The translations under genes were made by a program, and so were the position numbers. From Centroscyllium fabricii (lineage: Eukaryota), in the NCBI GenBank assembly GCA_051313645.2, contig JBNRSN020000023.1, forward strand, positions 4,340,001 through 4,404,000: DNA of 64,000 bases, given 5' to 3'. Within the stretch, counting starts at the first letter, position 1, and the number at the start of each line of letters is the position of its first letter. Below, piece after piece: positions 1-64,000 of the stretch. The notes beneath the pieces were generated by a model. It worked only from the letters and a program-made list of their open reading frames with translations. It was not told the origin of the DNA and did no database searches.

Positions 1-1943
1 TTCACAATGTTGACCACAATAGATTGAACGAGACTGACCTGCACCAGACAGTCCACAGTGAATCTGCAAACCAGCCCACAACGAGTTGGGGAAATGGAAA
101 GTGGATCAGTGGGGAGCTTCAGACAGAATCTGTTGCTCCATCACTGTAAAGTGCGATGTGGAGTTTTATCCCCATGAAATTTAAGAGCTGTAAAGTCCTG
201 TGTTTAGTTTGCACTGTTTCCTCATCTCCTGCAAACCCCGGGTCTGTTGTGAGGAACGGTTTTATTCCTGAAAGGTCAAGAGTCTCGTGTTTTCTCGACC
301 GACGCTGCCGGACCTGCTGAGTGCCTCCAGAGTTTTCTATTTCTGTTTGAGATTTCCAGAATCTGCAGTATTTCGGTTTGTGTTCCTATCCTGTTGTATC
401 TCTGGTCCAACTACCAGGCATTTAACAGAAGGACCACAAAACCTCCAGAACAGAGAAGAGTGAATTACATAAACCATCCAACACAGAAATAGAATATTTG
501 GCCCAATACTCTTCTGCAAACAACAGTTGATGCTCAGTCAATTGTTAATTTCAACTCTGAAATTGCTAGATTTTTATTAACCAAAGGCTTTAAGGGAAAC
601 GGGGCAAAGGCGGGTATATGGAGTTAGGTCTAAGATCAGCCATGATCTCATTGAATGGAGGGACAGGCTCGAGGGGCTGAATGGCCTCCTCCTATTCCTC
701 TTCAGCTCATGTTTATTCTCTACACAACCAGTGGTCCTAATCCTATGTGGCTGCCCTGTTCCTATACCAAGGCATCTAATCTTGTTCACTGCATCATTGG
801 AAAGAGGGGCGGTTGTAACTACGGTGGTGTTTGAACTTAGCTTCCACCAGCAGTAAAACTGAAGCTGCTCTCCCAAGTGTGGCCCATCAATCAGCTGAGC
901 CATTACAAAATGTCCAAAGAGCTTTCATGTTCCTTGTGGTGTGGAGACCCTCTCACCAACATTCAAGTCAATATTTTATTTGTAGTCAATCTAACCGGGT
1001 ACCATGTCTGCTCGCTCAGTCCTGGAGAGAATATTTAATGGGCTCTAGTGTCTCAGTACTTTCAAATGGAGTTCATTCATTCCTTTTCGGTAAACTATTT
1101 TTGAAGATTAATTGATGCCTAATTTGTGACATTTTCCCAGAACACTCTGAAATCTCCACACACTTTTTGGTTAATTGCAATCTTTTGAACAAGTTGTGGC
1201 AATGTGCAATATACCAAGTGAGTTATGGAAAATAATGTACAACAACTATCCGATTAACATTAACTGGTAGATCCTGACAACACTGATGCTGCAATAGAAA
1301 GGAAGGATATTTAAGTTTGTGAGAAGAACCATTTGCTTGAATAGGATTGATGGGATTATTGAATGATCGCCACGTTACCCAACACCAACAAACCCCAAAT
1401 AGGGCACACAGCAGCTTGATGTATAGGTTTATATAGACTAGTGGATTATTCAATCCCAGACATCCAGTATAGTCCTGGGGGTAGAAAAGAAAGTAATGTG
1501 GGGACGAAAGGGATTGCTAAACAGATATCCGACCCAAATGGAAGTTTCTAAGATTTATTGTGTATAAATGTCACAAAGCTTTAGCAATCGAGTGAGTGAC
1601 TGATGGCATCAGGTTATTGTAAAGACACCTCAGTAGGTGGTCATTCCCCACCCTGACAGGAAAGAGTTTGAAGCAGGACACCAGGCCGATACTCTCCATT
1701 CTCCTGACTGAAGGGTCCATACTGAAGGCACCAATTCAAACCCCTCCTCCCTTCCCCATTTCTTTGTTTAAACCTCCACAGCTTCACGACAATTTGCCGA
1801 CCAACGTTGTAAAAATCCTTCAGCAGGAATGGGTAATGAGATTTCAGGAAACCATTAGAAGCCGCTCCAATGATAACTTGAAGATGTGGGCACAGCCATC
1901 CTGGGCACCAGGATGGACTTCTATCTTTTTAAAACTTAAAAAT

Positions 1944-2327
1944 GGGTGGCATGGTGGCTAGCACTGTTGCCTTACAGCATTAGAGACCCAGGTTCAAATC
2001 CAGCCTCAGGTACTATCTGTGTGGAGTTTGCACATTCTCCCCGTGTCTGTGTAGTTTTCCTCCGGGTGCTCCGGTTTCCTCCCACAGTCCAAAGATGTGC
2101 AGGTTAGGTTGATTGGCCATGATAAATTTGACCCTTAGTGTTAGGGGGATTGAATATGTGGGGTTACGGGGATAGGTTGCGATTTGTGTCGGTGTAGGCT
2201 CGAGAGGGATCGAGAGATATGGGGACAAGGCAGCGACAGGGTACTGAGTTTGGATGATCAGCCATGATCTCATTGAATGATGGAGCAGGCTCGAGGGGCC
2301 GAATGGCCTACTCCTATCTTTCTATGT
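1944..2327 (+). mobile_element. tRNA-derived V-SINE (shark HE1-like) with CR1-like tail
   Basis: A/B-box head (ggttcaaatcc), V-domain tgtggagtttgcacattctccccgtgtctg...ggtttcctcccacagtccaaagatgtgc, tail gatcagccatgatctcattgaat...ggcctactcct. Confidence 0.85.
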
Positions 2328-2529
2328 CATATTACACAGCTGTATGCACCGGGATCAATGATCAACTAGCTCAGCTATTTAATTACAACAAAGACAAACC
2401 AGTTCAAAGAATAATTTTTATTGCCATGGACTTTGACAGTTAGATGGGAAAAGTTGGAATTAACCACAACCATTAGAAGTTGGTCACTTCATTTCCACCA
2501 TGCGTACAACTAATGGTTCAAGAATCCCA

Positions 2530-5521
<2,992 letters not shown>

Positions 5522-5600
5522 CTTAACTCTTCCTGTTGATCAGCACTAAGCTCAAACTCCACTGTAGCAACAACCTAACCGCTGGCCTCACAAGCTCCTG

Positions 5601-5655
5601 TATTTATACTAGTGGGACAGCCTGCATTTCAACAGGGTCTGATATGACCAATGAT
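5601..5655 (-). promoter_or_regulatory. Ferritin core promoter: TATAAATA box plus CCAAT element (same motif upstream of all six copies)
   Basis: TATAAATA on minus strand ~80 nt upstream of each ATG (5601-5608, 19467-19474, 32687-32694, 39424-39431, 46182-46189, 52390-52397). CCAAT lies ~40 nt further upstream (altered to tcaat in copy 6). Confidence 0.75.
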
Positions 5656-5682
5656 GAATGACAATCCCCGAGAGCCAGTCAG

Positions 5683-5998
5683 ACTCTTTTATTTAAAACC
5701 CAATAGAAAAACACCATTATTTACAATATTTACAAAACAAAATAAAACCCCACATTACCGCGCTTGAGCCGCGGCAAACTCCCAAGCCCCAATGTCCACA
5801 AGGTAGGTGTCAAAGTTTCAAGCCCTCCTGCCTTCCTCAGACTCTTTTATTTAAAACCCAATTAAAAAACACCATTATTTACAATATTTACAAAACAAAA
5901 TAAAACCCCACATTACCGCGCTTGAGCCGCGGCAACTTCCCAAGCCCCAATGTCCACAAGGTAGGGGTCAAAGTTTCAAGCCCTCCTGCCTTCCTCAG
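5683..5998 (-). mobile_element. Two tandem 158-bp copies of the 3' terminus of the Tx1 element found at 19549-26906
   Basis: 5683-5840 and 5841-5998 are near-identical to each other, and each matches 19549-~19699 (ends AAATAAAAGAG on minus; TTGCCGCG..CGCGGTAA hairpin). Confidence 0.9.
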
Positions 5999-6563
5999 AC
6001 TGAATCTGAAAGTGTCTCTGTTCTCAGAATAAGAGCTTCACAACATATCTCAGAGTTCGATGAAATTCCACCCTAGAGATGGTGTCGAGCACAACCGGCT
6101 CTAATTTAACCCGTCTTGGGAGATTTGATGGACATCTCGGTGGGTCCAGAACGAGTCCGTGATACCAAGGTTCACAATGTTGAACACTGTGGCGACACGC
6201 CCACCAGGACCATCGAATCCACCTCGGGAGTACTGCGAGACGGCCCCGCCCGCCGGGCGGCGTGACGACGTCACCGCGACTTCCGGCATGATGACGTCGC
6301 CAGGTGGACACCTGGCAGTGACGTCACCAACCGCGGGTCCTTTAAATACGCTGGTTCCAGGTGGCTCAGCCTCTTCGCTACCTGGCCATAGTTGTGTTAA
6401 CATTAAATGATTGTTTTCCGAATTCACTGTCTCTAGCGTGGTTCTTCAGGCCTGCATGCTCTACAGTGGTGACCTCGATACTTGGAACGAATTCCAAGGG
6501 AACATAATGAAGCAGTTGCTGCAGGACTGAGGGCCAAGGTGCCTCAGTTGAATCACAACCAAC

Positions 6564-7303
6564 ATGCCAGCAGGGAGCCAAACAGCGCGACTCCACAGAC
6601 TGGGCCAGAACTACGGCCAAATACCAAACTTGCCAGAGTTCTGGGAACTACGTCCAGCGGCCTGGTTCCTCAGCACAGAGAACACCTACCGCATCCATGG
6701 TGTACAGGGGGACGATCGATATAGCCTGCTCTTCGCGGCCCTTTCACAGACCACGGTCGACCGAATGTGGTCATCGATACAGCACGAACCAACTGCTGGC
6801 AGGTACGAATCTCTTAAGGCCGCGCTGCTAAAAAAATTCACCCCCACCCAATTCGAGCGCGACTGCCAGCTCATTAACCTCCCCGAACTCGGGGACGCAG
6901 ACCCATCGGACCTCTGGGCCCAAATGGAAGCGCTCAATTGCGACCCGGCCACCATTAAGCGCGCCTTGTTCCTCCTCAAACTGCCCCCCTCCGTCAGACC
7001 GGCTCTGACAATCCTCGACCACTACACTAAAGAGCAACTGGCTGAGGAGGCCGACAAGCTGATGAGGGCCGAGCGCACCTGAGCCGCCACGTGCCAACCC
7101 ACGCCTGCTCCACCGGAGCAGTACTACGCGCACCCCAGGTCTGGCCCTAGGTCCGAACCCAGGCCAGTGCGTACCCGTAAAAAGCCACGCACCACAGGCC
7201 CCGGCTGGTGCTACTACCACACCAGGTTTGAAGCCAAAGCGCAGCGCTGCGTCCAGCCCTGCACCTTCAAACCCAAACCAGCCCAAGCCCCACCATGTCC
7301 GTA
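6564..7303 (+). pseudogene. Gypsy gag with in-frame TGA at 7080-7082
   Basis: LPEFW..PAAWF Gag motif. Reading through the TGA gives [19 protein letters not shown], the typical C-terminal Cys/His motif, then TAG at ~7303. Confidence 0.8.
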
Positions 7304-10300
7304 GGCCGCTCCGGAGCACTGCTCTTCGTCACGGACAGCGGCTCAGGCCTCCGCTTCCTCTGCGACACAGGCGCGCAGCACAGCATCGTGCCAGCCTCCT
7401 CCGCAGAAACCAAGCAAGGCACCCAAGGCCCACCACTCGAAGCCGCAAACGGCTCCGAGATAGTTACGTTCGGCACCCGCCAGCTTATCATCAAGCTGGC
7501 AGGCCACACGTACAAGTGGGACTTCATCACAGCCCAAGTCAAAATACCCCTACTCGGGGCCGACTTTCTGTGCGCCCACGGCCTACTGGTCGACGTTACC
7601 CGACGCCGCCTGGTCGACATCCACAACATGTCGACCATCCCATGCTCCACAGGGCCGGCACACCAGACCCACGCAGCGTCCCACTGCCGAGCCTGGAACT
7701 CCGACACGTACGCCACACTCCTCGCGGAGTTCCCAGCCCTCACTAACCCCACCTTTACAGCCCGTACGGCCAAGCACGGGGTGGAGCACCACATCACCAC
7801 CACAGGCCCCCCAGTCCATGCCCACGCACGTAGGCTGGACCCGGCCAAGCTGGAGATCACACGCGCCGAGTTCCACATCATGGAACAACTCGGCATAATC
7901 CGCCGCTCCAGCAGCCCCTGGGCCTCCCCCCTCTGCATTGCCCCCAAACCCGGCGGCGGCTGGCGCCCCTGCGGAGACTACCGCCGCCTCAACAACGCCA
8001 CCACCCCAGACAGGTACCCCGTCCCCCACATCCAAGACTTCTCAGCAAGGCTAGCCGGCTGCACGATCTTTTCAAAGATCGACCTGGTACGGGGCTACCA
8101 CCAAGTACCAGTGCACCCGGCGGACGTCCCTAAGACAGCCGTCATTACCCCCTTCGGCCTTTTTGAATTCCTCCGAATGCCCTTCGGACTCAAAAACGCG
8201 GCCCAGGCCTTCCAACGCCTCATGGACTCAGTCCTGCGGGACTTGCAGTTCACGTTCGTCTACCTGGACGACATCCTCGTGGCCAGCAACTCCCCCCAGG
8301 AACACCTCGTCCATCTCAGGACCCTGTTTAAACGCCTGGTCGAACACGGCCTTATATTAAGCCCCTCCAAATGTCGATTCGGCCTCGAGACGATCGACTT
8401 CCTCGGCCACCGCATCTCCCAGACCGGGGCCATACCCCTGCCCTCCAAGGTGCAGGCGGTTCAGGAATTCCCCCGCCCGCACTCCATCAAGGGGCTGCAT
8501 GAATTCCTTGGGATGGTTAATTTTTATAACCGCTTCATCCCAGGAGCAGCCGCTCTCATGGGCCCCCTCTACCACGCCACCCGCGGCCAGTCCAACAAGG
8601 CTGCGGTCGAGTGGACGGCCGAAGCCAACACCGCCTTCACCGCAACCAAAACCGCCCTGGCCAACGCCACGCTCCTCACCCACCCTAGGCCCAACGCCAG
8701 AGTAGCCCTCACCACCGACGCCTCCGACCGCACCGTCAGAGCAGTCTTTGAGCAGTGGACAGGCGACTCCTGGCAACCCCTGGCCTTTTTTAGCCGACAA
8801 CTCCGGCCCCCGGAGGTCAAGTACAGCGCCTTCGATAGGGAGCTACTCGCACTCTACCTCGCGGTGCGCCACTTCCGCTTCCTCCTAGAGGGCCGCCACT
8901 TTACAGCCTTCGTGGATCACAAGCCACTTGTGTCTGCAATGGCTAAGATCGCCGAACCCTGGTCGGCCAGGCAGCAGCGCCAGCTCGCGGCTGTGTCGGA
9001 GTTTACCACCGACATTCAGCACATCGCCGGCCACGACAACGTGGTCGCTGACTGCCTCTCACGCCCCACCATCAACTCCGTACAAACGGCCGTCGTCTAC
9101 GCCAAATTGGCGGCCGACCAACTGACCGACCCCGATCTGCTCGACCCAGCTACCAACCTCCCCGGCCTGCTCTTGGCCACCGTAGCACACGGGCCCACAG
9201 CCACGGTGGTCCGCTGCGACGTCTCCCTCCCGCAGCCCAGACCCGTCGTCCCCCACGCATGGAGGCGACACATCTTCCAGACCCTCCATGACCTGTCCCA
9301 CCCCGGCGTCCGCGCGTCCACCAAGCTGATCTCTGCGCGTTTCGTTTGGCGCGGCCTGCGCAAGGATGTCCGCGCCTGGACCAACACCTGCAATGCCTGC
9401 CAGCACGCCAAGGTGCACAAGCACATCAAGGCGCCACTTGAAACGATCGCCATCCCAGCTAGACGCTTCAGCCACGTCCACATTGACCTGGTCGGACCAC
9501 TACCACCATCACGGGGACATACACATGTCATGACTATGGTCGACCGCAGCACCCGCTGGCCAGAAGTGGTCCCCCTCACCGCTACCACCACCGCGGACCT
9601 GGCCAGGGCCTTCATTGCCACCTGGGTCGCACGTTTCGGCGTCCCCACACCGCCATCACGTCAGACAGGGGCCCCCAATTTACCTCAACCCTATGGGCAA
9701 CCATCGCCCACGACCTCGGGGCAACCCTGCACCGAACCACCGCCTACCACCCACAGGCCAATGGCCTCTGCGAATGGTTCCACCGCTCCATCAAAGCTTC
9801 CTTGCGGGCCAGCCTCAAAGACGCGACCTGGACCGACCGCCTGCCCTGGGTAATGCTCGGCCTACGTTCAGCGGCCAAGGAAGACCTGCACGCCTCAGCG
9901 GCGGAACTCGTCTATGGCCAACCCCTAACCGTACCAGGCGTGTTCGTCGCAGAAACCAACGCCCCCTGGTCAGCCGACCGCTGCCTCAAGGAATTCAATA
10001 ACCAGGCAGCGGCGTTCAAACCACTCCCGGTGGCCCGGCACTGAGAGCCGGCAGCACGTGTTCCAGATGGCATCGAGAATGCCAAGTATGTGTTTGTCCG
10101 CCACGACGCACATCGAACACCACTACAGCTACCGTACGACGGACCGTACAGAGTGCTTCGGGCGGGACCTAAGACGTTCCAGATAAAAATGGGCAACAGA
10201 GCTGAGACTGTCTCAATCGACCGGCTCAAACCGGCACACGTAATGGCGGGTGAGACAACAGTCCCCGCGCAGCCACCAAAGCGAGGACGCCCTACCGCAC

Positions 10301-10389
10301 CAAAGCCCGCCCACACTCCCACGCAGAACAAGGAGCAGCGCACGACACGTGCTGGCCGCATCATCAGGCCACCTCAATGCCTCGCCTGA
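7295..10389 (+). pseudogene. Gypsy pol (protease CDTGA, RT YLDD, RNase H TDAS, integrase) with frameshift near 9650 and stop at 10042-10044
   Basis: ORF 7295-9853 diverges after FGVP. The integrase ([23 protein letters not shown]) continues in another frame through ORFs 9802-10044 and 10090-10389. Confidence 0.9.
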
Positions 10390-10804
10390 GACTCATCTTT
10401 TATGCTCCAATTTTTTATTTTTACTTTATGCTCCCTTCTACTTTAGGTTCAGCTTTATTCTCCCTCACAGATTCTGGGGGGGAGCTGTGTGGCGACACGC
10501 CCACCAGGACCATCGAATCCGCCTCAGGAGTACTGCGAGACGGCCCCGCCCACTGGGCGGCGTGACGACGTCACCGCGATTTCCGGCGTGATGACGTCGC
10601 CAGGTGGACACCCGGCAGTGACGTCACCAACCGCGGGTCCTTTAAATACGCTGGTTCCAGGTGGCTCAGCTTCTTCGCTACCTGGCCATAGTTGTGTTAA
10701 CATTAAATGATTGTTTTCCGAATTCACTGTGTCCAGCGTGGTTCTTCAGGCCTGCATGCTCTACAACACAATAGATTGAACCAGACTGACCTGCACCAGA
10801 CAGT

Positions 10805-12691
10805 TGTAAGGGGTCTGCGCCGTGTTTTTACGCGACTTGGGGTCCTATTGCCTTGCTCTAGCCACCGGCCAGGCCTCGCGCAATAATCCTCCCCCGTGAG
10901 TGGTTCGACCCGCTCGCCCTTACGATTCTCTACGCTGGACTTAGATGCAGGAAAGAGTGATGCAGAAACTGGACTCGTTGGAAACTTGGCTTTAGTAGAA
11001 GTTCAAATGGATCTTTATTATAGCAGACCATAGATCTACACACATCAACCATGGGACACACACGTCCTGTATTAAAGTAATATTAAATATAAACATTCGT
11101 AGATAAATATACCCGACACACGCTACTATCTTATAAAATGGGGAACACATGACACATCAAAAAAGGGGCCAACACTCTATCGATTGCCCTATAACCACCC
11201 TCCCCTCTATTGCCTAAACTATGTCCAGGTGTGTAGGATCGGGGAACATGCTCACCACTCGGTTAAACTCGGGGTCTGCTACGAAGTTCGCGTCTCTCGG
11301 CTGCAGCGTTGGTCGTCACGTGGCTGTGGAAGATTCGGGAGCCCACTTGTTTACGTCTCCCTCTTGGCGGCGGCTGGGTCTGCTCGGGCTGGCCCCGGGC
11401 GGGTCTCTCAAGGCTTTTCTACCTCTCAACACCGAACCGCACTGTCTTCCTGGCTGAACCGGGCCCTGTGGTGAGCCGGTCCTACCCTCTCGAGCCGATC
11501 TGTAACTGACTGCCTTTCTTGTCGTTTGTCCGAATGTCTCTCCCGGACTGTGCTGCCCGTCTTAACCTCGACTTAACTGCCGAACTATGGGTTCCGTGCC
11601 CAATTCTCCAGTGCCTCGTTTTGCTTCTTTGACGCTACCCCACTCTCTGTCAAGATAGCTCTTCCAGTCTCGGTTAAATAGCTCTACCAGCTTCTGGTAA
11701 CTGGCTCTACGAGGGCCTTCAGCACCTTCTGCACTATGTCCCAGTGCTAGCAACCAACTATCTCACACTCTGCAATGGTCACCGCTCGGGCCCAACACTA
11801 TCGTCCCGTGCCCTCCAGTACCTGCTCTTTGCCTAGAGCAGCACCGTGCCTCAGACGAGGAGAGAAGATGCACCCTCGCCCACCCTGCACCCAGAGATCG
11901 AAACGGGAGCCTCCGAAGAAAGCCCACCAGAGTCACCGAACGAGTCGCGTAGAGATCATAGAGTGTTCATAGAGCGTGCCTAGAGTAGCCAAAACTGTGC
12001 TGTGCCCTAGGAGCCCCAAGAAGAAGTCTCTGAGAGAGAGCGCGATTCAAACTGTACCAAGTGTCTTAGAGTTATAGAAAAATACTGTGGGCTTATGTCC
12101 CGCCCAAATCGTGGAATGTTTTGTGATATTAAATGGTTCGGATGTCTCCTTTGTTTAGTTAACCTGTCCGGGATGGCCCGAGAACAGCCTTAACTGCTTG
12201 TGAAAGCGTTTTCCATTGTCTGGAAATTGTGTAAATGGTCTACCGATGGTATTGCTGTACAAATCATGAGTCTGACTATCCGGGTCAGTTAATCGATCTC
12301 TGGCAGTATCATATTTATCCATTAACAGGGTGCTTCTTTATTGTTGGGCTAAACGGGTCCAACAATCGGTTTTGGGGAGGACTTGTTAGTTCTTTACAAC
12401 AAGTGTTATTCCCCAGCGCCTCCATGTCTGGGCGCTGGCTGGGTTTCGCGGGCTTTTGCAGGGCTCATGCATAATGTTTTGTCTGAACGGCAGCTAAGTG
12501 TATTCCGATGTCTCGAGAGTTCTGGTCGGCTTGTCACGGGGTCTAGTGGCCATCTTAGGGGCCCCTTTCTTTCTCTCTCTTTCAACAAGCCGCAGCCCTT
12601 TCTGCTCTGCAGCCATTTTGTTCAATAAAAATGTCCAATTAAACCGGCTGTCTCCTGTCGTTTATGAATCGGTAAAATTGCGACCTTTACA
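10805..12691 (-). mobile_element. 1.9-kb solo-LTR-like insertion
   Basis: Termini TGTAAGG...CCTTTACA and 4-bp TSD cagt (10801-10804/12692-12695). It interrupts a spacer sequence that is contiguous in paralogous units (gacagtccacagtg). No coding motifs. Minus-strand AATAAA near 11015; the orientation call rests on this alone. Confidence 0.75.
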
Positions 12692-13902
12692 CAGTCCACA
12701 GTGAATCTGCAAACCAGCCCACAACGAGTTGGGGAAATGGAAAGTGGATCAGTGGGGAGCTTCAGACAGAATCTGTTGCTCCGTCACTGTAAAGTGCGAT
12801 GTGGAGTTTTATCCCCATGAAATTTAAGAGCTGTAAAGTCCTGTGTTTAGTTTGCACTGTTTCCTCATCTCCTGCAAACCCCGGGTCTGTTGTGAGGAAC
12901 GGTTTTAGACCTGAAAGGTCAAGTGTCTCATGTTTTCTCGACCGATGCTGCCTGACCTGCCGAGTGTCTCCAGCGTTTTCTGTTTGAGATTTCCAGTATC
13001 TGCAGTATTTCAGTTTGTGTTCCTATCCTGTTGTAACTCTGGTCCAACTACCAGGCATTTAACAGAAGGACCACAAAACCTCCAGAACAGAGAACAGTGA
13101 ATTACATAAACTGTCCAACACAGAAATAGGATGTTTGGCCCAACTCTCTTCAGCAAATAGCAGTTGATGGTTGGTCAATTGTTAATTTTAAATCTGAGAT
13201 TGATAGATTTTTGTTAACCAAAGCTGTTGAGGGACGTGGGACAAAGGCGGGTACATGGAGTTAGGTCACAGATCAGCAATGATCTCATTGAATGGAGGGA
13301 CAGGCTCGAGGGGCTGAATGGCCTCCTGTTCCGAATCAGCTCATGTTTATTCTCTACACAAGCACCAGTCCTAATCCCACGAGGCTGCCCCGTTGCTATA
13401 CCATGGCATCTAATCTTGTTTAGGTACATGATTGGAAAGAGGTTCAGTTGTAACTACGGTGGTGTTTGAACGTAGCTCCCACCAACAGTAAAACTGAAGA
13501 TTGTCGCCCAAGTATGTCAGAACTACCATGTGAGTGCGCGAGACACATGTCCCATCAATCAGCTGTACCATTCCGGAAAGTCCAACGAGCTTTCATTCCC
13601 CTTGTGGTGTGGAGAACCAATGTATTTTCCAGTTTAGTTCCCACCAACAGTCCAAACAATATTTTATTTGTAGTCAGTCTTACCATTTATAGCAGCTCAC
13701 CATCGCTGCCAGCTCAGTCCTTGAGAGATTATTTAATGCGTTCGGGTGTCTCAGTATTTTCAAATGGACTGCGCTCATTCCCTTTGGGTGAACTATTCTT
13801 TGAACATTAATCGATGTTTATTTTGGGGCATCTTCAGGAACACTCCAAAATCGCCACACACTTTGCGTGTTAAAGGCAGGCTTTGAACAAATTGTGGGCG
13901 TT

Positions 13903-14645
13903 ATTGCAGAGGAGATTCACCAGGCTGATACCTGGGATGGCAGGATTGACGTATGGGGAGAGACTGGGTAGACTGGGTTTGTACTCTCTGGAGTTTAGAA
14001 GATTGAGAGGGGATCTCATCGAAACGTATAAAATTCTAACTGGTCTGGACAGACTTGATGCAGGAAGAATGTTCCCGATGGTAGGAGAGTCCAGAACCAG
14101 GGGTCATAGTCTAAGGATAAGGGGTGACTCATTTAGGATGGAGATGAGGAGGAATTTCTTCAGCCAGAGGGTGGTGGGGCTGTGGAATTTGCTGCCCCAG
14201 AGAGCTGTGGAAGCTACTACTTTGAATAATTTTAAAACAGAGATAGACAGTTTCCTGGAAGAAAAGGGAATTCGGGGTTATGGTGAGCAGGCAGGCAAGT
14301 GGACGTGAGGATAGGTTCAGATCGGCCATGTGATCTCCTGGACCAGTTTTCGATCGCCTAGATGGGTCGGAGAGGAATTTCCCAGATTTTTTCTTCCAAA
14401 TTGGCTACTGGGTTTTTTATCCGGTTTTTCGCCTCTCCTGGGTGATCACATGTGTTTGGGTGGGGTGGAGAGTTAAAATAAAATTGAGGTTGGGATCAGA
14501 TCAGTCATGATCTTCTTGAATGGCGGAGCAGGCTCGAGGGGCTGTAGCGCAAGGCAGTAACGGACCCCAAGTCGTACAATAAAATATACGGCGCACGCTC
14601 CTTACAGGGCCGATTGGCCTACTCCTGCTCCTATTTCTTATGTTA
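13903..14645 (+). mobile_element. CR1-clade LINE 3' fragment (HER1-like)
   Basis: ORF 13883-14308: QRRFTRLIPG..YGERL..LYSLE.RRLRGDLIETYK..TRGH..FFSQRVVGLWNLLP is the CR1 ORF2 C-terminus, followed by 3' tail sequence. Absent from the paralogous flank near 47830. Confidence 0.9.
14543..14606 (+). mobile_element. 64-bp TG...CA insertion with 4-bp TSD, homologous to one end of the 1.9-kb LTR
   Basis: gggc|TGTAGCGCAAGGCAGTAACGGACCCCAAGTCG...CGGCGCACGCTCCTTACA|gggc inside the LINE tail gctcgaggggc-cga; similar to the reverse complement of 10805-10860. Confidence 0.75.
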
Positions 14646-15651
14646 GCAATATACCAAGTGAATTAAATATACCAAATGAATTAGTGAAAATAATAATGCA
14701 TAGCTGCTGGTGGATCTGTACAACAGTGATACTGCAATAGAAAGGAAGTGAGTTTGTGTTTTTGAGACGAAGAATCACTTATTTAAAAGAATTTATATGT
14801 TTACTGATTTATCTCCACTTTACCCAACACCAACAAACTCCAACTTGGACAAACTGCAGCTTGATGTAAAGTTTTATATAGACTGGTGGCTCATTTAACC
14901 CCAGACATCAAGGTTAGCAGTTGGTGGGGGTAGAAAGTAGAAAAGGATGTGGGGGGGCGCAGGGGGAAGAGAATGTTCAACAGAAGTCAGCCTGCCCAAA
15001 GTGGAAGTTTCCAAGATGGCCAACGCTGTACTGTGTGCACATGTCACAAAGTTTTGGCAGTCCAGTGAATGACTCGTGGCATCAGTCAAATGTAAAGACA
15101 CCTCAATAGCAGGTCATCCCACCACCGTTCTTGAGAGGTAAACATTTGAAGCAGGACACCAGGCAGATATTCTCCATTTTCCTGACTGAAGAATCAATAG
15201 TTAAAGCATCAACTCAACACATTAACTCAACCCCCTCCACCCTGCCCCATTTCCTTGTTTTAAACCTCCACAGATTAATGACATCTTTCTGGCAGATGTT
15301 ATAAAAATACCCATCACAGATGGTTACCAAGAGTTCAGAAAACCATTAGAAGCATCTCCAGTGATGGTTTTGAAGATGTGGGCACAGCCATCTTGGACAC
15401 AGGGAGGGACTGCTGTATTTTTAAACTTTGATCATATATTACACAGCTGTGTTGTGCAGTGGGATCTCAGTAAGCAGATCAACTACTTATACAACAAAGA
15501 CAAACCAGTTCAATGATGAATAACTTTTATTTCCATGTACTGCGACAGTTAGATGAGAAAACTGGGAAATAACCACAACCAAAGCATTCACCATTAGAAG
15601 TTGGTCACTTCATTTCCACCATGTATAGAACTAATGGTTCAAGAATCCCCA

Positions 15652-19387
<3,736 letters not shown>

Positions 19388-19667
19388 CTTAACTCTTCCT
19401 GTTGATCAGCACTAAGCTCAAACTCCACTGTAACAACAACCTAACCTGTGCCTTCACAAGCTCCTTTATTTATACTAGTGGGACAGCCTGCATTTCAACA
19501 GGGTCTGGTATGACCAATGATGATTGACAATCCCCGATAACCAGTCAGACTCTTTTATTTAAAACTCAATAGAAAAACACCATTATTTACAATATTTACA
19601 AAACAAAATAAAACCCCACATTACCGCGCTTGAGCCGCGGCAAACTCCCAAGCCCCAATGTCCACAA

Positions 19668-19830
19668 GGTAGGGGTCAAAGTTTCAAGCCCTCCTGCCTA
19701 CGAGGCAGGGGGTCAAAGTCACAAGTCCATATGCCCGCAAGGCAGGGGTAAAAGTCACAAGCCCTCATGCCCGCAAGGCAGGGGTCAGTACCACGAGTCC
19801 TCATGGCCGCAGGCAGGGTCCAAATTTTCC
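19668..19830. repeat. ~36-bp minisatellite, ~4.5 diverged units, in the Tx1 3' UTR
   Basis: Units like gcaggggt(c/a)aaagtcacaagccctcatgcccgcaag. Confidence 0.8.
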
Positions 19831-20020
19831 AAGCTTTCTGGTCTTCGTCACCCGCCCATCCGGACAGCGGGTCTCCGGGAAAACACACAGATGAGGGTCG
19901 GCGCTCTCAGCGAATGGCTGGTGCAGATCCGGCAGTCTCCGGTTGTCGATCCACTCCATCTGCCGGGCCCTCCGCATCGCCGAGCGGATCCTCCCACTCT
20001 CCTGGACAAGCGGCCTGCAA
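19828..20020 (-). pseudogene. Processed (exon3-exon4 fused) ferritin-derived segment inside the Tx1 3' UTR
   Basis: Manual ungapped alignment of 19828-19980 to local ferritin exons 3+4 gives 114/153 nt identical. AMRRARQMEWIDNRRLPDLHQPFAESADPHLCVFPETRCPDGRVTKTRKLG vs [51 protein letters not shown]. Confidence 0.9.
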
Positions 20021-20057
20021 AGAAGACTCAGAAACACTTGATTAACATAATCAAAAC

Positions 20058-23000
20058 TTAAACTAAGATCACCCCGGCCGGGGTGACAATGCACTCCAGC
20101 CCCCGCGGTGCCCACCGGTCCCGAAAAAGTTCGAGCGTGCCGGTGGACACCGCGTGCTCCATCTCCAGGGCCACCCGGGCGCGAACATAGCCGCGGAAGA
20201 GAGGCAGGCAATCGGGCCGAACCACCCCCTCGACTGCCCTCTGCCTGTTCCTGTTAATGGCCACCTTGGCCAGGCCCAGAAGCAGTCCCACGAGGAGGTC
20301 TTCCGACCTGCCCTCTCCCCTCCGCACCGGGTGGCCGTAGATCAGGAGCGTGGGGCTGAAGTGCAGCCAAAAGTTGAGGAGCAGCCCCTTCAAATAATGA
20401 AACAGGGGGTGCAACCTTTCGCACTCACTGTAAATATGGAACACGGTCTCCTCCAGGCCACAAAAACAGCACTCAGCCTGGGAATCCGTGAACCTACTTA
20501 ATAACTTGTTGCACGGGACTGCTCCGTGCAACACCCTCCACGCCAAGTCCCCAATAAATAAAGGGAGGACACCCGCATAGAGGGCACCCCAATGGGGACC
20601 TCCGCCTCCGCCGGACGCCAAGATGGCATGCCAGGGCGTGTCCGGACGGCAGGCGAAGAGGGCAAAGTGGAAAGTGTGCAGGAGCAGCCCGTACAGGAAA
20701 CGCCTCCGCGCAGAAACAAAAGGCACGGAGGGCATTTCCCCGAGACGGCTCAGGTTGTGAGGCGCCGGTTCCCGAGAGGGGTTTCGGGGCTTTGCGCCAA
20801 TGAGGAATTCCGGCCGAACGGGGGTCAGTTCGGACGGGATCTCCCCACGTGCCTGAGCCTCCTCGATACACCTAGTGGAGTCGGGGCCCAGTGCTGCTTG
20901 CAGTATCACGATGGAGTCGGATGCGCGCTGGATACTGGTCCAGGAGAGGCGATGCGCCAATTCCTCCGGCGCCATCCAGCCCGCTCCTCCGCCATCGAGC
21001 AGGTCCCCGACCCTGGTCACCTTGCCGGCCACAGCCCTACCCTCCGCCAGCCGCCCACGCCAGGGATCGCGGAGGTGCGGATTCCTGAGCAGCGGCTCCC
21101 GAAGGAGGGCCGCCGCTCCTGACGGGGGAGAACTCCGCCTGGAGGCGACACTGTTCCAAACCCACAGTAGTTCCTGGTAGAAGACAGGCAGCTCCCGCAG
21201 GTAGGCTCGCGTATGGCCTAATTCCACAAACAGGAGCTGCGTGTCGTAGTTGAGGCCGTGCAGCTGGCGGAAGAAAAACGTCGCCAACGCACACCATCGA
21301 GGAGGATTCTCATCGTTCAGGTATCTCTGCAGGGCCTGTAGACGGAAAGTCGCCGCCTGGGTGCGCAGGCACACCAGCGCCTGACCGCCCTCCCTAAGCG
21401 GGAGACACAGAACCGCGGCAGAGACCCAGTGCTTCCTTTTGCCCCAGAAGAAGTCAATGAGCCTCTTCTGCATCTTGGCGACAAACGCAGGGGGCGGGAT
21501 CAAAGTGACCAACCGGTACCACAACATGGCGGCCACCAGCTGGTTTATGACCAGCGCTCGACCCCTGTAGGACAGCACTCGGAGCAGTCCTGTCCAGCGT
21601 CCTAGGCGAGTGGAGACTTTGGCGTCCAGCTCTTGCCAGTTCGCCGGCCAGGCGTCCTCGGCAGGGCTAAGGTAGACTCCCAAGTAGAGGAGGTGCGTGG
21701 TGCTCCAGGCAAAGGGCCTGAACTCCTCCGGCAGGGAGTCCACCTGCCACTGGCCCACCAGGAGCCCGGAACATTTCTCCCAGTTGAACCTGGCGGAGGA
21801 TGCGTCAGAGTAAATCTGCTGACATTCCCGCATCCTCCGCAGGTCAGCGGGATCCGTGACCATGAGGAGCACGTCATCGGCGTAAGCCGAGAGGACAACC
21901 TCCACGCCCGGCCCTTGCAGAGCCAGTCCCGTCAACCTCTTCCGCAAGAGGCGCAGGAAAGGCTCCACGCAGATGGCATATAACTGACCGGACATGGGGC
22001 ATCCCTGACGCACCCCCCTCCCAAAGCGAAGGGGCGCCGTCAAAGACCCGTTAACCTTTATCAGACACTCCGCGGCGGCATACAAAAGTCGGATCCGGGC
22101 GACGAAATGCGTCCCGAACCCGAATGCGCGCAGAGTTCCGAAAAGATAGTCGTGATCCACCCTGTCGAATGCCTTCTCCTGATCCAGGGAAAGGAAGGCG
22201 ACTGACAGACCAGCCCTCTGGGAATGGTGGAGCAGGTCCCGGACCAGATGGATGTTATCGTGGATTGTCCGGCCCGGGACCGTGTAGGACTGGTCGGGAT
22301 GGATCATGTGGGCCAGCACGGTGCCAAGGCGGACAGACATAGCCCTGGCAAAAATTTTGTAGTCCGTGCTGAGGAGGGACACCGGGCGCCAGTTCTTTAG
22401 TAGGCGGAGGTCGCCCTTCTTAGGCAGCAGGACGATGACCGCCCTGCGCCAAGAGAGAGGCATCTCCCCGGTCGCCAGACTTTCTCCCAGGACCCGCGCG
22501 TAGTCGCCCCCCAAGACGTCCCAGAACGCCCTGTGGAACTCCATGGTCAGCCCGTCCAGCCCCGGGGACTTTCCCCTCGAGAGCTGGCTAAGGGCGCCCG
22601 TCAGCTCCGCCAAGCTTAGCGGAGCATCCAACTGCTTGGCGCCCCCCGGGCTGACCTTCGGCAGGTCCTCCCACAAAACTCTGCACGCAACCTCGCTGGA
22701 CGGATCCGCAGAGAACAGATCCCCGTAAAAGGCCCGGGTCTCCGCGTTGATCCCCTCCGGATCCGAGACCAGGGATGCGTCGTGGGCCAGCAGCCCCAAG
22801 AGCTGCTTACGGACCCCCCGTCTTTTTTCCAGCGAGTAGAAGAAGGGGGAGCCACGGTCCAGGTCCCGAAGGAACCGGATCCGCGACCTGACGTACGCGC
22901 CTCGGGACCCAACGAGCTGCAGGTCCTTCAGCGCTTCCTTCTTCTCTTCGTACACCTTCCGCAGGGCCGGGTCGTCGACAGCCTGACCGAGACGGGACTC

Positions 23001-23957
23001 CAGGTCGAGCACCTCCTTCTCTAACCGCCCGACCCGGGCCTCCCGCCTCTTGGTCGACCCCCTCGCGTACTCCCGACAGAAGAGACGGACGTGAGCCTTG
23101 CCCACGTCCCACCATAGACTCAAGGAGGGGAAGCCCCCCTGCTTCCTTCTCCAGTCGGCCCAGAACCGACGGAACGAATCCCCGAACCGCACGTCCTCCA
23201 GCAGCAGGTTGTTAAAATGCCAGTACGCGGACCCCCCCCCTGCGCACAACCGAGTGAGCTCCGCCCACACCAGGTGGTGGTCCGTGCACGGCACCGGCCG
23301 CATGGAAGCCGCCGGAACGCAGGAGACGTACGCCCGGGAAATGTAGAGGCGGTCGATTCTGGAACCTCCTCCTCCAGACTGCACGTGAGTGAAGGCGCTG
23401 GAGTCGGGATGGAGATTTCGCCAGACGTCCACCAAGTCGAGGGACCCGACCAGGTCCGTCAACTCCTCCATTGCCGCCCGGCAATGCGGGGGGCCCGAAC
23501 GGTCCCTCGCCTCGAGGGAGCAATTAAAATCCCCCACGAGAATGACGCACTCGCCGACGTCGATGGAGCCCAGAAGAGCGGACACTTCTTCAAAGAAGCG
23601 CACTTGCTGCGCACCGGCCTGAGGGGCATACACGTTCACTAGATGGAGCGGCATGCCCCCCAGGCGTACAGTGACCTGGAGCAAGCGGCCCGGCATGAGC
23701 TCCTTGACCCCCAAGATCTCCGGCTGAAAATGCGGGGCCAGCAAGATGGCCACCCCACTGGAAACTTTGGAGAGGTGACTCATGTTGACCCCCCCTTGCC
23801 ACTCCAGGAGCCACGTGGCCTCGTCCTCCGGAACGGTGTGGGTTTCTTGCAGGAAGCACACCGCATACTTCCCGTCCCGAAGGACCGAGAAGATGTCAAA
23901 TCTACGGCGCGCATCTCTGCTGCCGTTGACGTTGAGGCTGGCTATGGTTGTCTTCAT
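20058..23957 (-). CDS. Tx1 ORF2 (APE endonuclease + reverse transcriptase + CCHC), 1299 aa, intact
   Basis: SLNVNG, FLQETH, GDFN, RIDR, TDHH (APE); KSPGLDG, WRPVSLL, LDQEKAFDRV, GVRQGCPMSG, YADD (RT); CCFC..H...C. DRGSPFFY and LVWAEL are Tx1-like. Confidence 0.96.
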   Translation of the reverse strand: MKTTIASLNVNGSRDARRRFDIFSVLRDGKYAVCFLQETHTVPEDEATWLLEWQGGVNMSHLSKVSSGVAILLAPHFQPEILGVKELMPGRLLQVTVRLGGMPLHLVNVYAPQAGAQQVRFFEEVSALLGSIDVGECVILVGDFNCSLEARDRSGPPHCRAAMEELTDLVGSLDLVDVWRNLHPDSSAFTHVQSGGGGSRIDRLYISRAYVSCVPAASMRPVPCTDHHLVWAELTRLCAGGGSAYWHFNNLLLEDVRFGDSFRRFWADWRRKQGGFPSLSLWWDVGKAHVRLFCREYARGSTKRREARVGRLEKEVLDLESRLGQAVDDPALRKVYEEKKEALKDLQLVGSRGAYVRSRIRFLRDLDRGSPFFYSLEKRRGVRKQLLGLLAHDASLVSDPEGINAETRAFYGDLFSADPSSEVACRVLWEDLPKVSPGGAKQLDAPLSLAELTGALSQLSRGKSPGLDGLTMEFHRAFWDVLGGDYARVLGESLATGEMPLSWRRAVIVLLPKKGDLRLLKNWRPVSLLSTDYKIFARAMSVRLGTVLAHMIHPDQSYTVPGRTIHDNIHLVRDLLHHSQRAGLSVAFLSLDQEKAFDRVDHDYLFGTLRAFGFGTHFVARIRLLYAAAECLIKVNGSLTAPLRFGRGVRQGCPMSGQLYAICVEPFLRLLRKRLTGLALQGPGVEVVLSAYADDVLLMVTDPADLRRMRECQQIYSDASSARFNWEKCSGLLVGQWQVDSLPEEFRPFAWSTTHLLYLGVYLSPAEDAWPANWQELDAKVSTRLGRWTGLLRVLSYRGRALVINQLVAAMLWYRLVTLIPPPAFVAKMQKRLIDFFWGKRKHWVSAAVLCLPLREGGQALVCLRTQAATFRLQALQRYLNDENPPRWCALATFFFRQLHGLNYDTQLLFVELGHTRAYLRELPVFYQELLWVWNSVASRRSSPPSGAAALLREPLLRNPHLRDPWRGRLAEGRAVAGKVTRVGDLLDGGGAGWMAPEELAHRLSWTSIQRASDSIVILQAALGPDSTRCIEEAQARGEIPSELTPVRPEFLIGAKPRNPSREPAPHNLSRLGEMPSVPFVSARRRFLYGLLLHTFHFALFACRPDTPWHAILASGGGGGPHWGALYAGVLPLFIGDLAWRVLHGAVPCNKLLSRFTDSQAECCFCGLEETVFHIYSECERLHPLFHYLKGLLLNFWLHFSPTLLIYGHPVRRGEGRSEDLLVGLLLGLAKVAINRNRQRAVEGVVRPDCLPLFRGYVRARVALEMEHAVSTGTLELFRDRWAPRGLECIVTPAGVILV

Positions 23958-23989
23958 TACAAGAGCACAGTCTAAACCTCTACCTAAAC

Positions 23990-26035
23990 CTAACAGGAGG
24001 AGGGAGCGCGGTCGCTAGTCGTCCGCCACTCCCTTTCCAGCCCAGCGAGGAACTTCTCGATCCGACGCTGCTCGGCCGGGCTCCCGCCCTCAGCCGCGCC
24101 CATTGTTTTGGCGACGGCGCGGACGGAATTAATGAGCAGCGCCAGATCCGTCCACCTTTCGAGGGCCAGCCAGACTATATCTTGGCGACCCCGGCACGTG
24201 GCGACAAAATCCCAGAGATCCAAAGCGGGGACGAGGGGGGACCCAGAGGGGGGCACAAGGACATCCACCGCCTCACTGGCGTCGGTCCAACTCGCTCTCC
24301 GTGTCCTCCGTCGGGTCCCCGTCCTCCTCCGAGAGGTCGTCGTCCGCCGGCCCCTCCTCTGTCCCGGTCCCACCCCCAGGATCGGCGGCAGAGGATTCCT
24401 CACCGGGCTCCTCCGGAGATGCCAGGTCAGGCGGCGGCGGCCCGGGGCCTCCCTCCGACCCAGGCACCGGGGCACACGGGGAAACAGGGGAGAATATTAT
24501 TCCCAGTTCCCCCCCCACCCGCGGCGCCGGAGACGGAGTCGGGGGGGCTTCCCCCTCATTGCCACCAACCACCGACCCAGCAGACTGGGAAGTATCAAGG
24601 AAAAAGTTGACTATGTCGAGCAGGTCCTGGGAGACGTCCTGACTGTTTTCCACGGCCTCAGCCTCAATGGCCTCACCCACCCCAGTCCCCAGGGCGCCAG
24701 ACATGGACTTATGTTCTATTGGCTTCGCGATCCCCCCCACGGCGAGCGGGGCCCTTTCCCCGCCCCCGGGAGGCACAGATCGGACAGACTCATCTGTCGT
24801 TTCCTCCCGAGGGACAGGCAACTCCCGCTGAACGCCGATAGTGGGGAGGGACTCGGCACCGACAACAGACGATGATACCCCTCGCGAGGTGGGACCCCGC
24901 CTCTCGCGGCGCCCTTCCTCATCCCCCAGTGAGTTACGCCTCCTTTTTAGTGTGGAGGATCTGGAGACCTCCATAATCTCCGAGGCCTCCCCCTCCGTTC
25001 CCTCCTGCCGAGTGGGAGGCTTCTTGGATCCCTCGAGCCCTGGCCCGACCGCAGGCGTTGATTCGTCCGCTTCGGCGGTTGCGGTCATGAGCCCGGACAC
25101 TAGACCCCCCCCAGTCCCAGTCTCGGCAAGAAACTCTGCAAGAAATGTCTCTGAGATGGCTGGGAAGTCATCAATATCAGTCGACTCGCCCTGGGGAGCC
25201 GCCCGAAGGTGTTTTTTCTTCCTCCGCGCCTTCCTTCCAGTCGGACGCTCCCCCCACCCCCGTCGGAGGCCGCGACAGCGACAGCGTCGACCACTGCCAT
25301 CGACCGCGCATCAGGTGTCGTTGGCACGTTGACAGAAACGGTGGGAGGTGCGGCGGCGCCAGCCTGAGATGTTTTAGCGGCCTTGGAGGCGGGGCAGTTC
25401 TTTCTTATGTGCCCCACCTCTTTACAGGCGTGGCACCGCACTTCGTCCGAGCTCCAGAATATCCGATAGGTGGTCCCCTCATAACTGACACCAAACGCAC
25501 CCTCGGTGACCTCCTCCCGCGCCAACTGAAGGAAGAGCTGGCGCCGGAAGGAGAAGACGTGCCGGAGGCTGGCCTCCCTGCAGCCGAGCGGAATGGGCAC
25601 GATCCCCGACCTTACCTCCCCCAGGTGACGTAAATGGGGGAGGAGGAGCTCAACCGGAACAAAGGGCGGGACATTGGACAATACAATCCTCTGCGCGGTG
25701 GCCCCAAGAGGATCCACCGGCACGAAGGTCCCGCCCACGGTGAGCCCCTTGGTTATTGCCAGGTGGACCGCCCGCTCTGACCGCAGGAAGAACACAGCCT
25801 TCCCTTGCATTTTTGAGGCGGCGACGATGGCTGAAGGGCCGACCACTTCAGCCATGGCCTTTACGCACGCCTCAATGCTCATAGTGGGGTGAGCATAACA
25901 CTTAACCCCGTGTTTCCTGGTTATAAGGCGAAACGGTGATGGGGCAGCAAAACCAGCGGAAGGAGCTGTGGCCTTAGCTGCCACACTCGCATATGGTCTC
26001 GCTGACCCCGCCACCATTGATGGTAAACTCGCCAT
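23990..26035 (-). pseudogene. Tx1 ORF1 (zinc knuckle) broken by two frameshifts
   Basis: ORF pieces 25100-26035 (CHACKEVGHIRKNC), 24273-25100 and 23990-24475 together align with the single ORF1 at 53599-55743. Shifts fall near 25255 and 24285. Confidence 0.85.
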
Positions 26036-27090
26036 CGTGAGGGGGGGTGCTTATCGCACAGGGCTACGCTCCCGCCCCCCCCCAGTCACAGGCCTGCTGA
26101 TGGTAATAACGGCCTCTGTGGGTTTTATTTTGCTGGAGCAGAGGGAGCTTGGAAGGCCCTCCCTGGTGATGGTAAATAGGAGAGGGCCCTTCTCCCCTCC
26201 GCTCAATTGACACTTAAATCACAGAGTCTATGAAGTGCCCCTTTAAGAGACAGGCAGAGAGAGAGAGAGCAAGGGGCTGGGTCTCCACTCAAGGTGGTGG
26301 GTGGGTGTTTGCAGGGGTGCACTCTCTACTACAAACACAAAGTCTTTGATGGTCTTCTCGTGGGGGGAGAAGATGTCTTCACCTGGGAAACTGCTGAAGC
26401 TGCTCAGGCTTTAGTCCACCACCAGGTCTTAAACAAAACTTAATTGGGTGATATCTTCTCCTGGGCAGCTCCAGCTGTCCCAGGTCAAGCAATAGGGAAG
26501 GGTGTTTGTTAGTGGTGTGTGGGGCCTAGTTGTTGCATAAACCACACACACTCACACACACCCCTAGATGTTCTGTCACCCTCTTCTTTCCTCCCCCCAC
26601 TTAAACACAAAACCTTAAACACAAAGTCTCTGTGAGAGTGCACCTTTACACCAACCTGTCGATGTTTCCAATGACTCTCCCTCTTTCTGAACAGATGTAG
26701 GTTGTTCTTTTCCTCTTCTCTCTCTCTCCCTCCTGTAGTGGAGTCCAGTTGGGGAAGCAGTGCTGGAATAGCTTCCCTGTTGTTCCTTCTGGTCTCCCGG
26801 TCTCTCCTCTGGCACTCCAAAGGCTCACTGCTGCAGCAAAACACAGACTTCTCCTCTCCCTTCTCCACTGCAAAAAGACACAACCTCCTCTCAGCTGGCC
26901 AGACTCGTCAGGATCTTCCATGAATCCAGGCACCAATTAACAAAGGAGAGGGGGGTGGGGTTTGAGATACCCAGAGCCAATCAGAGCTTTGGAATACAGA
27001 GGTTTGGATGATGATTTTATGATGTCATTGCTGTTGGATTCTTTAACTTTGCTCAAATTGATCGGAAAGTGCCTCTTCTCTTTTGGTTAA

Positions 27091-27166
27091 TACTTTGCCA
27101 AGAGCTGTGACTTGAGCTCTGTAAATGTTGTTTTGTGTAAAATTGTTCAATTTGAAAATAAAAGAG
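27091..27166 (+). mobile_element. Short 3'-terminal fragment of another Tx1-like element
   Basis: Insert absent from type C promoters; AGAGCT..AGCTCT hairpin, T-rich, ends AAAATAAAAGAG like the other Tx1 termini. Confidence 0.55.
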
Positions 27167-27189
27167 CTTGGTTTTTTCAATCAGGAAGA

Positions 27190-27725
27190 TTAAATCATCA
27201 ATCGGGACCACCTAAGCCCTTAAACAATAAGTGCCCCCTCCATCCACCATGCTCAGCCTGGACCTGTGGGTAGCCACCTTGGCCAGGCCCAGGAGCAGAC
27301 CCACAAGGAGGTCCTCCGACCGGCCCACCTCCATCCAACACGGATGGCCAAAGACCAGGAGCGTGGCACTGAAGTGCAGCCAGAAGTAGAGGAGCAGCCC
27401 CTTCGAATAATGGAAGAGGGGCTGCAACCTCTCACAGTTAACATAGACATGAAACATGGACTCCTCGAGACTGCAAATGTTACAGGCAGCCTGGGAGACC
27501 ATGAATCGACTTGAAAACATATTTGAAGGGACTGCTCCGTGCAACGCTCAGCATGCCAGATCCCCAATGGAATAGGGGAAGACTCCCTCGTAGAGAGCCC
27601 GCCACTGCCACGGCGAGTCCGGTTGGGAGACGAGGGCATTGGAGTAGAGTGTGCGCAGGTGCGGCCCATACCGCCACGCAGAGTGGAATGGCACGGAGGA
27701 TATTTGCAAGAGTTGGCTGATAGAA
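27190..27725 (-). mobile_element. Old degenerate Tx1 ORF2 3' fragment (duplicated at ~33775-34315 and ~40515-40727)
   Basis: HGAVP..CNICSLEESMFHVYVNCERLQPLFHY.KGLLLYFWLHFS..EDLLVGLLLGLAK matches the ORF2 C-terminus. Confidence 0.88.
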
Positions 27726-28380
27726 TCACATCTTCAAAAAATATCTCAAAGAGCTCGATGAGTTTGCGAATGGAAATTCCACCCTGTAGATGGTGTCGAG
27801 CACAACCAGCTCTGAGTTAACCCGTCTCTTGGAGAATTGATGGGCATCTCGGTGGGCCCAGAATGAGTCCGTGATACCAAGGTTCACAATGTTGACCACA
27901 ATAGATTGAAAGAAACTGACCTGCACCAGACAGTCCGCAGTGAATCTGCAAACCAGCCCACAACGAGTTGGGGAAATGGAAAGTGGATCAGTGGGGAGCT
28001 TCAGACAGAATCTGTTGCTCCGTCACTGTAAAGTGCGATGTGGAGTTTTATCCCCATGAAATTTAAGAGCTGTAAAGTCCTGTGTTTAGTTTGCACTGTT
28101 TCCTCATCTCCTGCAAACCCCGGGTCTGTTGTGAGGAACGGTTTTAGACCTGAAAGGTCAAGAGTCTCGTGTTTTCTCGACCGATGCTGCCTGACCTGCT
28201 GAGTGTCTCCAGCGTTTTCCGTTTTTGTTTGAGATTTCCAGAATCTGCAGTATTTCGGTTTGTGTTCCTATCCTGTTGTAACTCTGGTCCAACTACCAAG
28301 CATTTAACAGAAGGACCACAAAGCCTCCAGAACAGAGAAGAGTGAATTACATAAAATGTACAGAAATAGGATGTTCCACC
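27726..28380. repeat. Intergenic spacer module repeated with the ferritin units
   Basis: Copies at 1-520 (partial), 6000-6187+10770-10804+12696-13140 (split by two LTR insertions), 27726-28380, 34330-35170, 40728-40920 (partial) and 46400-47090. Confidence 0.85.
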
Positions 28381-29710
28381 CAACCAGTTTGTGTTGGAGT
28401 TTATCTTCCACATCAACAATAGTCCTAATTCCATGTGCCTGCCCTGTTGCTATTCCATGGTATCTAATCTTGTTCAGGCAGGTATCCCCCATCCCCTGCC
28501 AGTCAAGCTAATATGTTATTTGTAGTCAGTCTAACCGTGTATAGCAGCTCACCCTGTCTGTTAGCTCAGCTCTTGAAAGAATATTTAATGAGCTCTTGTA
28601 CCTCAGTATTTTCAAATGGAGTTAATTCACATCCTTTAGGTGAACTATTTTTGAAGAATATTAATGGATGTTTAATTTGTGGAATCTTCAGGAAAACTAC
28701 TACCACAGTATTTGTGGGTTAAGGGCAGTGTTTCTGAACGAGTTGTGGTAATTAGAAAAACACCAAGTGAAATGTTGAAGATAATGGAAAGCAACTATTT
28801 GATTACAATGAACTGGTGGATCCTTGGAACAGTTAGTGATGCTGCAATTGGAGAGATCCGTTAAAATTGTTCAGTTGTGTGACGATGTCCAGGATAATTT
28901 TGCTTTAATATAATTTTTATTCTGACTAATTCTTTACCCAAGTGGTATATACTGCAGGTTGGTGAATAATTTTGTACAGTCTGGTGTTTTTACTCATTGG
29001 TAACAGTCTTCCTTGGAGTGATGCTAAACAAAAAAGACAGCCTGCCCACATTAATAGTCCAAAGTGGTCAATGTATACATTGTCACAAAGCTTCAACAAT
29101 CCAGTGAGTGACTTGTGCCATCAGTCTAATTCAAAGACTCCGAGTCCATCCTGCACCTTCCGTGGCCTGAGAGACGAGGGTGAGGCAGGAGGCCCAGCAG
29201 ATTCTTCACTCCCCCGACTGAAGAGAGTCAACACTGAAGGTATTAATTCAAACACCCAACTCTTGTTTTAAAAAGCACCACAACTGACATAGTTGGCAAG
29301 AAAACCTTCTTCCCCCTCCCAACCTGGAACTATTACCAAGGTTAGTTTCAGAAAAACCTTTATAAACCTCGGTGATCATTTGAAGATGTGGTCACTGCAT
29401 CCTGGGCAGGCACGGAATCATGTTCAGGAAGCTGAACTGGGAGGGACCTCTATAGGGTTAGGCATATAAGTAGTTTTAGCTTAATCATACATTACACAGC
29501 TGTGCATCATGCAGGGAGTGACCTCAGTAATCAAATCAGCTGCTTAATTATACAACAAAGACAAACCAGTTCAATGACGAATAACTTATTTCCATGTATT
29601 GTGACAGTTAGATGAGAAAACTGGGAAACAACCACAACCAAAGCATTCACCATTAGAAGTCTGTCACTTCATTTCCACCATGTATAGAACTAATGGTTCA
29701 ATAATCCCCA

Positions 29711-32607
29711 TCAACTCAGGCTGTGCTTGTCAAACAAGTACTCTCCCAGGCCATTCTCAGGGGCTCCCAGTCTCTTCAAGTTGGTGATGTGATCTCCAAG
29801 CTTCTTGATCATCTTCACTTGTTCATCCAAGTAGTGGCTCTCCAGGAAGTCACACAACTGAAGAGAAAAAAACCCAATTAGTTCAGAGGAGACATCAAGG
29901 ATCTTCACCTTCATAGGGATGGTCCCTGATCCTCTACTGCTTGGGGTATCAGGTACATGGGCTGTGAGATGGGCAGGTTGTGTCATAGATTAGCTTTACT
30001 CCAGCAGTAATGCATTTTACCAATTTAGAATTAAAAGCAGAACCCAGTTCAGTTAAATCTTGGTGCCCCTATTTCAGTCTGATTTATGTACCAAGCCATC
30101 TCAATGTGATCCAGAGGTTGAAACTCATGAAAGATCAACACAAACCTACCGGGTATGTATCCTTCGCTAATGACAATTAAACAGATTAAGCCTTCACCTC
30201 ACCCAAAAACATGCCAAGTGTCAAGCATGAATAACTGTTCGGACTACCTCCAAGACAGAAGGCCCTGGGTTGTCCCAGGTCAGAGAATTTAGCACATAAT
30301 CCAGGCCAACACTTCACACAGTACTGAAGAAGCACTTCACAGTCTTCCAGGTGAAATATTAAACCAAGGTCCCAGCTGCCCTCAGGTGGGCATTAATGAT
30401 CTAACAGCACTTTTCAATGTGCTGGTGAATTTTCCCTGGTGTCCTGGCCAACACTGGGCCCACCAGCAACTTGAGCAAAACAAATGATCTGCTCATTCAT
30501 CGCCACTGTGCACAAATTGGCTCCACATTGCCTACATTACAATAGTGACTACACGACAAGAGTCCTGAACTAGCGGTGAAGCCCCACATTAAGAACTCAC
30601 ATGAGGGTCGGTGCTCCGAGTGGAGAGTTTGTGCAGATCCAGCAGACTCTGGTTGACATTCTTCTCCATCTGCAGAGCTCTCTGCATCGCCTCCAGACCA
30701 TTGCTCCACTCATCCTGCTCTGGTTTCTGGGGGTTGGGCAGGAAGGTGAGAAAATAGTCAGCAAATTGATTTACAGTGGATAAAATCAGTTCAAAAGCAA
30801 TCAATTTGTTCTCCTTGAGCATTTCAGCAGACAGTAGGATCCCAAGTCAACATTACTTCTGGATACTCAGATTTTAACCAGACTGTTCATCCCCAGGAAT
30901 ATCTTGGTAAAGAGATATTTCACAGCACTAAATGCTTTCAAAGAGAATTATACCAAATGAGGGATGTTTAGCACTAATTGCAGTCACATTTCCTTGCTTT
31001 TATATTTTAAGCCTTCGCATGAAGCCCATCATCTAATTAACCAGTTTTGTACCTGCAAGCGAGCTTCTAATGACATCTGTACTCGGACACAATCCCTTTG
31101 CTCATTTTCTCCTATCCTTGCATCAGATGTGGACCACCTCATTGAACTACATCTGCCATCAAACGCACCCACTGCCTTTGATTCCATCACCTACCCTCCC
31201 TCCAACGGTCACTCGAGCTCACTATAGACCCCAGCTCTGCAGATACCAGTATTTGCAAATCTAGATCATGTGCACCAGTGATCACCATCCAGTGGACTAT
31301 TTTATCCCAACTGTCACCTGCTCCACCCGAGTCAAAAGGTTGCTTCCAATTCCATGCATTCCAATTTTGACCAGCAATCGCCTACCTTCTGAAAATCAAT
31401 ACATACAACCATCAATAATCCTCCTCTAGGCAAAACTTCCATTACTCCACAGTAAATCTATTAGTTTGGGCCTAACTAGCATTTACACAAAACCAAAGCA
31501 ATTCTTCCAAAGTTTGCTGAATCTAACCTTGATGTCCTCCAGGACAACACGCCCCCCACGCTGATTCTGGAATTTCATCAGTTTCTCGGCGTGCTCCCGT
31601 TCCTCATGTGACTGCTCCTTGAAGAACTCAGCAAAGTGATGCAGGGCAACATCATCCCGGTCAAAGTAATAGGACTGCGGGTAGAGACAAAATGGAAAAA
31701 GACAGGTCAGACCGAGATCTCATCCAACTCAAAAATGGTAGATAAATTACCAATACATTGCTGGCTTTCAATTAAGGAACGTGATTGCCAACTTGTCACA
31801 AGTCAAACTCAAATTACTCCACCAATCCTTTGTGATTCTGGTAAATATCCCACACTGAAGTAGCTCAACAGAATAAGAGGTCATGTTAGAACACATTAGT
31901 GAACATCAGTGCTTTTAGGATTAAAGTTTCAGATCCACCTCAACTGGCACCTGGGTCAGTTTATCAGGGATATCTCCTGTTGTTCCCAAAGAAATATCTA
32001 AAATCATTGAAAGAATGAGCAAAACTCAAACTCACCAATTGAATACCTTGAATCACTGTTTAGTGGAAGAGAGATCACACCTCAATGAGACACTTCAACA
32101 CAACAGGATTCTCAGTACATCACTCAATTGGAAAGAGGAGGAAACTCGACAGAACCAGCCAGCCAATTTGTCACTAACTAAACTTATCCAGTTAAATTTA
32201 ATTGTCATCGGTATTACAAAAGTTGACCAGGTCTATGCATCTAGATGAATCTTCTTATAAAACTTCATAGAAAGCTTGAGTTTGTTTCAGATATAAACAC
32301 TTCAGCTATTACAGAGCAGCAAACAGTCTGTTAACAAGACCTTCTGCAAGATCACCGTGCCAAGAGTATTCATTGGATTAAGACTGGGGAGGACTATGGA
32401 GAGACTCTAAAGACATTCATTCACCTAGAAAAATTCTACTTGCTTAGAATTCAATGATGCCACAGCCTTAATTTTGAAATGGGATCCCCAAAATACAAAA
32501 CTCACCATGGAGAGATAAACATAGGCGGAATAGAGCTCCATGTTGATCTGCTTGTTGACAGCATCCTCACAGTCCTTGTGGTAGTTCTGACGCACTTGGG
32601 AGGCCAT
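29711..32607 (-). CDS. Ferritin H/M-type subunit, copy 3 (type C)
   Basis: Exons 32607-32506, 31674-31528, 30726-30601, 29857-29711; intact frame, GT-AG. Confidence 0.96.
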
Positions 32608-32900
32608 CTTAACTCTTCCTGTTGATCAGCACTAAACTCAAACTCCACTGTAACAACAACCTAACCTCTGCCCTCACAAGCTCCTGTATTTATACTAGTG
32701 GGACAGCCTGCATTTCAACAGGGTCTGGTATGACCAATGATGATTGACAATCCCCGATAACCAGTCAGGATCTTCCATCAATCCAGGCACCAATTAACAA
32801 AGGAGAGGGGGTGGGGTTTGAGATCCCCAGAGCCAATCAGAGCTTTGGAATATAGAGGTTTGGATGATTATTCTGTGATGTCATTGCGGTTGGACACTTT

Positions 32901-33717
32901 GGCCAAAGTTTTCATGTCCCCATCAGACGGGGTTTTGGGCGGGTCGGACAGCAAAATAGCGGAACCGGTGGGTCGCGACCCCACCCGCCCCTGCCGGATC
33001 CCCACCGCTTTTCCATTTTCCACCGCCCTGTCTCCCCAACCCGAATCTTTCCCGCTGGCGGCCAGCGGGGATGGTTGTTAAGCTCATTAAGGGCCCTTAA
33101 TTGGCATCTGTAATGCCATTTTAAGGGCCCTTAGCAATTTTCAACCCCTTCCCACCCAAACCCCACCATCCTAAAACCCCGCTGGTGAAACCCAGCGGGA
33201 GCACAGTGGTCTTGCTAATATTCTTCTTCAATGTGTTGAAAGACCTAGAGCAAAATGCTTCCCAGGCCTTCAACACCCTGGAGATGTAAGTCACTCACTT
33301 GGGTGAAGATCAGCTATGGGGAAAAATGTAGAAATCTTAACTTGCTAGCTCTATTGACAGCTCCATTGACAGCCAGCCCCAAGCTGTCAAAGATTTGCAG
33401 CCCGCCCGCCCACCTGTCACTCAGAGCACTTGGTCTTTCACATTGGTTGTACCCCACTGTGATGTCACAGTGGAGTGTTTCCATGGGAACTGTAAACACA
33501 CAGTTCCCGCAGCTGTCTGACAACCTCCTAGAATCCCGCTTGAGTGCCGTAATTGCTGATTGGACTGAGGCAATTACCAGGGGCACCCCGCACGCGGTGA
33601 TTTAATTAAGCAATTAAAGGAAAATAGCTTCGCCTTCCCAGGCCCTTGGGGGGGCGGGACAGGAACCCGCCCTGACCAATCCCCGCCAGGTTCCTACACC
33701 TCCAGGAAAATCCCCCC
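32901..33717. mobile_element. ~820-bp non-autonomous DNA-transposon-like insert upstream of type C ferritins (second copy ~39638-40457)
   Basis: Absent at the equivalent site of type A/B promoters; degenerate inverted termini ggccaaagttttc...gaaaatcccccc; no ORF. Confidence 0.55.
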
Positions 33718-33774
33718 ATTTAACTTTGCTCAAATCGATCTGAAAGTGCCTACTCTTTTGGCTAATCAATCAGG

Positions 33775-34315
33775 AAGATTAAATCATCAATTGGGACCAC
33801 CTAAGCCCTTAAACATTAACTGCCCCCTCAATCCACCACGCTCAGCCTGGACCTGTGGGTGGCCACCTTGCCCAGGCCCAGGGGCAGACCCACAAGGAGA
33901 TCCTCCGACCGGCCCACCTCCATCCACCCAGGGTGGCCAAAGACCAGGAGCGTGGGACTGAAGTGCAGCCAGAATTAGAGGAGCAGCCCCTTCGAATAAT
34001 GGAAGAGGGGCTGCAACCTCTCACAGTTAACATAGACATGAAACATGGACTCCTCCAGACTGCAAAAGTTACAGGCAGCCTTGGAGACCAGGAATCGACT
34101 TGAAAATATATTAGATGGGACTGCTACATGCAACGCTCTGCATGACAGATCCCCATTGGAACAGGGGAAGACTCCCTCGTAGGGAGCCCTCCGTCACCAG
34201 GGTGTGTCTGGATGGGGGACAAGGCCGATAGAGTAGAGTCTGTGCAGGAGCGGCCTGTACCTCCACGCAGAGTGGAATGTCACGGAGGATATTTTGCGAG
34301 AGATTGCTGATAGAA
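33775..34315 (-). mobile_element. Degenerate Tx1 ORF2 3' fragment
   Basis: Paralogous to 27190-27725. Confidence 0.85.
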
Positions 34316-34650
34316 TCACAGCTTCAGAAAATATCTCACAGCTTCAGAAAATATCTCAAAAAGCTCGATGACTTTGCAAATAGAAATTCCAGCCTTTAGA
34401 TGGTGTCGAGCACAACCAGCTCTAAGTTAACCAGTCTCGGGAGAATTGATGGGCATCTCGGTGGGTCCAGAAAGAGTCCGTGATACTAAAGTTCACAATT
34501 TTGACCACAATAGATTGAAAGAGACTGACCTGCACCAGACAGTCTGCAGTGAATCTGCAAACCAGCCCACAACGAGTTGGGGAAATGGAAAGTTGATCAG
34601 TGGGGAGCTTCAGACAGAATCTGTTGCTCCGTCACTGTAAAGTGCGATGT

Positions 34651-34832
34651 TGAAACATAGAAACATAGAAGGTAGGAGCAGGAGTCGGCCATTCGGCCCC
34701 TCGAGCCTGCTCCGCCATTTAATGAGATCATGGCTGATCATCCAAATTCAGTACCCTGTCCCTGCCCTCTCCCCATATCCCTTGATCCCTTTAGCCTTAA
34801 GAAATATATCTAACTTCTTCTTGAATATCCCT
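34651..34832 (-). mobile_element. CR1/SINE 3' tail fragment
   Basis: aaacatagaaacatagaa tail, ggagcaggagtcggccattcggcccctcgagcctgctccgcc; interrupts the spacer module. Confidence 0.75.
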
Positions 34833-36509
34833 TATTATCCCCATGAAATTTAAGAGCTGTAAAGTCCTGTGTTTAGTTTGCACTGTTTCCTCATCTCCTG
34901 CAAACCCCGGGTCTGTTGTGAGGAACGGTTTTATACCTGAAAGGTCAAGAGTCTTGTGTTTTCTCGACCGATGCTGCCTGACCTGCTGAGTGTCTCCAGC
35001 GTTTTCTGTTTCTGTTTGAGATTTCCAGTATCTGCAGTATTTCAGTTTGTGTTCCTATCCTGTTGTAACTCTGGTCCAACTACCAGGCATTTAACAGAAG
35101 GACCACAAAACCTCCAGAACAGAGAACAGTGAATTACATAAACCGTCCAACACAGAAATAGGATGTTCGACCCAACCAGTTTGTGTTGGAGTTTATCTTC
35201 CACATCAACAATAGTCCTAATTCCATGTGCCTGCCCTGTTGCTATTCCATGGTATCTAATCTTGTTCAGGCAGGTATCCCCCATCCCCTGCCAGTCAAAC
35301 TAATATGTTATTTGTAGTCAGTCTCACCGTGTATAGCAGCTCATCATGTCTGTTAGCTGAATCCTTGAAAGAATATTTAATAAGCTCTGGTACCTCAGTA
35401 TTTTCAAATGGAATTAATTCATGTCCTTTAGGTTAACTATTTTTGAAGAACTTTAATGGATGTTTAATTTGTAGAATCTTCAGGAAAACTACTACCTCAG
35501 TATTTGTGGGTTAAGGGCAGTGTTTCTGAACGAGTTGTGGTAATTAGAAAAACACCAAGTGAAGTGTTGAAGATAATGGAAAGCAACTATTTGATTACAA
35601 TGAACTGGTGGATCCCTGGAACAGTTAGTGATGCTGCAATTGAGGAGATCGGTTTAAATTGTTCGTTGTGAAGATGTACAGGATTATTTTGCTGTAATAT
35701 AATTTTTATTATGACCAATTCTTTATCCAAATGGTATATACTGCAGGTTGGTGAATAATGTTGTCCAGTCTGGTGTTTTCACTCATTGGTAACTGTCACC
35801 CTTGGAGGGATGGTAAACAAAAGACAGCCTGCCCACATTGAGATTCCAAGGTGGTCAATGCTGTACGATGTATACATGTCACAAAGCTTCCACAATCCAG
35901 TGAGTGACTTGTGCCATCAGTCTAATTCAAAGACTCCGAGTCCATCCTGCACCTTCCGTGGCCTGAGATACGAGGGTGAGGCAGGAGGCCCAGCAGATTC
36001 TTCACTCCCCCGACTGAAGAGAGTCAATACTGAAGATATTAATTCAACCACCCAACTGCTTGGTTTTAAAAGCACCACAACTGTGACATAGTTGGCAAGA
36101 AAACCTTTGCCCCCCTCACAACCTGGAACTATTACCAAGGTTAGTTTCAGAAAAACCTTTATAAGCCTCAAGGTGATGATTTGAAGATGTGGGCACTGCA
36201 TCCTGGGCAGGAATGGAATCATGTTTAGGAAGCTGAACTGGGAGGGACTTATATATGGTTTGGCATATAAGTAGTTTTAGCTTAATCATACATTACACAG
36301 CTGTGCATCATGCAGGGAGTGACCTCAGTAATCAGATCAGCTACTTAATTATACAACAAAGACAAACCAGTTCAATGATGAATAACTTTTATTTCCATGT
36401 ACTGTGACAGATGAGAAAACTGGGAAATAACCACAAGCAAAGCATTCACCATTAGAAGTTGGTCACTTCATTTCCACCATGTATAGAACTAATGGTTCAA
36501 GAATCCCCA

Positions 36510-39344
<2,835 letters not shown>

Positions 39345-39637
39345 CTTAACTCTTCCTGTTGATCAGCTCTAAGCTCAAACTTCACTGTAACAACAACCTA
39401 ACCTCTGCCCTCACAAGCTCCTGTATTTATACTAGTGGGACAGCCTGCATTTCAACAGGGTCTGGTATGACCAATGATGATTGACAATCCCCGCTAACCA
39501 GTCAGGAATCTTCATGAATCCAGGCACCAATTAACAAAGGAAAGGGGGTGGGGTTTGAGATCCCCAGAGCCAATCAGAGCTTTGGAATATAGAGGTTTGG
39601 ATGATTATTCTGTGATGTCATTGCGGTTGGACACTTT

Positions 39638-40457
39638 GGCCAAAATTTTCATGTCCCTATGAGACGGGGTTTTGGGTGGGTCGGACAGCAAAATAGCGGA
39701 ACTGGTGGGTTGCGACCCCACCAGCCCCCACCGGATCTCCGCCGCTCTTCCATTTTCCACCGCCCTGGCTCCCCAACCCGAATCTTTCCCGCCGCCGGCC
39801 AGCGGGGATGGTTGCTAAGCTCATTAAGGGCCCTTAGTTGGCATCTGTAATGCCATTTTAAGGGCCCTTAACAATTTTCAACCCCTTCCCACCCAAACCC
39901 CGCCATCCTAAAACGCCGCTGGTGAAACCCAGTGGGAGCACAGTGGTCTTGCTAATATTCTTCTTCAATGTGTTGAAAGACCCAGCGCAAAATGCTTCTC
40001 AGGCCTTCAACACCCTGGAGATGTAAGTCACTCACTTGGGTGAAGACCAGCTGTGGGGAAAAATTTAGAAATCTTAACTTGCTAGCTCCATTGACAGCTC
40101 TATTGACAGCCGGCCCCAAGCTGTCAAAGATTTGCAGCCCGCCCGCCCACCTGCCACTCAGAGCACTTGGTCTTTCACATTGGTTGTACTCCACTGTGAT
40201 GTCACAGTGGAGGGTTTCCATGGGAACTGTAAACACACAGTTCCCGCAGCTGTCTGACAACCTCCAAGAATCCCACTTGAGCGCCGTAATTGCTGACTGG
40301 ACTGAGGCAATTACCAGGGGCACCCCGCACGCGGTGATTTAATTAAGCAATTCAAGGAAAATAGCGTCGGCTTCCCAGGCCCTTGGGTGGGCGGTACAGG
40401 AACCCGCCCTGACCAATCCCCGCCAGGTTCCTACACCTCCAGGAACATCCCCCCCCC
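39638..40457. mobile_element. Second copy of the DNA-transposon-like insert
   Basis: Closely similar to 32901-33717 and at the same position relative to the ferritin ATG. Confidence 0.55.
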
Positions 40458-40514
40458 CCTTTAACTTTGCTCAAATCGATCTGAAAGTGGCTACTCGTTT
40501 GGCTAATCAATCAG

Positions 40515-40727
40515 GAAGATTAAATCATCAATCGGGATCACCTAAGCCCTTAAAAAAATAAGTGCCCCCTCAATCTACCATGCTCAGCCTGGACCTGTGG
40601 GTGGCCACCTTGGCCAGGCCCAGGAGCAGACCCACAAGGAGGTCCTCCGACCGGCCCACCTCCATCCACCCCGGGTGGCCAAAGACCAGGAGCGTGGCAC
40701 TGAAGTGCAGCCAGAAGTAGAGGAGCC
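40515..40727 (-). mobile_element. Degenerate Tx1 ORF2 fragment truncated by a deletion
   Basis: Paralogous to 27190-27395, then joined directly to spacer sequence cctgacctgctgagtg. Confidence 0.8.
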
Positions 40728-41911
40728 ACCCTGACCTGCTGAGTGTCTCCAGCGTTTTCTGTTTCTGTTTGAGATTTCGAGTATCTGCAGTATTTCAGTT
40801 TGTGTTCCTATCCTGTTGTAACTCTAGTCCAACTACCAGGCATTTTATAGAAGGACCACAAAACCTCCAGAACTGAGAAGAGTGAATCACATAAAATGTA
40901 CAGAAATAGGATGTTTGACCCAACCAGTTAGTGTTGGAGTTTATCTTCCACATCAACAATAGTCCTAATTTCATGTGCCTGCCCTGTTGCTATTCCATGG
41001 TATCTAACCTTGTTCAGGCCGGTATCCCCCATCCCCTGTCAGTCAAGCTAATATTTTATTTGTAGTCAGTCTAACCCTGTACCGGCACTCACCATGTCTG
41101 CTCGCTCAGCCCTTGATCAGCTCGTGTGCCTCAGTAATTTGAAAGAGCTAATTAATGCCCTTTAGGTGAACTATGAGTATTAATAGATGTTTAAGCTGTG
41201 GCATCTCCAAGAAATCTCAAACTGCACACACTATTTGTGGGTTAAGGTCAGTGTTTCTGAACAAGTTGTGGCAATTAGGAATATACCCAGTGAAGTGTTG
41301 ATGATGTAAAGTAGCTGTTGGATTATAATGAACTGCTGGACCCCATTAACAGTTAGTGATGCTGCAATAGAAAGGAAGGGAGGTTAAGTTGTGAGAGATG
41401 TTGAGGATTTTGCTTTTATATAATTGACATCAGTACAGATTCTTCACCAAACCCAAAAACACCAAGTCAGGCATATGAGAGTCTGGTCTTTGAGGGGGAA
41501 ACAGAGGAATGTTAAGTAAAAGACAGCCAGCCCATGTCACAAAACTTTTACAATGCAGTGAGTGACTTGTGCGATCAGTCGACTGCAAAGACAGCGACTC
41601 CATCCTTCCCCCTCATCAGGGTCAAGTAGATTCTTCCTTCCCCTGACTAAAGAGAATACAGAAGGCACAAATTCAGTCCCCCCACCCTCCATTGTTTGAA
41701 AGCTCCATCACATTTTGCTGTCACAAGTGGGGGGAAACCACCTTTTCAGCAGGAATTGCTACAGAGATTACACTTTCAGAAGTTGTACATTTGAGAAAAC
41801 CATGAAGCCTCAAGTGATGATTTGAAGATATGGGCATATCTATCCTGGGCAGCAACTTCAAGTTGAGGAAGCTGGACTGGGAGAGATAGAATGTGTGTTT
41901 TGGCATGAGAG

Positions 41912-42925
41912 AATAGAAACATAGAAGATAGGAGCAGGTGTAGGCCATTCGAGCCTGCTCCGCCATTCAATGAGATCATGGCTGATCTTTCAAGTTCAGT
42001 ACCCTGTCCCCGCCTTCTCTCCGTAACCCTTAATCCCTTTAGCCTGAAGAAATGTATCCAATTCCCTCTTAAATATATTTAATGAACTGGCCTCCACTGC
42101 CCTCTGTGGCAAGGAATTCCACAGGCTCACCACTCTCTGGGTGAAGAAATTCTTCCTCATATCTGTCCTAAATGGTTTACCCCTTATCCTTAGACTGTGG
42201 CCGCTGGTTCTGGACTCCCTCGCCATTGGAAACATTCTTTCTGAATTTAACCTGTCCAGGCCGGTCAGAATTTTATATGTGTGGTAACCGTTATATGTAC
42301 TCTTATTACCACCTTAATATTGTTGCCAATATTACACTATGTATAGCGGCCGGGTGCATGATATAACTGTTCTGTATTGCGACACTGTTGCGGGGTCAGG
42401 TCAGCCACACCTCTAACTCCTCCCCTCATTAGGTGGGGTCTGACCTGCCCCCATTCATTCTGTACCTGATGTTCGATCGGAGCGTAGCTCCTTTGTAAGC
42501 TAATAAAAGCCTTTAGTTAAGGTAACTACGCGTCTTTAGTTTTATTAGACTATTGACGGCACGTCAATATGTTTCGGTGAGATCCCCTCACAATCTTCTA
42601 AACTCCAGCGAGTACAAGCCCAAACTACACAATCTCTCCCCGTAGGTCATTCCAGGTATCATCCTGGTGAATTGCCGCTGCACTCCTTCCATGGCAAGAA
42701 CATCCTTCCTCAGATGAGGTGACCAAAACTGTACACAATACTGAAGGTGTGGTCTCACTAGTGCCTTTTACAGCTGTAGTAAGGTATCCTTATTCCTATA
42801 CTCGAACCCTCTTGATATGAAGACCAACATACTATTTGCCTTCTTAACCGCCTGTTGCACCTGCATGCTCGCCTTCAGTGACTGGTGCACAAGAACACGC
42901 AGGTCTCTCTGCACTTCCCCATGTT
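41912..42925 (-). mobile_element. CR1-clade LINE 3' fragment, interrupted by a solo LTR
   Basis: ORF 41996-42235 (SRTSGHSL..FFTQRVVSLWNSLPQ) plus upstream LEYAGV/LVRPHLQYCVQFWSP-type sequence. Confidence 0.88.
42280..42566 (+). mobile_element. 287-bp solo LTR
   Basis: TG...CA termini, 5-bp TSD atatg (42275-42279/42567-42571), AATAAA at ~42502. Confidence 0.8.
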
Positions 42926-43148
42926 TTAATGTGATGTCACATGGTTCAGTGCCTTGGCAATCTGAATATCAGATCAGCTACTTAATTATACAACAGACAA
43001 ACCAGTTCAATGATGAATAACTTTTATTTCCATGTAATGTGACAGTTAGATGAGAAAACTGAGAAACAACCACAAGCAAAGCATTCACCATTAGAAGTTG
43101 GTCACTTCATTTCCACCATGTATAGAACTAATGGTTCAAGAATCCCCA

Positions 43149-46102
<2,954 letters not shown>

Positions 46103-46263
46103 CTTAACTCTTCCTGTTGATCAGCACTAAGCTCAAACTCCACTGTAACAACAACCTAACCTCTGCCCTCACAAGCTCCTGTATTTATACTGGTGGGACA
46201 GCCTGCATTTCAACAGGGTCTGGTATGACAAATGATGATTGACAATCCCCGATAACCAGTCAG

Positions 46264-46400
46264 GATCTTCCATGAATCCAGGCACCAATCAACAAAGGAG
46301 AGGGGGAGGGGTTTGAGAAACCCAGAGCCAATCAGAGCTTTGGAATACAGAGGTTTGGATGATTATTCTGTGATGTCATTGCTGTTGCTTTCTTTGACTT
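46264..46400 (-). promoter_or_regulatory. Conserved upstream ferritin promoter block (two CCAAT motifs, G-rich box, TGACATCA CRE/AP-1-like site)
   Basis: Block gatcttccatgaatccaggcaccaat...gggggaggggtttg...gccaatcag...tgatgtcattgc is conserved at 26912-27040, 32769-32895, ~39507-39630, 46264-46400 and ~52472-52600. It is absent upstream of copy 1. Confidence 0.6.
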
Positions 46401-48080
46401 TCCTCAGACTGAATCTGAAAGTGTCTCTGTTCTCAGAATCAGAGCTTCACAACATATCTCAAAGAGTTTGATGAAATTCCACCCTATAGATGGTGTCGAT
46501 CACAACCGGCTCTAATTTAACCCATCTCTTGGAGAATTGATGGGCATCTCGGTGGGTCCACAACGGGTCCGTGATACCAAGGTTCACAATGTTGACCACA
46601 ATAGATTGAAAGAGACTGACCTGCACCAGACAGTCCGCAGTGAATCTGCAAACCAGCCCACGAGTTGGGGAAATGGCAAGTGGATCAGTGGGGAGCTTCA
46701 GACAGAATCTGTTGCTCCATCACTGTAAAGTGCGATGTGGAGTTTTATCCCCATGAAATTTAAGAGCTGTAAAGTCCTGTGTTTAGTTTACACTGTTTCC
46801 TCATCTCCTGCAAACCCCGGGTCTGTTGTGAGGAACGGTTTTAGACCTGAAAGGTCAAGAGTCTCGTGTTTTCTCGACCGACGCTGCCTGACCTGCTGAG
46901 TGTCTCCAGCGTTTTCTGTTTCTGTTTGAGATTTCCAGTATCTGCAGTATTTCGGTTTGTGTTCCTATCCTGTTGTAACTCTGGTCCAATTACCAGGCAT
47001 TTAACAGAAGGACCACCAAACCTCCAGAACAGAGAAGAGTGAATTACATAAACCGTCCAACACAGAAATAGGATGTTTGGCCCAACTCTCTTCAGCAAAT
47101 AGCAGTTGATGCTCGGTCAGTTGTTAATTTTAAATCTGAGATTGATAGATTTTTGTTAACCAAAGCTGTTAAGGGACGTGGGACAAAGGCGGGTACATGG
47201 AGTTAGGTCACAGATCAGCCATGATCTCATTGAATGGAAGGACAGGCTCGAGGGGCTGAATGGCCTGTTCCGAACCAGCTCATGTTTATTCTCTACACAA
47301 GCACTAGTCCTAATCCCACGAGGCTGCCCCGTTGCTATACCATGGCATCTAATCTTGTTTAGGTACATGATTGGAAAGAGGTTCAGTTGGAACTACGGTG
47401 GTGTTTGAACGTAGCTCCCACCAACAGTAAAACTGAAGATTGTCGCCCAAGTATGTCAGAACTACCATGTGTGTGCGAGACACATGGCCCATCAATCAGC
47501 TGTACCATTCCGGAATGTCCAACGAGCTCTCATTCCCCTTGTGGTGTGGAGAACCAATGTATTTTCCAATTTAGTTCCCACCAGCAGTCCAAACAATATT
47601 TTATTTGTAGGCAATCTTAGCCTTTATAGCAGCTCACCATCGCTGCCAGCTCAGTCCGTGAGGGATTATTTAACAGGCTCGGGTGTCTCAGTATTTTGAC
47701 TGCACTCATTCCCTTTGGGTGAACTATTCTTTGAACATTAATCGATGTTTAATTTGGGGCATCATCAGGAACACTCCGAATCACCGCACACTTTGTGGGT
47801 TAAGGGCAGCCATTGAACAAATTGTGGCCGTCAACAATATACCAAATGAATTAGTGAAAATAATCTACAGTTACTATTTGATCAGATATAACCAGTGGAT
47901 CCCTACAACAGTGATACAGCAAGGGAGTCTGGGTTTTTGGGATGAAGGATCATTTATTTAAACAAATTTATATGTTTACTGATTTATCTCCACTTTACCC
48001 AACACCCACAAACTTCAACTTGGACAAACTGCAGCTTGATGTAAAGTTCTATACACACTAGTGGTTCATTTAATCCCAGA

Positions 48081-48250
48081 AGTCACACAAAACCAGATTT
48101 ATAGTCCAACGGTTTTATTACAAATCACAAGCTTTCGGAGCGTCGCTCCGAAAGCTTGTGATTTGTAATAAAACCGTTGGACTATAAATCTGGTGTTGTG
48201 TGACTTCTTGCATTTGTCCACCCCAGTCCAACACCGGCACCTCCACATTA
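48081..48250 (+). mobile_element. Penelope-like retroelement fragment with terminal inversion (65-bp-arm palindrome)
   Basis: 14-bp TSD catttaatcccaga (48067-48080/48251-48264); empty site in the paralog at ~14892; gctccgaaagcttgtgattt..aataaa..gttggactataa..ctggtgttgtgtgact resembles Penelope pLTR ends. Confidence 0.7.
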
Positions 48251-49025
48251 CATTTAATCCCAGACATCAAGATTGACAGTTGGTTGGGGTAGAAAGTAGA
48301 AAAGGAAGCAATGGTCAGGGGTGGGGGAGTGAGGGGAAAGAGAATGTTAAACAGAAGTTATCCTGCCCAAGTTGAAGTTTCCAAGATGGCCAACGCTGTA
48401 CTGTGTGCACGTCACAAAGTTTTGGCAATCCAGTGAATGACTTGTGGCATCATTCAAATGTAAAGACACCTCAATAGCAGGTCGTCCCACCACCATTCCT
48501 GAGAGGTAAATGTTTGAAGTAGGACACCAGGCAGATACTCTCCATTTTCCTGCCTGAAGAATCAATAGTTAAAGCATCAACTCAACACATTAACTCAACC
48601 CCCTCCACCCTTCCCCATTTCTTTGTTTTAAACCTCCACAGATTAATGACATTTTGCTGGCAGATGTTATAAAAATACCCAGCAGGGATGGTTACCGAGA
48701 GTTCAGAAAACCATTAGAAGCATCTCCAGTGATGGTTTTGAAGATGTGGGCACAGCCATCTTGGACACAGGGAGAGACTACTGTAGTTTTAAACTTTGAT
48801 CATATATTACACAACTGTGTATTGTGCAGTATAATCTCATTAAGCAGCTCAGCTACTTAATTATACAACAAAGACAAACCAGTTCAATGATGAATAACTT
48901 TTATTTCCATGTACTGTGACAGTTAGATGAGAAAACTGGGAAATAACCACAACCAAAGCATTCACCATTAGAAGTTGGTCACTTCATTTCCACCATGTAT
49001 AGAACTAATGGTTCAAGAATCCCCA

Positions 49026-52304
<3,279 letters not shown>

Positions 52305-53598
52305 CTTAACTCTTCCTGTAGCTCAGCAATAAATTCAAACTCCACTGTAACAACAACAACAACCTAACCTCTGTCCTCACAAGCTCCTGTATTTATACTA
52401 GTGGGACAGCCTGCATTTCAACAGGGTCTGGTATCATCAATGATGATTGACAATCCCTGGGAGCCAGTCAGGATCTTCCATGAATCCAGGCACCAATTAA
52501 CAAAGGAGAGGGGGAGGGGTTTGAGATACCAAGAGCCAATCAGAGCTTTGGAATACAGAGGTTTGGATGATGATTTTATGATGTCATTGCTGTTGGATTC
52601 TTTAATTTTGCTCAAATTGATCGGAAAGTCCCTCTTCTCTTTAGGTTAATACTTTGCCAAGAGCTGGGCAGCTGAGAGGAGGTCTTTTTGCAGTGGAGAA
52701 GGGAGAGGAGAAGTCTGTGTTTTGCTGCAGCAGTGAGCCTTTGGAGTGCCAGAGGAGAGACTGGGAGACCAGAAGGAACAACAGGGAAGCTATTCCAGCA
52801 CTGCTTTCCCCAACTGGACTCCACTACAGGAGGGAGAGAGAGAGAAGAGGAAAAAGAACAACCTACATCTGTTCAGAAAGAGGGAGAGTCATTGGAAACA
52901 TCGACAGGTTGGTGTAAAGGTGCACTCTCACAGAGACTTTGTGTTAAAGGTTTTGTGTTTAAGTGGGGAGAGGAAAGAAGAGGGTGACAGAACATCTAGG
53001 GGTGTGTGTGAGTGTGTGTGGTTTATGCAACAACTAGGCCCCACACACCACTAAAAGCACCCCTTCTATTGCCTGGCCTGGGACAGCTGGAGCTGCCTAG
53101 GTGAAGTCTCTTTGATTAATTAAACATCGTTAAGACCTGGTGAGAAGGACTGAGCCTGGGCTTCTCCAGCTGTTCCAGGTGAAGACATCTTCTCCCCCCA
53201 CCAGAAGACCATCATCAACATCTACAGACTTTGTAAATTTCCAGCGGAGGGTGCACCCCCACCTGTCAACACCCACCCACCCATCCATCCTGAGTGGTGA
53301 CCCAACTCTTGTGGTCTCCCTCCTTCCCACCACCCCTCTCTCTCTCTCTCTCTCTCTCTCTGCCTCTTTCCCTAGAGGCACCTCAAGCATATTATTTCTT
53401 TCATTTTTCTCTATTGCCAATTGAGCAGAGGGGAGAAGGCCCCTCCCCCTTCTGTCATCAAGGGGAGGGGTGTGTCTTTATTTAATCACTCCCCACCCCC
53501 CTCTGCTCAAGAGGAAAATCAAAACCTGAGGCCATTCTTCATCTTAAGGCCTGTGACTTGGGGTGAGCGTGGCTCCAAAAACCCCCCCACCTGGTAGC

Positions 53599-55743
53599 AT
53601 GGCGACACCATCTTCGCCGGTGGCGGGGACATCGGGAACGTATGCGGCCGTGGCATCCGCTGCCAAGACCACGGCTGCTCCTGATGCCCCGTCACCATTC
53701 CGGCTGCTGACAAGGAAGCTGGGGGTGAGGAGCTACGCTCACCCATCTATGACAATAGAGGCATGCGTCAAGGCCATGGCTGGGGTGGTCGGCCCCTCAG
53801 CCATCGTCGCGGCCTCTAAAATGTACGGGAAGGCTGTGTTCTTCCTCAAATCCGAGCGGGCGGCGGCCCTGGCCATTGAACAAGGGCTCACCGTGGGCGG
53901 CACCTTCCTGACGGTGGACCCTCTTGAGGCCGCCGGGCAGAGGGTGGTCCTATCAAACATCCCGCCCTATATTCCCGGTGAGCTCCTCCTCCCCCACCTA
54001 CGCAAACTTGGGGAGGTGAGGTCAGGGATATCGCCCATCCCGCTCGGGTTCCGGGAGGCCAGCCTTCGCCACGTCTTCTCCTTCCGGCGTCAGCTGTTTA
54101 TGCAGCTGGCGCGGGAGGAGGACACTGATGGCGCGTTCCTCGTGCTGCACCAGGGGACCGCCTACCGCGTCTTCTGGACGACGGACGGCGTGCGGTGCCA
54201 TTTCTGTAAGGAGGTGGGGCATATCAGAAAGAACTGCCCCGCCTCCAAGGCCGCCAATAATAGTGCGGCCAAAAAGGGCACCGGCGCCACTCCTCCCCCA
54301 GAGTCAGACCGCGCGTCTCGGAAGTCGGGCGCGCGGGAGTTGCCGGAGGCCAATGTCATCACGGCCTCCGGCGGGGGGGAGCAAACGTGTCCACACACAA
54401 AGAGGGCGCGGATTAAATCAAAACAAAGGAGGGAGGGTCCCCTGGTTGGGGATGCCCAACTGTCAGACCTGCCAGATATAACACCCGAGTACCTCGAAAA
54501 TGGGCAGGTTCAAGATGGGAGCAAGGAGGGCCCCGAGTCTGAGCCTGCGGCCGCCACTGCTACGGCAGAAAATTTAACATCTGCGGCAGGGCTCGGAAAA
54601 GAGGGGCCCGAAATAACTATTCAGCCGGGGGGAACGGAGGAGGGGGTGGCCTTAGGAGAGATGGAGGTCGCCCCCCCTCAGGGTCCCCTCAGCGGAAAAA
54701 GGAAGCACGACTTCGACTCCCAGGATCAGCAGGGGGGCCGTGATCATGAGGGCGGTCCCCCCGAGGGAGCGGAGTCGTCATGCTCCGCGCCCCCTCCCAA
54801 AATCATTATAGTCGCCAAAGACGGGCAGGAGTCGCCTGTCTTGCGGGAGAGTGGGGCGGAGGAGATTGTCCTGCCCGCGGCTCCCGGGGATGGGGATCTG
54901 GCCCTGCCCGCGGGAGGGGACGCGGATCAACCTGAACAACATGTAGACCCTCAGGGGGAAAAAAAAAGTTGCCTCGGTGGGTCGAGCGTGCTGGAGGAGG
55001 GCGAGGTCGAAGGGTTAGACCCCGCCCAAGACACAACCATGACTATCCAGCATATACTCAGCTTCATCGAGGATTGTGGCCAGGGTAACCTACAGGCTGG
55101 GTCAGTGGTTGGTGGCGGGGAGGGTGACGGCTCACTCACCCCTCCCTCGACATTGGCGTCGGACGCACAGGAGAGCGTGGAATTTGAATATATCCCCGTC
55201 TCTCCGTGCTCTCTGGCGCCTGAGGAGGAGGGGAGCCCCGAGCTGCTGCCTTCCTCTGGCCTGGCACCCCGGGTGGAGCCCAGGGAGGACTCCTCTGCCA
55301 TCGATCCTGGGGGTGGGATCGAGACAGAGGCAGGGTCGGACGGTGCAGCCGGGCCGTCAGTCGCGTTCTGCGCGGCTGATGGAGTGGACGCCGGTGGTAA
55401 CCTTCCGGAGGGGGACGGGGACTCGGAGTGGGACGAGGAGCTGGAGTCCATCGCCGATGAGGCGGCGGACGACCCCGAGCCCTCCGCTGAGTCTCCTCTC
55501 GTCCTCGTGGCGGAGCTCCGGAAATTTATGGCCACGCACCCGGGTCGCAAAAAAATGGTCCATAAGGCCATCGAAAAGTGGCCGGAGCTGGCGCCGCTCA
55601 TTTCGTCCGTTCGCGGCGCCATTAAAACCTTGGCCGCGGACAAAGGTGACAATGACATCGAGCTGCGCCGGCTCCAAAAGTTCCTCACTGGGCTGCGGAG
55701 GAAGAGGCGTGAGTCCAAGGACTGCGCTCCTTCCTCCCGATAG
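53599..55743 (+). CDS. Tx1 ORF1 (nucleic-acid-binding, CCHC zinc knuckle), ~714 aa
   Basis: First ATG at 53599 (MATPSSPVAG); AIVAASKM, LSNIPP, LRHVFSFRRQ, CHFCKEVGHIRKNC; long acidic low-complexity linker. Confidence 0.92.
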   Translation: MATPSSPVAGTSGTYAAVASAAKTTAAPDAPSPFRLLTRKLGVRSYAHPSMTIEACVKAMAGVVGPSAIVAASKMYGKAVFFLKSERAAALAIEQGLTVGGTFLTVDPLEAAGQRVVLSNIPPYIPGELLLPHLRKLGEVRSGISPIPLGFREASLRHVFSFRRQLFMQLAREEDTDGAFLVLHQGTAYRVFWTTDGVRCHFCKEVGHIRKNCPASKAANNSAAKKGTGATPPPESDRASRKSGARELPEANVITASGGGEQTCPHTKRARIKSKQRREGPLVGDAQLSDLPDITPEYLENGQVQDGSKEGPESEPAAATATAENLTSAAGLGKEGPEITIQPGGTEEGVALGEMEVAPPQGPLSGKRKHDFDSQDQQGGRDHEGGPPEGAESSCSAPPPKIIIVAKDGQESPVLRESGAEEIVLPAAPGDGDLALPAGGDADQPEQHVDPQGEKKSCLGGSSVLEEGEVEGLDPAQDTTMTIQHILSFIEDCGQGNLQAGSVVGGGEGDGSLTPPSTLASDAQESVEFEYIPVSPCSLAPEEEGSPELLPSSGLAPRVEPREDSSAIDPGGGIETEAGSDGAAGPSVAFCAADGVDAGGNLPEGDGDSEWDEELESIADEAADDPEPSAESPLVLVAELRKFMATHPGRKKMVHKAIEKWPELAPLISSVRGAIKTLAADKGDNDIELRRLQKFLTGLRRKRRESKDCAPSSR

Positions 55744-55768
55744 AGAAAATTAGTATTGTGCTACTGAC

Positions 55769-58700
55769 ATGAAGATAACCATAGCTAGCCTCAACATCAA
55801 CGGCAGCAGGGAGGCACGCCGTAGATTTAACAATTTCTCGGTCCTTCGGGACGGGAAGTATGCGGTGTGCTTCCTGCAAGAAACCCACACCGTTCCGGGA
55901 GACGAGGCCACGTGGCTCCTGGAGTGGCAAGGAGGGGTCAGCATGAGTCACCTCTCCAATTTGTCCAGCGGGGTGGCTATCTTGCTGGCCCCACATTTTC
56001 AGCCGGAGATCTTGAGGGTCAAGGAGCACGTGCCGGGCCGCTTGCTCCAGGTCACTGTTCGTCACGGGGGCGTGCCGCTCCATCTTGTGAACATGTACGC
56101 CCCTAAGTTCGGTGCGCAGCAAGTTGGCTTCTTTGAAGAAGTGTCCGCTCTTCTGAGCTCTATCGATGGCGGAGAGTGCATCATCCTCGGGGGGGATTTC
56201 AATTGTACCCTCGAGGCGAGGGACCATTCGGGTCGCCCGGACAGCTCGGCATCGGCAGAGAAGTTGAGGGACCTGGTCGGGTCCTTCGACTTGGTGGACG
56301 TCTGGCGAAATCTCCATCCCGACTCGAGCGCCTTCACCTATGTGAGGTCTGGAGGAGGAGGCTCCCGAATCGACCGCCTCTACATTTCTCGGGCGTACGT
56401 CTCCTGTGTTCGGGCGGCTTCCATGCGGCCGGTGCCGTGCACGGACCACCACCTGGTGTGGACAGAGCTCACTCTGTTGCGCGCGCGGGGGGGGTCCGCG
56501 TACTGGCATTTTAACAACCTGCTGCTGGAGGACGCGCGATTCCGGGATTCGTTCCGTCGGTTCTGGGCCGACTGGAGAAGGAAGCAGGGGGGCTTCCCCT
56601 CCTTGAGGCTATGGTGGGACGTGGGCAAGGCTCACGTCCGTCTCTTCTGTCAGGAGTACGCGAGGGGGTCGACCAAGGGGCGGAAAGCTCAGGTCGAGCG
56701 ATTAGAGAAGGAAGTGCTCGACCTAGAGTCCGGCCTTGGTCAGGTCGTCGGGGACCCGGCCCTGCGGACAGTGTACGAAGAAAAGAAGGCCGCGCTGAAG
56801 GACCTGCAGCTCGTCGGGTCCCGAGGCGCGTTCGTGAGGTCGCGTATCCAGTTCCTGCGGGATCTGGACCGCGGCTCCCCCTTCTTCTACTCGCTGGAAA
56901 AAAGGCGAGGGGTCCGTAAGCAGCTCTTGATGCTGCTGGCCGACGACGGATCTCTGGTCTCGGATCCGGAGGGGATCAGTGCGGAGACCCGGTCCTTTTA
57001 CGGGTCTCTGTTCTCTCCGGATCCGTCCAGCGAGGATGCACGTAGAGTTTTGTGGGAGGACCTGCCAAGGGTCAGTCCGGAGGGCGCCGAACAATTGGAC
57101 GCTCCGCTAAGTCAGGCGGAGCTGACCGGCGCCCTCGGCAAGCTCTCGAGGGGAAAGTCCCCGGGGCTGGACGGGCTGACCGTGGAGTTCCACAGGGCGT
57201 TCTGGGACGTCCTGGGGGGCGATTACCAGCGGGTCCTGGGGGAAAGTATGGCGACCGGGGAGATGCCCCTCTCGTGGCGCAGGGCCGTCATTGTCCTGCT
57301 GCCAAAGAGGGGTGATCTCCGCCTCCTTAAAAACTGGCGCCCGGTCTCCCTCCTCAGCACGGATTACAAAATTTTTGCCAGGGCCATGTCTGCCCGCCTT
57401 GGCACCGTGCTGGCCCACATGATCCATCCCGACCAGTCCTACACGGTCCCGGGCCGGTCAATCCACGACAACGTCCATCTGGTCCGGGACCTGCTCCACC
57501 ATTCCCAGAGGGCTGGCATGTCGGTCGCCTTCCTTTCCCTGGACCAGGAGAAGGCGTTCGACAGGGTGGATCACGAGTACCTTTTCGGGACTCTGCGCGC
57601 ATTCGGGTTCGGGACGCATTTCGTCGCCCGGATCCGACTTTTGTACGCTGCCGCAGAGTGTCTGATTAAAGTTAACGGGTCTTTGACGGCGCCCCTTCGC
57701 TTTGGGAGGGGGGTACGTCAGGGATGCCCCATGTCCGGTCAGTTATATGCCATTTGCGTGGAGCCTTTCCTGCGCCTCTTGCGGAAGAGGTTGACGGGAC
57801 TGGCTCTGCAAGGGCCGGGCGTGGAGGTTGTCCTCTCGGCTTACGCCGATGACGTGCTCCTCATGGTCACGGACCCCGCTGACCTGCGGAGGATGCGAGA
57901 ATGCCAGCAGATTTACTCGGACGCATCCTCCGCCAGGATCAACTGGGAGAAATGTTCCGGACTCCTGGTGGGGCAGTGGCAGGTGGACTCCCTGCCGGAG
58001 GAGTTCAGGCCTTTCGCCTGGAGCACCACGCACCTCCTCTACTTGGGAGTCCACCTCAGCCCAGCCGAGGAAGCCTGGCCGGCGAACTGGCAAGAGCTGG
58101 AGGCCAAAGTCACCGTTCGCCTAGGGCGCTGGACAGGACTGCTCCGAGTGTTGTCCTACAGGGGTCGAGCGCTAGTCATAAACCAGCTGGTGGCCGCCAT
58201 GTTGTGGTACCGGTTGGTCACTTTGATCCCTCCCCCTGGTTTTGTCGCCAGGATACAGAGGAAGCTCATCGACTTCTTCTGGGACAAAAGGAAGCACTGG
58301 GTCTCTGCCGCGGTTCTGTGTCTCCCGCTTGGGGAGGGCGGTCAGGCGCTGGTGTGCCTCCGCACCCAGGCGGCGACTTTCCGTCTACAGACGCTGCAGA
58401 GATACCTGTACGTTGAGGATCCTCCTAGATGGTGTGCGATGGCGACGTATTTCTTCCGCCAGTTGCATGGCCTCAACTATGACACGCAGCTCCTGTTTGT
58501 GAGAGTGGGCGCTACACGTGCCAGCTTTCGGGAGCTGCCTGTCTTTTACCAGGAACTGCTATGGGTTTGGAACAGCGTCGCCTCCAGGCGCACCTCTCTT
58601 CCGTCAGGAGTGGCGGCTCTCCTTCGAGAGCCGCTGCTCAGGAATCCGCACCTCCGCGACCGAGGGTTCGGGTGGCTGACGGAACACAGAGCTGTGCGTG

Positions 58701-59668
58701 GCAGGGTGACTATAGTCAGGGACCTGCTTGATGGCGGAGGAGCGGGCTGGATGGCGCCAGAGGAGCTGGCGCAGCGTCTGGGCCATGATAATGGCCGGCT
58801 CGCGGCCAAAGCCATCGAGTCGCTGAAAGTGGCGTTGGGCCCTGGCTACACAAAGAAAATTGAGGCGGCTCAAAGAAGTGGGGTGCTCCCGTCCGAGCTG
58901 ACCCCCGTTCGGACGGAATTCCTCATCGGCGCCCGGCCCCAAAACCCCTCTCGGGGACCGGCGCCTCACAACTTGAGCCGTCTCGGTGAGATGCCCTCCG
59001 TGCCTTTTGACACCGCACGGAGGCGTTTCCTGTACGGGCTGCTCCTGCACACTCTCCACTTTGTCATCTTCGCCTGCCGCCCGGACACGCCCTGGCGTGC
59101 CATCTTGCCGTCCGGCGGAGGCGGAGGTCCCCAATGGGGGGCTCTCTATGCGGGAGTCTTCCCCTGTTATATCGGGGACTTGGCCTGGAGAGTGTTGCAC
59201 GGAGTAGCCCCGTGCAACAAAATTTTAAGTCGGTTCACGGACTCCCAGGCCACCTGTCATTTCTGCGGCCTGGAAGAGTCCGTGTTCCATGTTTATGTGG
59301 AATGTGGGAGGTTGCAGCCCCTTTATCATTACTTGAAGGGGCTGCTCCTCAAATTTTGGCTGCACTTCAGTCCCACGCTCCTGATCTACGGCCATCCGGT
59401 GCGGAGGGGAGCGGGCAGGTTGGAGGATCTCCTCGTCGGTCTGCTCCTGGGACTTGCCAAAAGGTCCATCTACTCGTCCAGGCAGCGGGCCGTTGAGGGG
59501 GCCATCCAGCCAGATTGCCTGCCTCTCTTTCGCGGCCAGGTTCGCGCCCGGGTGGCCCTGGAGATGGAGCACGCGGTGTCCGACGGTACGCTTGAGGCTT
59601 TTCGCGACCGTTGGGCGCCGGGGGGACTGGAGTGCATCGTCACCCCGGTCAACCAAATTTTAATTTAA
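55769..59668 (+). CDS. Tx1 ORF2 (APE-RT-CCHC), 1299 aa, intact
   Basis: Same APE/RT/zinc motifs as 20058-23957 and co-linear with it. Confidence 0.96.
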   Translation: MKITIASLNINGSREARRRFNNFSVLRDGKYAVCFLQETHTVPGDEATWLLEWQGGVSMSHLSNLSSGVAILLAPHFQPEILRVKEHVPGRLLQVTVRHGGVPLHLVNMYAPKFGAQQVGFFEEVSALLSSIDGGECIILGGDFNCTLEARDHSGRPDSSASAEKLRDLVGSFDLVDVWRNLHPDSSAFTYVRSGGGGSRIDRLYISRAYVSCVRAASMRPVPCTDHHLVWTELTLLRARGGSAYWHFNNLLLEDARFRDSFRRFWADWRRKQGGFPSLRLWWDVGKAHVRLFCQEYARGSTKGRKAQVERLEKEVLDLESGLGQVVGDPALRTVYEEKKAALKDLQLVGSRGAFVRSRIQFLRDLDRGSPFFYSLEKRRGVRKQLLMLLADDGSLVSDPEGISAETRSFYGSLFSPDPSSEDARRVLWEDLPRVSPEGAEQLDAPLSQAELTGALGKLSRGKSPGLDGLTVEFHRAFWDVLGGDYQRVLGESMATGEMPLSWRRAVIVLLPKRGDLRLLKNWRPVSLLSTDYKIFARAMSARLGTVLAHMIHPDQSYTVPGRSIHDNVHLVRDLLHHSQRAGMSVAFLSLDQEKAFDRVDHEYLFGTLRAFGFGTHFVARIRLLYAAAECLIKVNGSLTAPLRFGRGVRQGCPMSGQLYAICVEPFLRLLRKRLTGLALQGPGVEVVLSAYADDVLLMVTDPADLRRMRECQQIYSDASSARINWEKCSGLLVGQWQVDSLPEEFRPFAWSTTHLLYLGVHLSPAEEAWPANWQELEAKVTVRLGRWTGLLRVLSYRGRALVINQLVAAMLWYRLVTLIPPPGFVARIQRKLIDFFWDKRKHWVSAAVLCLPLGEGGQALVCLRTQAATFRLQTLQRYLYVEDPPRWCAMATYFFRQLHGLNYDTQLLFVRVGATRASFRELPVFYQELLWVWNSVASRRTSLPSGVAALLREPLLRNPHLRDRGFGWLTEHRAVRGRVTIVRDLLDGGGAGWMAPEELAQRLGHDNGRLAAKAIESLKVALGPGYTKKIEAAQRSGVLPSELTPVRTEFLIGARPQNPSRGPAPHNLSRLGEMPSVPFDTARRRFLYGLLLHTLHFVIFACRPDTPWRAILPSGGGGGPQWGALYAGVFPCYIGDLAWRVLHGVAPCNKILSRFTDSQATCHFCGLEESVFHVYVECGRLQPLYHYLKGLLLKFWLHFSPTLLIYGHPVRRGAGRLEDLLVGLLLGLAKRSIYSSRQRAVEGAIQPDCLPLFRGQVRARVALEMEHAVSDGTLEAFRDRWAPGGLECIVTPVNQILI

Positions 59669-60374
59669 TTTGCTAAGGGTTAATTGGATTTTTGTTTACA
59701 GATAAACTATATAACGGTGCATCAAAAGAGGAGAGGAGGTCTTTTTGCAGTGGAGAAGGGAGAGGAGAAGTCTGTGTTTTGCTGCAGCAGTGAGCCTTTT
59801 GGAGTGCCAGAGGAGAGACCAGAAGGAACAACAGGGAAGCTATTCCAGCACTGCTTCCCCAACTGGACTCCACTACAGGAGGGAGAGAGAGAGAGAAGAG
59901 GAAAAGAGCAACCTACATCTGTTCAGAAAGAGGGAGAGTCATTGGAAACATCGACAGGTTGGTGTAAAGGTGCACTCTCACAGAGACTTTGTGTTAAAGG
60001 TTTTGTGTTTAAGTGGGGAGAGGAAAGAAGAGGGTGACAGAACATCTAGGGGTGTGTGTGAGTGTGTGTGGCTTTGCTAAAACTAGGCCACGCACACCAC
60101 TAAAAGCACCCCTTCTATTGCCTGGCCTGGGACAGCTGGAGCTGCCTAGGTGAAGTCTCTTTGATTAATTAAACATCGTTAAGACCTGGTGAGAAGGACT
60201 GAGCCTGGGCTTCTCCAGCTGTTCCAGGTGAAGACATCTTCTCCCCCCACCAGAAGACCATCATCAACAGACTTTGTAAATTTCCAGCGGAGGGTGCACC
60301 CCCACCTGTCAACACCCACCCACCCATCCATCCTGAGTGGTGACCCAACTCTTGTGGTCTCCCACCTTCCCACC

Positions 60375-60410
<36 letters not shown>

Positions 60411-60642
60411 CTTTCCCTAGAGGCACCTCAACCATATTATTTCTTTCATTTTCTCTATTTCCAATTGAGCAGAGGGGAGAAGGCCCCTCCCCCTTCTGTC
60501 ATCAAGGGGAGGGGTGTGTCTTTATTTAATCACTCCCCACCCCACTCTGCTCAAGAGGAAAATCAAAACCTGAGGCCATTCTTCATCTTAAGGCCTGTGA
60601 CTTGGGGTGAGCGTGGCTCCAAAAACCCCCCCACCTGGTAGC

Positions 60643-62787
60643 ATGGCGACACCATCTTCGCCGGTGGCGGGGACATCGGGAACGTATGCGGCCGTGGCAT
60701 CCGCTGCCAAGACCACGGCTGCCCCTGATGCCCCGTCACCATTCCGGCTGCTGACAAGGAAGCTGGGGGTGAGGAGCTACGCTCACCCATCTATGACAAT
60801 AGAGGCATGCGTCAAGGCCATGGCTGGGGTGGTCGGCCCCTCAGCCATCGTCGCGGCCTCTAAAATGTACGGGAAGGCTGTGTTCTTCCTCAAATCCGAG
60901 CGGGCGGCGGCCCTGGCCATTGAACAGGGGCTCACCGTGGGCGGCACCTTCCTGACGGTGGACCCTCTTGAGGCCGCCGGGCAGAGGGTGGTCCTATCAA
61001 ACATCCCGCCCTATATTCCCGGTGAGCTCCTCCTCCCCCACCTACGCAAACTTGGGGAGGTGAGGTCAGGGATATCGCCCATCCCGCTCGGGTTCCGGGA
61101 GGCCAGCCTTCGCCACGTCTTCTCCTTCCGGCGTCAGCTGTTCATGCAGCTGGCGCGGGAGGAGGACACTGATGGCGCGTTCCTCGTGCTGCACCAGGGG
61201 ACCGCCTACCGCGTCTTCTGGACGACGGACGGCGTGCGGTGCCATTTCTGTAAGGAGGTGGGGCATATCAGAAAGAACTGCCCCGCCTCCAAGGCCGCCA
61301 ATAATAGTGCGGCCAAAAAGGGCACCGGCGCCACTCCTCCCCCAGAGTCAGACCGCGCGTCTCGGAAGTCGGGCGCGCGGGAGTTGCCGGAGGCCAATGT
61401 CATCACGGCCTCCGGCGGGGGGGAGCAAACGTGTCCGCACACAAAGAGGGCGCGGATTAAATCAAAACAAAGGAGGGAGGGTCCCCTGGTTGGGGATGCC
61501 CAACTGTCAGACCTGCCAGATATAACACCCGAGTACCTCGAAAATGGGCAGGTTCAAGAGGGGAGCAAGGAGGGCCCCGAGTCTGAGCCTGCGGCCGCCA
61601 CTGCTACGGCAGAAAATTTAACATCTGCGGCAGGGCTCGGAAAAGAGGGGCCCGAAATAACTATTCAGCCGGGGGGAACGGAGGAGGGGGTGGCCTTAGG
61701 AGAGATGGAGGTCGCCCCCCCTCAGGGTCCCCTCAGCGGAAAAAGGAAGCACGACTTCGACTCCCAGGATCAGCAGGGGGGCCGTGATCATGAGGGCGGT
61801 CCCCCCGAGGGAGCGGAGTCGTCGTGCTCCGCGCCCCCTCCCAAAATCATTATAGTCGCCAAAGACGGGCAGGAGTCGCCTGTCTTACGGGAGAGTGGGG
61901 CGGAGGAGATTGTCCTGCCCGCGTCTCCCGGGGATGGGGATCTGGCCCTGCCCGCGGGAGGGGACGCGGATCAACCTGAGCAACATGTAGACCCTCAGGG
62001 GGGAAAAAAAAGTTGCCTCGGTGGGTCGAGCGTGCTGGAGGAGGGCGAGGTCGAAGGGTTAGACCCCGCCCAAGACACAACCATGACTATCCAGCATATA
62101 CTCAGCTTCATCGAGGATTGTGGCCAGGGTAACCTACAGGCTGGGTCAGTGGTTGGTGGCGGGGAGGGTGACGGCTCACTCACCCCTCCCTCGACATTGG
62201 CGTCGGACGCACAGGAGAGCGTGGAATTTGAATATATCCCCGTCTCTCCGTGCTCTCTGGCGCCTGAGGAGGAGGGGAGCCCCGAGCTGCTGCCTTCCTC
62301 TGGCCTGGCACCCCGGGTGGAGCCCAGGGAGGACTCCTCTGCCATCGATCCTGGGGGTGGGATCGAGACAGAGGCAGGGTCGGACGGTGCAGCCGGGCCG
62401 TCAGTCGCGTTCTGCGCGGCTGATGGAGTGGACGCCGGTGGTAACCTTCCGGAGGGGGACGGGGACTCGGAGTGGGACGAGGAGCTGGAGTCCATCGCTG
62501 ATGAGGCGGCGGACGACCCCGAGCCCTCCGCTGAGTCTCCTCTCGTCCTCGTGGCGGAGCTCCGGAAATTTATGGCCACGCACCCGGGTCGCAAAAAAAT
62601 GGTCCATAAGGCCATCGAAAAGTGGCCGGAGCTGGCGCCGCTCATTTCGTCCGTTCGCGGCGCCATTAAAACCTTGGCCGCGGACAAAGGTGACAATGAC
62701 ATCGAGCTGCGCCGGCTCCAAAAGTTCCTCACTGGGCTGCGGAGGAAGAGGCGTGAGTCCAAGGACTGCGCTCCTTCCTCCCGATAG
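60643..62787 (+). CDS. Tx1 ORF1, second tandem copy
   Basis: Only ~3 aa differences from 53599-55743. Confidence 0.92.
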   Translation: MATPSSPVAGTSGTYAAVASAAKTTAAPDAPSPFRLLTRKLGVRSYAHPSMTIEACVKAMAGVVGPSAIVAASKMYGKAVFFLKSERAAALAIEQGLTVGGTFLTVDPLEAAGQRVVLSNIPPYIPGELLLPHLRKLGEVRSGISPIPLGFREASLRHVFSFRRQLFMQLAREEDTDGAFLVLHQGTAYRVFWTTDGVRCHFCKEVGHIRKNCPASKAANNSAAKKGTGATPPPESDRASRKSGARELPEANVITASGGGEQTCPHTKRARIKSKQRREGPLVGDAQLSDLPDITPEYLENGQVQEGSKEGPESEPAAATATAENLTSAAGLGKEGPEITIQPGGTEEGVALGEMEVAPPQGPLSGKRKHDFDSQDQQGGRDHEGGPPEGAESSCSAPPPKIIIVAKDGQESPVLRESGAEEIVLPASPGDGDLALPAGGDADQPEQHVDPQGGKKSCLGGSSVLEEGEVEGLDPAQDTTMTIQHILSFIEDCGQGNLQAGSVVGGGEGDGSLTPPSTLASDAQESVEFEYIPVSPCSLAPEEEGSPELLPSSGLAPRVEPREDSSAIDPGGGIETEAGSDGAAGPSVAFCAADGVDAGGNLPEGDGDSEWDEELESIADEAADDPEPSAESPLVLVAELRKFMATHPGRKKMVHKAIEKWPELAPLISSVRGAIKTLAADKGDNDIELRRLQKFLTGLRRKRRESKDCAPSSR

Positions 62788-62812
62788 AGAAAATTAGTAT
62801 TGTGCTACTGAC

Positions 62813-64000
62813 ATGAAGATAACCATAGCTAGCCTCAACATCAACGGCAGCAGGGAGGCACGCCGTAGATTTAACAATTTCTCGGTCCTTCGGGACGGGA
62901 AGTATGCGGTGTGCTTCCTGCAAGAAACCCACACCGTTCCGGGAGACGAGGCCACGTGGCTCCTGGAGTGGCAAGGAGGGGTCAGCATGAGTCACCTCTC
63001 CAATTTGTCCAGCGGGGTGGCTATCTTGCTGGCCCCACATTTTCAGCCGGAGATCTTGAGGGTCAAGGAGCACGTGCCGGGCCGCTTGCTCCAGGTCACC
63101 GTTCGTCACGGGGGCGTGCCGCTCCATCTTGTGAACATGTACGCCCCTAAGTTCGGTGCGCAGCAAGTTGGCTTCTTTGAAGAAGTGTCCGCTCTTCTGA
63201 GCTCTATCGATGGCGGAGAGTGCATCATCCTCGGGGGGGATTTCAATTGTACCCTCGAGGCGAGGGACCATTCGGGTCGCCCGGACAGCTCGGCATCGGC
63301 AGAGAAGTTGAGGGACCTGGTCGGGTCCTTCGACTTGGTGGACGTCTGGCGAAATCTCCATCCCGACTCGAGCGCCTTCACCTATGTGAGGTCTGGAGGA
63401 GGAGGCTCCCGAATCGACCGCCTCTACATTTCTCGGGCGTACGTCTCCTGTGTTCGGGCGGCTTCCATGCGGCCGGTGCCGTGCACGGACCACCACCTGG
63501 TGTGGACAGAGCTCACTCTGTTGCGCGCGCGGGGGGGGTCCGCGTACTGGCATTTTAACAACCTGCTGCTGGAGGACGCGCGATTCCGGGATTCGTTCCG
63601 TCGGTTCTGGGCCGACTGGAGAAGGAAGCAGGGGGGCTTCCCCTCCTTGAGGCTATGGTGGGACGTGGGCAAGGCTCACGTCCGTCTCTTCTGTCAGGAG
63701 TACGCGAGGGGGTCGACCAAGGGGCGGAAAGCTCAGGTCGAGCGATTAGAGAAGGAAGTGCTCGACCTAGAGTCCGGCCTTGGTCAGGTCGTCGGGGACC
63801 CGGCCCTGCGGACAGTGTACGAAGAAAAGAAGGCCGCGCTGAAGGACCTGCAGCTCGTCGGGTCCCGAGGCGCGTTCGTGAGGTCGCGTATCCAGTTCCT
63901 GCGGGATCTGGACCGCGGCTCCCCCTTCTTCTACTCGCTGGAAAAAAGGCGAGGGGTCCGTAAGCAGCTCTTGATGCTGCTGGCCGACGACGGATCTCTG
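62813..64000 (+). CDS. Tx1 ORF2, second tandem copy (partial)
   Basis: MKITIASLNING... essentially identical to 55769 onward; open to the window end. Confidence 0.92.
   Translation, partial: MKITIASLNINGSREARRRFNNFSVLRDGKYAVCFLQETHTVPGDEATWLLEWQGGVSMSHLSNLSSGVAILLAPHFQPEILRVKEHVPGRLLQVTVRHGGVPLHLVNMYAPKFGAQQVGFFEEVSALLSSIDGGECIILGGDFNCTLEARDHSGRPDSSASAEKLRDLVGSFDLVDVWRNLHPDSSAFTYVRSGGGGSRIDRLYISRAYVSCVRAASMRPVPCTDHHLVWTELTLLRARGGSAYWHFNNLLLEDARFRDSFRRFWADWRRKQGGFPSLRLWWDVGKAHVRLFCQEYARGSTKGRKAQVERLEKEVLDLESGLGQVVGDPALRTVYEEKKAALKDLQLVGSRGAFVRSRIQFLRDLDRGSPFFYSLEKRRGVRKQLLMLLADDGSL

Follow-up and report, generated by a model that had tools for sequence, protein, structure and literature searches.

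The Tx1 clade of non-LTR retrotransposons includes families with multicopy targets; Dewa is one of them. Keno, Kibi, Koshi, and Mutsu share the clade and the multicopy targets with TxA, the family that we describe here, but are specific for RNA genes or microsatellites according to the accessible parts of their descriptions, whereas TxA is confined to no gene target. Tx1L of Xenopus laevis resembles TxA in its APE endonuclease and reverse transcriptase, in its ORF2 sequence (49% identity), and in having a transposon target (the DNA transposon Tx1D); however, it is stringent as described in the accessible text (PMC1950540), whereas TxA is loose (16 to 20 of 100 sampled copies at its main site) and targets Gypsy gag. 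The Tx1-clade elements Tx1-8_Crp, Tx1-4_AMi, and Tx1-Mar are described as favoring other transposons (PMC4494074), and two of them prefer specific groups of LTR retrotransposons (Kojima 2015, PMC4494074); the main type of target of TxA, a Tx1 element inside an LTR element, is already known. TxA resembles these three in its transposon targets, in the partial nature of its preference (theirs is 13-90% for SINEU partners), and in sequential tandem insertions around a target-site duplication (TSD), but the accessible text of that paper leaves the LTR group and site unnamed and mentions neither a gene-cluster hot spot nor a captured mRNA piece. R1Bm and SART1 (read-through priming) and L1 (3' transduction), which belong to other clades, offer a parallel for overrun RNA that pairs with the target or travels with a poly(A) tail, as far as the accessible text goes (PMC7265360), whereas TxA read-through is known here from genomic footprints alone.

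We analyzed a 64,000-nt stretch of Centroscyllium fabricii DNA (the window) within a tandem cluster of at least 40 ferritin genes (Table 1). Judged by its predicted proteins and its ends, TxA is a Tx1-clade non-LTR retrotransposon family. Its ORF2 has Pfam matches to Exo_endo_phos (residues 6-227) and RVT_1 (512-761), and the identity noted above, to the Xenopus TX1 149 kDa protein (P0005), holds at 100% cover; the marks of TPRT are present as a fixed 3' end, variable 5' truncation, and TSDs. The zf-CCHC match in ORF1 scores 20.5 bits, marginally below the 20.8 cutoff, and a zf-CCHC search of ORF1 of the sister family TxB gave no match. Copy 2 had been called full length, which fits its extent and its open ORF2, but its ORF1 is broken over two frames.

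Table 1. Features of the window discussed in the text (positions counted from its first nucleotide)
Feature	Position	Strand	Remarks
Copy 1, a type A ferritin gene: coding sequence of exon 1, with proximal promoter as far as the -162 site	5420..5682	-	Pfam Ferritin on exons 2 and 3
Unit U1, TxA last 151 nt plus TCCTCAG from promoter site -306	5683..5840	-	~136 nt of promoter replaced
Unit U2, second 151-nt TxA end	5841..5998	-	At TTCCTCAG^ACTG (about -306)
Unrelated LTR retrotransposon upstream of copy 1	6188..10765	+	278-nt LTRs; RT/RNase H/integrase
Copy 2, a type B ferritin gene: coding sequence of exon 1, with proximal promoter as far as the -162 site	19286..19548	-	
Full-length TxA element	19549..26906	-	7358 nt
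Captured ferritin coding piece in TxA 3' UTR	19826..20004	-	Sense to element; exon 3/exon 4 junction 19891/19890
TxA ORF2	20058..23957	-	1299 aa; APE-type endonuclease and reverse transcriptase
TxA ORF1 region	23990..26035	-	Two frames in copy 2; weak zinc-knuckle match
5-nt target-site duplication GTCAG	26907..26911	.	Partner 19544-19548; empty promoter continues with GATCTTCC
Start of 93-kb tandem array, ferritin copy 6 about -340 to -360	52664..64000	+	25-nt TSD; continues to G000:C745:4485323

The CCAGTCAG/ACTCTTTTATTT junction begins at 5683 in copy 1 and at 19549 in copy 2; with the A of the ATG at 5521 and 19387, both junctions lie 162 nt upstream. This confirms the first-pass annotation, which placed the two insertions at the same base and had element and gene co-oriented (all are on the minus strand at copies 1 and 2). 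The other four ferritin copies in the window are without an insert, as had been reported (32768, 39505, 46263, and 52471), and the pattern is indeed discordant with the paralog tree: by intron 1, the nearest paralogs of copy 1 (L053 at 96.4%, L051, L054, L048, and L050) and of copy 2 (L039-L041 at 91%, L036-L038) are all empty at -162. Around this site, copies 1 and 2 are merely 75% identical over 240 nt. Rfam at the gathering threshold gave no match across the window, so that no iron-responsive element was called.

Copy 1, previously read as one truncated insertion, instead carries two tandem 158-nt units in place of ~136 nt of promoter. The break point of U2 is identical to that of U1, and its subfamily marker differs (T at column 96). 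Such a tandem arrangement requires two steps under any model.

The family does have a target preference, as first proposed, but not for the ferritin promoter: the most-used single TxA site is one nucleotide inside Ty3/Gypsy gag, between the gag and the zinc knuckle/protease domains. Among the first 100 of 227 TxA copies examined, 16 sit directly at this nucleotide, 13 lie beside TxA's own sequence (4 of the 13 ending in the Gypsy site), 3 are poly(A) transductions, and the other 68 are scattered over sites that share a 3-4 nt motif; none lies in a ferritin promoter. Specificity is loose, since most sampled copies are dispersed. The 16 reached this one position of the Gypsy element independently, with 11 different closed end points and 5 that run off the locus; hitch-hiking on amplified Gypsy was considered and rejected on the differing end points and TSDs. 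In run X4 of organism B, the same Gypsy junction is seen as a loose end.

We found 845 exact TxA 3' ends in the genome. Junctions with a Gypsy-type flank number 360, a count that overstates Gypsy occupancy because sister subfamilies are included, as are sites re-created where elements have their 5' ends, and exact empty Gypsy-type sites number 1928; five junctions have the CCAGTCAG flank, only two of them in ferritin. These flanks do not bear out a ferritin-promoter-specific family, and together with the sampled copies they refute the ferritin promoter as main target; nor do most copies lie at this gene target, as they would in a family of the Keno or Mutsu type.

TxA 3' junctions are precise and directly follow a short (C/T)(A/T)G motif (3.9 bits at dispersed sites; 67 copies, one duplicate removed). 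Insertions recur at the Gypsy site, CAGCTGCCCAG(A), and at the copy of this site in TxA's own 5' end, and intact 5' ends (30 of 74 examined) comprise 16 tandem, 12 Gypsy, and 2 ferritin -162 joints. Where the TSD of an extra-A copy is resolved, the A belongs to the target in 13 of 13 cases, versus 3 of 7 for no-A copies. Some TxA transcripts read past the 3' end and were polyadenylated 9-15 nt into the flank.

We think it probable that TxA, with hundreds of scattered copies and its main site in Gypsy gag, struck -162 in two separate hits within a local hot spot. Ferritin promoters look like a secondary hot spot in our sequence comparisons. Site -162 is filled in 2 of 42 ferritin promoters (4.8%); if the insertions are independent, this far exceeds the generic GTCAG rate (about 2e-6 per site), a comparison resting on only two direct 3' junctions in a window chosen for them. 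TxA further inserted at about -306 and -340; counting -162 twice, the insertions at these positions compare with an expectation of about 6e-4 for 42 x 180 nt. Use of -162 is recurrent, to judge from a pair of 3' junctions, a 5' joint, and a further insertion that is inferred. The one transduced daughter of the -340 copy that could be detected came back to the ferritin cluster (four of four junction matches on C745); it is poly(A) tailed, 99.5% identical to its source, and joined by its 5' end at -162. Poly(A) daughters have either a flank of the copy-2 type or the 5' joint of copy 2 itself, but the transduced flanks, at 9-10 nt, are too short to prove a ferritin source. Tx1-lineage DNA lies within 700 nt in 23 of 42 ferritin promoters versus 3 of 54 control windows, although we read the 23 as the outcome of about a dozen events rather than as independent cases, and two of the three control matches are one locus. 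A 77-nt contig of run X1 spans the junction with variants like those of copy 1; we left it out of the counts because it has just 22 nt beyond the joint and X1 may be the assembled sample. The promoter is covered without a TxA end in run X10 (organism C), which is no proof of absence.

That one -162 insertion was copied to the neighboring paralog by gene conversion or unequal recombination, aided by the -306 TxA stub in copy 1, is in our judgment unlikely. The copies are 14 kb apart within the tandem cluster, U2 would supply homology on the far side, and U1 and copy 2 both lack the extra A and have C96, a minority state found in 11 of 37 no-A ends, which hints weakly at a shared origin. However, conversion, raised earlier as the alternative, is disfavored by the comparison of the 42 promoters, in which no derived variant is common to these two, and by differences between them at 9 and 11 nt from the junction, which would leave a conversion tract only the last 8 nt in which to start. 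Moreover, T17 of copy 2 is absent from U1, simple recombination yields one unit rather than two, and in a separate event a 5' joint was again made at -162. Independent secondary insertion in the two promoters is the likelier account.

Under a further reading, which we regard as quite unlikely, read-through tails from a ferritin-promoter source (CUGACUGGU), the captured ferritin piece, or both would guide the RNP back to ferritin loci, at the very same base. That such tails existed is proved by the poly(A) daughters, junction type follows sub-lineage, older ferritin-bearing subfamilies are also present in ferritin promoters, and R1Bm is said to require downstream target sequence for accurate reverse transcription in the accessible text of PMC7265360. 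The return of the -340 daughter to the cluster fits as well, but it is one event. Sources at -162 have left no general GTCAG excess genome-wide: the 14 no-A GTCAG junctions among roughly 200 no-A ends (an estimate) come close to the proportion expected after CAG, 1 in 16. As for the captured piece, in TxA it is only ~72% identical to exons 3-4, which sit about 2 kb from the -162 site. The fuller version, in which a Tx1 lineage with a spliced ferritin mRNA piece is RNA-steered to the ferritin cluster, uses its promoters as launch pads, and homes there alongside its Gypsy target, strikes us as similarly improbable.

An endonuclease specific for the ferritin promoter sequence is highly improbable: the filled fraction at -162 is of the same order as that of the Gypsy site (at most 16%), but no sampled copy lies in a ferritin promoter, ferritin accounts for 2 of 33 GTCAG junctions, and on the matrix of dispersed sites the 12-mers from ferritin reach 4.2 and 4.8 bits, scores equaled or exceeded by 1-2% of window 12-mers, versus 8.1 for the Gypsy site.

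For the favored reading of independent hits in a hot spot, we propose that the APE endonuclease prefers the Gypsy sequence and tolerates CAG, and that a read-through RNA tail may pair with the nicked primer and so set the exact junction. CCAAT-rich ferritin promoters would be accessible in the germ line, which could explain frequent TxA landing there; such landing, with only about 8 same-strand YCAG sites available, could in turn explain reuse of one base.

The ferritin sequence captured by TxA was first taken for UTR; it is coding sequence spliced across exons 3 and 4, and therefore promoter targeting, offered earlier as the reason for the capture, gives no direct explanation of it. The piece has been passed down through subfamilies that form a graded series in their identity to ferritin (69-89%). 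It was probably taken up once, from spliced ferritin mRNA, by an ancestral element and has decayed since. The donor gene presumably resembled the cluster type rather than the heavy-chain type. Read-through capture from an intronic copy, with retention of the end of intron 2, was also considered; alignment gave it no support. Capture and hot spot most likely both reflect a putatively abundant germ-line ferritin transcript and an open locus. Our search of the literature, mostly open-access papers, found no report of ferritin capture by a Tx1 element or of this cluster.

TxB (86% ORF2 identity to TxA) stacks into the TxA 5' end to form arrays of up to 93 kb; the largest consists of 12 TxB in the 5' end of one founder TxA. 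As read from these arrays, TxB has switched its target to the TxA 5' end.

What is new is a combination in one lineage: many subfamilies of a LINE have a fragment of host mRNA fixed in the 3' UTR, elements have repeatedly moved in and out of promoters of the same ferritin gene family, and a sister family has switched its target. These three features together provide a natural series on the roles of endonuclease, RNA tail, and chromatin in Tx1 site choice, and TxA and TxB, as a close enzyme pair with different targets, could be used to map specificity residues.

The six ferritin genes of the window belong to one cluster of at least 40 promoters at about 3.64-4.85 Mb of contig C745, in a genome of 7.2 Gb; cluster genes are four-exon ferritins in tandem, including an inverted block. 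Rfam gave no matches on the six window copies, and no iron-responsive element was called. We found the junction of CCAGTCAG with ACTCTTTT at copies 1 and 2, each time 162 nt from the ATG, and the -162 site is empty in the other four window copies and in the closest paralogs of both filled copies (exact empty sites: 20 of 20 on C745), confirming the first-pass annotation's report that one Tx1-clade family, here TxA, entered two ferritin promoters at the same nucleotide. The ferritin reading frames of both filled copies are still open. Each of the two filled promoters has private substitutions (about seven in copy 1), a sequence pattern that suggests relaxed selection or escape from homogenisation. 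Upstream of copy 1 lies a near-complete LTR retrotransposon with 96% identical LTRs.

Coordinates of features (window positions unless a contig of genome G000 is named)
Feature	Position	Strand	Remark
Window	G000:C745:4340001-4404000		
Ferritin copy 1, ATG	5521	minus	Pfam Ferritin
Ferritin copy 2, ATG	19387	minus	Pfam Ferritin
Ferritin copy 3, ATG	32607	minus	Pfam Ferritin
Ferritin copy 4, ATG	39344	minus	Pfam Ferritin
Ferritin copy 5, ATG	46102	minus	Pfam Ferritin
Ferritin copy 6, ATG	52304	minus	Pfam Ferritin
-162 junctions	5683; 19549		
Private substitutions	5460-5682; 19330-19548		
LTR retrotransposon	6188-10765		
Its relative	C745:4117642-4122387		
Captured ferritin piece	19826-20004		
TxA 5' UTR targets	about 26410, 26480		
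93-kb array	from 52664; G000:C745:4392664-4485323		12 TxB + 1 TxA; in ferritin promoter
43.5-kb array	C745:4048625-4092144		5 TxB + 1 TxA; in ferritin promoter

The copy 2 element is a TxA of 7358 nt with a 5-nt target site duplication (TSD); its ORF2 is open, with APE and RT domains and 49% identity to Xenopus Tx1 ORF2 across the full length, and its ORF1 is broken across two frames. At copy 1, two 158-nt TxA-end units (U1 and U2) replace about 136 nt of promoter. Because tandem units sharing a break point but differing in subfamily markers recur elsewhere (loci L087/L088), the most plausible reading of U2 is a second insertion at TTCCTCAG^ (about -306), its cDNA presumably switching onto U1. 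U1 and copy 2 fall in the same minority class (junction without the extra A, marker C96; 11 of the 37 no-A ends), which counts against independence and would fit a single -162 insertion copied between them by gene conversion. However, we consider such copying unlikely: in an alignment of 42 promoters, no derived variant is common to copies 1 and 2; the two already differ at 9 and at 11 nt from the -162 junction, so any conversion tract must begin within the last 8 nt; and U1 lacks the T17 marker of copy 2.

The exact terminal 33-mer of TxA has 227 copies (a looser 28-mer, 845), and for the first 100 of the 227, taken by contig order, we surveyed the flanks. Sixteen occupy a single nucleotide, CAGCTGCCCAG(A)^, of a repeat; by Pfam, this site falls between retrotransposon gag on one side and zinc knuckle/aspartyl protease on the other, and RT lies downstream. 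We read the repeat as a Ty3/Gypsy element entered antisense. Eleven of the 16 have distinct closed end points and 5 run off the locus; the differing end points therefore indicate independent insertions. Thirteen adjoin own-family sequence, 4 of which are terminated by the Gypsy site, 3 are poly(A)-tailed transductions, and 68 are dispersed; without one duplicate 67 remain, and the only motif these yield is (C/T)(A/T)G, at 3.9 bits. Ferritin promoters hold none of the 100. Genome-wide, the Gypsy-type flank occurs at 360 junctions, a count that also takes in sister subfamilies and sites regenerated at the 5' ends of elements, versus 1928 exact empty sites and only 5 junctions with the CCAGTCAG flank. 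Of the 74 intact 5' ends, 30 were examined: 16 are tandem, 12 lie in Gypsy and 2 at ferritin -162. The Gypsy junction is present also in X4, a public run of organism B. Given this distribution, the proposal of a ferritin-promoter-specific family fails; the twin insertion itself stands, and the first-pass interpretation has partial support. TxA also occurs in Gypsy-like sequence off the main site, at L228 and at L004-L007 on contig C1078 (segmental duplicates of one event), and inserts into its own 5' UTR at GCTGCTCAG^ and GCTGTCCCAG^ (L099, L109, L155), both similar to the Gypsy target.

Ferritin promoters are likely a secondary hot spot. In 42 x 180 nt, dispersed insertion would be expected to leave about 6e-4 ends, versus at least 4 direct events observed. 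Counting Tx1-lineage DNA of all ages, 23 of 42 promoters have some within 700 nt of -162, versus 3 of 54 control windows; the 23 reduce to about a dozen events because of paralogy. In type B promoters TxA also sits at about -340, where its 25-nt TSD is common to three paralogs. All four genome matches to that junction are inside the ferritin cluster. The last of them, a poly(A)-tailed daughter, lies 134 kb from the L159 copy and is 99.5% identical to it; its 3' end is within a ferritin intron 1 and its 5' end is joined at -162 via a 3-nt CAG match. Three dispersed TxA copies bear ACCAGTCAG plus poly(T), two with clear 14-nt TSDs. One further TxA copy (and its segmental duplicate) bears copy 2's own 5' joint, which has five matches and lies beside TxA nowhere else among them, which implies that another TxA was once at the regenerated -162 site. 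Within a hot region, reuse of one base is unsurprising, since the stretch holds eight same-strand YCAG sites and the ferritin site scores in the top 1-2% of 12-mers; by simple arithmetic, two of three insertions would use one base with a chance of about 1 in 3.

A tiny insertion at L198 (C933:71139050), with the 13-nt copy 2 5' joint between two 11-nt TxA ends, has the appearance of template jumping from one RNA 3' end to another. Other ferritin promoters hold, at about -270 to -310, older Tx1 subfamilies that are ferritin-bearing or related (L049, L052, L056-L058, L064, L065, L067; L055; L061, L152). The L049 group, whose 3' flank (GACTTTCA plus a T-run) is similar to the -306 stretch, may represent a further transduction from promoter to promoter.

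TxB is a sister family whose ORF2 is 86% identical to that of TxA. It has its first 220 nt in common with TxA, and its 3' UTR is short and lacks the ferritin piece. It inserts about 10 nt inside the TxA 5' end; in both arrays, TxB units are stacked head-to-tail within a founder TxA's 5' end, with 180-220 nt 5' stubs between some units.

The captured piece aligns to ferritin exon 3 with exon 4 following immediately (four of the window's ferritin copies, 127-133 of 182 columns; the other two, longer alignments). Its exon 4 side alone scores 65, whereas 1000 shuffles reached no more than 33. The 16-mer across the exon 3-exon 4 junction is found 355 times (control, 4). Thirty loci were fetched and 26 scored; each of the 26 aligns with TxA 3' sequence and is 69-89% identical to ferritin, the identity being highest in the copies least TxA-like. 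The direct exon join and this gradation argue for a single ancient capture of spliced ferritin mRNA, inherited by successive subfamilies. We found no report of such a capture by Tx1 in the literature searched, coverage of which was limited.

In TSD-resolved copies, the target has the A in 13 of 13 with the extra A, against 3 of 7 without it; the state follows the subfamily marker, 26 of 27 T96 ends being no-A. This pattern would fit a read-through RNA tail pairing with the primer, as described for R1Bm (PMC7265360). As the putative cause of the hot spot we prefer open germ-line chromatin, with RNA guidance as its rival. Tx1 families that prefer LTR retrotransposons are already known (PMC4494074); TxA is likely a loosely Gypsy-targeting Tx1 that carries a captured ferritin fragment and has ferritin promoters as a secondary hot spot.

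What the first reader, a model, noticed from the sequence alone, without database searches (positions are those of the whole stretch)
19828..20020. Tx1 retrotransposon in a ferritin promoter carries a spliced ferritin mRNA fragment in its own 3' UTR
Seen: between the ORF2 stop (20058) and the element's 3' end (19549), 153 nt align without gaps to ferritin exon 3 (70/90 nt) and exon 4 (44/63 nt). The segment is in the same sense as the element, and the exon3/exon4 junction is fused (GAC CCT CAT|CTG TGT, DPH|LC; no intron 3). Homology probably extends upstream (GAG TGG GAG GAT CCG CTC ~ EW..GL, and GTCTTCTTTGCAGG ~ 'VFLQD' or an intron-2 acceptor). Substitutions are often non-synonymous and mostly toward G/C, like the element body, so it looks like long-resident non-coding UTR rather than a fresh processed pseudogene. 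The local ferritin exons differ from each other far less. 'ET' instead of the local 'ES' hints that the donor was another paralog. Inference: an ancestor sitting co-oriented upstream of a ferritin gene read through, spliced and 3'-transduced host exons, then kept them. The element RNA could then base-pair with ferritin loci, or feed small-RNA or regulatory crosstalk. I know of no described ferritin-carrying Tx1 family.
Basis: partly seen in the sequence, partly recalled or inferred. Interest (0 to 1): 0.92.

Follow-up and report, generated by a model that had tools for sequence, protein, structure and literature searches.

The report
Ferritin mRNA fragment inside a LINE tail
A jumping gene of the Tx1 type carries, in its non-coding tail, a decayed piece of spliced ferritin messenger RNA that many of its copies seem to share, so it is a rare vertebrate example of a mobile element capturing and spreading host exons, probably without any present function.

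Summary
Window 20004-19828 (minus strand) lies in the 3' UTR of a full-length Tx1-clade LINE (19549-26906). It aligns to ferritin exon 3 (68-72 of 93 nt gapless) and to the start of exon 4 (42-45 of 63 nt) of six tandem ferritin genes. The two parts are fused exactly at the splice junction. All six genes have a 743-1636 nt GT..AG intron there.

The segment lies inside the element's target-site duplication, so it arrived by retrotransposition. Contigs of two public runs cover it in many variant forms (23 and 12 contigs, against 1 on the promoter flank), and some bridge it to the tail repeats. This points to a subfamily-wide feature, not a one-off. An 86%-identical sister element in the window lacks it.

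The segment evolves neutrally: 28 nonsynonymous against 3 synonymous codon changes, with GC and CpG content raised to the element's level.

Simple 3' transduction fits poorly, because the piece is internal and is followed by the element's own tail. The supposed extension into exon 2 or intron 2 is not significant. Small-RNA crosstalk is unlikely at 67-77% identity.

Two independent insertions sit at the same nucleotide of two ferritin promoters, which suggests a target motif there.

Closest known cases: host gene capture by Drosophila TART and other telomeric LINEs.

The parts
19549..26906 (-). Element E1: full-length Tx1-clade LINE, 7358 nt, inserted in the promoter of ferritin gene c2
   Evidence: Flanks align to the uninterrupted promoters of c3, c5 and c6, whose two alignments overlap by about 11 nt; c4 has a deletion at the site
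26907..26911 (-). 5' copy of the target-site duplication CTGAC
   Evidence: Read directly; the empty site reads AGATCCTGAC^TGG
19544..19548 (-). 3' copy of the target-site duplication CTGAC
   Evidence: Read directly. The element end plus flank, AGAGTCTGACTGG, matches the empty sites at 11 of 13
20058..23957 (-). ORF2, 1299 aa, intact: endonuclease + reverse transcriptase + weak zf-RVT
   Evidence: 86% aa identity, no gaps, to ORF2 of E2
24273..26035 (-). ORF1 region, in two ORFs (311 aa with a CCHC knuckle, and 275 aa) where E2 has one ORF of 726 aa. Probably disrupted in this copy
20005..20057 (-). 3' UTR head between the stop codon and the ferritin-like segment. No significant similarity to ferritin exon 2, intron 2 or the E2 UTR
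19891..20004 (-). Ferritin exon-3-like part (exon 3 positions 10-126)
19828..19890 (-). Ferritin exon-4-like part (exon 4 positions 1-63), fused to the exon-3-like part without intron 3
19641..19818 (-). About 4 copies of a 36-nt tandem repeat in the 3' UTR
   Evidence: The repeat number varies between copies (joints)
19549..19699 (-). Terminal tail with AATAAA, ending ...AAAAGAGT. It is also found alone as insertions
5679..5991 (-). Two tandem tail-only copies (about 155 nt each, 96-97% identical to the E1 tail) at the same promoter nucleotide of ferritin gene c1, with the native upstream ~150 nt lost
15655..19387 (-). Ferritin gene c2 downstream of E1: ATG at 19387, exon 2 18517-18371, exon 3 17560-17435, exon 4 coding 15798-15655. 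TATA at about 19474
52664..59730 (+). Element E2, a sister subfamily, head-to-tail with E3 (from 59731). Its 3' UTR is about 62 nt and has no ferritin-like segment

Best explanation
The segment is a fossil of host-exon capture. It is now a passive passenger in the 3' UTR of one subfamily of a Tx1-clade LINE.

Shown: the piece derives from a spliced ferritin transcript (exon 3 joined to exon 4). It lies inside the element between its target-site duplications. It is non-coding and has drifted to the element's GC/CpG-rich composition. Many variant copies in public runs cover it.

[quoted passage not shown] My preferred acquisition path (about 50%) starts from a copy sitting co-oriented just upstream of a ferritin gene, as E1 does now. 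This is expected because the promoter holds a motif (AGATCCTGAC^TGG) that resembles the element's own 3' end. Such a copy produced a read-through, spliced chimeric RNA. The element's own tail was then retained or regained by RT template switching or recombination, and internal deletions removed the rest.

Direct template switching of the RT onto abundant ferritin mRNA and back (about 35%) and a DNA-level event (about 15%) are not excluded.

I expect no present function for the segment itself. The insertion separates the CCAAT and GC boxes of gene c2 from its TATA box by 7.36 kb.
For: Homology and the fused junction.

Inside the element, with a TSD and empty sites at c3, c5 and c6.

Multi-copy (contigs at >=85% identity). 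At 19850, inside the exon-4-like part, 23 contigs (run X16) and 12 contigs (X1) carry the other letter. At 20014, 20025 and 20031 the counts are 15, 12, 9 (X16) and 7, 7, 7 (X1). Each variant position of the promoter flank (19448-19466) has 1 contig per run. Contigs with joints 19786->19828 (1 each in X16 and X1) and 19786->19857 (X16) link the tail repeats to the ferritin-like part in other copies. X1 record 2 spans 19985-20150 at 89% identity. Summed word depth in the ferritin-like bins is 110-255 times that of the flank bin (the tool warns that depth is not copy number).

Neutral decay: 28 nonsynonymous against 3 synonymous codon differences of 52, no Pfam hit, fold z-score -0.98.

Tail sufficiency and site preference: tail-only copies sit at the same nucleotide in c1. 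c1 is sister to the empty c5 and c2 is sister to the empty c6.

Precedent for LINE 3' UTR gene capture: PMC7785250 and PMC13534243 (passages).
Against: No complete second copy carrying the segment could be read. The only other full elements in the window (E2, E3) lack it. Two metagenome scans and one protein search for other copies found nothing.

The evidence from runs consists of short contigs. The tool itself says depth cannot rank parts of a gene. Runs X16 and X1 may come from the same or closely related species, and one may be the source sample.

In X1 the UTR-head bins are about 4 times shallower than the ferritin-like bins, so many copies may be 5'-truncated or may have a different head.

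The read-through path needs several extra steps: loss of exons 1-2, truncation in exon 4, and retention of the tail.

Homology of the E2 UTR to the E1 tail is only marginal (45 of 1000 shuffles).

Run X10 (organism B) has abundant ORF2 contigs, none on the tail, and low depth on the ferritin-like bins. I cannot explain this.
Confidence: 0.78

Rival explanations
1. One-off event: a ferritin retrocopy fragment or a template-switch chimera present only in this copy (or a handful of copies) of the element.
For: No second full copy with the segment was seen. E2 and E3 lack it. Searches for other copies in metagenome contigs and the protein set were blank.
Against: Dozens of distinct contigs cover the segment in two runs, against one on the flank. 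Some contigs bridge the segment to the tail repeats with different indels. 22-33% divergence and full compositional assimilation do not fit an event in a copy young enough to have an intact ORF2 and TSD. There is no A-run or TSD around 19828-20004.
Confidence: 0.07
2. The multi-copy unit is mainly a separate non-autonomous retroposon (ferritin-like piece + 36-nt repeats + Tx1 tail) that borrows the Tx1 tail. E1 would then be a recombinant between the autonomous element and that retroposon.
For: Tail-only copies exist (5679-5991). Depth rises from the UTR head to the tail in both runs. In X1 the head is about 4 times shallower than the ferritin-like bins.
Against: A 3'-to-5' decline is what ordinary 5' truncation of a LINE gives. 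X1 record 2 joins the ORF2 end to the start of the ferritin-like part in a diverged copy. In X16 the head and ferritin-like bins are similar (42-46k against 52k).
Confidence: 0.1
3. Chance or convergent similarity, or an assembly chimera with the neighbouring ferritin genes.
For: The protein-level signal is weak: no Pfam hit and E 3e-4 in the large library.
Against: blastn E 3e-16 for the exon-3 part against all six genes. The two parts are collinear and abut exactly at the splice junction. A chimera would be near-identical to the local exons, not 22-33% diverged. The segment is also found in other runs.
Confidence: 0.01

Closest known systems
Host gene capture by Drosophila telomeric LINEs (TART-A/nxf2; piwi, aub and others)
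   Same: An autonomous non-LTR element carries a fragment of a host gene transcript in its UTR. The fragment is present in the family's copies, and transduction was proposed as the origin (PMC7785250 and PMC13534243, passages read).
   Different: Those are Jockey-clade telomere elements of insects. Their captured genes belong to the piRNA pathway, identity is mostly about 90%, and antisense piRNAs hit the host gene. Here the host is a vertebrate and the element a Tx1-clade LINE. The gene is ferritin, identity is 67-77% with clear neutral decay, and there are no small-RNA data. The passages I read do not say whether those captures span splice junctions ('spliced' and 'intron' occur 0 times in PMC13534243).
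SVA_F1 (MAST2 exon 1) and chimpanzee pt_SVA_D6 (STK40 exon 1)
   Same: A retrotransposon subfamily acquired a host exon through splicing of a chimeric transcript and then amplified (84 and 94 copies; PMC6139936, passages).
   Different: Those are non-autonomous composite elements. The exon is at the 5' end and serves as a promoter. Here the element is autonomous and the exons sit in the 3' UTR.
L1 3' transduction (recalled: Moran et al. 1999; not read here)
   Same: Read-through of a LINE's own poly(A) signal can carry downstream host sequence to new sites.
   Different: Transduced DNA lies beyond the element's own 3' end, is usually unspliced flank, and ends in a new poly(A). Here the piece is internal, spliced, and followed by the element's tail.
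Xenopus Tx1L and other target-specific Tx1-clade LINEs
   Same: ORF2 architecture, and 49% identity over the full length to the Tx1 149 kDa protein. There are signs of target-specific insertion and head-to-tail arrays. Target specificity of the clade is stated in PMC4640811 (one passage).
   Different: No described Tx1 family with host exons was found in my searches. The target here looks like a short motif in a gene promoter, not a repetitive gene or transposon.

Membership tests
Tx1 clade of L1-like non-LTR retrotransposons | N-terminal apurinic-type endonuclease plus reverse transcriptase in ORF2 | tested here: met
   Pfam Exo_endo_phos (residues 6-227, E 1e-13) and RVT_1 (512-761, E 8e-37)
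Tx1 clade of L1-like non-LTR retrotransposons | Closest named relative is a Tx1 element | tested here: met
   49% identity over 100% of the query to the Xenopus laevis Transposon TX1 149 kDa protein. No phylogeny with other L1 clades was built.
Tx1 clade of L1-like non-LTR retrotransposons | C-terminal zinc-binding motif in ORF2 and a CCHC knuckle in ORF1 | tested here: inconclusive
   zf-RVT 23.3 bits (cut-off 27.5); zf-CCHC 20.5 bits (cut-off 20.8)
Tx1 clade of L1-like non-LTR retrotransposons | Target-sequence-specific insertion | tested here: inconclusive
   Two insertions at the same nucleotide of non-sister ferritin promoters. The element's 3' end resembles the target at 11 of 13 positions. 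Only two sites were seen.
LINE gene capture (TART-like) | Host-transcript-derived sequence inside the element's UTR | tested here: met
LINE gene capture (TART-like) | Carried by the copies of the (sub)family, not by one insertion | tested here: met
   23 and 12 contigs at 19850 against 1 on the flank, plus bridging contigs. 'All copies' could not be tested.
LINE gene capture (TART-like) | Element-derived small RNAs target the host gene | not testable with these tools
   No small-RNA data. The longest exact match is 11 nt.
Classical 3' transduction | Captured DNA lies downstream of the element's own 3' end and carries the new poly(A) end | tested here: not met
   The segment is followed by 36-nt repeats and the element's tail. 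The rest of the UTR is unlike ferritin exon 4 / 3' UTR (219 of 500 shuffles score as well).
Processed pseudogene nested in the element | Own poly(A) tract and TSD; includes the mRNA 3' end | tested here: not met
   There is no A-run or direct repeat around 19828-20004. The fragment stops at exon 4 position 63.

The most novel reading that the evidence does not exclude
This Tx1 subfamily homes to a motif in ferritin promoters (AGATCCTGAC^TGG, mimicked by its own 3' end). On this reading the ferritin exons in its UTR record a long-standing association. Copies repeatedly land co-oriented just upstream of ferritin start sites. They generate element-ferritin read-through transcripts, and these could both seed new exon captures and alter ferritin expression in a tandem gene array.
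Probability: 0.15. Interest if true: 0.7.

Novelty: new member of a known kind. Interest (0 to 1): 0.5.

Why it matters
Autonomous LINE subfamilies that carry and amplify spliced host exons are rarely documented. The clear cases I found in print are Drosophila telomeric elements. A vertebrate Tx1-clade example would show that such capture is more general. It would provide a dated marker for subfamily history in cartilaginous-fish-like genomes. It would also warn annotators that ferritin-like hits scattered over the genome can be LINE tails. The repeated insertion at one nucleotide of ferritin promoters gives a testable handle on Tx1 target choice, and on how a LINE next to a highly expressed gene picks up its exons.

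Tried and rejected
Extension of homology into exon 2 or the intron-2 acceptor: rejected as within chance.

Homology of the 36-nt repeats and tail to the rest of ferritin exon 4 / 3' UTR: none.

A conserved RNA structure in the UTR: z-score -0.98. Rfam gave only one sub-threshold chance hit and no IRE in 19200-20100.

Other copies in JGI metagenome contigs: 0 hits in two scans.

Other copies through a 143-aa antisense ORF spanning the UTR: no protein hit (a blank there says little).

Shared ancestry or gene conversion between the c1 and c2 insertions: not favoured. c1 pairs with the empty c5 and c2 with the empty c6 along the whole unit. The 5' junctions also differ.

A bacterial promoter/terminator scan was irrelevant to this eukaryotic sequence.

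Literature searches for a ferritin-carrying Tx1 or LINE listed nothing relevant. Repbase and Dfam could not be consulted, and supplementary files were not opened; Supplemental Table S6 of PMC13534243 may bear on the identity threshold I quote.

I built no consensus of the element. I did not search with a joined exon model: the local exons were searched one by one.

Full report
SETTING. The window holds six tandem ferritin genes on the minus strand, here called c1 to c6 from low to high coordinates. Their exon 3 copies lie near 3564, 17525, 30691, 37492, 44165 and 50481, and their exon 4 copies near 2675, 15797, 29856, 36655, 43294 and 49171. For gene c2 the four exons are open. Exons 2, 3 and 4, searched separately, match Pfam Ferritin PF00210 with E 3.7e-11, 6e-5 and 0.015. 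I did not search a joined exon model. Pairwise identity over about 4.3 kb groups the units as c1~c5 (85%), c2~c6 (95%) and c3~c4 (92%). The same pairs hold in 200-column windows.

THE ELEMENT. Between the upstream region and the promoter of c2 lies a 7358-nt insertion, 26906 to 19549 on the minus strand. Its flanks align to the uninterrupted promoters of c3, c5 and c6. In those units the site reads AGATCCTGAC^TGG. c4 has a deletion at the site. In c2 the pentamer CTGAC stands on both sides of the insertion, at 26911-26907 and 19548-19544.

ORF2 (23957-20058, 1299 aa) is intact. It has Exo_endo_phos and RVT_1 domains and a sub-threshold zf-RVT match. It is 49% identical over its full length to the Xenopus laevis Tx1 149 kDa protein. 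The best partial matches (69-70%) are to proteins annotated in a stingray and a horn shark.

ORF1 is in two ORFs of 311 and 275 aa, where the sister element has one ORF of 726 aa. This copy is probably not autonomous.

The 3' end lies 75 nt upstream of the TATA box of c2, co-oriented with the gene.

THE OBSERVATION. After the ORF2 stop come four parts:
- about 53 nt with no significant similarity to anything tested;
- 20004-19891, which aligns to exon 3 positions 10-126;
- 19890-19828, which aligns to exon 4 positions 1-63;
- about four 36-nt tandem repeats at 19818-19641, then an AT-rich tail with AATAAA ending at 19549.

Gapless identity is 68-72 of 93 for exon 3 and 42-45 of 63 for exon 4, across the six genes. 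In-window blastn E-values are 3e-16 to 2e-11 for exon 3. For exon 4 they are 8e-4 for the three best copies and 0.01 to 5 for the other three.

The two parts abut at ...GACCCTCAT|CTGTGTG. All six genes have a GT..AG intron of 743-1636 nt at that point. The source was therefore a spliced RNA.

At the protein level the signal is nearly gone. The 53-aa translation has no Pfam hit. In a 1.84-billion-protein library it gave 2 hits at E<=0.001: a collinear match to a ferritin-like protein (E 3e-4, residues 2-52) and a spurious repeat protein.

Of the 52 codons compared, 28 differ nonsynonymously and 3 synonymously. Substitutions run AT>GC 27, GC>AT 9, other 7. GC is 63%, as in ORF2, against 52% in the ferritin exons. 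CpG count is 15 against 2.

145 of 2000 and 137 of 2000 shuffles score as well.

ONE-OFF OR FAMILY FEATURE? Inside the window, the sister elements E2 (52664-59730) and E3 (from 59731) stand head to tail. E2 is 86% identical to E1 in ORF2 protein. It has a 3' UTR of only about 62 nt with no ferritin-like piece. The segment is therefore at most subfamily-specific.

For other copies I laid Logan contigs of four coded runs on 19300-21300 at >=85% identity. The tool warns that depth is per contig and is not a copy number, so I rely mainly on contig counts.
- At 19850, inside the exon-4-like part, 23 contigs in X16 and 12 in X1 carry the alternative letter.
- At 20014, 20025 and 20031, in the UTR head, the counts are 15, 12, 9 (X16) and 7, 7, 7 (X1).
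- At the promoter-flank positions 19448-19466 there is 1 contig per run.
- Contigs with joints 19786->19828 (one each in X16 and X1) and 19786->19857 (X16) connect the tail repeats to the ferritin-like part with other indels.
- X1 record 2 (164 nt, 18 differences, 2 gaps) spans 19985-20150, from the ORF2 end to the start of the ferritin-like part.

Summed word depth in the bins 19836-19969 is 85,000 and 51,800 in X16, against 333 in the flank bin. In X1 it is 3,155 and 2,823 against 25.7.

The local ferritin genes are only 67-77% identical to the segment, so they cannot supply these contigs at the 85% cut.

Three results count against a simple picture. In X1 the head bins (824 and 679) are about 4 times shallower than the ferritin-like bins. 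X10 (organism B) has very many ORF2 contigs, none on the tail (19568-19835), and low depth on the ferritin-like bins (1,223, 509, 252), which I cannot explain. X20 (18 contigs laid) covers the tail and ORF2 but not the segment, and it is too small to weigh.

No complete second copy was readable. Two metagenome scans and a protein search with an antisense ORF spanning the UTR were blank.

I conclude, at about 0.8, that the segment is carried by many copies of one subfamily.

HOW IT GOT THERE. Simple 3' transduction predicts host sequence beyond the element's own 3' end, finishing in the host poly(A) site. Here the piece is internal. About 280 nt follow it, and these are unlike the rest of ferritin exon 4 / 3' UTR (219 of 500 shuffles score as well).

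The last ~155 nt occur alone, twice in tandem, in the promoter of c1 (5679-5991, 96-97% identity). The tail therefore behaves as the part sufficient for insertion.

E2's short UTR aligns best to E1's terminal tail (19616-19578), but only marginally (45 of 1000 shuffles). If that homology is real, the ferritin piece and the repeats lie inside an ancestral short UTR.

Exons 1-2, the first 9 nt of exon 3 and everything after exon 4 position 63 are missing. A read-through, spliced chimeric RNA therefore needs further steps: exon skipping or deletion, then retention or recovery of the tail by RT template switching. That last step resembles the recalled model of retroviral oncogene capture. Direct double template switching onto ferritin mRNA is the main alternative. 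I rate these two paths about 50:35, with about 15% for a DNA-level event. None of this is shown.

The c1 tail-only insertion and E1 have their 3' junction at the same nucleotide (AGAGTCTGAC^TGG in both). Yet c1 and c2 are not sister units, and their sisters c5 and c6 are empty.

The 5' junctions also differ. E1 keeps the native upstream 200 nt and has a TSD. In c1 the native ~150 nt between CAGTCTGAGGAA and the site (present in c5) are lost. The unit [GGAA + tail] is duplicated between two AGTCTGA heptamers.

Two independent insertions at one nucleotide fit the target specificity reported for the Tx1 clade (PMC4640811, one passage). The element's 3' end matches the target at 11 of 13 positions, which suggests priming by annealing.

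If the motif sits in ferritin promoters, co-oriented copies immediately upstream of ferritin start sites are recurrent. Here 2 of 6 promoters are occupied. This gives repeated opportunity for read-through into ferritin. The argument is circumstantial, since only two sites were seen.

WHAT IT DOES NOW. Probably nothing. The segment is under no coding constraint. The whole UTR folds no better than shuffles (z -0.98; 14 of 100 shuffles fold at least as well). There is no Rfam match of note.

The segment is in sense orientation, is 67-77% identical to the local ferritin exons, and has exact runs of at most 11 nt. In Drosophila, captured fragments at about 79-82% identity gave almost no piRNAs on the host gene (PMC13534243, passages).

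For the host, E1 moves the CCAAT-like and GC-rich boxes upstream of 26907 (seen; I name them from recall) 7.36 kb away from the c2 TATA box.

COMPARISON AND NOVELTY. The closest known kind is gene capture by Drosophila telomeric LINEs. TART-A carries nxf2 sequence in its 3' UTR in all copies, and transduction was proposed as the origin (PMC7785250, passages). Nine independent captures are reported across drosophilids (PMC13534243, passages).

SVA_F1 and pt_SVA_D6 are subfamilies founded by splicing-mediated exon acquisition at the 5' end (PMC6139936, passages).

L1 3' transduction is recalled, not read here.

My searches for a ferritin-carrying Tx1 or LINE returned nothing relevant. Repbase and Dfam were not available, so 'undescribed' rests on those three searches only.

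I file the finding as a new member of a known kind: a vertebrate, Tx1-clade instance of LINE host-exon capture, old and decayed, with a spliced two-exon fragment.

VERDICT. Interest is 0.5: real, tidy and uncommon, but likely functionless and with clear precedents. The site-specific landing in ferritin promoters is the part most worth following up.

Noticed in passing
window 5679-5991: Two tandem ~155-nt tail-only copies of the E1-type element sit at exactly the same promoter nucleotide of ferritin gene c1. The native upstream ~150 nt are lost. The duplication is bounded by AGTCTGA heptamers.
   Followed up: yes
window 6188-10765: LTR retrotransposon on the plus strand with 278-nt LTRs, 96% identical. 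It has an 852-aa pol ORF with RT, RNase H and integrase domains. It is inserted upstream of ferritin c1.
   Followed up: partly
window 52664-64000: Head-to-tail array of a sister Tx1 subfamily (E2, then E3 from 59731) on the plus strand. It abuts the upstream region of ferritin c6 about 190 nt from the E1-type target site. ORF1 (726 aa) and ORF2 (1299 aa) are intact in E2.
   Followed up: partly
window 27607-27252, 34182-33841, 40726-40583: An old fragment of Tx1 ORF2 (75-83% identical to E1) lies in the upstream region of several ferritin units, on the same strand as the genes. Tx1 insertion near these genes therefore predates the array's duplications.
   Followed up: partly
window 15655-19387 (gene c2): The ferritin gene behind E1 has private amino-acid differences from the other copies, seen in exon 1 (QVRQNY against QVCQNY) and exon 4. 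This could reflect relaxed constraint after its promoter was split. Not tested.
   Followed up: no
window 19387-19460: Rfam found no iron-responsive element in the c2 5' UTR at E<=1, although a CAGTGG motif is present. Whether these ferritin genes have an IRE was not pursued.
   Followed up: no
run X10 (organism B) on window 19568-20036: This relative has abundant ORF2 contigs, no contigs on the E1 tail, and low depth on the ferritin-like bins. The ferritin-like piece may exist there in another context.
   Followed up: no
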